Shown here: positions 1 through 32,000 of the stretch, one piece after another | How the letters are laid out: each line of letters opens with the position of its first letter | How positions within the stretch are numbered: the first letter of the stretch is position 1 | DNA from: Pedobacter schmidteae | GTDB lineage: Bacteria > Bacteroidota > Bacteroidia > Sphingobacteriales > Sphingobacteriaceae | Direction of reading: 5' to 3' | NCBI RefSeq assembly: GCF_900564155.1 | Contig: NZ_LS999839.1 | Location: 585,097 to 617,096 of the forward strand | Length of the DNA: 32,000 nt | The notes under the pieces: model-generated | Told to the model about the DNA's origin: nothing | Seen by the model: the letters and a program-made list of their open reading frames with translations, nothing else | Database searches by the model: none | Translations under genes and position numbers: made by a program

Positions 1-1026
1 ATCATTGGCAAAATTTTCAAAAACGGTAGCATTAATAAATGTACCGCTGGTGTTTCCTGCCAGAATTTTGCCGTCAAAAAGAACCGGGCTAAAATATTCA
101 TTGAAAATATCCGGAAGCCTGCTGTTTTCCGCACCAAAAATCATCTCTGTTGCAAAAATCTTATTACTTACATCTGAGACGTTTAAATCAGACTGAACAA
201 TCCATGGAAACTTATTTTGTACTGCAATCATACTTTTAGCAACTGTAAGGGCTGTTGCCTTGTCTCCTTTCCATAAATTAACCCTGGCCTGCAAAGCTTT
301 TACAGCATAATAATTCATACGGTAAACACGCACATTACGCCCGTATTCCTGTGTTGGCTTACTTACCCTTGCCTGTCCTACCACAGGATCGCTGGCCAGC
401 AACAACTGTTCTGCATTGCTCAGGTCAGCTAAAATCTTCTGCATAATAAAGTTTGAAGGCTTAAAGTCCGATATATCTGCACCAATACGATCATAATAGG
501 GTAAAGTTTGGGTTAGCGAATCGGCCGAAGTATAGGGTTTCGTAAACATCCGCATCAGGTCGAAATAATAAAAGGCTCTTAAACCCAAGGCCTCACCTTT
601 ATATTGCTTTAGGGCCTGTTGATCTAATATTGAACCATACTGATCCAGACTTTGCAGATATTTGTTCACATTAGCAATACCGGTATACATCCCCTGCCAG
701 ATGGCCTCTATTTGCTTCTTGGATTTGTCATCTTCGTAGTTATAGGTTGACATCAGATAAAGGTCTGGCTGGTCAGAGTTGCCCACACTGTATAATTGTG
801 CCATTACATCCAGGGTGGTCATGGTTAAATTTCTGCCATACATGGCATTAGAGGCCGTGTATAAATAAAGACCATTCATTGCCTCTGCGAAACCTTGCGG
901 ACTGGAATACAACTGATCTTCAATAAATTTATCTTCTGGCTTTACATCAAGCCACTTGTTACAGCCCGTTATACAAAACAGGGCAGAGAACAATAGTAAA
1001 TATTTAAAAAACTTCTTTTTCATCAT
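1..1026 (-). CDS. SusD/RagB-family nutrient-binding outer-membrane lipoprotein (partial; C-terminus lies beyond the window start)
   Basis: Minus-strand frame opens at ATG ATG (1026/1023) and stays open to base 1. It is missing from the ORF track because there is no stop in the window. Hand translation gives MMKKKFFKYLLLFSALFCITGCNKWLDVKPEDKFIEDQLYSSPQGFAEAMNGLYLY..., and the last codons read ..AGNTSGTFINATVFENFAND with no stops. It has a lipoprotein signal plus Cys. It aligns with the SusD-like protein at 10304-11743 (..CSKWLDVQPKDKVTEEQLYSTPDGIAEALNGIY..). It starts 4 nt after the SusC stop. Confidence 0.85.
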   Translation of the reverse strand, partial: MMKKKFFKYLLLFSALFCITGCNKWLDVKPEDKFIEDQLYSSPQGFAEAMNGLYLYTASNAMYGRNLTMTTLDVMAQLYSVGNSDQPDLYLMSTYNYEDDKSKKQIEAIWQGMYTGIANVNKYLQSLDQYGSILDQQALKQYKGEALGLRAFYYFDLMRMFTKPYTSADSLTQTLPYYDRIGADISDFKPSNFIMQKILADLSNAEQLLLASDPVVGQARVSKPTQEYGRNVRVYRMNYYAVKALQARVNLWKGDKATALTVAKSMIAVQNKFPWIVQSDLNVSDVSNKIFATEMIFGAENSRLPDIFNEYFSPVLFDGKILAGNTSGTFINATVFENFAND

Positions 1027-1030
1027 TATT

Positions 1031-4000
1031 TTATTTGAATGTTGCTCTGATACTCATGGACACCGAACGTGCAAAGGGATACAAGGTTCCACGCTCTTTT
1101 TGTACAGTTGAAGCATAAAAAAGGTCGTTTGAATAAGCCGTTACACTTAAGGCCGATAGATAGGCCTGATTTAACCATTTCCTATTTTTAAACTCGTAGC
1201 CCAAGTTAAATGACTCGCCTGTAAATGAGGTTTCTTTTTGCACAAATCTCGAACTGATCGGCGTTTTTGCAGAGATAGAAATCCCTTTAAACTCGGTTAA
1301 ATCACCAGGCTTCTGCCACCTGTCGTACAGCGCCCGCTTATCCTGATTGAACCTGATGCCCTCGTAAGAAATATTTTCTACTTTATTATATAGAGCTGAA
1401 TTAAATTGCTCCCTTGCGATTACATAACGCACAAAAACTCCGGCGGTAAACCCCTTGTAAAAGAAAGTACTGCTGATCACGCCCTCAGCTTTTGGTTTAC
1501 TGTTACCTACAACCACCTGGTCGGCAGGATCATAGGTAAAAGTCTGCTGTCCGTTTTTCTTTAAAAACACTTCTTTACCCGTTGCCGGATCAATACCCAA
1601 TGAAGGGACTGCCCACATATCATAAACGCTGTAACCGTCACGGTACCTTACCAACGAATTGCTTTTTGCCAGTTCATTGTTTAATGAAGTCAGTTTAGCA
1701 TCAAACTTGTCGTATTTCTGATCACTCATGGCTCCGGTAAGACCAAAAGATAAAATCGTATGACCGGGATTCCTTATTGGCTGATACGTAATGGAGGTTT
1801 CGATTCCCTTTACAATAGAAATCCCGGCATTAAATGGATAATTATTTAAGCCAGTTGAAGAAGGGAGGTTTACTGCAACCACCAGAGGGTCTGTCCTTTT
1901 GTTATAAGCATTAAACTCGATATTCAATTTGTTACCAAACAGAGCAGCATCAAAACCAACACTGGTTTGCAATGTTTTTTGCCATTTCAAATCAGGCGCA
2001 CCTAAGCCGTTCAGAAAAACGCCCTGACCATAACTATTTATGTTGGAATAATACCCATATACAGACTGACTGACATTCCCAAAATTCTGGTTTCCTGTCG
2101 ATCCAATATTCCCACGCAAACGTAAGCTATTGATCCAACCAATATTCTTCATGAATTCTTCTTTGTAAACATTCCAGCTTACCCCAACCGAATAATATGG
2201 TGCATATCGATGCGCCGAGCCAAAAGCTGTAGACCCATCCAAATTCAGGTTCATATCCACATTGTAGCGCTGATCATAAGAGTAGTTCACCGATGCAACA
2301 ATACTATTCCTTCTCGTCAAAGAGTTTTTTGCAACGGGGCTTCCCGAAAGGGGATAACCAAAAGCGAAAGCAGGATTTCCATTGCTTGAGTTGGGGAAAC
2401 CAATAGCACCATAGCCATTTAATCTTCTATTATTCTGTGCAACCTCGCCCCTTAAATATCCTGTAAAGGAATGTACTTTATTAAATACTTTTGCATAGGT
2501 CAAACTGATGTTGACATTATAATTCAGCTCTTTCCTGGTTTCAGAAGTATACACTCCTTTTTTTGCCGGATCTGTTTCATCTTCGTATTTCGTATTCAAC
2601 GGAGACACAAATTGTGTACTGTCTGCTGAATTTTTTGCAATTTGTGCATTCACCTGTAATCTCAGTTGATTGGTAAAATCGGCATTCAACTGAAAGTTAT
2701 TCTGCACGTTAAAACTTGAAGAATTGGCAAAACTGTTTAACGAGGCATTATAAAGCGGATTTGGAATCCGTTCATTTCCCTTGCTATCCAGCCCTTCAGC
2801 ATTATAACTTGGAGAAATTACCACCTCCAGGTATTTCTGGCTCGGGCTTGCAAGCCTGTAATAAGGATTCGTCCCTACCCAATCGGCAAAACTTCCATAT
2901 GGAGAATCGGCACCTTCAGCACCACTTATATATACCCTATTAGAGATATTTATAATTCCAGTCCGATAACTCAGGTTCAGATTTGCACCCCAGTCATCTC
3001 TTTTCGACCCGATCATTGTGGCATTGTTTTTTCTCAGATTTGCCCCAACCTCGTATCTTAAAACCTCATCTCCGCCAGATGCATTAATAGAGTGTCTGTG
3101 TGAAAAACCAGTTTGTAACGGCTGACTTAACCAATAGGTATCTACACCTTTTAAAACTTCACTTAAACGTGAATTATACACCTCATCTAAAGCCAATTGT
3201 CTGGTTGCACCATCGTTTCTGTCTCTATATCTTCCCGCCAGCCTTTCAAATTGAATTTTCTCGGAGGCATTCATCATATTATAAGAGGAAAGGTCTGGCA
3301 ACTCAGCTTTCAAATCAGAAGTATAACTTAACCTGATCTTCCCAGGCTCCGGTTTTTTGGTTTCAATAACAACTACGCCATTAGAAGCCCTTGAACCATA
3401 GATGGCTGTCGACGAAGCATCTTTCAAGATAGTAACAGAGGCCACTGTATTCATATCTAAATCAACAATTGTCCTCAAAGTCGATTCAAAGCCATCCAGG
3501 ATAAACAGCGGCTGATTCGGATCCGTAGAAAATTCATCTCTTAATCCGCTGGTTGAAATACTGGTCTGTCCGCGTAGTTCAAGTGTTGGCAACACATTTG
3601 GGTTAGAGCCCAAAGCATTGTTCACGATCTGTAAAAATGCGGGATCCAGAGATTTTAAACTTTGAATAATGTTCTGGTTACCCAACATCTTTAACTGATC
3701 GCCACTAAAAGTTGCAGTAGCGCCTGTAAATGAGGTCTTTTTACGAACCATCATTCCGGTAACCACCACGTCTTTCATGTTGTTTTCTTCGACTTCCATT
3801 TTAATGGTCAACATCGGCTGATTGGGCTTAAGTGGTATTTCCTGTGTTTTATAACCTACATAGGAAATGACCAGCGTTTCCTTAAAAGAAGGAACTGCCA
3901 ATCTGAAACGTCCTTGTGCGTTGCTTACCGCTCCACCTGATGTGGCTCCCTTAATCCTAATAGAAGCACCCGGAATAGGGACTCCACTTTCGTCCAGAAT

Positions 4001-4342
4001 TGTTCCATACACCTGCATTTGCTGAAAGAGAAGAAGCTCAAGAGTCCTATCCCTGATGATGATGGTTTTTTCTTTAATGGAATAAGTAAGTGGCTGGCCT
4101 TTGAAGCTGGCATTTAACGCGTCGACAAGCGAGCCCTTTTCAATGTCGATCGTTACAGGCCTGGCCAATTTCATCTGCGGCGCGGTGTACACAAAGTCGT
4201 AACCGCTTTGTTTTCTGATGGCTTTGATTACCTCCTGCAGTGATGCATTGTCCTTTTTCAGACTAATGATCTGTGCGTAGCCACCCGCAGTAACCTGCAG
4301 CAGCATACTGGTTAATAAAATAATGGTTAGGTTTATCCGCAT
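1031..4342 (-). CDS. SusC/RagA-type TonB-dependent outer-membrane transporter with N-terminal STN (secretin/TonB N-terminus) signalling domain
   Basis: ORF 1031-4480. I prefer the start at Met47 (ATG 4342), which gives the signal peptide MRINLTIILLTSMLLQVTAGGYAQ. That peptide aligns with the paralog, whereas the upstream 46 codons have no counterpart there. An STN-like segment (LQEVIKAIRKQSGYDFVY..IIIRDR) is followed by a CarboxypepD_reg-like segment (VYGTILDESGVPIPGASIRIKGA), a plug (DVVVTG.. ILDGF.. ILKDASSTAIYGSRASNGVVVIETKK) and a C-terminal beta-barrel ending in F. It lies downstream of an ECF sigma/FecR pair. Confidence 0.9.
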   Translation of the reverse strand: MRINLTIILLTSMLLQVTAGGYAQIISLKKDNASLQEVIKAIRKQSGYDFVYTAPQMKLARPVTIDIEKGSLVDALNASFKGQPLTYSIKEKTIIIRDRTLELLLFQQMQVYGTILDESGVPIPGASIRIKGATSGGAVSNAQGRFRLAVPSFKETLVISYVGYKTQEIPLKPNQPMLTIKMEVEENNMKDVVVTGMMVRKKTSFTGATATFSGDQLKMLGNQNIIQSLKSLDPAFLQIVNNALGSNPNVLPTLELRGQTSISTSGLRDEFSTDPNQPLFILDGFESTLRTIVDLDMNTVASVTILKDASSTAIYGSRASNGVVVIETKKPEPGKIRLSYTSDLKAELPDLSSYNMMNASEKIQFERLAGRYRDRNDGATRQLALDEVYNSRLSEVLKGVDTYWLSQPLQTGFSHRHSINASGGDEVLRYEVGANLRKNNATMIGSKRDDWGANLNLSYRTGIINISNRVYISGAEGADSPYGSFADWVGTNPYYRLASPSQKYLEVVISPSYNAEGLDSKGNERIPNPLYNASLNSFANSSSFNVQNNFQLNADFTNQLRLQVNAQIAKNSADSTQFVSPLNTKYEDETDPAKKGVYTSETRKELNYNVNISLTYAKVFNKVHSFTGYLRGEVAQNNRRLNGYGAIGFPNSSNGNPAFAFGYPLSGSPVAKNSLTRRNSIVASVNYSYDQRYNVDMNLNLDGSTAFGSAHRYAPYYSVGVSWNVYKEEFMKNIGWINSLRLRGNIGSTGNQNFGNVSQSVYGYYSNINSYGQGVFLNGLGAPDLKWQKTLQTSVGFDAALFGNKLNIEFNAYNKRTDPLVVAVNLPSSTGLNNYPFNAGISIVKGIETSITYQPIRNPGHTILSFGLTGAMSDQKYDKFDAKLTSLNNELAKSNSLVRYRDGYSVYDMWAVPSLGIDPATGKEVFLKKNGQQTFTYDPADQVVVGNSKPKAEGVISSTFFYKGFTAGVFVRYVIAREQFNSALYNKVENISYEGIRFNQDKRALYDRWQKPGDLTEFKGISISAKTPISSRFVQKETSFTGESFNLGYEFKNRKWLNQAYLSALSVTAYSNDLFYASTVQKERGTLYPFARSVSMSIRATFK

Positions 4343-4470
4343 TATATACTTCCTTTTGTCCGCCTCCCTGATTCGCTGAAGAACCAGACAAGCGATTTGC
4401 AATATTAAATTTGCTGCATGAGCAAATCGCATACGCTTAAATAGCGCATTAAATTTCATACATTTGAATT

Positions 4471-4605
4471 TAGATCCCATTGCTGTGGTTAAAAGCAGTA
4501 TTGGGAATGGTTTGGAATTTAGTTGATTAATGTGTTCAGCATTATAGAATTAGCAATCCAACCTTTTACCTGGAGCGAGGCCAATCGTTCCAGGTTCTTT
4601 TTTGG
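4471..4605 (+). ncRNA. Candidate cis-antisense small RNA in the fecR-susC spacer (DonS-like position)
   Basis: Plus-strand TACATTTG (4459-4466) matches the Bacteroidetes -7 consensus TAnnTTTG. A strong hairpin plus T-tract follows 102 nt downstream (4568-4605). There is no plus-strand CDS anywhere nearby. The paralogous spacer has the same arrangement (15108-15237). No -33 TTTG element was found, and the 5' end is only a prediction. Confidence 0.3.
4568..4605 (+). terminator. Intrinsic-terminator-like hairpin plus T-tract oriented antisense to the operon
   Basis: ACCTGGAGCGA (4568-4578) pairs with TCGTTCCAGGT (4585-4595). The stem is 11 bp with one G-U that exists only in the plus-strand RNA. 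The loop is GGCCAA, followed by TCTTTTTTGG. On the minus strand the flank is TAAAAGG, which is not U-rich. Confidence 0.5.
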
Positions 4606-4622
4606 ATTACACTTATGTAAAA

Positions 4623-5744
4623 TTATGGCATAACTGTAACCCTCCTCCCTTCAATCTTAAAGTGAACGCCTCCGGTTTCTTCCAATATTGTTAATACTTG
4701 TGATAAGCTCCGGCTCCTCGAAATTTCGGCGCCAAAATCTATATCACTTACCTCACCTTTATAAATTACCTCAATGTCATACCAACGCTCCAACTTACGC
4801 ATGATACTATGGATGTTCTCATCTTTAAAGTTAAAATCACCATTCATCCAGGCCACCACCTGATCTACATCAGCATTAATGATCTTAACCCGATTGCCAA
4901 CCGAAGCCTGTTGCCCCGGTTTTAGCAGGTAATCCTTACCACCAACCGCTACCTTAACGCTACCTTCCAACAAGGTTGTTTTTATTGTGGCTTCACCTGC
5001 ATAACTGTTTACATTAAAATGCGTACCCAACACCTCTACCACCTGCTTATCAGTATGTACTTTAAACGGAAGCACTTTATTTTTCGCCACCTCAAAATAG
5101 GCCTCTCCGCTAAGCTGAATGTCTCGGGAGCCTCCGGTAAATGCTGTAGGGAAAGTTAAGGTGGAGGCAGAATTTAACCAAACCTTTGAACCATCAGGTA
5201 AAACGACCTGATACTGTCCGCCTTTAGGTGTTGACAACTTATTCATCACCGCAGCAGCACCCTGTTGATTTTGGTAAGTCAATTGTCCGTCAGCAGTTTT
5301 GTTAATCATCGCTTTACCCTCCCTTGCTAACAATCCATCTTTAGCATCATCAAGCACCACCTTCTTTCCGTCAGCAAGCACCAAAATGGCTTTGTTACCG
5401 CCAGGAGTTACATCATTCTTATAACGTGCTGCAATGGGTTGTTTTGACACATCACTACCCTTAAAATTAACAAAATACATTACAGCCGATACTATAAGTA
5501 ATACCGCAGCAGCAGCATATTTCAGCCATAAGCTCATCTTTTTGGGCGTATGCATTTCTTCATGTAAGGGCAAAGCCGCCCAAATGGCCTTACCGGCCCG
5601 GCCTAACTCTTCCTCATCCGGCATAAAATCACTTTCAGCAAGCATTTTGATGTGCCAGCTCTCTACAATAGCTTTTTCTTCCGGAGAACAGGTTCCCGAT
5701 TTATACCTATTGATTAAATCTTCTGAATTGTAGTTATGCTGCAT
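4623..5744 (-). CDS. FecR-family transmembrane anti-sigma factor
   Basis: 373 aa. There is an N-terminal cytoplasmic anti-sigma segment, then one TM helix (LWLKYAAAAVLLIVSAVMYFV). The periplasmic FecR-like domain (..GEAYFEVAKN..PF.V.T....V.VLGTHFNV..Y) is followed by a C-terminal ..FKIEGRRVTV tail typical of Bacteroidetes FecR homologs. It sits between the ECF sigma and the STN-SusC. Confidence 0.9.
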   Translation of the reverse strand: MQHNYNSEDLINRYKSGTCSPEEKAIVESWHIKMLAESDFMPDEEELGRAGKAIWAALPLHEEMHTPKKMSLWLKYAAAAVLLIVSAVMYFVNFKGSDVSKQPIAARYKNDVTPGGNKAILVLADGKKVVLDDAKDGLLAREGKAMINKTADGQLTYQNQQGAAAVMNKLSTPKGGQYQVVLPDGSKVWLNSASTLTFPTAFTGGSRDIQLSGEAYFEVAKNKVLPFKVHTDKQVVEVLGTHFNVNSYAGEATIKTTLLEGSVKVAVGGKDYLLKPGQQASVGNRVKIINADVDQVVAWMNGDFNFKDENIHSIMRKLERWYDIEVIYKGEVSDIDFGAEISRSRSLSQVLTILEETGGVHFKIEGRRVTVMP

Positions 5745-5833
5745 AAATTAAAACGGCCTGATATTGCCGCATCAGATATATGTAGGTTAAATAGCAGGGA
5801 GGGAGTAGAAGAAAAAAAATATTTTTTTGCGCG

Positions 5834-6415
5834 CTAAAAATTGACGCTGATAAAGATGGAAAACACCTTCAGTTTTCCTTTCAGAATTTTGACCGCATTG
5901 CTCACCTGTTTTTTTACGGTCAGGTCCGATACCCCAAGCTTATCGGCAATTTCTTTATGTGAAAATCCTTCATTTCTACTCATTTCAAACATTTCTCTCA
6001 TTTTTGGAGGCAAAGCGGCAACCTCCTTTTCAATAACCGCTACAAGTTCCCTTTCCCTCAGCTGGTCATCGGTAATATATTCCCCTTCTTTAATAAATTG
6101 CTGCAGGTAGGTTTGATAATCTGTCCTTACTTTTCTGTGATCCAACAGATCAAAAATCCGGTAACGTACAGAAGTATACAGGTAAAGAGAGAGGGAAGTT
6201 TTGATGGTTAGTTCAGTCCCTTTATGCCATAGATAGGTAAAAACCTCTTGAATAATGTCCTGGGCATCATCTTCATCGGCTAATATTTTTCGGGCATAAA
6301 CGTACATAATGGCCCAGTAGCGCTGGTAAATTTGTTCATAAGCATGCCTGTCCCCTGCCTTAAAAAGCAGTAGCAACTCATCATCTGGAATACGGCTTAA
6401 ATCCTGTTCTTGCAT
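5834..6415 (-). CDS. ECF-type (group 4, sigma-70 family) RNA polymerase sigma factor
   Basis: 193 aa. Region 2-like segment: ..AYEQIYQRYWAIMYVYARKIL.DEDDAQDIIQEVF..LW. Region 4 HTH: ALPPKMREMFEMSRNEGFSHKEIADKLGVSDLTVKKQVSNA. It is paralogous to 16646-17230. Confidence 0.9.
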   Translation of the reverse strand: MQEQDLSRIPDDELLLLFKAGDRHAYEQIYQRYWAIMYVYARKILADEDDAQDIIQEVFTYLWHKGTELTIKTSLSLYLYTSVRYRIFDLLDHRKVRTDYQTYLQQFIKEGEYITDDQLRERELVAVIEKEVAALPPKMREMFEMSRNEGFSHKEIADKLGVSDLTVKKQVSNAVKILKGKLKVFSIFISVNF

Positions 6416-6448
6416 GTATCCTTGAGCGTTAATAATTAGGTCCCGCTA

Positions 6449-6456
6449 CAATAATA
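6449..6456 (-). promoter_or_regulatory. Candidate -7 promoter box TATTATTG upstream of the ECF sigma gene
   Basis: The minus strand reads CCTATTATTG, a one-off match to TAnnTTTG. It lies exactly 33 nt upstream of the ATG at 6415. The identical octamer lies exactly 33 nt upstream of the paralogous sigma start at 17230. Confidence 0.3.
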
Positions 6457-6508
6457 GGAATTTATATGCTAAGCACATAAAAATCAGGCATAAGATGAGG
6501 CTATCATT

Positions 6509-6553
6509 AAAAATTGTCGACCGAACGGCAATCCTGCACAGTCCGGTCGACAA
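6509..6553 (-). terminator. Intrinsic terminator closing locus B
   Basis: In minus-strand RNA, UUGUCGACCG (from 6544-6553) pairs with CGGUCGACAA (from 6514-6523). This is a 10-bp perfect stem around a 20-nt loop, followed directly by UUUUU (6509-6513). It begins 11 nt after the TlpA-like stop codon. Confidence 0.6.
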
Positions 6554-6564
6554 GCGTTGATCAA

Positions 6565-7947
6565 TTAGTTCAACAGCGTTTTTTCCAGCAAAGCTTTTAA
6601 TGCCGGATCCGATGGCCTTGGCGAATCCACCGTCACAATTTTGCCTTGCTTATCGAATACCATAAAACGGGGAATTCCCTTAATTTTATAGTATTGAGCC
6701 AGGTCTCCCCACCCTGACGCAAACAACTGCAAACCTCCCAGCCCTTCTTCTTTAATCATTTTCAGCCACTTCTCCTTGTCTTTGGCCTCATCAACCGAAA
6801 TAGAAACTACCTGCACATCCGTTCCCTTCATCTCCTCTTCCAGCTTTTTCAGGTAAGGAATTTCGGCCTTGCAGGGCCCGCACCAGGTAGCCCATACATC
6901 CACCAGCACTACTTTCCCTTTCAAATCGGCCATAGATACCATTTTACCTTCTTTATCGGGATAGGAGAAATTAAAAGCCGCATCACCTTCCCTTAACTGC
7001 GCCAAAGGCGACATAATGTCCATCTGCTTCTTTTTCTGGCTTTTGGTGAGGATAAACTTACCGTATACATCCATCAACCCCTTAAAGTCATTAAAAGTGG
7101 TGTATCCTGATGCAGCACTCAAAACAAAGTCTCCTTTTAGGGTATCATTCGGTAAAAAATCAAGTGTAGCTTTCATGCCTTCTATTCCCCTCACATATTT
7201 CATACCCGCCTGTTGTTTGTTCGTATTGACCAAACCGTTCAAGGTACGCATACCCCATGGCTGGGCATAGGCTCCTGCCGCATGTCGGGCAAAATCGACC
7301 GCCTTTAAGGTAGCATAATAAGGGCTATATTGCGCAACCGTTGGGTGTGCGGAACGCGGTGTACCCAGGAAATTAGTTGCATAAAGCGCCATATCCCAGG
7401 CCATGTTCTGTTCCATTTGTTTATCAAACCGAGTGTTTCCGGTTGTCTTTCCATTCAAAAAGGCTTTTGATTTCCTGGCAATTTCTTCCAATAGCGGAAA
7501 GAAATCGACATAGGTACTTTGTGTTTTCATAAAGTTAACAGCCTTATTTTCTATAGGCATCACGAGGTTGTGCCACTGACTAAGCACAACATTTTCCTTC
7601 GAGTTCAATTTTCCGTTCAGCACATAGCCTGAGTCCAGAACTGTCAAAGAAAGCTCTTCTCCGCCCTTGAAGTAGAACTTATAATTGTCATTCGGACTGA
7701 CGGCCTCTCCGGTTCCAATCAGGTAAAAGCCTTCGTATTCCGGGTAAAACTTAAAGCCAAAACTTCCTTTATCCGTTGCCTTTGTTGAGGCTATTTCTAT
7801 AACCTGGCCTTCCTGTACCTTAAATACTTTTACCGGTTTAGCGGTATTCTTTTTCAGTAAACCAGTTACCTCAACCGCTTGCTGTGCAAAGACTGTAGTT
7901 GCGCTCAAAGTTAGCAGTACTGCACTGCATACATATTTAAAATTCAT
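6565..7947 (-). CDS. Secreted TlpA/AhpC-TSA-like thiol:disulfide oxidoreductase with a roughly 320-aa N-terminal region of unknown function
   Basis: 460 aa with a type-I signal peptide (..LSATTVFAQQ). The C-terminal thioredoxin fold has the active site VDVWATWCGPCKAEIP and a ..KGIPRFMVFDKQGKIV segment. The N-terminal part has no motif I recognise. Confidence 0.8.
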   Translation of the reverse strand: MNFKYVCSAVLLTLSATTVFAQQAVEVTGLLKKNTAKPVKVFKVQEGQVIEIASTKATDKGSFGFKFYPEYEGFYLIGTGEAVSPNDNYKFYFKGGEELSLTVLDSGYVLNGKLNSKENVVLSQWHNLVMPIENKAVNFMKTQSTYVDFFPLLEEIARKSKAFLNGKTTGNTRFDKQMEQNMAWDMALYATNFLGTPRSAHPTVAQYSPYYATLKAVDFARHAAGAYAQPWGMRTLNGLVNTNKQQAGMKYVRGIEGMKATLDFLPNDTLKGDFVLSAASGYTTFNDFKGLMDVYGKFILTKSQKKKQMDIMSPLAQLREGDAAFNFSYPDKEGKMVSMADLKGKVVLVDVWATWCGPCKAEIPYLKKLEEEMKGTDVQVVSISVDEAKDKEKWLKMIKEEGLGGLQLFASGWGDLAQYYKIKGIPRFMVFDKQGKIVTVDSPRPSDPALKALLEKTLLN

Positions 7948-7974
7948 TTTTTGTACTCTGTTTGATATAAAAGC

Positions 7975-9495
7975 TTAACGTTGTCTGTAGCTCACGCTCA
8001 CAATTTTCCCAAAACCACTGTAACCTTCTGTCAATGTCAGGTTCCCATTCAAAGATGGTACATCATAAAATTCCATCTTCCCGTTTTTATCGGCAGGTCC
8101 GGTTGGCAGATAACTGCACACCATCAGCTGATTGGCCTTATCTTTATAGTAAGTATTGCTGCTGCGTGCAAAATCCTGAAACTTCATCAGGCTGATTCTT
8201 TCGGTCCCCTTGTCAATCATCAGTTTAGTGGTTTTCAAAGAGGTATCGTACTCATATACCTTCCCCCCTACACAGTAAAACAGGTAACCAAATACCGGAC
8301 TCAATGCAAATTTTTCGGCCAGCGCAATGTCTGTACCCGTAATTTCTGCAAAATAATTATGTGCACCATTAAAAGGGCTAAAACGAACCAGGTAACTTTT
8401 ACCTTCCGTATTTTTCATCACCGCAAATATCTCCCCTCCATTATATGGTGTGTATTCCATATGCAACATATCCATCCCCATATTGCTGGTATTGAACAGG
8501 GCTGCCTGAGGTGCAGGAATAGTAGACACACTTCGTTCACTACCACTGTGTCTCAGAAATCGTTTTTTCTCGCTATCAAATAACACCGCGGTAGGACTAA
8601 AATTAGACAAGTTCATCGTCGCAGCAATAAACGGCGCTGCTTTAAAGGCTACTTTTTCTCCGGTTACCAGGTTAATAGGAACGCCATAATTAATTGAAAA
8701 CAAGCTATAATTAAAATAAACATTACCTCCAGAATACATATAGCATATCCCTCTATCTTCTTTCACCGGGGCCAGAAAGTCGGCATGAAAACCCGCAGGG
8801 ACACTGGCCACCATTTCGTAGGAGAGGTTAAAAGTATTTTTCCATCTAAAAGTCTCGGGATCCACACGGTTACTACTTTGATCAGTAGAAACCGATACTC
8901 CGTAAGTGGAAAAACTAAATGGATAGCAGGTGACATTTAAAGGTTTTCCCTTAAGCACCAGTTCCGATCCGGCCTGAGCCAGCACATCAACAATAGGTGT
9001 ATATACATTCTTAATTTTCGATACCATATCCAATCGGGCTGCTCCGTTCACATCATTCAACACCATCCAGCCTTCATAAATAGTCGTCTCTACTTTCAAC
9101 GGAATTTTGGTAGTGTATACCACGCCTGTTTTTTTATCTGTAACCGAATAGTATAATAAATAATTACCTGGCGGAATTTGAATTGCTGCATCCAGATTTC
9201 GGGTCGTAGCGATATTTTTACGCTGATCGGCAGGCAGTTGCAGATTTGCGTTTACATCAAATGCATACCATTGGTAACTAAAAGCATTTTCGTCACTGTT
9301 GTTTTCTTTACTGAATTTAAACTCAGGTGTAATCTGCAGCTTTTCACCTAGCAAAACGGTATACGTTTTACCTATACCACCAAAATTGACATCATTTAGT
9401 TCGGTATAATTATAATTACCCAGATCTTTTTTGCAAGCCGCAAAAAGCAGCAATACAACCAGGTATAGCGCCTGTTTTTTATATAGATTAAACAT
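7975..9495 (-). CDS. Lipoprotein of unknown function, consistent with the PKD-like family lipoprotein class found after DUF4843 in SusC/D loci
   Basis: 506 aa with a lipobox (LLLFAACKKD). An Ig/PKD-like N-terminal segment (..YQWYAFDV..PPGNYLLYYSVTDKKTGVVYTTKIPLKVE) is followed by a long beta-rich region. The family name comes from remembered locus architecture, not from a search. Confidence 0.6.
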   Translation of the reverse strand: MFNLYKKQALYLVVLLLFAACKKDLGNYNYTELNDVNFGGIGKTYTVLLGEKLQITPEFKFSKENNSDENAFSYQWYAFDVNANLQLPADQRKNIATTRNLDAAIQIPPGNYLLYYSVTDKKTGVVYTTKIPLKVETTIYEGWMVLNDVNGAARLDMVSKIKNVYTPIVDVLAQAGSELVLKGKPLNVTCYPFSFSTYGVSVSTDQSSNRVDPETFRWKNTFNLSYEMVASVPAGFHADFLAPVKEDRGICYMYSGGNVYFNYSLFSINYGVPINLVTGEKVAFKAAPFIAATMNLSNFSPTAVLFDSEKKRFLRHSGSERSVSTIPAPQAALFNTSNMGMDMLHMEYTPYNGGEIFAVMKNTEGKSYLVRFSPFNGAHNYFAEITGTDIALAEKFALSPVFGYLFYCVGGKVYEYDTSLKTTKLMIDKGTERISLMKFQDFARSSNTYYKDKANQLMVCSYLPTGPADKNGKMEFYDVPSLNGNLTLTEGYSGFGKIVSVSYRQR

Positions 9496-9517
9496 TGTTG
9501 TAAATTTTAAGTAAGCA

Positions 9518-10291
9518 TTATTGTACCCTTGGTCCCATGATCATTTCAGTCTTTTCATCCGCCTCATAAATGGTTTTATTATTGGCCTTCATTTCATTCA
9601 GATAGCGTTGCATAAAAGCGCCATAATAATTCAGTTTAGAAATGGAGGTAATCACGTAATCGTCCAGATCGCCGATATTTTTAATTTCGGCCACCTCGGC
9701 CAGCAGGAACAACTTTTTACGGCTAAATGGCCCCAGATAATCATCAAGCCAGGCCTTCGGCTTTTTAACTATATCATTTACCCATATGGTATGGGTAATA
9801 AAACTCAGCTTCTTTCCGGTAACAGTATTGATTACACGATCTTGCATTGGGGTATCAAAATTTTCATTGGCCTCCAGCTTCAGCCTGATGGTAAAAGTCT
9901 GGCTCAACATATCTGTTGTACGTTTCATTTTAATTTTGAGTGTATCCGCCACCTTATTAGCGGGAATTACAAAGCCAGAATTTAAAATTTCATAATGTTG
10001 CCCTACAATGGCTGTGGAAGTCGGATCAATGCTCAACTTAAAACCCCTTTCTCTATTTACAGGTTCTCCCGAAACCCGTACTACAAGCTTCATTACCGAA
10101 TCCATCAAACTGGCTTTTGCAAAGGCAAAGGAAATAGCCGTACTATCAACTCCTACATAATTTCTGGTATCAACGGCAGGAGCAAAATAAATCCCTGTCA
10201 AACCATCATAGGTTTTAAGTTCTTTTTTACATGCCACAAGTGCCGTACAGAGCAACAGGAACATGGCAATATATCTGTTATTATTCATCAT
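9518..10291 (-). CDS. Small lipoprotein of unknown function (DUF4843-like by position and size)
   Basis: 257 aa with a lipobox (LLLCTALVACKKE). It lies 12 nt downstream of SusD and 22 nt upstream of the next lipoprotein gene. The family call is by context only. Confidence 0.55.
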   Translation of the reverse strand: MMNNNRYIAMFLLLCTALVACKKELKTYDGLTGIYFAPAVDTRNYVGVDSTAISFAFAKASLMDSVMKLVVRVSGEPVNRERGFKLSIDPTSTAIVGQHYEILNSGFVIPANKVADTLKIKMKRTTDMLSQTFTIRLKLEANENFDTPMQDRVINTVTGKKLSFITHTIWVNDIVKKPKAWLDDYLGPFSRKKLFLLAEVAEIKNIGDLDDYVITSISKLNYYGAFMQRYLNEMKANNKTIYEADEKTEMIMGPRVQ

Positions 10292-10303
10292 CTTTCAATT
10301 AAA

Positions 10304-11743
10304 TTATCTAGGTGCTATTTCTGACAACGGCAATGGAAAAACATATTTTGTTGCATTCATGGTGATTGTTCCGTTTATAGTAAGCGGATTTGGAATGGCG
10401 GCCAGATTTTTCCGCTTATAGAAATACCACAATTGCCCTTCACCAAAAAACTCTTTCTGATATTCCTTTTGCAGCTCTGTAGCCAACACCGCGGTTACTG
10501 GCAAATCGGTCAGATTTCTTTTATTTCTTACGATGTTCAGATAGGTTACGTTCCCTTCACTCTCGGCGGCGATGTAATACATCTCACTTAGGCGAATTAA
10601 AGGCAGGGTATAACGGTATACATAAGATTTTTCAGGAATATCGGCGTATTTGAAAAAAGTACGGTAGTTTTTTCCACCAATACCGGTAAGTAACCACATC
10701 GGATTATAACGGTAATCATTTTCATTGTTTTCGAAAGTAGATTTTAACCGGGCGTCTGAAGGCGCAAGAATCTGGCTCTCTACTAAATCAGGTGAAAAAT
10801 AGTCCCTGTAATTATCATACATATCCAGACTCATCAAACCAAACAACAGCTCGGTACTGAATACCCGATCCGGATTTGCTTTATCATTGAGAATTTTAGC
10901 TGTTGTAATCCAGGGGAACTTTACGGCATTGTCAATTACTTCTTTTGCTGCCGTCAAAGCCGAGACTTTGTCTCCACGATAAAGATAGACCCTGGCCTGC
11001 AAGCCTTTTACTGCAAAATAATTGAGTCTATAGTTCCTTCCTGTAGTTAAGAAATTAATCGTACCGGTTGATGTAGGCGGATTTACCCCTCTGGTGCGCA
11101 CAGGATCATCGGCCAACAGCGTTTCGGCAGTTTTAAGATCACTGACGATCAAACTCATCACTTTATTTGCCGGCAAAATCTCGCTAACATCGGTTCCTGC
11201 TTTTGTATAATAAGGAATAGCCATTTTTAACGAATCAGCAGTAGCATATATCGGTCCATACATCCTTAATAAATCAAATTGCAGGTAAGCCCTCAATGCA
11301 TAGGCTTCTCCTTTTAATAACGACGCTGATTTTGTGTCCAGTACTCCCCTATAAGTATCCAGATTCTGAATAAACTTATTTACGTTTACTACATCAATAT
11401 AGGCGCTGGTCCAGATAAGATCCAGTGTTTTCTGTACCTTCTCGTCATTATAGGTATAAGTTTGATACTTTGTCAGATTATGCAATGCCCCTACATTATA
11501 ACACTGACCAAAGATATCTAGTGTAGTTCCTGTTAAGTTGGCACCATAAAGCTTGCTCTTACCCATATCCAGATAAATTCCATTCAATGCTTCGGCTATC
11601 CCATCAGGCGTCGAATAAAGCTGCTCTTCGGTAACTTTATCTTTCGGTTGTACATCCAGCCATTTGCTACAGGACATCACCGACAACAACAGCAGACCTA
11701 GTCCCACCGCTGTAAAAATATTTTTAAATGATTTCATCATCAT
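10304..11743 (-). CDS. SusD/RagB-family nutrient-binding outer-membrane lipoprotein
   Basis: The tracked ORF runs to 11893 but overlaps the SusC 3' end. The real start is probably MMMKSFKNIFTAVGLGLLLLSVMSCSKWLDV (ATG at 11743), 5 nt after the SusC stop (11749-11751). TPR-like SusD hallmarks are present: ..AYALRAYLQFDLLRMYG.., ..NYFAVKGLQARVYLY... Confidence 0.9.
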   Translation of the reverse strand: MMMKSFKNIFTAVGLGLLLLSVMSCSKWLDVQPKDKVTEEQLYSTPDGIAEALNGIYLDMGKSKLYGANLTGTTLDIFGQCYNVGALHNLTKYQTYTYNDEKVQKTLDLIWTSAYIDVVNVNKFIQNLDTYRGVLDTKSASLLKGEAYALRAYLQFDLLRMYGPIYATADSLKMAIPYYTKAGTDVSEILPANKVMSLIVSDLKTAETLLADDPVRTRGVNPPTSTGTINFLTTGRNYRLNYFAVKGLQARVYLYRGDKVSALTAAKEVIDNAVKFPWITTAKILNDKANPDRVFSTELLFGLMSLDMYDNYRDYFSPDLVESQILAPSDARLKSTFENNENDYRYNPMWLLTGIGGKNYRTFFKYADIPEKSYVYRYTLPLIRLSEMYYIAAESEGNVTYLNIVRNKRNLTDLPVTAVLATELQKEYQKEFFGEGQLWYFYKRKNLAAIPNPLTINGTITMNATKYVFPLPLSEIAPR

Positions 11744-11748
11744 AGGTT

Positions 11749-14700
11749 TTAAAAACTTGCATTTAAACTGAAAGAAAAAGATCGGGCAAATGGATATTCG
11801 ATACCACGTTCGCGCACAACAGACGAAATGCGAAATACATCGTTCATATATCCATTTAAGCGCAGTGCCGATAAGCCAAATTTCTTCAACCACTTTTGGG
11901 TCTGGAAATTATAGCCTAAGCTGATCGATTCGCCACTCAACACATTATCTGTCTGTACAAAACGGGACGACATTGGTGTGGTCTCCAACAGGCTTATTCC
12001 TTTAAACCGGGCAATATCACCAGGCTTTTTCCAGCGGTCATACAAGGCGCGTCTGTCTTGGTTGTTGGCCAGTTTCTCCATGCTGATATTCTCTACTTTA
12101 TCATATAAGGCACTGTTAAAAATATCCCGACCAAGGATATATCTCAGGTTCATATTAAAACTAAATCCCTTGTAGCTGATGGTATTGCTAAATACGCCCT
12201 CCACTTTGGGCTGACCATTTCCCACACGCCTGATATCGTTTACATCATATATAAAAGTATACTGTCCGTCTTGTTTTTGAAAAACTTCCATCCCTGTTCC
12301 AGGATCTATGCCCATAGAAGGAACGGCCCAAATGTCCTGCGGACTGTAACCATCCTTATAACGAATCAGACTTTTATTGGCTTGAGCCTTGGTATTCAAA
12401 GAGCCTAAGGTATTATTAAAGCCATCATATTTACTGGTATAAGCAGTTCCTGTAACACCTATGGTCCATACCATGCGGGATTCGGGCTTATAAACCGGCG
12501 AGTATTTTACCGTTGCTTCTATCCCTTTGATATCTAATGTCCCGGAATTGATCGGGTAAGAAGATATCCCGGTTGAAGAAGGCAGATCAATCGCTACCAC
12601 CAGGGGATCTGTTTTTTTCTGATATACATTGGCGTTGACTACCAAACGGCTTCCCAACATGACGATATCTGTGCCAATATTGGTTTGTACAGAATTTTGC
12701 CACCTCAGGTTCGCATTTCCCAACGCGTTCAATGTTACCCCCTGCCCAAATAAGTTGATATAAGAATCATATCCATAAGTAGAAATGGAAGAAACGGAGG
12801 CAAAATTCTGATTACCTGTATTTCCTCTGTTGGCATATAGTTTAAAAGTGTTTATCCAGGTCAGCTCCTTCATAAACTCCTCGCCATGTATGTTCCAACC
12901 CAGTCCTCCCACTACATAAGAAGTATATTTTTTGTTGGCCCCAAATGCTGTAGAACCATCATACCTGAATGAAAAATCGGCCAGATATTTATTTTTATAG
13001 GCGTAGTTGGCAGTAGCCAATATTGCGTTGGTACGTGTTTTACTAAATGCTGTAACCGGCCTCGAATTGGGCTTGTAGCTGTAGGCAAAATTTGGGTTAC
13101 CATTACTACTGGCAGGAAAACCTACAGCAGTAACCGCAATATTCTCATTATCATTATCGCGGATCTCACTTCGGATATTGGCAGTCAACGAATGGATCTC
13201 ATTAAACACTTTACCGTAAGTCAGCATCAGGTAACCATTATAACTAAAGTTATCGGTTTTACTGTTCCTGTAAGATCCCTTTTCAAAAAGATTGGTCTTA
13301 TCAAAAGTGGTGTTGAGTGGCGAAAGGAAATTTATCGCGGTCGTCACTCCTTTCTGTACCTGCACAGCCCCCTGGATTTTAAACTCCCTGTTCAGGTCTA
13401 TGATCATCTGCAGATTGTTTTGAATGGCCACATTTTTTGTATTGTTGACACTATTTAGTGAAGCATTATACATTGGATTATCAATCACGTATGAAAAAGT
13501 CTGATAATTAATACTCTCTTCCAGATAACGGCTATGCGGATTGTCTTTTCTGAAATAAGGATTGGCATTTGCAAAATTGGCAAAGGAACCATAAGGAGAT
13601 TCATCGGCTTTATAACCATTTATGTAAAGCTTATTGGAAAAATTGAATTTTCCGCGGCGATAAGAAAGGTCTATATTACCTGCCCAGTCCTGCCTGCCCG
13701 AGCCTTTCATTGCTCCTGTGGTATTTTTAAACGTTACGCCAACACCATAACGCAACGCATCATCTCCCCCGTCGGCATAAATAGAGTGCCGCTGACTAAA
13801 GCCTGTCTGCACGGGTACATTTAACCAATAGGTATTTACTCCCCGCTGTACTTCGGCTAAATGAACATTATAAAGGGAGTCGAGATCGCGCTGATAAGCA
13901 GGAATTGGATTAGCACCGATACCGCCGTAGGTATACCTACCCGAAAGCCTTTCAAACTCCAGCTTTTCGGCTGCATTCATCATATTGTAACCACTCAGGT
14001 CGGGCATTTCTATATTCAAATCGCTGCTGTAAGTCAGGTTCATTTGTCCCTGTCTGGGTTTAACGGTTTCAATAACCACCACACCGTTAGAAGCTTTTGA
14101 ACCATACATTGCCGTAGATGCAGCATCCTTAAGGATAGTAACCGATCCTATACGGTTCTGATTTAAATCGACAATCACGCGAAGCGAAGTTTCGAAACCG
14201 TCCAATATAAAAAGAGGTTGATTTGGATCGGAGGCGAACTGGTCCTGTAAGCTGGAAGAAATACTGGTTTTACCACGTATTTCTATATTTGGAAGTGCAT
14301 TTGGATTTGATCCAAGCTGATTGTTCTCCAACAGAATGAAAGAAGGATCTAATGCCCTCAAGCCCTGAATGATATTCTGGTTACCTACCGCTCGTAATTG
14401 CTCGCCGGTATATGACGCTGTAGCCCCGGTAAAACTACTTTTATTCCTGGTAATACCCGTACCTGTAATTACCACATCTTTCATATTGTTCTCTGCCAGT
14501 TCCAGTTTAACACTTAGTGGAGATTTTACACCCTTAACTTTAACTTCCCGACTCACATAACCGATATAGGAAATAACCAGAATATCGTTCTCACTAGCCG
14601 GCATGATTACAAAGCGGCCTTCGGCATTACTTACAGTACCACGACTGGCAGCTCCTTTTATTTTGATAGAAGCACCAGGTATAGGTGCATTATTTTCATC

Positions 14701-15042
14701 CAGCACCATACCACTTATCGGAAACTGCTGCTGTATAAAAAACTCAACCGGTTTATTTTTAATGATGATAGATCGGGCCTTGATTTCAAAAACCAAGTCC
14801 TGCCCTTCCAAGCATTCCTGTAAAGCATCCAACAATGGCGCATTACGCAAATCGATGGTAACCGGATGAACCGATTTCATCAGCGTTGCATCGTACATAA
14901 AATCATAACCTGTCTGATTTCTAATCTCCCTAAAAACTTTTTTTAAGGAAATATTCTTTTCTTTAAGTGTTACACGCTGGCCAAATGTGGCGGCACTAAC
15001 CTGCAACAAAGACATAGTCATCATAATTATGATCATTTTCAT
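11749..15042 (-). CDS. SusC/RagA-type TonB-dependent transporter with N-terminal STN signalling domain (paralog of 1031-4342)
   Basis: ORF 11749-15108. I prefer the start at Met23 (ATG 15042), which gives MKMIIIMMTMSLLQVSAATFGQ and aligns with the paralog's signal peptide. The start at 15108 cannot be excluded. STN segment: LKKVFREIRNQTGYDFMYDA..IIIKNK. Plug: DVVITG.., ILDGFE.., ILKDAASTAMYGSKASNGVVVIETVK. By eye it is highly similar to 1031-4342 across the plug region. Confidence 0.9.
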   Translation of the reverse strand: MKMIIIMMTMSLLQVSAATFGQRVTLKEKNISLKKVFREIRNQTGYDFMYDATLMKSVHPVTIDLRNAPLLDALQECLEGQDLVFEIKARSIIIKNKPVEFFIQQQFPISGMVLDENNAPIPGASIKIKGAASRGTVSNAEGRFVIMPASENDILVISYIGYVSREVKVKGVKSPLSVKLELAENNMKDVVITGTGITRNKSSFTGATASYTGEQLRAVGNQNIIQGLRALDPSFILLENNQLGSNPNALPNIEIRGKTSISSSLQDQFASDPNQPLFILDGFETSLRVIVDLNQNRIGSVTILKDAASTAMYGSKASNGVVVIETVKPRQGQMNLTYSSDLNIEMPDLSGYNMMNAAEKLEFERLSGRYTYGGIGANPIPAYQRDLDSLYNVHLAEVQRGVNTYWLNVPVQTGFSQRHSIYADGGDDALRYGVGVTFKNTTGAMKGSGRQDWAGNIDLSYRRGKFNFSNKLYINGYKADESPYGSFANFANANPYFRKDNPHSRYLEESINYQTFSYVIDNPMYNASLNSVNNTKNVAIQNNLQMIIDLNREFKIQGAVQVQKGVTTAINFLSPLNTTFDKTNLFEKGSYRNSKTDNFSYNGYLMLTYGKVFNEIHSLTANIRSEIRDNDNENIAVTAVGFPASSNGNPNFAYSYKPNSRPVTAFSKTRTNAILATANYAYKNKYLADFSFRYDGSTAFGANKKYTSYVVGGLGWNIHGEEFMKELTWINTFKLYANRGNTGNQNFASVSSISTYGYDSYINLFGQGVTLNALGNANLRWQNSVQTNIGTDIVMLGSRLVVNANVYQKKTDPLVVAIDLPSSTGISSYPINSGTLDIKGIEATVKYSPVYKPESRMVWTIGVTGTAYTSKYDGFNNTLGSLNTKAQANKSLIRYKDGYSPQDIWAVPSMGIDPGTGMEVFQKQDGQYTFIYDVNDIRRVGNGQPKVEGVFSNTISYKGFSFNMNLRYILGRDIFNSALYDKVENISMEKLANNQDRRALYDRWKKPGDIARFKGISLLETTPMSSRFVQTDNVLSGESISLGYNFQTQKWLKKFGLSALRLNGYMNDVFRISSVVRERGIEYPFARSFSFSLNASF

Positions 15043-15119
15043 AATTAATAATAGTTTGGGTGGTAGCCAAAGATTGGGCATACCTAGTTTAAAAGCATAT
15101 TTATTCATACTTTTGATTG

Positions 15120-15237
15120 GTTTGAGTTGATACAGAATGGTTGGACTAATTGTTCTTCTCTGTCTGCAAAGGACAGGGAATGGTCACCTCAAACTTTTGC
15201 CGGATTGTGCTTCCAACACCTTCCGGCTTTTGTATTT
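15120..15237 (+). ncRNA. Candidate cis-antisense small RNA in the second fecR-susC spacer
   Basis: Plus-strand TACTTTTG (15108-15115) matches TAnnTTTG. A hairpin plus T-tract follows 84 nt downstream (15199-15237). No plus-strand CDS is nearby. The geometry matches 4459-4605. The 5' end is only predicted. Confidence 0.3.
15199..15237 (+). terminator. Intrinsic-terminator-like hairpin plus T-tract oriented antisense to the operon
   Basis: GCCGGA (15199-15204) pairs with TCCGGC (15222-15227). An inner GTG/CAC (15207-15209 with 15217-15219) follows a 2x2 internal loop. The downstream flank is TTTTGTATTT. The outer stem differs from the paralogous hairpin at two positions, and both changes are compensated on the opposite arm. 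Confidence 0.45.
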
Positions 15238-15323
15238 AAGGCCACCTTTGTCTTGACACTAAGGTTTTGGTAATTGTTTTTTCATTGTTTTTAGATTTGG
15301 TTTGTTAGTTGTTGGGTTAATAT

Positions 15324-16472
15324 TTATTTGAGTACATTAATTTTTCTGCCTTCTATTTTAAAGTGAACCTTACCGGTTGATTCAATAATTGCTAACACTT
15401 CTCCAATACTTTTTGAACGTGAAACCAATCCTTCGAGCGTAATATTCTTTGGAACATTTTCCTGATAAACAATCTGTACATCATACCACCGGGCTATTTT
15501 CCGCATCATACTTTCCAGGTTTTCCTCCTTAAACACAAAATCCCCGTTTTTCCAGTCGATCTCGTCTTCAGCTTCTACTGCAACTACCTTTATCCCATCC
15601 TGTTTCAACTCCGACTGCTGTCCCGGTTTTAAGATAACCACAGAAATGCCATTTACTTTGGCTTTTACCTGTACGCTACCCTCCAGCAAAGTTGTCTTGG
15701 TACTGCCATCATCGGCATAGCTTTTCACATTAAAATGTGTGCCCAAAACCATTACCTCTTGTTCGGCCGTAGCCACAATGAATGGCTTACGATCTGCTTT
15801 TGCAATCTCAAAGTAGGCTTCTCCATTTAATTCTACTCTTCTTTCCCTTGACGAATTAATCTGAGCCGGGTATCTTAAAGAAGAGGCTGCATTTAACCAT
15901 ACCCTGGAACCGTCGGGCAAAAGGATCTGGTATTGCCCACCTTTAGGGGTTGCAATGGTATTATAAGCAATCCTTTGGGGATCTTCTACCGCCGAAGTCT
16001 CTGCGACACGATAAATCAGCTGCCCATCGGCTGTTTTAGTAATATGGATTCCCGACTGAACCCCCACGTTTCCTGTGTGCGCAGCTGTCAGGTCAATTAT
16101 TTTACCATTTGCCAATGTTAAAGTGGCCTTATTCCCTCCAGGAATAATAGTGGCCTGTGCCATGCCAGCGGCCTCCTCCATTACCTTTGTATCGTGGGAT
16201 AGGTAAAAAAACAAGCCTGCCGAAAGTGTCATCAGCACTGCGACAGCAGCTGCAATGGTTGGCCAACTATGAAATTTCACTGGCGATTTCTGCTCTTTCT
16301 GTAGATTCAGCAAAACCCCATCAAGGTCCGCTGTACGCTCTTCTAATCCTAATTCGGATGTTCCGGCTTCTTGATAAGTCAGGTACCAGCTTTCCAACAA
16401 GGCTTTTTCAGCCTCAGTAGCCTGCCCCTTTCTGTAATTGTCCAGTATGGTTTTTATTTCTTCTTCCTGCAT
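15324..16472 (-). CDS. FecR-family transmembrane anti-sigma factor (paralog of 4623-5744)
   Basis: 382 aa with a TM helix (TIAAAVAVLMTLSAGLFFYL). FecR-like core: ..GEAYFEIAKADRKPFIV......V.VLGTHFNVKSY. The same C-terminal ..VHFKIEGRKINV tail is present. Confidence 0.9.
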   Translation of the reverse strand: MQEEEIKTILDNYRKGQATEAEKALLESWYLTYQEAGTSELGLEERTADLDGVLLNLQKEQKSPVKFHSWPTIAAAVAVLMTLSAGLFFYLSHDTKVMEEAAGMAQATIIPGGNKATLTLANGKIIDLTAAHTGNVGVQSGIHITKTADGQLIYRVAETSAVEDPQRIAYNTIATPKGGQYQILLPDGSRVWLNAASSLRYPAQINSSRERRVELNGEAYFEIAKADRKPFIVATAEQEVMVLGTHFNVKSYADDGSTKTTLLEGSVQVKAKVNGISVVILKPGQQSELKQDGIKVVAVEAEDEIDWKNGDFVFKEENLESMMRKIARWYDVQIVYQENVPKNITLEGLVSRSKSIGEVLAIIESTGKVHFKIEGRKINVLK

Positions 16473-16645
16473 AATTCTTTAAAAGCCGGAATGGCTTTAT
16501 ATATAGTAAGACAAGATCATTTGACTGAGGAGGTATCCTTTCTTAAAATAAATTTATTTTTTTGTTTACATCACTTTAATGGCTAGATCGCCATCCTGAA
16601 TTTGTCATGCTGGCGCAAGCTAGTATCGGCATCTCCCATATGCAT

Positions 16646-17230
16646 TCAAAACCTGAATATATAAAGCAGATAAATGACCAATCCGAGTCTCTTTCTGAGC
16701 ACTCTAAGCGCATTTGTCATTTGTTTTTTTACAGTCTGTTCGGTAGTTCCCAAACGTTCTGCAATTTCCTTATGGCTAAGAAAGCCTTTGCGGCTCAGCT
16801 CAAAAACCTCTCGCATCCTTGGAGGCAAAGCAGCCACTTCCTTTTCAATCAATTCTCTTAACTGATTTTCTCTCACCCGGTGATCGGCAATCACAGTATC
16901 CTGATCAACAAAAGACTGAATGGAAACAATATATTTATTTCGCACTTCTTTACGGACCATCTGGTTCAGGATATAATTTCTTAAACTGGTATACAAATAA
17001 CCAGATAGATTAACATTCACATCCAAGCTTTCCCGTTTAGCCCATAGCATGGTAAATATTTCCTGAATGGTATCCTGTGCTTCTTCCCTGTTACGGGTTT
17101 TATTCCAGGCATGATTATGCAACACAAACTTATAGCGATGATAGATTTGCTCATATGCCGACCGATCTCCTGCTTTAAGTAGCTGAAGTAACTCTGCATC
17201 CGGAATAAGTGGTAAATCTGAATCTTGCAT
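16646..17230 (-). CDS. ECF-type RNA polymerase sigma factor (paralog of 5834-6415)
   Basis: The tracked ORF runs to 17266. I prefer the start MQDSDLPLIPDAELLQLLKAGDRSAYEQIY (ATG 17230) for two reasons. It aligns residue for residue with MQEQDLSRIPDDELLLLFKAGDRHAYEQIY of the paralog. It also places the shared TATTATTG box at the same 33-nt distance. Region 4: ALPPRMREVFELSRKGFLSHKEIAERLGTTEQTVKKQMTNA. Confidence 0.9.
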   Translation of the reverse strand: MQDSDLPLIPDAELLQLLKAGDRSAYEQIYHRYKFVLHNHAWNKTRNREEAQDTIQEIFTMLWAKRESLDVNVNLSGYLYTSLRNYILNQMVRKEVRNKYIVSIQSFVDQDTVIADHRVRENQLRELIEKEVAALPPRMREVFELSRKGFLSHKEIAERLGTTEQTVKKQMTNALRVLRKRLGLVIYLLYIFRF

Positions 17231-17263
17231 TTGGTCCCTGGATATTGAAATGAATTCCAAATG

Positions 17264-17271
17264 CAATAATA
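17264..17271 (-). promoter_or_regulatory. Candidate -7 promoter box TATTATTG upstream of the second ECF sigma gene
   Basis: The minus strand reads ACTTATTATTGCATTTGG. The box ends 33 nt upstream of the ATG at 17230, the same spacing as at 6449-6456. Confidence 0.3.
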
Positions 17272-17357
17272 AGTATTCTATTTGTAAGGAGGACTTTAGC
17301 TTGTTAAAAAAACTAAAACACAGCTAAAAACAAAAAGAGTTTGTATCATAAAAGCGA

Positions 17358-17388
17358 TCGTCATCCTGAAATAAATTCAGGATGACGA
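17358..17388 (-). terminator. Intrinsic terminator of the GH2/GH63-like/kinase-lyase operon
   Basis: A perfect 13-bp stem: TCGTCATCCTGAA (17358-17370) pairs with TTCAGGATGACGA (17376-17388), with a 5-nt loop. It starts 12 nt after the TGA stop at 17401-17403. On the minus strand it is followed by TCGCTTTTATGAT. Confidence 0.65.
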
Positions 17389-17400
17389 ATAGTACAAACA

Positions 17401-19704
17401 TCAACTCCTTGCCCCAAGGACCTGGTCCAGATTGTACAGGAATTCATCGGCATTTGTTTTATTGAACAGCATCGGCGGCTTAATTTTTAAAACATTATGC
17501 AATGGCCCGTCGGTACTCAGTAAAAACCCCCGGTTCCTCATTTCTTCTACAATCTCATCTATTTCCGGTACCGCAGGCTCCAATGTTTCCCGATTTCTAA
17601 CCAATTCGGCCCCTACAAATAGGCCCTTACCTCGTACATCACCTATAATTGGATATTTTTCCATCAGGTCCTCCAATCCCTTCAAAAGGTAATTACCAGT
17701 TTCTAATGCCCTCTGTTGCAAGTCCTCCTCTTGAATTACCTGCATTACCGCAATTCCTGTCTCCATAGACACCGGATTTCCACCATAAGTATTAAAATAC
17801 TCCATTCCATTGTTAAAAGCTGCAGCAAGCTCCTCGGTTAAAACTACCGCAGCAAGCGGATGTCCATTCCCAATTGGCTTACCCAACACCACTATGTCCG
17901 GCTCCACGCCCTGCAATTCAAAACCCCAGAATTTTTCGCCCACCCGACCAAAGCCAACTTGCACCTCATCGGCAATGCACAAACCGCCGGCAGCCCTTAC
18001 ATGACGATATACTTCTTTCAGATAACCCTCGGGCAAAGGAATCTGTCCACCAACGCCCAACAACGTCTCACAGATAAAAGCAGCTATTCCGGTTTCTTTG
18101 GCCGCCAGCGTTTTAATGATTTCTGCTATATCCAAAGCGTATTTTGCTCCTGCTTCTTTGTCTCCATAACGATAAGTTCCTCTGTACAGATCGGGGTTCA
18201 TACCTTTATGAATATAAGGTTGTTGTCCGGTGCCACCCTTACCATCAAATTTATAGGGACTTAGCTCCATAGCTACTGTAGACGTACCGTGGTATGCATG
18301 ATCCAATACAATAACGTCCTTTTGTTTGGTAAAATGCCTGCTGATCCTGATAGCCAGGTCATTTGCCTCGCTGCCTGAATTACAGAAATAACAAACCTTT
18401 AACTTAGGCGGCAAACTTGAGGTGATCATTCTGGCATAACTAACCAGGCTGTCGTGCAGGTATCGGGTATTGGTATTGAGCTTTGCCAATTGCTTTTGCA
18501 TGGCTTTGACCACCACCGGGTGGCAATGTCCCACATGGCTTACGTTATTTACGCAGTCGATATAAGTATCACCTTTATCATCGTACAGGTATTGCAGGGC
18601 ACCTCTGCCAATTTTTAAATTCTTTTTATAGCTGATACTCAGGTTAGCTCCCACCACCTGTTTTCTTTCTTGTTTCAGGTCCTCATCGGCTGTTTCCGTC
18701 CCAAGTACCGGCGCATAACCACAACATATATTAAATCTATTTTGTGCCTGAAGCGGATTGATACGGATCCACTGGTACAAAAGTGTCCAGGCGTCGGCTT
18801 CCGAAATAAAGTGATGCGCATTATTGCTCTTACTCCTTTGCAGAGCAGAGGTGGTTACACTCATACACAAGCGGGCCGCGATAAGGTAATAGAGTACCGA
18901 AAGTTCGGTCTCTGCCAACGGATAAACCTGGTGATAGCTACGCAGTAATAACTCTGCAACAACCAATGGATCTGATCTTTTAAACAAGGCATAAGTACAA
19001 GCGACAGCTACATTATTGATCAGCTGACTTTCTACCATATCACCAAAATCAATGATTCCACTCAATAGCCCATTCGTGATCAGCACATTATAGTCGTTTG
19101 CGTCATTATGGATCACCGCTTTGCGCAGGTGTGGTAACAATGGCACAACCTCCATTTCGTACTGCAGCAGAAAATAAGCGACCATCGTTCTTTTTTCATG
19201 ATCTTTGATATGATGCAGATGCTGGCGACAATGCATAACCTGCGCCAGGTCCCACTCGATAAAACGATAAGTTGCAGGATGAGCAAAATCTTCCATCTGC
19301 AAATCCATACGGGCCAATCCCGCGCCCAGACTTTCAAATACAGTATCCGGACCTACTTTCAAATCTCCCAGAAAAGTCCCCTCCAGGTAGGATAACACTC
19401 TTAAGTACAAAGTTTTTCCATCCAGATCAAGTATTGTTTGTCCATCACCTTCCGCATTGAGATACACATCCTGTATCGGGATACTTTTGTCTTTCCGTTT
19501 TAAATGCTCCATCGCCTTAAGCTGGGCATCCAGGAAATAAGGATCGGCAGGATCGACGCTCACTTTAGCGATAAACTTGTTGCCTGTGTTATCCTGAAGC
19601 AAAAAATTCTGATCTTCATACCCTTGTATTTTATCAATTCGGGTCAATTCAAGATCGTAATATTGCTGGAGCAGTTCTTTAATATATTGTTCGGAAAGTA
19701 TCAT
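17401..19704 (-). CDS. Bifunctional fusion: N-terminal hydroxylysine-kinase-like APH-fold kinase plus C-terminal AGXT2L-type phospho-lyase (class-III aminotransferase fold, PLP-dependent)
   Basis: 767 aa with no signal peptide. N-terminal half: ..GYEDQNFLL.., catalytic loop [13 protein letters not shown], metal-binding IIDFGDM. These match my recollection of human HYKK/AGPHD1 (YDDQNF, INHGDLNDHNILI, ILDFGDM). C-terminal half: [86 protein letters not shown]. These match remembered ETNPPL/PHYKPL (AGXT2L1/2) blocks almost block for block. Confidence 0.85.
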
Positions 19705-19706
19705 AT

Positions 19707-21662
19707 CTAATTTTCTTTTAACAGCATTAACAAATGAGCAGCAGACCAGCTGAAATTTCTGGCATTTAACCCCTTACCGCTAATCGGGTGATAATTTTCA
19801 CGGATCGGTCCATCTGCTGACAGTCCTTCCGCATTTTGCAATAGCTTTTCTAAAAAATAACCGGCCTCTTTATGATAGCCATATTGATGCAGGCCATTTA
19901 GACCGAAATATACCTGATCCAACCAAACGGGGCCTCTCCAATAACCTTTCAAGGGGTCGAATTTCCCATTATCGGCTGCAAGCGTCGGCAAAGGCACACT
20001 GGTGTTAAACTTAGCCTTATTTTGCATAATCCGCAACACCTGTTCAGCCTTTTTAGTATCCGGTAAACCGGCCCATAGTGGAATCCAACCTTCGGGACCT
20101 TCGGCAGCAATCCACTGTCCATCCATCAAACGGTCATAATAAAATCCCCGCTCTATATGATAAAAAGCAGTATCAATCTGCTTTTTTAACGGCAACAGTT
20201 GTTTACGCCAATGCTTTGCCTCTTCGGGTAAGCTGAGCGCATCGGCAATTTTAGCCAGATATTCCTTTTCAGCGTACAAATAGGCATTCAGATCCACCGA
20301 TTCCTGATTGAGTGACCAGGCTTTGTCATTATTTTTAAGCAATAAGGCATGATCAAAACGTACTGCATTGTCCATCCCACTTTCCCAGGCGGCAGCAATC
20401 CTGGTTCCATCTGTTGCACCGTATTCACATAGTCCATTTTTATTATGATCCCGATTGGTATACCACCAATGGTGATACCGCTTCAGTTTTGGATAAATAT
20501 TTTTCAGAAAGGCCAAACCTGGTGACTGCTCATGAACCTTCCAGACTGCCCATGCGGCCAGCGGTGGCTTGGTATCTCTCCAGTTGTTTTCCTTTTTATC
20601 GGCATAAACGCAATCGGCCACCATTCCTTGTTCATCCTGATAATCAAACATAGAAAGGATATTACTTTTGGCCAGCTCCGGATGAAAATAAGCTAAGCCA
20701 ACAGCCTGTTTCCAGCTATCCCAACTCCAAAAACCATAAAAACCCTGGTAGTTCAGCGAAGGGAACACCCCATCGTGCAACAGGTCTTTTGCTTTACTGC
20801 GCCAATTGCTGACCAGGGTAACTATTGATTTTACGGCAATCCTTTTCTGTGCTGGGTCTTTTAACCGATTTCCCGGAGCATTAAAATAACCGTTCAAATA
20901 GTCATTCCATCTCCGTTTATTGGCACTAAGCAAAGTTTGAAAATCAGCATCTTTAAATCCTCCTATCAACTTTGCCTGTTCAAGGTCATACCGCTCATTA
21001 CGGGCTATAAAGAAACTTTTCCCCGGGGCTAAGGTTATCCCTTCATGTTTTGCACTATAGCTGTTTTTTCCGAATTCAAAGGTCAATGGAGCGGTTGGCG
21101 GAAAAGCCAGCTGGAAACGATGCCATCCCTTAAAATTAAGGCTAACCCCATTACCTTGCTTTTTTAGTTCGCTCTCTTTTAACAACGTCAAACCCGACCA
21201 CTCCAATTGCAGTTTCTTTGATATTGAAGAAAGATTCCTGATCCTGGTACCAATCATGGCTTCGCGATTAGAAGTAAAAATCAACTGTAAACTAATTTTC
21301 AAACCATCCACCAACAACTCCTGGCTCAGCAAGCCCGGATAGTAATGAATCTCGGCTTTAGCCTGGTTTAGCATTACCGACTTACCATCCACCTTTATGG
21401 TTAATTTGGCCATGGTATTGGCCAACCAGCTACCGCTCATATCCATTACCATCGGCCCAATAAAGGTCCCAAAATCTTCGGGAACAACCGGAAGCGTATA
21501 AGCATGCCAGGCGCCCATATCTGAAAAGACGTTGGCTTCAATTAACGAAGGATCGTGTACATGATGGCCTAATCTCAAAACGTCGGGAAACTGCTCCCTT
21601 GAACTTTGTGCAAAAGCAGTACCCAGTGTAAAACCAAGTATGCATAATAAATAGTACTTCAT
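19707..21662 (-). CDS. Periplasmic (alpha/alpha)6-barrel glycoside hydrolase, GH63-like (YgjK / MGH1-like alpha-glucosidase clan; GH37/GH65 relatives not excluded)
   Basis: 651 aa with a signal peptide (MKYYLLCILGFTLGTAFAQ). A beta-sandwich N-domain precedes FWSWDSWKQA, AWESGMDNAVRFD, YWRGPVWLDQVYF and a C-terminal ENYHPISG..NFSWSAAHLL. These are clan GH-G-type motifs as I remember them from GH63/GH37 enzymes. Its start codon is 1 nt after the GH2 stop. Confidence 0.65.
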   Translation of the reverse strand: MKYYLLCILGFTLGTAFAQSSREQFPDVLRLGHHVHDPSLIEANVFSDMGAWHAYTLPVVPEDFGTFIGPMVMDMSGSWLANTMAKLTIKVDGKSVMLNQAKAEIHYYPGLLSQELLVDGLKISLQLIFTSNREAMIGTRIRNLSSISKKLQLEWSGLTLLKESELKKQGNGVSLNFKGWHRFQLAFPPTAPLTFEFGKNSYSAKHEGITLAPGKSFFIARNERYDLEQAKLIGGFKDADFQTLLSANKRRWNDYLNGYFNAPGNRLKDPAQKRIAVKSIVTLVSNWRSKAKDLLHDGVFPSLNYQGFYGFWSWDSWKQAVGLAYFHPELAKSNILSMFDYQDEQGMVADCVYADKKENNWRDTKPPLAAWAVWKVHEQSPGLAFLKNIYPKLKRYHHWWYTNRDHNKNGLCEYGATDGTRIAAAWESGMDNAVRFDHALLLKNNDKAWSLNQESVDLNAYLYAEKEYLAKIADALSLPEEAKHWRKQLLPLKKQIDTAFYHIERGFYYDRLMDGQWIAAEGPEGWIPLWAGLPDTKKAEQVLRIMQNKAKFNTSVPLPTLAADNGKFDPLKGYWRGPVWLDQVYFGLNGLHQYGYHKEAGYFLEKLLQNAEGLSADGPIRENYHPISGKGLNARNFSWSAAHLLMLLKEN

Positions 21663-21663
21663 C

Positions 21664-24600
21664 CTAATCCTTTGCTCTTTCTGTTAAAATTTGTTGCTTA
21701 AATACCGGCCTCAACGTAAAAGAATAATGGTAATCCTGATAAGGCAGACGGTATTGCGGATGTGTTTGGGCACCCCAACTGTTGTCGCCCCCCACACCCA
21801 TCTGCTGATGATCTATGTTCCACCAGATCAGGTCTTCGTTCACCATCGACCCGCCGTGAATGTTTTCTTTGGCATCCTTATCAAAATCAAGATGTTTCAT
21901 ATCAAAGTGCAATATTCCCGTACTCAATTCCTGCTTACCGAAAGCCATTAATCCTGCACCGCTAGCATTCCTTAATGCCACCCAACGGATGCCAGTACGA
22001 TACCCACTTTCCTGTGCCCGTGGATAGGGATAAAAAAGTGCATCAGCTTTCATATGGTACAGATCAATGTCCGCAGCATAATTCCGGTCGATATAATTAT
22101 CAAATGGCCCACGACCTAGCCAGCTTGCCTGTTCATATTCCGGATTTAAGATCATGCGCATCCCAATCCGTTGTGGCTCCGGATAGTTACCTTTACCGGT
22201 TTTGAGCAGATAATCGACCGTCACATCTCCGTTCCCTTTTATCAGATAAGTCAGGATACAGTTAGCATCAACTATTGGTAATTGATAATTTGCTTCCAAC
22301 ACATAGCCCTCGGATGTTTGACGGTGTGTAAACGATTGGAGCACTGCTGTCTGAAAGGCATGTTGCCAAACCTTGCTTCTGATCTGCAAACTATTGCCAA
22401 TATCATTATCTGTAGCCGCACGCCAGAAATGAGGCTCTAATGCTTTTTGAATCAACTCCTTCCCTGAAATCCGATAACTTTCCAATAAACCTGTTTTCTG
22501 GTTAAATCCAACAACAAAGTCTTTCCCAAAAAATTGAAGTGCAACCTCCCCGGCTTTCAGGGTTAGTTCGGGCAGCTTTAATGCCATTTTTTTGGCGGTA
22601 GGGATTGATGGAAAACTAAACTGCTCTCTGGCAATAACAAAACCTGCAGGTAATAAGCCAGATGCAGTTCGGGTGCGGAATTCCAGATTAATGAAATATT
22701 CCACGTCAGGTTTCCGGACAAAGGGGGGGACATTTAACTGGATTTCCTTTTCTTCCTGAGGCAACAAAGCAAAATCAGCTACCTGTCCAGTCACTATTAC
22801 CTCTCCATCTGCTTTTATAGACCAGCTCAACTGATAATCAGACAGATCTGTAAAATCAAAACGGTTTTTCAGTTTAAAAATATACTTTTCGGCATCTTTA
22901 AGTTCAAAGGCAACATTCTGATACACTTTTTGCAGTTCATAAGCCTGGGGATGAAAACTTCTGTCGGCCGACAAAAGGCCGTCGGCGCAGAAACTGGTAT
23001 CACTGGTCTGGCCTACTGTTCCCATATCCCTACCAAATCCCCATATGTTATTTCCCTTTTTGTCTTTCAGGGCAAAGGTCTGATCAGAAAAATCCCAGAT
23101 AAAACCGCCTTGTAATTGTGGGTATTTATAAATCAGGTCCCAATCGTCCTTTAGATTTCCTCCACTATTGCCCATCATATGTGCATATTCGCACTGGATA
23201 AGTGGTCTGCTACGCCAGGTTTTCACATAGTTTTCCATTACGGTAATGGACTTATACATGGGACAATAGATATCCGAATAACGTTCATCCTTTGCCGCTT
23301 CATATTGAACCGGACGGCTATCGTCATTTGCTTTTAGCCAACTATAACAATCTTTTAGATTTTGCCCAAACCCGCTTTCATTTCCTGTAGACCAGGTTAT
23401 GATACAGGTAAAGTTCTTGTCGCGTTCCCACATGCGCTGCACCCTGTCCAGATAAGCATTTTTCCACAATGGTTTGTCGGACAACGTTTGTAATGGCGTA
23501 AAACTCATGCCGTCACATTCTATATTGGCTTCATCTATGACATACAAACCATATTTATCGCAAAGCGAGTACCAGTGCTCGGCATTGGGGTAATGACTGG
23601 TGCGAACCGCATTGATATTCAGCTCTTTCATCAACCGGATGTCGCGTAGCATATCAGCCTCAGTGATCACCTTGGCGGTAGTCATGTTGTGTTCATGCCG
23701 GTTCACCCCCTTGATTTTGATCGGTACACCATTGACCAGAAACAGCCCGTTCTTCACCTCAACGGTTCTGAAACCCATGGGGTGTACAATGCTTTCAATA
23801 GCCTTCCCTTTTTGGTTAAGATGCACGATTTTAAGCGTATAAAGATTTGGGTGTTCGGCATCCCAGGCTTTTACATGTTCAATAGTATGCTGGAAATTAA
23901 ATACTTTACTTAGTTTAATCGGCTGCTTGTCCTGATATACCAGGTTACCTGATCCATCCCTCAATTCTACTTTTAAAGATCCCGATTCTGTTTTTGCAGG
24001 AATTTTATTGAATTCAACTTTCAATGCCAATAATCCGTTTTTAAACTGGGTATCCAGGGTACTTTTCACCTTAAAATCAAACAGATGAAAGTTTGGTCTG
24101 GCGATGAGGTATACACTTCTTTCAATTCCGCTTAACTTCCACATGTCCTGCCCCTCCAGATAAGTTGCATCACTAAACCGAAATACCTGTAGCGAAACTG
24201 TGTTTTTACCCGGTCTCAGTACTTTTGTCAAATCAAATTCTGTGGGTGTTTTACTGTCCTTGCTAAAGCCCAGATACTGTCCGTTAACCCACAAGTAGAA
24301 AAAAGAGTTGACTGCCCCCAGGTGAATAAACACCTGTTTACCTTTCCAGGCGGGATCGAACATAAAATCACGCTGATAAGAACCTACAGGGTTATAATCT
24401 TTGGGCACAAAAGGTGGATTGGCCGGAATAGGATACTCTACGTCGGTAAATATGTATTTATCCTTTCCTTCGGTCTGCCAGTTGGCGGGTACCTTAATTT
24501 GCCCCCAGCTTTTGGTCTGATCCATTTTTTTAAAAAAATCAGTCGGCCGCAGCGTAGGATTCTGAACAATTTTAAACCGCCACAGCCCATCCAGTGAAAG

Positions 24601-24756
24601 TTTAGCGGACTCTTCCGGAATAAAATAGGCATGTGCAGGAATGGTGTTGAGCGAAGGCTTTTCGGGATTTTCCCAATCATTTTTCTGAGCAGAAACCAGT
24701 ATAGGCACAAAAAGGAGCGCACTAAAAATAGATTTTAGAGTTCTATAAAAATTCAT
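21664..24756 (-). CDS. lacZ: GH2 LacZ-type beta-galactosidase (periplasmic)
   Basis: 1030 aa with a signal peptide (..LFVPILVSAQ). It carries VNRHEH, the acid/base block ITWSTGNESG and the nucleophile block IQCEYAHMMGNSGGN. These correspond to LacZ WSLGNESG (E461) and ILCEYAHAMGNS (E537). The C-terminal Bgal_small_N-like region includes ..HFWRAATDNDIG... Confidence 0.9.
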   Translation of the reverse strand: MNFYRTLKSIFSALLFVPILVSAQKNDWENPEKPSLNTIPAHAYFIPEESAKLSLDGLWRFKIVQNPTLRPTDFFKKMDQTKSWGQIKVPANWQTEGKDKYIFTDVEYPIPANPPFVPKDYNPVGSYQRDFMFDPAWKGKQVFIHLGAVNSFFYLWVNGQYLGFSKDSKTPTEFDLTKVLRPGKNTVSLQVFRFSDATYLEGQDMWKLSGIERSVYLIARPNFHLFDFKVKSTLDTQFKNGLLALKVEFNKIPAKTESGSLKVELRDGSGNLVYQDKQPIKLSKVFNFQHTIEHVKAWDAEHPNLYTLKIVHLNQKGKAIESIVHPMGFRTVEVKNGLFLVNGVPIKIKGVNRHEHNMTTAKVITEADMLRDIRLMKELNINAVRTSHYPNAEHWYSLCDKYGLYVIDEANIECDGMSFTPLQTLSDKPLWKNAYLDRVQRMWERDKNFTCIITWSTGNESGFGQNLKDCYSWLKANDDSRPVQYEAAKDERYSDIYCPMYKSITVMENYVKTWRSRPLIQCEYAHMMGNSGGNLKDDWDLIYKYPQLQGGFIWDFSDQTFALKDKKGNNIWGFGRDMGTVGQTSDTSFCADGLLSADRSFHPQAYELQKVYQNVAFELKDAEKYIFKLKNRFDFTDLSDYQLSWSIKADGEVIVTGQVADFALLPQEEKEIQLNVPPFVRKPDVEYFINLEFRTRTASGLLPAGFVIAREQFSFPSIPTAKKMALKLPELTLKAGEVALQFFGKDFVVGFNQKTGLLESYRISGKELIQKALEPHFWRAATDNDIGNSLQIRSKVWQHAFQTAVLQSFTHRQTSEGYVLEANYQLPIVDANCILTYLIKGNGDVTVDYLLKTGKGNYPEPQRIGMRMILNPEYEQASWLGRGPFDNYIDRNYAADIDLYHMKADALFYPYPRAQESGYRTGIRWVALRNASGAGLMAFGKQELSTGILHFDMKHLDFDKDAKENIHGGSMVNEDLIWWNIDHQQMGVGGDNSWGAQTHPQYRLPYQDYHYSFTLRPVFKQQILTERAKD

Positions 24757-24776
24757 CGAAAGACTTAAGATTTATA

Positions 24777-24915
24777 CGTTAGGCCATGCTGGATTTATTT
24801 CAACACCCCGCAAGAGAAAACAAACCTTGCAGGTGTACGATGCTAAAATAAACTGCGTAGCATTCTTGAAGACAAGAATCAATAGTACTACTGAAAAATT
24901 CAGCATGGCCTAACG
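24777..24915. repeat. 139-bp structured inverted-repeat element (20-bp closing stem enclosing three hairpins) in the susD-lacZ spacer
   Basis: CGTTAGGCCATGCTG (24777-24791) is the perfect reverse complement of CAGCATGGCCTAACG (24901-24915). The stem continues through G24792-T24900 (G-U on the plus-strand RNA only) plus 4 more pairs (24793-24796 with 24896-24899). Internal hairpins lie at 24803-24836, 24840-24863 and 24862-24879 (ATTCTTG aaga CAAGAAT). Confidence 0.5.
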
Positions 24916-24926
24916 GTTTAAATTGC

Positions 24927-24945
24927 GCAAGGGAACATCCCTTGC
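24927..24945. other. GC-rich 8-bp hairpin between susD stop and the 139-bp element (terminator/attenuator-like; strand ambiguous)
   Basis: GCAAGGGA aca TCCCTTGC. On the plus strand it is followed by TTGATTTGGTATTTAATT, which is T-rich. On the minus strand it is followed by GCAATTTAAACC, which is weakly T-rich. It lies 16 nt downstream of the susD stop on the minus strand. Confidence 0.3.
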
Positions 24946-24961
24946 TTGATTTGGTATTTAA

Positions 24962-32000: not shown

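Follow-up and report, generated by a model that had tools for sequence, protein, structure and literature searches.

A candidate DonS-like antisense RNA gene in a fecR-susC spacer of Pedobacter schmidteae and about 80 predicted units of like design in the genome

Does the spacer between a FecR-type anti-sigma factor gene and the susC-like gene behind it hold a small RNA gene of its own, read from the opposite strand? The question arises from a stretch of 32,000 nucleotides of Pedobacter schmidteae (contig NZ_LS999839.1, positions 585,097 to 617,096), hereafter the window, for which a preliminary description had proposed that a promoter box and a terminator on the plus strand delimit an antisense RNA resembling DonS of Bacteroides fragilis. 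The signals lie at 4459-4603 (plus strand), between the FecR and SusC genes, both of which are on the minus strand. Based on their arrangement, recurrence and conservation, our best explanation is that the spacer holds a small, DonS-like cis-antisense RNA gene that would restrain susC, and we put the probability of this reading at roughly 75%. The window contains a second unit of the same kind, and the two are called copy 1 and copy 2 below. The features to which we refer are the following.

1031-4459, minus strand: SusC-like TonB-dependent transducer gene (STN, CarboxypepD_reg and Plug domains), with the ATG at 4459-4457 as corrected start
4459-4466, plus strand: antisense -7 promoter box TACATTTG (TAnnTTTG), by motif match
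4472-4603, plus strand: cis-antisense RNA of about 130 nt, as predicted from the positions of box and terminator
4475-4506, plus strand: hairpin 1 (5' hairpin), specific to a five-member subfamily, by folding and comparison
4509-4563, plus strand: hairpin 2, a long helix closed by GGTTTGG / CCAACC, by folding and comparison
4568-4595, plus strand: terminator hairpin of 11 bp with 6 G-C pairs, one G-U pair and a 6-nt loop
4596-4603, plus strand: T-tract TCTTTTTT, ending 19 nt short of the fecR stop codon
4623-5744, minus strand: FecR-type anti-sigma factor gene
5834-6415, minus strand: ECF sigma factor gene
15108-15238, plus strand: second unit (copy 2), with the box TACTTTTG at 15108-15115 abutting the start of susC-2
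15120-15194 and 15199-15227, plus strand: closing helix and terminator of the second unit, the latter followed by a T-tract

Both signals of the preliminary description were recovered in copy 1. The box TACATTTG at 4459-4466 is a perfect TAnnTTTG on the plus strand and has, at the motif level, the form of a housekeeping-type promoter. The 11-bp plus-strand hairpin at 4568-4595 lies 102 nt from the box on the same strand and runs into TCTTTTTTGG; the interval 4568-4603 therefore presents the G+C-rich stem-loop and the following U-tract of an intrinsic terminator on the transcribed strand. It had also been claimed that the single G-U stem pair makes the hairpin stable on the plus strand and that the minus-strand flank is not rich in U, and both observations stand. 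On the plus strand the eighth pair of the stem is G-U, which turns into an A-C mismatch on the minus strand; the hairpin folds at -19.1 kcal/mol (z -4.6) on the former versus -14.4 kcal/mol (z -2.5) on the latter, and the minus-strand 3' flank reads AAAAGGTTGG (AAAAGG).

In a scan of the first 20 kb this terminator ranks second among all terminator-like sites. The strongest, a 13-bp stem at 17358-17388 on the minus strand, lies downstream of the gene at 17401-19704 and looks like an ordinary operon end. We placed the start of the predicted RNA 5-8 nt past the box (about 4472-4474) and its end within the T-tract. For the whole RNA the predicted fold energy is -48.6 kcal/mol (z -5.7), compared to -29.5 kcal/mol (z -2.4) for the sense strand; inspected by eye, its longest small open reading frame has about 16 codons and begins with TTG. 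Judged from the sequence, the combination of box and terminator at 4459-4603 is far beyond chance.

The position of the box relative to susC depends on where that gene starts. The preliminary description had set the start at 4342 and accordingly counted a spacer of 280 nt. In its place we favour the ATG at 4459, which on sequence grounds is most likely the true start and which reduces the spacer to 163 nt (4460-4622). The start was moved because the susC reading frame is open as far as 4480, because the ATG at 4459 opens a protein beginning MKFNALFKR..., common to two paralogues of the same genome (MNFYALFKR... and MKFYALFKR...) that are both devoid of any earlier ATG, and because of a genome-wide pattern: 77 of the 78 box-bearing susC genes have an in-frame ATG, contiguous with susC, inside or abutting the box, where one third would be expected if the stretch were non-coding. 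Different gene callers give versions of the copy-1 SusC protein of 1149, 1142 and 1103 aa.

With this start, the box overlaps the susC start codon, T4459 being the complement of the A of the ATG, and the predicted RNA would be complementary to the susC leader only. Its position makes it exactly complementary to the interval from about -13 to -144, counted from the corrected AUG. The earlier statement that the RNA is fully complementary to the susC leader thus stands for the 5' leader, but the 118 nt between 4342 and 4459 that had been counted as leader are coding. Throughout the genome, SusC proteins coupled to FecR carry an extra N-terminal stretch (MKFY..., MYKIYT..., MKLNAFN...) before a signal-peptide-like KILLIMKLT segment, with a median of 21 codons before the first profile-aligned SusC residue; in the window this stretch is encoded at 4342-4459 and 15043-15108, both on the minus strand. 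A 9-bp inverted repeat, GCGATTTGC/GCAAATCGC at 4392-4430 (minus strand), falls within the translated N-terminal extension, given the start at 4459.

How often does this arrangement recur? Profile searches of the complete 6.2-Mb genome returned 109 fecR genes directly followed by a susC-like gene, a scale that agrees with the approximately 115 FecR_C domains found in this genome by a Pfam search. For a Pedobacter genome of 6.2 Mb, the number of trans-envelope signalling loci is very large. The spacers were analysed by scripted scans for boxes and terminators, with shuffled and real-sequence controls. TAnnTTTG is present in antisense orientation in 85 of the 109 spacers and in sense orientation in 4 of 109, while shuffles give 22.5 +/- 4.4. 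A strong antisense terminator (hairpin plus T-tract, <= -14 kcal/mol) occurs in 80 of 108 spacers, compared to 10 of 108 for the sense strand, 2-5 of 108 in dinucleotide shuffles and 15% of the other co-directional spacers of like size (n=289). With a cut-off of <= -10 kcal/mol the numbers rise to 95/108 for antisense and 24/108 for sense terminators.

The two signals were also considered together. An antisense box with a terminator (<= -10 kcal/mol) is found in 72 of 108 fecR-susC spacers versus 5.5% of the 289 controls. In the whole genome TAnnTTTG has 7448 matches, and a box followed by a terminator within 50-200 nt occurs at 584 places; 90 of these 584 units (15%) fall in 78 of the 109 fecR-susC spacers, which represent 0.38% of strand space. 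The RNAs predicted in this way have a median length of 107 nt (10-90% range, 85-139). These scans point to about 80 antisense RNA units of like design in this genome.

The overlap with the start codon raises the possibility that the box is kept for the sake of the protein. The conserved block, which reads aaAaccaAacaAAaCAAATGTATGAAaTTTaat on the sense strand, is used in two registers: in 22 loci the box contains the start ATG (CAAATGTA..., protein MYKIYT...), and in 55 loci the ATG starts at the last base of the box, 4 nt downstream (CAAAnnTATG..., protein MKFY...). Since the same letters are maintained in different frames, the box appears to be a DNA or RNA signal rather than a motif of the protein or an invariant context of the start codon. 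The extended motif is nearly restricted to fecR-susC sites, which account for 34 of its 42 matches in the genome, and is absent at the 74 susC-like genes without fecR; these 74 genes more often bear sense-strand boxes. Given the overlap with the start codon, conservation of the box could in part serve translation initiation. We also looked for a conserved -33 TTG upstream of the box and found none; the stretch in question is susC coding sequence, and we regard this absence as neutral to mildly negative for the reading of the box as an antisense promoter.

No close orthologue of the exact locus was found among 80 other Pedobacter genomes, the best FecR match being 59% identical. Conservation of copy 1 was therefore judged on two paralogues and on two homologues from other species. 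The paralogues, at 2.85 Mb and 4.78 Mb, are 76% and 67% identical to copy 1 and form with it, and with one locus each in two other Pedobacter genomes, a subfamily of five members. All share the same layout, in which an extra 5' hairpin (4475-4506) and the GGTTTGG...CCAACC helix (4509-4563) precede the terminator. RNAalifold recovered all three hairpins from the five members, with compensatory changes on both sides in 10 of 42 pairs. Hairpin 1 is preserved in the five homologous spacers with both of its sides changed. In the terminator, homologues have replaced T-A by A-T and C-G by T-A, and two A-U pairs have become G-U, a change that is tolerable only on the plus strand. The preliminary description had named loss of the hairpin in homologous spacers as the observation that would speak against its proposal; the hairpin is kept in the four homologous spacers by way of compensatory changes.

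The design extends well beyond this subfamily. In other Pedobacter genomes, 28 fecR-susC loci yielded the box in 24 cases and the antisense terminator in 26. We further considered 79 loci from named genomes, retrieved by means of a FecR alignment and representing about 26 named genera or groups, among them Pedobacter, Mucilaginibacter, Sphingobacterium, Solitalea, Daejeonella, Chitinophaga, Ginsengibacter, Ferruginibacter, Arachidicoccus, Dyadobacter, Lacihabitans, Flavobacterium and others. Box and terminator are both present in 70 of them, and a sense box in 2. The design therefore spans the Sphingobacteriales, Chitinophagales, Cytophagales and Flavobacteriales.

The strand on which these elements are maintained can be read from their folding. 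Averaged over the 72 predicted RNAs, the fold z is -4.27 for the antisense versus -2.54 for the sense strand, and after removal of the terminator -2.27 versus -0.69; the antisense fold is the stronger one in 63 of 72 loci. Covariation was measured on a MAFFT alignment of 49 terminators, paralogues from this genome. In the terminator helix 80.9% of the cells are paired, compared to 58.1% in shuffles (0/500), and cells with a double change number 123 versus 39.9. The covariation score is 0.67, as opposed to 0.27 in shuffles and at most 0.30 when the partners are slid. G-U or U-G makes up about 17% of the paired cells, which become mismatches if read on the sense strand. Taken together, the fold asymmetry and the covariation suggest that selection acts on the antisense strand.

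A typical member of the family consists, in this order, of the box, about 4 nt, GTTTGGGTTA, a variable middle hairpin, TAACCCAAAC, ATTT, the terminator and the T-tract, and its middle part is highly variable in length. The 5' and 3' arms pair in a closing helix that covaries as well: the energy is -10.6 kcal/mol for the arms of the same locus, -8.0 for arms combined across loci and -6.4 for the sense strand, and 0 of 5000 permutations were as low as the own-arm value. In copy 1, hairpin 2 is the counterpart of this closing helix. The second unit of the window, at 15108-15238, is a textbook member of the family and folds at -42.0 kcal/mol (z -4.5), versus -30.7 (z -2.6) for its sense strand.

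Some further elements of the two spacers deserve mention. A leader motif, TCCAAACCATTCCC, is found on the minus strand at 4503-4516 and 15135-15145. It is the AACCnAAAC element of the family; in copy 1 it is complementary to the GGTTTGG arm of hairpin 2 and is shifted about 40 nt upstream by the extra hairpin. The fecR-2 stop codon is abutted by a region (15292-15326) with an extra plus-strand box, TAGATTTG at 15292-15299, followed by GTTTGTTAGTTGTTGGGTTAA; on the sense strand this region resembles a degenerate susC start module with an 8-codon open reading frame. About ten other loci of the genome also have a box within approximately 40 nt of the fecR stop codon. The box at 15292-15299 could be the remnant of a module duplication or a promoter firing antisense into fecR.

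Could box and terminator be explained without an antisense RNA gene? The terminator might insulate the locus by stopping stray antisense transcription that comes from susC before it enters the fecR and sigma factor genes, the box being a by-product of the start-codon context. Such an arrangement would fit the lack of a conserved -33 element, the overlap of the box with the start codon and the strong antisense terminator-like sites in 15% of the other co-directional spacers. It leaves unexplained, however, why the box is conserved in two reading registers, for which translation context does not account, and why the part of the predicted RNA that precedes the terminator has structure only on the antisense strand (z -2.27 versus -0.69), with a closing helix that covaries; moreover, the mapped counterparts in Bacteroides start at such boxes. 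We consider insulation without an RNA gene distinctly unlikely. The hairpins could also belong to the sense strand and act in the fecR-susC mRNA, either behind fecR, where they would signal processing or stability, or in the susC leader, where their structure would control translation of susC, with the antisense T-tract being incidental. The minus-strand hairpin still reaches -14.4 kcal/mol, the sense folds are somewhat better than shuffles (mean z -2.54), and most spacers are without a sense terminator, so that the sense RNA probably contains the hairpin sequences. On the other hand, the roughly 17% of G-U among the terminator pairs would be A-C mismatches in a sense RNA, the antisense strand folds better in 63/72 loci, and a stem with T-tract (<= -10 kcal/mol) is present in 95/108 spacers in antisense orientation against 24/108 in sense orientation, which makes a sense-strand element very unlikely in our judgement.

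There is finally the possibility that an AT-rich octamer and a hairpin co-occur by chance in an A-rich spacer. TAnnTTTG is short, with its 7448 matches in the genome, but the enrichment far above both the shuffled and the real-sequence controls contradicts this explanation and renders it extremely improbable. The layout of the locus, its recurrence in about 78 of 109 spacers and in four orders, the covariation and the strand asymmetry instead support a DonS-like antisense RNA, as the preliminary description had suggested.

If the spacer does encode a DonS-like RNA, the housekeeping sigma factor would recognise the -7 box TACATTTG, which overlaps the susC start codon of the other strand. Transcription would start at about 4472-4474, proceed for some 130 nt across the spacer and stop at the terminator and T-tract, 19 nt before fecR. 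The RNA would fold into its three hairpins and pair with the transcript of fecR and susC ahead of the susC AUG. By analogy with DonS, susC and the genes behind it would be held down while the locus is uninduced; the repression of susC is here taken over from Bacteroides. Pairing with the leader might act by occluding the A-rich initiation region or by exposing the duplex to cleavage, and polymerase at the antisense promoter might itself occupy the susC start (polymerase interference).

Only 24/108 spacers have a sense terminator (<= -10 kcal/mol), which fits read-through from fecR, so that a sense partner RNA probably exists; it may span the whole stretch covered by the antisense RNA. A search for an ECF-dependent sense promoter did not locate one: the interval from the terminator to the start-codon motif has no conserved block free of gaps, and third codon positions are not conserved over the last 30 codons of fecR.

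A different question is whether the units act separately. Modelled pairing allows the idea that the approximately 80 antisense RNAs form a cross-regulating network that ranks nutrient loci, instead of serving as private switches, although we regard such a network as rather unlikely. The 5' end shared by most of the RNAs (GUUUGGGUUA) would complement a leader motif (UAACCCAAAC) that closely precedes almost every start codon of a FecR-coupled susC gene, and in each RNA a covarying 3' copy of this target would keep the shared 5' end masked. An RNA that is unmasked could then repress other loci in trans, and through the promoter box within the start codon, initiation on the two strands would be linked at one DNA site. 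What makes cross-regulation conceivable is that the 5' arm is common to most members and its complement to most leaders. Predicted cross-pairing at <= -12 kcal/mol involves 19% of the RNA-leader pairs, compared to 6% with shuffled 5' ends. Copy 1, which is without the shared 5' end, reaches this value with 2 of 71 other leaders, and copy 2, which keeps it, with 25 of 71.

To our knowledge, antisense control of the DonS type has been studied only in gut Bacteroides. The chief interest of the unit lies in its scale within the genome and its spread through the phylum. If these units are transcribed, the device would be close to a standard part of SusC loci coupled to sigma and anti-sigma factors, reaching four orders of Bacteroidota in addition to the published cases in Bacteroides, with dozens of copies per genome of a soil bacterium. 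The annotation of fecR-susC spacers and of susC start codons would then change, RNA-seq studies would gain ready candidate regulators, and a genetically tractable Pedobacter or Flavobacterium could be used to study the antisense mechanism.

Short, highly structured antisense RNAs that end in a terminator and are fully complementary to a leader are familiar from the copy-number control of plasmids and from type I toxin-antitoxin systems. These control replication or toxins, whereas the partner of the predicted Pedobacter RNAs is a nutrient-uptake operon under trans-envelope signalling. Closer in target are the FopS/GibS RNAs of B. thetaiotaomicron, multicopy paralogous trans-acting sRNAs with a 3' terminator hairpin, whose 5' region pairs beside the start codons of susC genes so that translation is blocked. 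Most FopS members are intergenic; they use a short seed to act in trans and are described by an Rfam model (PMC11697453). The Pedobacter units resemble them in being a multicopy paralogous family, in having the susC initiation region as target and in ending with a terminator hairpin. They differ in being cis-encoded with full complementarity, FopS being trans-encoded with a short seed. Searched against Rfam, they gave no relevant match at the gathering score or at E <= 10; only chance eukaryotic families appeared, and the FopS model was not matched. RNA-guided sigma systems with dCas12f (PMC13472631), which link ECF sigma factors and susCD, were considered as well and are a different system.

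The closest likeness is to DonS itself. As described in PMC7366714, DonS of Bacteroides fragilis (Cao et al. 2016, J Bacteriol 198:2410) exemplifies a family of cis-antisense RNAs, 78-128 nt in length, that are encoded divergently to PUL susC homologues and reduce their expression. In B. thetaiotaomicron ten further RNAs have a DonS-like orientation, five of them validated by Northern blot (PMC7366714). Six listed in its supplement, BTnc009 (140 nt), BTnc055 (81), BTnc077 (102), BTnc123 (122), BTnc249 (106) and BTnc252 (127), all use the canonical promoter PM1; terminators are called for BTnc009 and BTnc055, and 'TSS overlaps start codon' is annotated for BTnc055 and BTnc252 (PMC7366714 supplement).

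The likeness is one of design, namely position, strand, promoter type, predicted size and predicted terminator. Like the DonS-type RNAs, the predicted Pedobacter RNA lies opposite a susC homologue in a locus controlled by sigma and anti-sigma factors and carries the motif of the canonical Bacteroidota promoter, TAnnTTTG ('PM1'). Its predicted length of about 130 nt compares with 78-140 nt for the DonS type. A terminator hairpin is present in several of the Bacteroides RNAs, and some of them begin at the start codon of susC. The two groups differ in their hosts, Bacteroides on one side and the genus Pedobacter of the Sphingobacteriia on the other, and may differ in the loci that they accompany, as the Pedobacter loci need not be glycan loci. 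They also differ in number, with about 78 units in the Pedobacter genome as opposed to about 10-14 reported per Bacteroides genome.

Follow-up and report, generated by a model that had tools for sequence, protein, structure and literature searches.

Circuits in which an STN domain, a FecR-type anti-sigma factor and an ECF sigma factor are coupled are established trans-envelope signalling systems, and the uptake of scarce small molecules is the classical role of TonB-dependent transporters. In 2009, Martens et al. reportedly described Bacteroides PULs under ECF-sigma/anti-sigma control, with trans-envelope signalling via an N-terminal extension of SusC. Like these PULs, the locus studied here encodes an ECF sigma factor, a FecR-type anti-sigma factor and an STN-bearing SusC; however, the PULs contain glycoside hydrolases and are directed at host O-glycans, whereas the locus contains a predicted disulfide reductase only.

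RagAB of Porphyromonas gingivalis (PDB 6sli) is a SusCD-type oligopeptide importer (Madej et al., bioRxiv 10.1101/755678). [quoted passage not shown] Different from our locus, RagAB comes without DUF4843, PKD_2, an in-locus ECF/FecR/STN circuit or a linked thioredoxin; its substrate is proteinaceous, whereas for our locus we infer a peptide ligand. As summarized in PMC7782687, BT2261–2264 of B. thetaiotaomicron (PDB 5fq6-8) is a four-component SusCD complex with peptide in the binding cavity (Glenwright 2017); within that summary, it resembles our locus in having SusC, SusD and two extra lipoproteins in one operon, with no CAZymes. However, BT2264 and the locus SusC are related only distantly (1e-11), and neither profile comparison nor fold search detected homology of BT2261/BT2262 to DUF4843 or PKD_2. 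BtuK1 and BtuK2 (BT1486/BT1487; BtuK2 is PDB 4r5o) are surface lipoproteins encoded by the operon for cobamide uptake in B. thetaiotaomicron, and BtuK1 is a high-affinity binder (PMC12751083). Like PKD_2, they consist of an Ig-like domain and a β-propeller behind a lipidated N-terminus, and a TonB-dependent transporter gene adjoins; different from PKD_2, their partners are BtuB/BtuG instead of SusCD, their control is by riboswitch and no reductase is present.

Organization of the locus and its transporter

The locus (positions 6509–17271) is located in a 32,000-nt window, the whole stretch of DNA that was analysed, from Pedobacter schmidteae (GCF_900564155.1, contig NZ_LS999839.1, 585,097–617,096 of the forward strand); all coordinates are positions within this window. 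Its seven genes were all found on the minus strand at the positions given by an earlier note, in the order ECF sigma, FecR, STN-SusC, SusD, DUF4843, PKD_2 and a 460-aa thioredoxin-fold gene, followed by a terminator. The last three genes are preceded by spacers of 12, 22 and 27 nt, respectively. Open reading frames, profile matches, reading of the sequence and folding against shuffles bore out the genes, families, spacers and terminator that the earlier note had described. Its claim that CAZymes and peptidases are absent from the locus also held, as no Pfam or NCBIfam model of either kind matched any of the seven proteins. The only enzyme of the cassette is the predicted periplasmic disulfide reductase; judged from its sequence, the locus is a minimal version, with one reductase and no dedicated peptidase.

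The operon ends at an intrinsic terminator (6509–6553, minus strand), which contains one 13-bp GC-rich stem followed by TTTTT. Its folding energy is −24.5 kcal/mol (z = −3.5), and none of 200 shuffles was as stable; the loop is long, so this terminator was overlooked by a simple pattern scan. On the other side, a terminator-like hairpin of the upstream operon (17358–17388, minus strand), with a 13-pair stem (6 GC) and a T-rich tail, marks the 5′ boundary of the locus. The 27-nt spacer is the sole basis for the presumed co-transcription of the reductase gene with the operon.

The ECF-type sigma-70 factor (16646–17230) is 194 aa in length from its ATG, or 206 aa from an alternative TTG start at 17266. 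It matched the Sigma70_r2, r4_2 and ECF models, scoring 80.5 bits against TIGR02937 (cut-off 42.9) and 126.2 bits against TIGR02985 (cut-off 126.4). The FecR-type anti-sigma factor (15324–16472, 382 aa) has a single transmembrane segment and matched both FecR (PF04773, 76.9 bits) and FecR_C (PF16344, 73.8 bits).

The SusC/RagA-type TonB-dependent transporter (11749–15108, 1119 aa) carries an N-terminal STN domain (31.4 bits, cut-off 28.4), CarbopepD_reg_2 and Plug, and matched TIGR04056 with 522 bits (cut-off 368). Compared with solved structures, it gave E-values of 1.5e-50 for 8aa4 and 5.9e-42 for 5t3r, both glycan SusCs. The SusD/RagB-type lid lipoprotein (10304–11743, 479 aa) matched SusD-like_3 (PF14322, 55.5 bits) and SusD_RagB (PF07980, 29.5 bits). 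The mechanical reading frame of SusD began at a GTG and overlapped susC by 145 nt; as read from the sequence, the true start is almost certainly MMMK at 11743, followed by the lipobox SVMSC.

Lipoproteins and reductase of the cassette

The DUF4843 lipoprotein (9518–10291, minus strand; 257 aa; PF16132, 83.2 bits) has the lipobox LVAC, followed by KKE. The lipobox Cys is its sole conserved Cys, and it contains a weak Calx-beta-like stretch (E = 0.64). The PKD_2 ('PKD-like family') lipoprotein (7975–9495, minus strand; 506 aa; PF16407, 97.7 bits) has the lipobox FAAC. Its AlphaFold2 model (pLDDT 90.3, pTM 0.82) predicts one Ig-like β-sandwich followed by a β-propeller, and the top PDB fold match in Foldseek is BtuK2, over the full length (E = 7.5e-13, 13% identity). 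Given this low identity and no sequence-profile match to BtuK2, the likeness is of fold level and does not by itself show common descent.

The last gene (6565–7947, minus strand) encodes a predicted exported thiol:disulfide reductase (460 aa; Redoxin, 75 bits), which contains a DUF4369-like β-sandwich, a helical domain and a TlpA/ResA-type thioredoxin fold. The Redoxin/AhpC-TSA/Thioredoxin domain covers residues 320–444, with the C-terminal WCGPC at 355–359; the active site is VDVWATWCGPCK, with the cis-Pro in GIPRF. The protein aligned with DUF4369-Redoxin paralogues in hhalign (probability 100%, E = 1.3e-46), and its closest solved domain is 2lja (8e-38). The pLDDT of its model is 90.9; solved relatives exist for the thioredoxin domain only, and the N-domain is nearly always fused to a domain of that kind. 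The earlier note had called this protein secreted. The export signal stood, being of the signal-peptidase-I type (VFA↓QQ), but the wording did not: the protein is predicted to be Sec-exported and periplasmic.

Like the extracytoplasmic thiol:disulfide reductases TlpA, ResA, CcmG (DsbE) and Etrx, the 460-aa protein has CxxC, cis-Pro and a signal peptide; its C-terminal domain shares their fold (TM 0.8–0.9 to 4ka0, ResA and TlpA), and the genome contains DsbD, with two DsbD-type genes. However, its scores fall far short of the equivalog cut-offs (TlpA, 85.8 versus 230 bits; ResA, 75.6 versus 170), it carries an extra 310-residue β-sandwich plus helical N-domain, and its gene, from a family of ∼90 in the genome, is part of an operon for nutrient import and does not accompany cytochrome or Sco genes. 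The checks proposed earlier, by DUF4843, PKD-like and TlpA profiles and by structure prediction with fold search, returned the family matches above, likeness of PKD_2 to BtuK2 and likeness of the reductase to TlpA/ResA in the thioredoxin domain.

Recurrence in the genome and in other Bacteroidota

The same cassette type, with the same gene order, occurs in 17 copies in the genome, the highest number in a sample of 81 Pedobacter genomes. A tandem copy follows directly downstream (1–6415, minus strand; sigma 5834–6415, FecR 4623–5744, SusC 1031–4480, SusD 1–1026); its sigma and FecR have Pfam matches and, in the genome context, where this copy is placed at genome position 584218, its DUF4843, PKD_2 and 461-aa TlpA-like genes run past the left edge of the window. 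In the SusC tree, the SusC of this neighbour is the nearest paralogue of the locus SusC, and the 17 DUF4843-linked SusCs, the locus SusC included, form a single clade (support 97–100). All 17 DUF4843 paralogues of the genome lie within this cassette type. The thioredoxin-fold gene belongs to the same-strand run in 15 of the 17 cassettes; it is two genes further down in the 16th and upstream of the sigma gene in the 17th. Cargo added in paralogous cassettes comprises S46, two Met-zincins, an Asp protease and an amidohydrolase, and NamZ is present in one cassette. A peptidase was found in 4/17 DUF4843 cassettes, 1/40 thioredoxin-only loci and ∼3–4/40 other loci; this enrichment within the genome is weak, so it is by inference that we identify the substrate as a peptide.

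PKD_2 orthologues of ∼40% identity were compared in eight loci from eight genera and four Bacteroidota classes (Aestuariibaculum, Echinicola, Chitinophaga, Flavobacterium, Sphingobacterium, Niabella, Gaetbulibacter and a Solitalea-like contig). The gene order is the same in all eight, at least one thioredoxin-fold gene directly follows PKD_2 in each, and no gene run contains a CAZyme. A peptidase is added in six (Asp_protease_2 in four, plus M16, M90 and Trypsin_2) and a full DsbD in one. The thioredoxin slot is held by non-orthologous subfamilies, either Redoxin/TlpA type, with or without DUF4369, or Thioredoxin_7/DsbH-like; the link thus persists where the subfamily is swapped, which argues for a functional and not merely inherited linkage. 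The recurrence of the gene set in Bacteroidota, which the earlier note had pointed out, was found both here and in the 17 copies. As it had also stated, no function is assigned: the searched literature contained no functional study of either lipoprotein family or of the locus type, which is widespread and, in that literature, unstudied.

Thioredoxin cargo was present in 61 of the 160 SusC loci genome-wide. Thioredoxin-linked SusCs are clustered on the tree, with 19 state changes where shuffled labels required 48.8 ± 2.8. Of 41 thioredoxin cargo proteins, ∼38 have a signal of the SPI type, and every one keeps CxxC. In the genome, 45 of ∼91 thioredoxin-fold genes come immediately after SusD, and a set of this kind cannot consist of cytochrome-maturation factors throughout. 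Thioredoxin-linked loci are without the GH and SGBP cargo typical of other SusCD loci in the genome, which supports, as far as can be computed, the non-glycan cargo proposed earlier. Among 40 thioredoxin-only loci, 21 encode reductases and nothing else, two contain stand-alone DsbD_N and one contains GH65.

Proposed import route and alternative explanations

The computed results support substrate-induced uptake of a non-glycan, possibly disulfide-containing ligand, as had been suggested. As to the substrate itself, the most probable reading, with moderate confidence, is a self-inducing outer-membrane import system of the SusCD type whose ligand is a peptide or small protein with disulfide bonds. 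The DUF4843 and PKD_2 lipoproteins would capture the ligand on the cell surface together with SusD, as suggested by their lipoboxes, by the sorting motif that they share after the Cys and by the fold of PKD_2, which is like that of a surface lipoprotein associated with a transporter. SusC, whose family is assigned, would take the ligand in with TonB energy. By analogy with known STN/FecR/ECF circuits, ligand occupancy would be signalled from the STN domain of SusC to FecR, releasing the ECF sigma and raising transcription of the operon. In the periplasm, the reductase, whose thioredoxin site is of the canonical reducing kind and which would be kept reduced by one of the two DsbD proteins, would open substrate disulfides for degradation by housekeeping or locus-encoded peptidases. 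Across the 17 cassettes, no conserved Cys was found in SusC and none except the lipobox Cys in SusD, DUF4843 and PKD_2. FecR proteins of this class have no conserved Cys column (mean 0.3 periplasmic cysteines per FecR). The reductase would thus have no client inside the machine, and the imported substrate is its likeliest client. Against peptides, the locus SusC does not resemble RagA in sequence more closely than it does glycan SusCs, and the nearest fold match of PKD_2, from a cobalamin-uptake operon, could equally fit a small-molecule ligand.

Such a ligand, i.e. a scarce non-peptide cofactor, metal chelate, low-molecular-weight disulfide or oxidised thiol compound that is captured by high-affinity surface lipoproteins, as in Bacteroides B12 systems, and released or activated by the reductase, appears unlikely. 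BtuK1, the paralogue of BtuK2, binds cobalamin with sub-nanomolar affinity, but the BtuK2 match is of fold level only. The loci that encode only reductases apparently need no polymer degradation, and small molecules are the classical cargo of TonB-dependent transporters; however, SusD-lidded transporters typically serve oligomers, peptidases accompany six of the eight PKD_2-orthologue loci, and 61 different small nutrients with disulfides, each under a separate regulator, are hard to name.

It is improbable that the locus is an ordinary glycan or glycoconjugate PUL with its enzymes encoded elsewhere and the thioredoxin protein co-located by chance, with a general role in redox or oxidative stress of the envelope. 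Among PDB entries, glycan SusCs are by a small margin the nearest to the locus SusC, NamZ and GH65 each occur once, and ECF/anti-sigma control is classical for host-glycan PULs. However, the runs lack the CAZymes common in other SusCD loci of the genome, the thioredoxin gene stays right after PKD_2 in 8/8 distant loci and almost all of the 17 paralogues, also where one subfamily has given way to another, and 45/91 thioredoxin-fold genes directly after SusD would be unexpected for general envelope factors; a search for a characterised orthologue with a glycan substrate returned none.

Service of the reductase to the import machine or regulator rather than to cargo, by disulfide isomerisation in SusC, SusD or the lipoproteins or as a FecR redox switch, is very improbable and already disfavoured by the cysteine pattern above, even though TlpA, ResA and CcmG are maturation factors for specific envelope proteins and FecR control is commoner in thioredoxin-linked loci (54/61) than in the others (49/99).

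Gene content and boundaries of the locus

The locus is located on the minus strand of the window (6509–17271) and contains seven co-oriented genes; both the gene positions and the family-model matches bear out this part of the earlier note. The first gene encodes an ECF sigma factor (16646–17230). It is followed by the genes for a FecR-type anti-sigma factor (15324–16472), SusC (11749–15108), SusD (10304–11743), one DUF4843 lipoprotein (9518–10291; PF16132, 83.2 bits), one PKD_2 or 'PKD-like family' lipoprotein (7975–9495; PF16407, 97.7 bits) and one 460-residue protein (6565–7947; Redoxin, 75 bits), whose Redoxin/thioredoxin domain (residues 320–444) contains the WCGPC motif. The earlier note had recommended DUF4843, PKD-like lipoprotein and TlpA models, and the first two families were matched. 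It had also read spacers of 12, 22 and 27 nt downstream of susD, which are present in the sequence, and an intrinsic terminator at 6509–6553 on the minus strand, which is real (dG −24.5 kcal/mol, z = −3.5). The seven genes are predicted to be co-transcribed. As noted before, the locus is free of CAZymes and peptidases: no Pfam or NCBIfam model of either kind matches any of the seven proteins.

The transporter scores 522 bits with TIGR04056 (cut-off 368), 48.8 with TIGR04057 (cut-off 46.2) and 35.7 with the Plug model. Its STN domain (PF07660, residues 68–117, 31.4 bits, cut-off 28.4) is located ahead of the carboxypeptidase-regulatory-like domain; by domain content, the protein is classed as a SusC/RagA TonB-dependent transporter with an STN signalling domain. 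The susC–susD spacer is 5 nt in length, and susD almost certainly starts with MMMK at 11743 rather than with the GTG overlapping susC. SusD scores above the cut-offs of both SusD-like_3 (55.5 bits) and SusD_RagB (29.5 bits) and carries the lipobox SVMSC; domains, lipobox and position assign it to the SusD/RagB lid lipoproteins. The genes for the ECF sigma factor, the FecR-type anti-sigma factor and the STN-bearing transporter are adjacent and co-oriented, which at the gene level makes a FecI/FecR-type trans-envelope circuit with predicted signalling.

A second cassette lies directly downstream of the locus. Its sigma, FecR, SusC and SusD genes fill positions 1–6415 of the window, and it continues into the adjoining part of the genome (L003, G000:C1:575000–585096), where it ends with a 461-residue reductase that is 65% identical to that of the window. 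The two SusC proteins are mutual nearest paralogues, and the two cassettes look like a tandem duplication. The fecR–susC spacers are long in both, 215 nt (15109–15323) in the locus and 142 nt (4481–4622) in the tandem cassette. The window shows no enrichment of the Bacteroidota −7 box TAnnTTTG, and the relevant spacers lack it on the coding strand, so the box is uninformative on promoters; plus-strand copies facing susC are present at 15108–15115 and 4459–4466. On the upstream side, a hairpin at 17358–17388 divides the locus from a separate SusCD locus that holds a 767-residue APH-kinase/class-III aminotransferase fusion (17401–19704).

The predicted reductase and the two accessory lipoproteins

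The model of the 460-residue protein (pLDDT 90.9) contains a beta-sandwich (residues 25–110), a helical domain (117–316) and a thioredoxin fold (320–460). Its active site VDVWATWCGPCK and cis-Pro GIPRF form a canonical reducing thioredoxin motif. The earlier note had called the protein secreted; export stands, as it carries a signal-peptidase-I signal (VFA|QQ), and the destination is corrected to a predicted periplasmic one. Two DsbD-type genes (DsbD_TM) are present in the genome. With its WCGPC, upstream buried Asp, cis-Pro and export signal, and with DsbD in the genome, the protein is placed by its features in the thioredoxin-fold reductant class. Solved relatives were found for the thioredoxin fold only (TlpA, ResA, CcmG and Etrx-type reductases, TM 0.8–0.9); the fold search returned thioredoxin domains and no match to the N-domain. 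Orthology to TlpA, ResA or CcmG (DsbE) was rejected (TlpA NF047696, 85.8 bits versus a cut-off of 230; ResA NF002854, 75.6 versus 170; DsbE TIGR00385, 51.7 versus 123). The scores are far below the equivalog cut-offs; the protein is thus no orthologue of these cytochrome or Sco maturation factors, with which it shares the fold class.

Profile comparison places the protein with the DUF4369-Redoxin proteins of the other cassettes, of which it is an extended form (probability 100%, E 1.3e-46). In an exhaustive search, 250 clusters contained the N-domain, nearly always as residues 1–310 of 440–480-residue proteins; its fusion to a thioredoxin domain is thus nearly universal.

The two lipoproteins gave no match in single-sequence PDB searches. 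The model of PKD_2 (pLDDT 90.3, pTM 0.82) contains an Ig-like sandwich and a beta-propeller. For DUF4843, only a weak Calx-beta-like stretch was found. Apart from the signal peptide and the lipobox, these two unrelated families have in common only one conserved 'C-K-K-D/E ... Y' stretch that directly follows the lipidated Cys (hhalign, 86% probability across 36 columns), encoded for example at 10220–10291 (DUF4843) and 9420–9495 (PKD_2). This stretch may serve both families as a signal for surface sorting or for docking into a complex. Downstream of the lipidated Cys, acidic residues are at least as abundant as in the SusD control, as would fit surface export.

The two lipoproteins had been expected to match BT2261 and BT2262. 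For the lipoproteins, a BT2261-2264-type complex was rejected, as neither the DUF4843 nor the PKD_2 profiles matched the 5fq6-8 chains at E values up to 1–10, nor do these chains appear within the first 50 fold matches of the PKD_2 model. The top solved fold match of PKD_2 is BT1487, i.e. BtuK2 (4r5o; full-length match at E 7.5e-13, TM 0.44–0.50, 13% identity). The cobamide-uptake operon of B. thetaiotaomicron encodes BtuK2 as a surface lipoprotein, and BtuK1, a paralogue of BtuK2, is a very tight binder of cobalamin (PMC12751083). Profile searches did not detect any PKD_2–BtuK relationship, so the likeness is one of architecture only; membership in the BtuK cobamide-binding lipoproteins (homology to BT1486/BT1487) was rejected on this ground.

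Related cassettes and thioredoxin-linked SusC loci

The genome contains 17 DUF4843 genes, all of them within a sigma-FecR-SusC-SusD-DUF4843-PKD_2 cassette. A thioredoxin-fold gene is located inside the same-strand run in 15 of the 17 cassettes; in the 16th it lies two genes further downstream, and in the 17th just upstream of the sigma gene. Extra genes in these cassettes encode S46, two Met-zincins, an aspartyl protease, an amidohydrolase, a PAD_porph deiminase and NamZ. NamZ (exo-beta-N-acetylmuramidase; L006:13157–15319 in this genome) stands after the Asp protease of one cassette, and the PAD_porph-family deiminase (L005:5270–6388) is found together with an AraC/GyrI regulator in another, a hint from these two that some paralogues may target peptidoglycan-derived or arginine-rich peptides. 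Among the 81 sampled Pedobacter genomes, 50 contain the DUF4843 family; copy numbers in the sample run from 0 to 17, with the most in this genome; across the phylum the family is patchy, with 4 of 301 genomes above the cut-off in a loose screen.

Orthologues of PKD_2 (∼40% identity) are conserved over four Bacteroidota classes, Sphingobacteriia, Flavobacteriia, Cytophagia and Chitinophagia, where they are annotated only as 'PKD-like family lipoprotein'. The PKD_2 paralogues of this genome are ∼22% mutually identical. Compared to the ∼40% of the orthologues, this indicates that the paralogue lineages are old or horizontally spread; each lineage probably has its own specificity.

Eight external loci from eight genera were reached via a homologous-protein search and then the encoding contigs. 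The sigma-FecR-SusC-SusD-DUF4843-PKD_2 order is kept in all eight, directly followed by one to four thioredoxin-fold genes. The gene set that the earlier note described as recurrent in Bacteroidota thus has one order in the 17 paralogous loci and in the eight external ones. The thioredoxin slot varies by subfamily, being either of Redoxin/TlpA type, with or without DUF4369, or of Thioredoxin_7/DsbH type. The linkage survives non-orthologous replacement of the thioredoxin, which argues for a functional link. Peptidases are present in the same run in six of the eight (Asp_protease_2 in four, plus M16, M90 and Trypsin_2), and the Flavobacterium locus terminates in a full-length DsbD. The latter (JAUTAX010000001, L046:11565–20338, single strand) is the fullest cassette found; its order is PKD_2, DsbH-like thioredoxin, Asp_protease_2, 460-residue Redoxin, 938-residue peptidase M16 and full-length DsbD. 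By gene content and order, the window locus belongs to this uncharacterised DUF4843/PKD_2/thioredoxin SusCD cassette type.

Genome-wide counts were made on mechanical ORFs (first ATG, at least 90 residues, greedy overlap removal). Of 160 full-length SusC genes, 17 are linked to DUF4843, another 44 are followed by a thioredoxin-fold gene within the first four downstream genes, and 99 belong to neither group. Thioredoxin-fold cargo is thus present at 61 of 160 loci, so that more than one third of the SusC loci carry predicted periplasmic disulfide reductases in place of CAZymes. The genome contains 91 thioredoxin-fold genes (besides ∼125 ECF sigmas and 114 FecR), 45 of them directly downstream of SusD; SusD counts are biased to the subfamily of the locus, since gene classes were assigned by phmmer with the window proteins as queries. 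CxxC is kept in 90 of the 91, mostly as WCxPC. SPI-type signals, instead of lipoboxes, were seen in ∼38 of the 41 thioredoxin cargo proteins inspected. In a FastTree phylogeny built from the C-terminal 800 residues of the SusC proteins, a single clade (support 97–100) unites the 17 DUF4843-linked transporters. Thioredoxin linkage requires 19 state changes on the tree versus 48.8 ± 2.8 (minimum 41) for shuffled labels, which reflects lineage coherence and not independent events, since the taxa are paralogues of one genome.

Under a 300-nt gap rule there are 40 thioredoxin-only loci. In 21 of them, SusD is followed by nothing but thioredoxins, namely one or two ∼380-residue DUF4369-Redoxin proteins; a further 32 genes are scattered over the other 19, among them two stand-alone DsbD_N, a GH65 and a DPP-IV. 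Both DsbD_N (nDsbD) genes, together with two DUF4625 genes, are among the extra cargo of loci L051–L069 of this thioredoxin-only group, which suggests a local electron relay to the reductases. For comparison, we took the Pfam census of 107 cargo genes from 40 randomly sampled other SusCD loci, which gave GH2, GH18, GH95, GHL10, SGBP and BT_3987-like lipoproteins, phosphatases and a few peptidases. Within the genome, CAZyme depletion in the thioredoxin-linked loci versus other SusCD loci is clear, and peptidase enrichment is modest.

Proposed substrate of the importer and client of the reductase

Across the 17 cassettes, no conserved cysteine was found in SusC, and SusD, DUF4843 and PKD_2 have the lipobox Cys only. 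The FecR proteins have 0.3 periplasmic cysteines on average, and no conserved Cys column was found among them. As neither the machine nor its regulator has conserved cysteines, no client is to be expected there, and the imported substrate would be the most economical client of the reductase. On balance, we lean towards a disulfide-bonded peptide or protein as the substrate. DUF4843, PKD_2 and SusD would capture it at the cell surface, and SusC would bring it in, dependent on TonB; the STN domain would signal via FecR to the ECF sigma factor, so that the system induces itself. In the periplasm, the reductase, presumably fed by DsbD, would open the disulfides, and locus-encoded or housekeeping peptidases would degrade the product. 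We had expected a clear peptidase enrichment; as it is only modest, confidence in the peptide part of this model is lower.

With peptidases in six of the eight external runs, we consider a small non-peptide ligand that needs reduction rather unlikely. Still less probable is a glycan utilization locus in which the redox protein is an unrelated passenger. A classical polysaccharide utilization locus was rejected, as no Pfam or NCBIfam CAZyme model matches the seven proteins, and CAZymes are absent from all eight external runs with PKD_2 orthologues; GH families are present elsewhere in the genome, at other SusCD loci. Likeness to solved structures does not tell RagAB-type peptide importers from glycan importers: SusC matches both RagA (1.7e-40) and glycan SusCs (1.5e-50 and 5.9e-42), and SusD gave no match to RagB among solved structures. 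That the reductase services the import machine itself is very improbable, because maturation of its own complex and action on FecR both fail for want of conserved cysteines.

In a further and less probable reading, reductase-coupled SusCD importers, with 61 of the 160 SusC loci of this genome, could be a large unrecognised Bacteroidota class of nutrient systems, in which distinct families of disulfide-stabilised mini-proteins, each with its own ECF sensor, are imported whole and reductively unlocked. The substrates would be protease-resistant mini-proteins from fungi, plants and other microbes, such as defensins, hydrophobins, knottins, protease inhibitors or cysteine-rich effectors. If so, 'reductive foraging' would stand beside glycan foraging and open a recalcitrant soil pool of nitrogen and sulfur.

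Almost all SusCD systems are interpreted as importers of glycans; to our knowledge, the few characterised non-glycan cases are RagAB for peptides, the BfUbb importer for a protein toxin and PusCD for phospholipids; the literature on RagAB and PusCD does not mention loci of the present kind. In the literature searched, DUF4843 occurs only in unrelated contexts, the Pfam accessions and NCBI names of both lipoprotein families were not found, nothing links TlpA-type proteins with SusC/D loci, and 'peptide/protein utilisation loci' gave nothing relevant, in keeping with the earlier statement that the gene set has no assigned function. We classify the locus, from its genes, as an ECF-controlled SusCD importer whose cargo is predicted periplasmic disulfide reductases and two uncharacterised lipoproteins. 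If the substrate is confirmed, this would be a major second nutrient-foraging mode of soil and host-associated Bacteroidota; two lipoprotein families of DUF type would also gain a function, and the dozens of 'TlpA family' genes in these genomes an explanation. Since a single culturable organism has 17 paralogues, each under its own regulation, the question is directly testable with reporter fusions.

What the first reader, a model, noticed from the sequence alone, without database searches (positions are those of the whole stretch)
15108..15237. Second antisense-sRNA candidate with compensatory base changes relative to copy 1
SEEN:
- The paralogous spacer (15043-15323, 281 nt versus 280 nt in copy 1) has the same plus-strand arrangement. 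TACTTTTG lies at 15108-15115, and a hairpin GCCGGA..TCCGGC at 15199-15227 is followed by TTTTGTATTT.
- The outer stems differ at two positions (CCTGGA/TCCAGG versus GCCGGA/TCCGGC). Both differences are matched on the opposite arm (C-G to G-C, and T-A to C-G).
- The surrounding spacer sequence is otherwise poorly conserved.

INFERENCE: selection is acting on the structure rather than on a DNA-binding motif, and its polarity (the T-tract) is antisense to the operon. Two independent copies make chance less likely.
Basis: partly seen in the sequence, partly recalled or inferred. Interest (0 to 1): 0.6.

Follow-up and report, generated by a model that had tools for sequence, protein, structure and literature searches.

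The report
DonS-like antisense RNA gene facing susC
The gap between an anti-sigma gene and a nutrient-uptake gene (susC) in this Pedobacter genome very probably holds a gene for a folded RNA of about 116 bases read from the opposite strand. It is one of some 60-85 such units in the genome and is built like the DonS antisense RNAs that restrain sugar-utilisation loci in gut Bacteroides, so it is real but of a known kind.

Summary
The argument from "compensatory changes versus copy 1" is weak, because any two hairpins differ in a compensated way. Comparative data nevertheless support the conclusion.

- **Position and strand.** An exact TAnnTTTG box lies antisense in 85/105 fecR-susC spacers of this genome (sense 11) and in 77/80 related loci. 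Box plus terminator occurs antisense in 58/80 related loci and never in sense.
- **Structure.** In 44 homologues, 92% of pair cells are paired (shuffles 71%, slid partners 35-49%). 39 of 40 pairs show double changes. There are 262 G-U cells against 34 A-C cells, so the fold belongs to the + strand RNA.
- **Conservation.** Orthologues conserve the RNA region more (83-86%) than fecR and susC (70-73%).
- **Gene start.** The true susC start is the ATG at 15108, so the box overlaps it. The predicted RNA (15120 to about 15235) is complementary to the sequence just upstream of susC.

Best reading: a DonS-like cis-antisense repressor, a new member of a known kind. This scan reached the same reading for copy 1 and for fecR-susC spacers in other genomes. 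A conserved micro-ORF in the same spacer is unexplained.

The parts
15108..15115 (+). Bacteroidota sigma-A -7 box TACTTTTG (TAnnTTTG). Its first T is the complement of the A of the susC start codon.
   Evidence: Read. The same box abuts the susC start in 85/105 own spacers (11 in sense) and in 77/80 related loci. It is invariant in the orthologues. The box sits at -12 to -5 in Flavobacterium (PMC9723704).
15120..15237 (+). Predicted antisense RNA of about 114-118 nt. The 5' end is inferred from the box and the 3' end lies within the U-tract.
   Evidence: It folds at -42 kcal/mol with z -4.5. The opposite strand folds at -30.7 with z -2.6. Covariance models R1 and R2 match it at 118.6 and 103.4 bits. 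It is 83-86% identical to the orthologues, against 70-73% for the flanking genes.
15120..15194 (+). Body of the RNA. Closing helix P1 pairs 15120-15131 with 15183-15194. It encloses hairpins P2 (15134-15143/15147-15156) and P3 (15157-15165/15171-15179).
   Evidence: In alignment A4, P1 is 96.6% paired, P2 84.4% and P3 84.0%. All but one of their pairs show double changes, and many conserved G-U pairs occur. A sequence-only alignment recovers the P1 core.
15199..15237 (+). Intrinsic terminator: stem 15199-15204/15222-15227 plus 15207-15209/15217-15219, then TTTTGTATTT.
   Evidence: In 44 homologues this helix is 99.6-100% paired, with 7-28 double changes per lower-stem pair. The tails are 77% U. 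The T-tract polarity is antisense in 98 spacers against 3.
11749..15108 (-). susC-like TonB-dependent transducer (STN, CarboxypepD_reg and Plug domains). The start is revised to the ATG at 15108.
   Evidence: Pfam. The N-terminal extension is conserved at protein level.
15324..16472 (-). fecR-type anti-sigma factor gene.
   Evidence: Pfam FecR and FecR_C.
16646..17266 (-). ECF sigma factor gene.
   Evidence: Pfam Sigma70_r2, Sigma70_r4_2 and Sigma70_ECF.
15259..15285 (-). Micro-ORF MKKQLPKP* in the sense leader, 21 nt upstream (in sense terms) of the region complementary to the RNA. Its role is unknown.
   Evidence: Read. An ORF of the same kind occurs in 61/65 long spacers (shuffles 24 +/- 3.7). 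Indels are in frame. There is no peptide-level selection: variable columns by codon position are 5/12/9.
15292..15299 (+). Second TAnnTTTG box (TAGATTTG followed by GGTTTG), pointing into the fecR 3' end. No terminator was found for it. It may be a relic of a duplicated start module.
   Evidence: Similar second boxes occur in other spacers.

Best explanation
Window 15108-15237 (+) is a gene for a structured cis-antisense small RNA of about 116 nt. It lies in an ECF-sigma / FecR / SusC-SusD locus of a Pedobacter.

**Anatomy (shown by sequence comparison)**
- A housekeeping-type promoter box (TAnnTTTG) overlaps the susC start codon.
- Transcription would start about 12 nt upstream of that codon, at about 15120, and run away from susC.
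- The RNA folds into a closing helix around two hairpins and ends at an intrinsic terminator 86 nt before the fecR stop.
- It is therefore perfectly complementary to the stretch of sense RNA from about -12 to about -130 relative to the susC AUG.
- No sense-oriented terminator follows fecR, so this stretch is at least read through from fecR.

**Mechanism (inferred)**
- I infer the mechanism by analogy with DonS. When the sigma factor is idle, the antisense RNA is in excess. It pairs with the few sense transcripts, blocks ribosome access next to the AUG and/or triggers cleavage of the duplex, and keeps the transporter off.
- On induction, sense transcription outnumbers the antisense RNA and runs over its promoter. 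This gives a threshold-like switch.
For: - **Context.** The genes are ECF sigma, FecR and STN-SusC, all on the minus strand.
- **Box at a fixed place.** It is antisense in 85/105 spacers against 11 in sense, and in 77/80 against 6/80 related loci. Box plus terminator is antisense in 58/80 and in sense in 0/80.
- **Enrichment.** Genome-wide, 61 of 730 box+terminator units lie antisense in these spacers, where 2 are expected. None is in sense.
- **T-tract polarity.** 98 antisense against 3 sense.
- **Strand of the fold.** The antisense strand folds better in 114/116 units, with z -4.5 against -2.9. G-U cells number 262 against 34 A-C cells.
- **Covariation.** 92.2% of cells are paired, against 70.8% in shuffles and 35-49% in slid controls. 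39/40 pairs show double changes. A sequence-only alignment recovers P1 and the terminator.
- **Specificity of the model.** All 31 R2 hits in the genome lie antisense in fecR-susC spacers. So do the four hits in other families.
- **Conservation.** The RNA region is more conserved than the flanking genes.
- **Not coding.** Indels of 4 nt in the P3 loop among orthologues rule out a conserved + strand ORF.
- **Precedent.** DonS-type RNAs are 78-128 nt, divergent to susC and repress the locus (PMC7366714). B. thetaiotaomicron has 32 PUL-associated antisense RNAs (PMC10994844).
Against: - No transcript, 5' end or 3' end was seen.
- No clear -33 element lies upstream of the box.
- The start of the sense transcript is unknown. 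If the ECF promoter lay close to susC, the overlap with the mRNA would be short and the mechanism would differ.
- In B. thetaiotaomicron some RNA/locus pairs correlate positively (PMC10994844), so repression is not assured.
- In the closest eight sequences the terminator hardly varies, which shows conservation but no covariation.
- Alignment A4 was fitted to the model.
Confidence: 0.75

Rival explanations
1. The conserved structure belongs to the sense RNA. On this reading it is a folded leader or intercistronic element of the fecR-susC transcript that controls susC translation or stability in cis, and no antisense RNA is made.
For: The mirror fold exists on the minus strand (-30.7 kcal/mol, z -2.6) and would sequester the region just upstream of the AUG. 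Watson-Crick covariation fits either strand.
Against: G-U cells number 262 against 34 A-C cells, so only 77% of cells pair as sense RNA against 92% as antisense. The antisense strand folds better in 114/116 units. The T-tract and the TAnnTTTG box are both antisense. On the sense strand AAAAGTTTGAGG follows the hairpin, which is not a terminator tail.
Confidence: 0.08
2. The antisense promoter is real, but the act of transcription is what matters. It would occlude or collide with polymerase at the susC start or at an ECF promoter inside this stretch. The terminator merely shields fecR and the sigma gene, and the RNA product itself has no role.
For: The box overlaps the susC start codon. The sense start site is unknown. 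The terminator always precedes fecR.
Against: The helices P1-P3 covary and keep G-U pairs across 44 homologues. The apex of the terminator is almost invariant. Neither would be needed if the RNA were a by-product.
Confidence: 0.12
3. It is a dispersed repeat, of the REP or miniature-element type, that has colonised these spacers and has no regulatory role.
For: Dozens of similar copies occur in each genome.
Against: All 31 model hits sit at the same place and in the same orientation relative to fecR and susC, and none lies elsewhere. Copies are as diverged as their host genes, which share about 45% FecR identity. Orthologues in other species keep the copy at the same site. Non-cognate units are mostly dissimilar.
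Confidence: 0.03

Closest known systems
DonS of Bacteroides fragilis and the DonS-like PUL-associated cis-antisense RNAs of Bacteroides. The source is Cao et al. 2016, J Bacteriol 198:2410, which is not held here. I cite it as described in PMC7366714, PMC10994844 and PMC9723704.
   Same: Both are small RNA genes between the anti-sigma gene and susC of an ECF-sigma-controlled SusC/D locus. Both are divergent to susC, driven by the housekeeping promoter type and ended by an intrinsic terminator. The predicted size of about 116 nt falls within the reported 78-128 nt. Both come in many copies per genome.
   Different: - The host is a soil Sphingobacteriaceae (Pedobacter), not a gut Bacteroides.
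- There are about 60-85 units per genome, against 15 reported in B. fragilis and 32 in B. thetaiotaomicron.
- Here a shared multi-helix fold with covariation is shown.
- The box overlaps the susC start codon.
- Expression and repression are untested here.
- No sequence comparison with DonS itself was possible.
FopS/GibS trans-acting sRNAs of B. thetaiotaomicron (PMC11697453)
   Same: Both are multicopy sRNA families that act on the region around susC start codons. FopS has a single-stranded 5' seed followed by a terminator.
   Different: - FopS RNAs are mostly intergenic and act in trans through a shared seed.
- Here the 5' end is locked in helix P1.
- Pairing with non-cognate leaders is weak: median -9.9 against -35.5 kcal/mol for the cognate leader.
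- There is no Rfam match.
Classical cis-antisense control RNAs, such as plasmid CopA/CopT-type systems (from general knowledge)
   Same: Both are short, highly structured antisense RNAs made from a constitutive promoter. Both are fully complementary to the leader of the controlled gene.
   Different: This one is chromosomal, is repeated at about 100 paralogous nutrient-uptake loci, and sits in a phylum without Shine-Dalgarno-based initiation.

Membership tests
DonS-like PUL-associated cis-antisense RNA | Lies between the anti-sigma gene and susC of an ECF-sigma/anti-sigma SusC/D locus | tested here: met
   Pfam finds Sigma70_ECF, FecR/FecR_C and STN+Plug SusC. The unit lies at 15108-15237, between fecR (15324) and susC (15108).
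DonS-like PUL-associated cis-antisense RNA | Encoded on the strand opposite to susC and divergent from it | tested here: met
   The box, the G-U pattern and the T-tract are all on the + strand. This rests on sequence only.
DonS-like PUL-associated cis-antisense RNA | Small size (78-128 nt, PMC7366714) | tested here: met
   The predicted RNA runs from 15120 to 15233-15237, which is 114-118 nt. The 5' end is inferred from the box position (PMC9723704).
DonS-like PUL-associated cis-antisense RNA | A discrete transcript is detected | not testable with these tools
DonS-like PUL-associated cis-antisense RNA | Represses the cognate locus | not testable with these tools
   This needs genetics.
DonS-like PUL-associated cis-antisense RNA | Sequence or structure homology to Bacteroides DonS | tested here: inconclusive
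   The DonS sequence was not on hand. Model R2 hit only 4 of 150 other phylum genomes, all in the same context. A sample of one locus per genome in other families showed only partial signals.
FopS / GibS (Rfam) | Match to the deposited covariance model | tested here: not met
   There is no Rfam match at gathering score, and only chance-level matches at E up to 10.
Bacteroidota sigma-A promoter | -7 box TAnnTTTG | tested here: met
   TACTTTTG lies at 15108-15115. It is conserved in position across the family.
Bacteroidota sigma-A promoter | -33 element TTTG/TTG | tested here: inconclusive
   There is only weak T enrichment at about -35 and -33. That stretch is also susC coding sequence.
Intrinsic (Rho-independent) terminator | G+C-rich hairpin directly followed by a U-tract | tested here: met
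   The hairpin folds at -13.2 kcal/mol and is followed by TTTTGTATTT. The family tails are 77% U.

The most novel reading that the evidence does not exclude
The spacer is a three-part control module, not a simple antisense pair. On this reading a translated micro-ORF at the head of the susC leader, the structured antisense RNA and the near-invariant GUG..CAC apex of its terminator hairpin work together. The apex could be a protein or kissing-loop contact. For example, ribosomes on the micro-ORF might gate access of the antisense RNA to the leader. Close sister RNAs might also cross-repress a few sister loci and so rank substrates. Such a module, repeated at about 100 loci per genome across Sphingobacteriaceae, has not been described for the DonS class in the papers I could read.
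Probability: 0.15. Interest if true: 0.65.

Novelty: new member of a known kind. Interest (0 to 1): 0.4.

Why it matters
DonS-type antisense RNAs have been studied only in gut Bacteroides, and their role is described there as unsettled (PMC10994844). This Pedobacter carries the same arrangement at most of its roughly 105 sigma/anti-sigma/SusC loci. The arrangement includes a covarying fold and a promoter box fused to the susC start codon. This suggests the antisense layer is an old, general part of trans-envelope signalling loci in the class, not a gut speciality. It also gives a large natural set of variants for working out which parts of the RNA matter. For genome annotation, susC starts and 'long spacers' in such loci should be re-read with this unit in mind.

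Tried and rejected
- **Rfam.** There was no match at gathering score or at E up to 10.
- **Built-in promoter/terminator scan.** It looks for sigma-70 hexamers and loops of 3-8, so it missed both signals.
- **Cao et al. 2016.** It could not be opened by DOI, PubMed id or PMC id.
- **Shared 5' seed acting in trans.** I rejected this as a general mechanism. Non-cognate duplexes have a median of -9.9 against -35.5 kcal/mol for the cognate leader, and only 6/50 reach -15 or below.
- **ECF promoter in the spacer.** No motif was shared across paralogues. A candidate AAC..N17..TAGAGT over the micro-ORF is broken by a 6-nt deletion in one orthologue. CGT boxes near the susC start occur only in some subfamilies. 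This remains unresolved.
- **Micro-ORF as a conserved peptide.** This is not supported. Variable columns by codon position are 5/12/9.
- **Wider survey.** A one-locus-per-genome sample of other families found the full arrangement only in the same family, so I make no claim about phylum-wide breadth.
- **dCas12f-sigma-E guide RNAs (PMC13472631).** I considered these. Those loci lack FecR and the RNAs lie on the same strand as their targets, so they are not relevant.
- **A + strand ORF through the RNA.** This is rejected because of frame-breaking indels in the orthologues.

Full report
**Setting**

The window lies in a single-contig genome of 6.2 Mb and 41% G+C. The closest FecR relatives are all from Pedobacter. 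The probable orthologues are in P. hiemivivus (68% identity), Pedobacter sp. MC2016-24 (64%) and Pedobacter sp. ok626 (60%).

On the minus strand the window carries two modules of ECF sigma, FecR anti-sigma, STN-domain SusC and SusD. The finding lies between fecR (15324-16472) and susC of the second module.

**The observation**

Three points need correction.

- **A single box means nothing.** TAnnTTTG occurs 31 times in the window, against 36.7 expected.
- **The two-copy comparison is weak.** Two hairpins compared with each other always differ in a compensated way. The two stems also differ in build: 11 continuous pairs in copy 1, against 6+3 pairs with an internal loop in copy 2. The two-copy argument therefore has little force.
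- **susC starts at 15108, not 15042.**
  - The 22 codons between the two ATGs read M-N/K-x-x-A/T-F-x-L-G-x-P..W-L-P-P-K-L/F-L-L-I in six homologues.
  - Their variable columns by codon position are 9/3/12, and there is one in-frame indel.
  - The downstream 'start' is GTG in two paralogues.
  - The spacer is therefore 215 nt, and the first T of the box is the complement of the A of the start codon.

**Family evidence for the promoter box and terminator**

The genome has 112 fecR genes, and 105 of them have a susC within 500 nt downstream.

| Test | Antisense | Sense |
|---|---|---|
| Hairpin plus T-run, own spacers (of 105) | 75 | 12 |
| Exact TAnnTTTG box, own spacers (of 105) | 85 | 11 |
| Box, related loci (of 80) | 77 | 6 |
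| Strong terminator, related loci (of 80) | 62 | 6 |
| Box plus terminator 55-170 nt apart, related loci (of 80) | 58 | 0 |
| At least 5 T of 8 after the best hairpin (of 138 spacers) | 98 | 3 |

- The box nearly always abuts the start codon. The consensus is ATAAAAWTTCA-TACATTTG-nTTnGTTTGG.
- The 80 related loci come from Pedobacter, Mucilaginibacter, Daejeonella, Solitalea and others.
- The last row of the table is a test that does not presuppose the strand. I took the best Watson-Crick hairpin of each spacer and counted T in the 8 nt after it on either strand.
- Genome-wide, a crude box+terminator definition finds 730 units. Of these, 61 lie antisense in the fecR-susC spacers, which make up 0.54% of the genome, where 2 are expected. 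None lies there in sense.

**The RNA and its strand**

In Flavobacterium the box occupies -12 to -5 (PMC9723704), which puts the start at about 15120. From there the + strand folds into four elements:

- closing helix P1, 15120-15131 with 15183-15194;
- hairpin P2, 15134-15143 with 15147-15156;
- hairpin P3, 15157-15165 with 15171-15179;
- the terminator, 15199-15227, followed by the U-tract 15228-15237.

The fold has -42 kcal/mol and z -4.5. The opposite strand reaches only -30.7 kcal/mol and z -2.6. Over 116 units the antisense strand folds better in 114, with mean z -4.5 against -2.9.

I built a covariance model from copy 2, its three orthologues and four close paralogues.

- It found 20 further sites in the genome and 44 sites in the loci held. 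Every one of the 26 in related genomes is on the strand opposite to fecR.
- On that 44-sequence alignment, 92.2% of pair cells form standard pairs. Shuffles give 70.8% and slid partners 35-49%. 39 of 40 pairs show changes on both sides, and the covariation score is 0.486 against 0.173.
- The alignment is fitted to the model. However, a sequence-only MAFFT alignment of 37 of these sequences lets RNAalifold recover the P1 core and the terminator, again with many G-U pairs.
- G-U cells number 262 and A-C cells 34. The same helices would be only 77% paired in the sense RNA.
- Among the eight closest sequences the terminator is almost invariant, which shows conservation but no covariation.
- The second model, R2, found 31 sites in the genome, all antisense in fecR-susC spacers.
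- R2 also found four sites in 150 other genomes of the phylum. All four lie between fecR and susC, antisense, behind a CATAnnTTTG or a one-mismatch variant.
- Orthologues keep the RNA region at 83-86% identity, while fecR and susC are at 70-73%.
- Indels of 4 nt in the P3 loop exclude a conserved + strand ORF.

**How it probably works**

*Shown by sequence comparison:* a conserved promoter box, a conserved fold specific to the + strand RNA, and a terminator of the right polarity.

*Inferred:* that the RNA is made, and what it does.

- The RNA is fully complementary to the sense strand from about -12 to about -130 relative to the susC AUG.
- No sense-oriented terminator follows fecR in 93 of 105 spacers, this one included. 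Read-through RNA from fecR therefore carries the target.
- By analogy with DonS, which lowers expression of its susC operon (PMC7366714), I propose that the RNA pairs with sense transcripts and blocks initiation next to the AUG and/or triggers duplex cleavage. This would set a threshold that induced sense transcription overcomes.
- The position of the ECF-dependent start site is unknown. If it lay close to susC, promoter interference would be the better model.
- General trans action through the shared 5' GGUUUGGG motif is unlikely. The motif is paired in P1, and non-cognate duplexes are weak.

**Comparison with what is known**

The arrangement matches the DonS-like PUL-associated antisense RNAs of Bacteroides in place, orientation, size and promoter type (PMC7366714, PMC10994844, PMC9723704).

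- It is not FopS/GibS (PMC11697453).
- It is not related to the dCas12f-sigma-E guide RNAs (PMC13472631).
- I could not read Cao et al. 2016 or obtain the DonS sequence, so homology with DonS is open.
- Earlier notes of this scan reached the same reading for copy 1 of this window and for fecR-susC spacers in other genomes, including a marine flavobacterium.
- I file it as a new member of a known kind. The points of added interest are the very large copy number, the demonstrable fold and the non-gut host.

**Unexplained**

- **Micro-ORF.**
  - In the 'long' class of spacers, where the RNA's 3' end lies 55 nt or more from the fecR stop, a micro-ORF sits between the fecR stop and the RNA's 3' end. 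Here it lies at 15259-15285 and reads MKKQLPKP*.
  - Such an ORF of 3-14 codons, mostly 7-11, is present in 61 of 65 such spacers, against 24 +/- 3.7 in shuffles.
  - Indels among orthologues keep the frame. Substitutions do not spare the second codon position: variable columns are 5/12/9. If it is translated, the act of translation would matter and not the peptide.
  - Its upstream context resembles that of the susC start, and a second + strand box (15292-15299) lies 6 nt beyond its ATG. It may be a decayed duplicate of the start module.
  - Copy 1 belongs to the 'short' class and has no micro-ORF.
- **Terminator apex.** The GUG..CAC apex of the terminator hairpin is almost invariant while the lower stem covaries.

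**Limits**

- The calibration of the models is rough.
- Paralogues and orthologues are not independent samples.
- The survey outside Sphingobacteriaceae was small.

Noticed in passing
window 15259-15285 (minus strand): A micro-ORF (MKKQLPKP*) lies in the sense leader between the fecR stop and the antisense RNA's 3' end. An ORF of the same kind occurs in 61/65 long-class spacers (shuffles 24 +/- 3.7). Indels among orthologues are in frame, but there is no peptide-level selection (variable columns 5/12/9 by codon position).
   Followed up: partly
window 15292-15299 (+ strand): A second TAnnTTTG box (TAGATTTG followed by GGTTTG) lies 6 nt beyond the micro-ORF start and points into the fecR 3' end. 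I saw no terminator for it. The micro-ORF's upstream context resembles the susC start context, which suggests a decayed tandem duplicate of the start/promoter module.
   Followed up: partly
window 15043-15108 and 4343-4459 (minus strand): Both susC genes probably start upstream of the Met that precedes the hydrophobic signal segment, at 15108 and at 4459. This gives a conserved N-terminal extension (M-K-x-x-A-F-x-L-G-x-P..WLPPKLLLI). For copy 1, I checked only that the ATG is in frame and abuts the box.
   Followed up: partly
window 15207-15219 (+ strand) and homologues (alignment A4): The apex of the terminator hairpin (GUG-loop-CAC) is almost invariant in 44 diverged members (40-42 of 44) while the lower stem covaries freely. 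This hints at a sequence-specific contact with a protein or a loop-loop partner.
   Followed up: no
whole genome (G000): The genome has 112 fecR genes, and 105 of them have a susC within 500 nt downstream. The spacers fall into two classes by the distance from the fecR stop to the RNA's 3' end: about 0-45 nt (copy 1 is one of these) and about 58-130 nt (copy 2 is one of these).
   Followed up: partly
L109-L112 (genomes G139, G043, G087, G022; other families of the same class): Model R2 finds single units in the same place and orientation in three other families, behind CATAGCTTTG, CATAGTTTTG, CATAACTTTG and CATACTTTTA. The unit is therefore not confined to Sphingobacteriaceae.
   Followed up: partly

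What the first reader, a model, noticed from the sequence alone, without database searches (positions are those of the whole stretch)
17401..19704. Single polypeptide fusing a HYKK-like kinase to an AGXT2L-like phospho-lyase
SEEN: residues 1 to about 330 carry APH/hydroxylysine-kinase hallmarks ([14 protein letters not shown] catalytic loop, IDFGDM). Residues from about 350 to 767 carry near-verbatim AGXT2L blocks ([70 protein letters not shown] with the PLP lysine).

ESTABLISHED: the human kinase (AGPHD1) and lyases (AGXT2L1/2) were linked partly because bacterial homologs are adjacent or fused. The two steps are consecutive: phosphorylation of a hydroxyl near an amine, then PLP-dependent phosphate elimination.

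INFERENCE: the fusion would channel a phospho-intermediate. Its substrate (hydroxylysine, ethanolamine or another amino alcohol released by the neighbouring glycosidases) cannot be told from sequence alone.
Basis: partly seen in the sequence, partly recalled or inferred. Interest (0 to 1): 0.6.

Follow-up and report, generated by a model that had tools for sequence, protein, structure and literature searches.

The report
Fused hydroxylysine kinase and phospho-lyase
A soil Pedobacter encodes one protein joining a kinase to a phosphate-removing lyase, and its gene neighbours here and in other bacteria suggest it breaks down hydroxylysine freed from the glucose-galactose tag of collagen; this kind of fusion was already reported, but its bacterial substrate was not.

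Summary
A 767-aa ORF lies at 17401-19704, on the minus strand. All ten quoted motifs are present.

- **N-terminal half:** an APH-family kinase with an intact catalytic loop and metal-binding motif.
- **C-terminal half:** a class-III PLP enzyme. It scores 459 bits against human ethanolamine-phosphate phospho-lyase, 310 against the Arthrobacter phospholyase, and at most 184 against any other solved class-III enzyme (racemases, decarboxylases, transaminases).

The fusion itself is not new. As I recall, bacterial two- and three-part fusions were the clue used in 2012 to identify the human enzymes, and some records already carry the name.

Gene context adds a substrate call.
- The gene is the cytoplasmic last gene of a SusC-SusD-GH2-GH63 operon. 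Eight of 11 close relatives also sit beside a YgjK-like GH63 and a beta-galactosidase.
- The same trio recurs with shuffled order in other Bacteroidota and in a Phycisphaera.
- In five close relatives a 2-oxoadipate dioxygenase (HglS) gene lies beside the fusion.
- This genome has an HglS / aminoadipate-semialdehyde dehydrogenase / YdiJ-like operon elsewhere.

This favours 5-hydroxylysine from collagen-type Glc-Gal-Hyl over phosphoethanolamine.

Likeness to HYKK specifically, channelling and enzyme activity were not tested. The scan noted the same system before on other DNA (52 notes, at least 39 genomes).

The parts
17401..19704 (-). 767-aa kinase/phospho-lyase fusion ORF (P0001)
   Evidence: Single open frame. 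Pfam APH plus Aminotran_3. Relatives 80-42% identical with the same architecture.
18700..19704 (-). Kinase half, residues 1-335 (Pfam APH match at residues 28-253 = 18946-19623)
   Evidence: APH E 1.9e-16. Only a weak solved relative, homoserine kinase 2ppq, E 1e-7. No signal peptide.
19087..19110 (-). Kinase catalytic loop HNDANDYN (H199, D201, N206)
   Evidence: Present. H199, D201 and N206 are invariant in 10 fusions down to 42% identity.
19036..19053 (-). Metal-binding IDFGDM motif (D219)
   Evidence: Present. I218, D219, F220 and D222 are invariant.
17404..18669 (-). PLP-dependent phospho-lyase half, residues 346-767
   Evidence: Aminotran_3 E 4.2e-75. Human ETNPPL 6tor E 2.6e-136 over residues 346-763; Arthrobacter phospholyase 5g4i E 2.6e-91.
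17878..17880 (-). Codon of K609, the predicted PLP Schiff-base lysine ([10 protein letters not shown])
   Evidence: Aligned with the GKP lysine of ETNPPL. Invariant in the fusion alignment. That this is the PLP lysine is inferred from family knowledge.
17358..17388 (-). 13-bp hairpin terminator just after the stop codon: end of the operon
   Evidence: Terminator scan; sequence read.
19707..21662 (-). YgjK-like GH63 alpha-glucosidase with signal peptide; its stop is 2 nt before the fusion start
   Evidence: Pfam MGH1-like_GH and YgjK_N. E. coli YgjK E 1e-90. YgjK catalytic D501 and E727 are conserved as D431 and E622. N-terminus read.
21664..24756 (-). GH2 LacZ-type beta-galactosidase with signal peptide; its stop is 1 nt before the GH63 start
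   Evidence: Pfam GH2 domains. NCBIfam beta_gal_Bga2A 969 bits, cut-off 999. N-terminus read.
24962..26482 (-). SusD-like lipoprotein
   Evidence: Pfam SusD_RagB and SusD-like_3. Lipoprotein-type N-terminus.
26503..29610 (-). SusC-like TonB-dependent transporter
   Evidence: Pfam Plug, TonB_dep_Rec_b-barrel and CarbopepD_reg_2.
29768..31375 (-). TPR-repeat protein upstream of SusC, probable locus regulator
   Evidence: Pfam TPR families. The same gene precedes the cassette in Pedobacter africanus. A 32%-identical homologue lies in the G391 locus. The regulatory role is inferred.

Best explanation
The gene encodes a cytoplasmic bifunctional enzyme. The N-terminal APH-type kinase phosphorylates the 5-hydroxyl of free 5-hydroxy-L-lysine. 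The C-terminal PLP enzyme then eliminates phosphate and ammonia from 5-phosphohydroxylysine, giving 2-aminoadipate 6-semialdehyde. This is the vertebrate HYKK plus PHYKPL route in a single chain. It is the last gene of a SusC/SusD operon. The two secreted glycosidases of that operon would free the hydroxylysine in the periplasm from collagen-type Glc(alpha1-2)Gal(beta1-O)Hyl: the YgjK-like GH63 removes glucose and the GH2 removes galactose. The semialdehyde then enters the genome's operon encoding aminoadipate-semialdehyde dehydrogenase, HglS and a YdiJ-like dehydrogenase (2-oxoadipate arising via an unidentified aminotransferase), ending at 2-oxoglutarate. Shown here: the domain identities, the conserved catalytic residues, the operon structure, the recurrent gene neighbourhoods, and the presence of the downstream operon. 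Inferred: the substrate, the reaction products, the cell compartments and the flux.
For: Domains: APH plus Aminotran_3. The lyase half scores 459 bits to human ETNPPL and 310 to the Arthrobacter phospholyase, against 184 or less for any other solved class-III enzyme. Catalytic residues are invariant across fusions down to 42% identity.

Operon: 1-nt and 2-nt gaps between GH2, GH63 and the fusion. The glycosidases carry signal peptides and the fusion does not. A terminator follows the fusion.

Glycosidase link:
- SusC-SusD-GH2-GH63-fusion recurs in Solitalea, Chitinophaga, Flavitalea, other Pedobacter species and a metagenome contig, with unrelated flanking genes.
- Gene order is shuffled in G391 (GH63, fusion, GH2) and in G199 (fusion, GH2, GH63).
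- A GH42 beta-galactosidase replaces GH2 in G051.
- GH63 and GH2 are fused into one 1659-aa ORF beside the fusion in a Phycisphaera MAG.
- A YgjK-like GH63 occurs in only 10 of 401 sampled genomes of the phylum. Four of those 10 have the kinase/lyase gene, and in all four it lies within 5 kb.

Product link:
- HglS (2-oxoadipate dioxygenase/decarboxylase, PF07063) lies immediately downstream of the fusion in four relatives: L016, L110, L111 and L112.
- In G051, HglS, an ALDH 72% identical to this genome's aminoadipate-semialdehyde dehydrogenase and a YdiJ-like oxidase bracket the GH63-GH42-fusion genes.
- The window's own genome has HglS, an L-piperidine-6-carboxylate dehydrogenase (831 bits, cut-off 730) and a YdiJ-like gene as one operon.

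Collagen link: three-domain relatives sit in or near hydroxyproline-catabolism gene sets.
Against: - No enzyme activity was measured.
- The kinase half could not be compared with animal HYKK. Its only solved relative is a homoserine kinase, at 35 bits.
- The best solved match of the lyase half is the phosphoethanolamine enzyme ETNPPL. PHYKPL was not available for comparison.
- No inner-membrane hydroxylysine transporter is present in the operon. The SSF transporter found beside the cassette in two other phyla has no close orthologue in this genome.
- This genome has no Pro_racemase-family gene, so it lacks the usual hydroxyproline route expected of a general collagen degrader.
- Most family members sampled across phyla have no glycosidase neighbours: 76 of the 80 loci.
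- Two of the 11 close relatives have uninformative contexts.
- No 2-aminoadipate aminotransferase was identified.
Confidence: 0.7

Rival explanations
1. The fusion is an ethanolamine kinase plus O-phosphoethanolamine phospho-lyase. It would yield acetaldehyde, ammonia and phosphate, and its position in the glycosidase operon would be incidental.
For: The best solved match of the lyase half is human ethanolamine-phosphate phospho-lyase. The second best is the Arthrobacter enzyme deposited as a phospholyase.
Against: The repeated neighbours are HglS, aminoadipate-semialdehyde dehydrogenase and a YdiJ-like D-2-hydroxyglutarate dehydrogenase. These process a six-carbon amino-acid skeleton, not acetaldehyde. 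No ethanolamine-utilisation genes appeared among the recurrent neighbour clusters. From memory, the vertebrate paralogues ETNPPL and PHYKPL are closely related, so the top hit does not settle the substrate.
Confidence: 0.08
2. The two-step chemistry is the same, but it acts on a different hydroxy-amine freed by the alpha-glucosidase and beta-galactosidase from some other Glc-Gal glycoconjugate. Candidates include another hydroxylysine isomer, a hydroxy-ornithine or a sphingoid-type base.
For: The substrate was not measured. Most family members lack glycosidase neighbours, so the family may cover several substrates. This genome lacks hydroxyproline catabolism genes.
Against: [quoted passage not shown] From my own knowledge, I know of no other natural Glc-Gal-O-amino-alcohol whose carbon skeleton leads to 2-aminoadipate.
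Confidence: 0.15
3. The C-terminal half is a true class-III aminotransferase, as most public records name it, and the kinase half has an unrelated or regulatory role.
For: Pfam Aminotran_3 matches, and NCBI names most relatives 'aminotransferase class III-fold PLP-dependent enzyme'.
Against: Characterised phospho-lyases score 459 and 310 bits, while every other solved class-III enzyme scores 184 or less. Three lyase-type sequence blocks shared with ETNPPL are absent from the genome's four other class-III paralogues. Persistent fusion to a kinase in more than 80 loci argues for a phosphorylated substrate.
Confidence: 0.05

Closest known systems
Vertebrate hydroxylysine catabolism: hydroxylysine kinase HYKK (AGPHD1) plus 5-phosphohydroxy-L-lysine phospho-lyase PHYKPL (AGXT2L2), Veiga-da-Cunha et al., J Biol Chem 2012 (PMID 22241472)
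   Same: The same two protein families and the same proposed pair of consecutive reactions. The product feeds an ALDH7A1-type aminoadipate-semialdehyde dehydrogenase, which this genome also encodes.
   Different: Here there is one polypeptide instead of two separate proteins. It is embedded in a SusC/SusD glycan-utilisation operon. The bacterial enzyme is uncharacterised. The HYKK and PHYKPL sequences could not be compared here, and the paper was not held.
Human ethanolamine-phosphate phospho-lyase ETNPPL (AGXT2L1), PDB 6TOR
   Same: Best solved relative of residues 346-763 (E 2.6e-136). The PLP-lysine block and the [18 protein letters not shown] and SPYKF blocks are conserved.
   Different: ETNPPL is a stand-alone enzyme acting on phosphoethanolamine. 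Gene context here points to a six-carbon amino-acid substrate.
Arthrobacter phospholyase, a class-III transaminase homologue, PDB 5G4I/5G4J
   Same: A bacterial class-III PLP enzyme deposited as a phospholyase, and the second-best solved relative (E 2.6e-91).
   Different: It is stand-alone with no kinase domain, and it is clearly more distant than ETNPPL.
Bacterial three-domain proteins of NCBIfam PRK06148 / PRK06149 (kinase, M23 peptidase-like domain, class-III PLP enzyme; about 1000 aa)
   Same: The closest curated bacterial models (929 and 618 bits). The outer two domains are the same. Some members sit in the same GH63/GH2 cassettes.
   Different: The window protein lacks the middle Peptidase_M23 domain (PF01551) and scores below both cut-offs. 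Two-domain forms occur at several separate places among three-domain forms in the lyase tree.

Membership tests
Class-III PLP ammonio-phospho-lyases (ETNPPL / PHYKPL type) | Aminotransferase class-III fold with the PLP-binding lysine and the aspartate of the DEVQ block | tested here: met
   Pfam Aminotran_3 E 4.2e-75. K609 and D579 are aligned with ETNPPL and invariant among the fusions.
Class-III PLP ammonio-phospho-lyases (ETNPPL / PHYKPL type) | Closer in sequence to characterised phospho-lyases than to any other class-III enzyme (transaminase, racemase or decarboxylase) | tested here: met
   459 and 310 bits for the two lyases, against 184 or less for all other solved class-III enzymes. 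Own-genome class-III paralogues are 28-35% identical and lack three of the lyase-type blocks. In the tree the paralogue is separated by very long branches.
Class-III PLP ammonio-phospho-lyases (ETNPPL / PHYKPL type) | Catalyses 1,2-elimination of phosphate and ammonia rather than transamination | not testable with these tools
   Needs an enzyme assay.
PHYKPL-type specificity (5-phosphohydroxylysine rather than phosphoethanolamine) | Substrate is 5-phosphohydroxy-L-lysine and the product is 2-aminoadipate semialdehyde | tested here: inconclusive
   Indirect support only. HglS lies next to the fusion in five relatives, and aminoadipate-semialdehyde dehydrogenase with a YdiJ-like gene in one. The downstream operon is present in this genome. 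No PHYKPL sequence was reachable: one search returned bacterial proteins only.
Hydroxylysine kinase (HYKK / AGPHD1) family | APH / protein-kinase-like fold with the HxDxxxxN catalytic loop and a DFG-like metal-binding aspartate | tested here: met
   Pfam APH E 1.9e-16. H199, D201, N206 and D219 are invariant. The motifs were located.
Hydroxylysine kinase (HYKK / AGPHD1) family | Closer to animal HYKK than to aminoglycoside, homoserine or choline/ethanolamine kinases | not testable with these tools
   No HYKK sequence or model was available. The only solved relative is homoserine kinase 2ppq at 35 bits, and no aminoglycoside kinase scored below E = 1. Some public records name relatives 'hydroxylysine kinase / 5-phosphonooxy-L-lysine phospho-lyase', which is an automatic annotation and not a test.
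NCBIfam PRK06148 / PRK06149 three-domain proteins | Score over the curated cut-off, with the full kinase, M23 and PLP-enzyme architecture | tested here: not met
   929 bits against a cut-off of 1128, and 618 against 973. The match comes in two stretches and the middle domain is absent.

The most novel reading that the evidence does not exclude
The fusion is the cytoplasmic end of a dedicated bacterial route for feeding on the glycosylated hydroxylysine of collagen, a route I did not find described in the searchable literature. The steps would be: SusC/SusD uptake of Glc-Gal-Hyl or small glycopeptides; periplasmic removal of glucose by a YgjK-like GH63 and of galactose by GH2; then kinase and lyase conversion of hydroxylysine to aminoadipate semialdehyde, which is funnelled through the HglS route to 2-oxoglutarate. 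This would give a physiological substrate both to the bacterial kinase/lyase fusions known since 2012 and to YgjK-type GH63 enzymes.
Probability: 0.6. Interest if true: 0.65.

Novelty: new member of a known kind. Interest (0 to 1): 0.5.

Why it matters
Public records mostly call this protein an aminotransferase, which is probably wrong. As I recall, bacterial kinase/lyase fusions were the clue that revealed the human hydroxylysine and phosphoethanolamine enzymes in 2012, yet I found no report of what the bacterial proteins themselves act on.

The gene neighbourhoods assembled here give a specific, cheap-to-test answer: hydroxylysine released from collagen-type Glc-Gal-Hyl, with the product going into the 2-oxoadipate/HglS route.

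If this is right:
- it defines a nutrient niche for soil and marine Bacteroidota and some other phyla, namely the protease-resistant glyco-amino acid of collagen, which from my own knowledge animals excrete in urine;
- it supplies a natural substrate for YgjK-type GH63 glucosidases;
- it provides ready-made enzymes for assaying or removing collagen glycosylation markers.

Tried and rejected
- **Plus-strand reading.** It gives only stops. The gene is on the minus strand.
- **Reaching animal sequences.** A search with the lyase half alone was meant to reach animal ETNPPL and PHYKPL for a tree. It returned only bacterial proteins and fragments scoring 565 bits or more. So no tree against the human paralogues or HYKK was built. 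Since the two human lyases are, from memory, close paralogues, such a tree would probably not separate the substrates anyway.
- **2012 paper.** It is not held in the library, and two further literature searches did not recover its text. The statement about bacterial fusions in that paper rests on my memory of its abstract. One review confirms only that comparative genomics was used.
- **Kinase half against solved structures.** Only a weak homoserine kinase hit was found.
- **Structure prediction.** Not run, because its outputs give no inter-domain confidence or docking. It could not test channelling or substrate fit.
- **Missing inner-membrane transporter and hydroxyproline genes in this genome.** No close SSF orthologue and no Pro_racemase family member.
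- **De novo clustering of neighbours in 89 loci.** No recurrent neighbour family matched an ethanolamine-utilisation gene. The most recurrent specific neighbours were GH2, GH63 and SusD; a generic ABC-transporter ATPase family tied GH2 at 7 loci.
Full report
**Observation.** The stated interval holds one open frame of 767 codons, but on the minus strand. The plus strand is full of stops. Pfam finds the APH phosphotransferase family at residues 28-253 and aminotransferase class III at 364-763. The start codon lies 2 nt after the stop of the upstream gene. A 13-bp hairpin with a T-rich tail follows the stop.

**C-terminal half.**
- Against all solved structures, the best matches are human ethanolamine-phosphate phospho-lyase (6tor, E 2.6e-136, 459 bits over residues 346-763) and the Arthrobacter protein deposited as a phospholyase (5g4i, 310 bits).
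- The next entries are racemases, dialkylglycine decarboxylase and true transaminases, all at 184 bits or less.
- The residue-level alignment shows the quoted blocks to be identical or nearly identical to ETNPPL, including the GKP lysine block.
- Three of these blocks are absent from the four other class-III paralogues of the same genome, which are only 28-35% identical.

**N-terminal half.**
- The catalytic-loop histidine, aspartate and asparagine and the metal-binding aspartate are invariant in ten fusions down to 42% identity.
- The only solved relative is a homoserine kinase at 35 bits, and no aminoglycoside kinase matched. So it is not an orthologue of those kinases.
- I could not obtain an animal HYKK sequence, so likeness to HYKK specifically remains untested. 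Some public records name relatives 'hydroxylysine kinase / 5-phosphonooxy-L-lysine phospho-lyase', while most say 'aminotransferase class III-fold'.

**Distribution and architecture.**
- The genome is a Pedobacter: the nearest proteins are 76-80% identical and come from that genus.
- In a sample of 401 genomes of the phylum, 37 have a lyase-type gene. Only 7 have the two-domain form; most are frames of roughly 960-1140 aa.
- The extra middle part of the long form is Peptidase_M23, matching NCBIfam PRK06148/PRK06149. The window protein matches both models below cut-off.
- A scan of one genome per species found fusions in Acidobacteriota, Planctomycetota, Chloroflexota, Gemmatimonadota, Proteobacteria and even Asgard archaeal MAGs.
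- In a tree of the lyase half, the window protein falls in a fully supported Bacteroidota clade of seven. Two-domain forms occur at several separate places among three-domain forms.

**Context in the window.** On the minus strand the order is: TPR-repeat protein, SusC, SusD, GH2 LacZ-type beta-galactosidase, YgjK-like GH63, fusion.
- The last three genes are separated by 1 and 2 nt.
- Both glycosidases have signal peptides, SusD has a lipoprotein-type N-terminus, and the fusion has no signal peptide.
- The GH63 protein matches E. coli YgjK at E 1e-90 and keeps YgjK's catalytic D501 and E727.
[quoted passage not shown] That disaccharide is the one collagen carries on hydroxylysine (abstract of PMC12003778; PMC8626586).

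**Context elsewhere: the glycosidase link.**
- The five-gene cassette recurs with unrelated flanks in Solitalea canadensis, Chitinophaga eiseniae, Pedobacter africanus, P. steynii, Flavitalea flava and a metagenome contig.
- In G391 the order is GH63, three-domain fusion, GH2, next to a divergent TPR-SusC-SusD set. In G199 the order is fusion, GH2, GH63.
- In G051 a GH42 beta-galactosidase takes the place of GH2.
- In a Phycisphaera MAG, GH63 and GH2 are one 1659-aa ORF directly upstream of the fusion, preceded by an SSF transporter. A 61%-identical SSF transporter lies beside a lyase gene and a GH2 gene in a Marinimicrobia MAG.
- A YgjK-like GH63 is rare: 10 of 401 genomes in the phylum sample. 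Four of those ten carry the kinase/lyase gene, and in all four it lies within 5 kb. Chance co-occurrence would predict about one genome, with no adjacency.
- Among 11 close relatives (58% identity or more, window included), 8 are linked to GH63 plus a beta-galactosidase.

**Context elsewhere: the product link.**
- HglS, the 2-oxoadipate dioxygenase/decarboxylase of lysine catabolism (PF07063; papers listed), lies immediately downstream of the fusion in P. steynii, Flavitalea and two metagenome contigs. One of those contigs has no glycosidases at all.
- In G051 the order is: AsnC-type regulator gene (called from its N-terminal sequence only), HglS, aldehyde dehydrogenase, GH63, GH42, fusion, and a 982-aa FAD/Fe-S oxidase.
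- The window's own genome has the same three downstream genes as one operon beside a LysR regulator gene. Its dehydrogenase passes the NCBIfam equivalog cut-off for L-piperidine-6-carboxylate dehydrogenase (831 bits against 730), and its best solved relatives are antiquitin / ALDH7A1. The oxidase is most like the D-2-hydroxyglutarate dehydrogenase YdiJ.
- These are the enzymes needed downstream of 2-aminoadipate semialdehyde, the product of the vertebrate 5-phosphohydroxylysine lyase. They would make no sense for acetaldehyde from phosphoethanolamine.

**Collagen link in more distant relatives.** A three-domain fusion in a Saprospiraceae MAG sits among a DHDPS-family protein, an aldehyde dehydrogenase, a mu-crystallin-type reductase, a proline-racemase-family protein, a DAO-type oxidase and an M24 Xaa-Pro peptidase. 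From my own knowledge, this is the usual hydroxyproline catabolic gene set. Proline-racemase-family genes lie within 10 kb of the fusion or lyase gene in four sampled loci.

**Mechanism proposed.**
1. Glc-Gal-Hyl or small glycopeptides cross the outer membrane through SusC/SusD.
2. GH63 removes glucose and GH2 removes galactose in the periplasm.
3. Free hydroxylysine enters the cytoplasm through an unidentified carrier.
4. The kinase half phosphorylates the 5-hydroxyl. The PLP half eliminates phosphate and ammonia to give aminoadipate semialdehyde.
5. The separate operon's enzymes, with an unidentified aminotransferase, convert this through aminoadipate, 2-oxoadipate and D-2-hydroxyglutarate to 2-oxoglutarate.

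Shown: the domains, the conserved residues, the operon layout, the recurrent neighbourhoods and the downstream operon. Inferred: the substrates, the products, the compartments, and any advantage of the fusion. Channelling is possible; matched expression of the two activities is an equally simple explanation.

**Weak points.**
- There is no biochemical evidence.
- Neither HYKK nor PHYKPL could be compared.
- No transporter or aminoadipate aminotransferase was identified.
- This genome has no proline-racemase-family gene, so it may use the glyco-amino acid rather than collagen as a whole.
- Most fusions across phyla have no glycosidase neighbours, so the family may also serve unglycosylated hydroxylysine or other substrates.

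**Novelty.**
- The fusion as such is known. From my memory of the abstract of Veiga-da-Cunha et al. 2012, bacterial bi- and tri-functional kinase/PLP-enzyme proteins prompted the identification of AGPHD1, AGXT2L1 and AGXT2L2. The paper was not held. A review confirms only that comparative genomics was used.
- I found no paper linking these fusions, GH63 or a SusC/SusD locus to hydroxylysine.
- I noted the glycosyl-hydroxylysine idea before consulting earlier notes. The scan holds 52 similar notes from at least 39 genomes, with follow-up agents reaching the same reading. These are not independent evidence.

**Verdict.** This is a real and correctly described two-domain enzyme, a new member of a known kind. 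Its likely substrate can now be named with moderate confidence from gene context. Interest is moderate, because the gene marks a testable bacterial pathway for collagen's glycosylated hydroxylysine that is apparently undescribed.

Noticed in passing
L023:5001-9980 (Phycisphaera MAG): GH63 and GH2 domains are joined in a single 1659-aa ORF with a signal-peptide-like N-terminus. It lies directly upstream of a kinase/lyase fusion and downstream of an SSF transporter. This is a second fusion event linking steps of the same proposed pathway.
   Followed up: partly
L006:1093-14215 (genome G051): One cluster holds, in order: an AsnC-type regulator gene (called from its N-terminus only), HglS, an aldehyde dehydrogenase, GH63, a GH42 beta-galactosidase in place of GH2, the kinase/lyase fusion, and a YdiJ-like FAD/Fe-S oxidase. 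This is nearly the whole proposed route in one place.
   Followed up: yes
L091:4665-20500, L084:12973-19446, L053:7652-9872, L080:5792-6835: In L091 and L084, three-domain (kinase, M23, lyase) relatives lie among hydroxyproline-catabolism-type genes: proline-racemase family, DAO, DHDPS family, aldehyde dehydrogenase, mu-crystallin type, M24 peptidase. L053 has proline-racemase and mu-crystallin-type genes beside its fusion. L080, whose lyase gene is cut by the contig end, has a proline-racemase-family gene nearby.
   Followed up: partly
G000:C1:4674652-4681071 (own genome, outside the window; L102:6652-13071): A LysR regulator gene lies divergent from an operon of HglS, L-piperidine-6-carboxylate dehydrogenase and a YdiJ-like oxidase. 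This is the likely sink for aminoadipate semialdehyde.
   Followed up: yes
own genome (whole): No proline-racemase-family gene was found in a 99.99%-complete genome. The organism therefore seems to lack the usual hydroxyproline route, despite carrying the putative hydroxylysine locus.
   Followed up: partly
L037, L043 (Thorarchaeota and Promethearchaeota MAGs): Three-domain kinase/M23/lyase genes occur on contigs assigned to Asgard archaea and cluster with bacterial three-domain forms in the tree. This could reflect gene transfer or binning error.
   Followed up: no
L087, L089, L090, L095 (Planctomycetota and Verrucomicrobia MAGs): Lyases lacking a recognisable kinase half form a basal clade. 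Each lies just downstream of a member of the same neighbour family, which Pfam identifies in L087 as an NCS1-type permease (Transp_cyt_pur). They possibly have a different substrate.
   Followed up: no
window 29768-31375: The TPR-repeat protein upstream of SusC is kept with the cassette in Pedobacter africanus and has a 32%-identical homologue in the G391 locus. Chitinophaga instead has a FecR-type gene upstream. The regulators differ while the enzyme set stays the same.
   Followed up: partly
window 17860-18264 (+) and 18670-18948 (+): ORFs of 134 and 92 aa lie antisense inside the fusion gene. Nothing supports them as genes, and they are most likely chance frames.
   Followed up: no
window 1-17266: Two paralogous ECF sigma / FecR / STN-SusC / SusD modules lie downstream on the same strand. 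The second carries DUF4843, PKD-like and thioredoxin-like genes and no glycosidase. They are unrelated to the finding.
   Followed up: no
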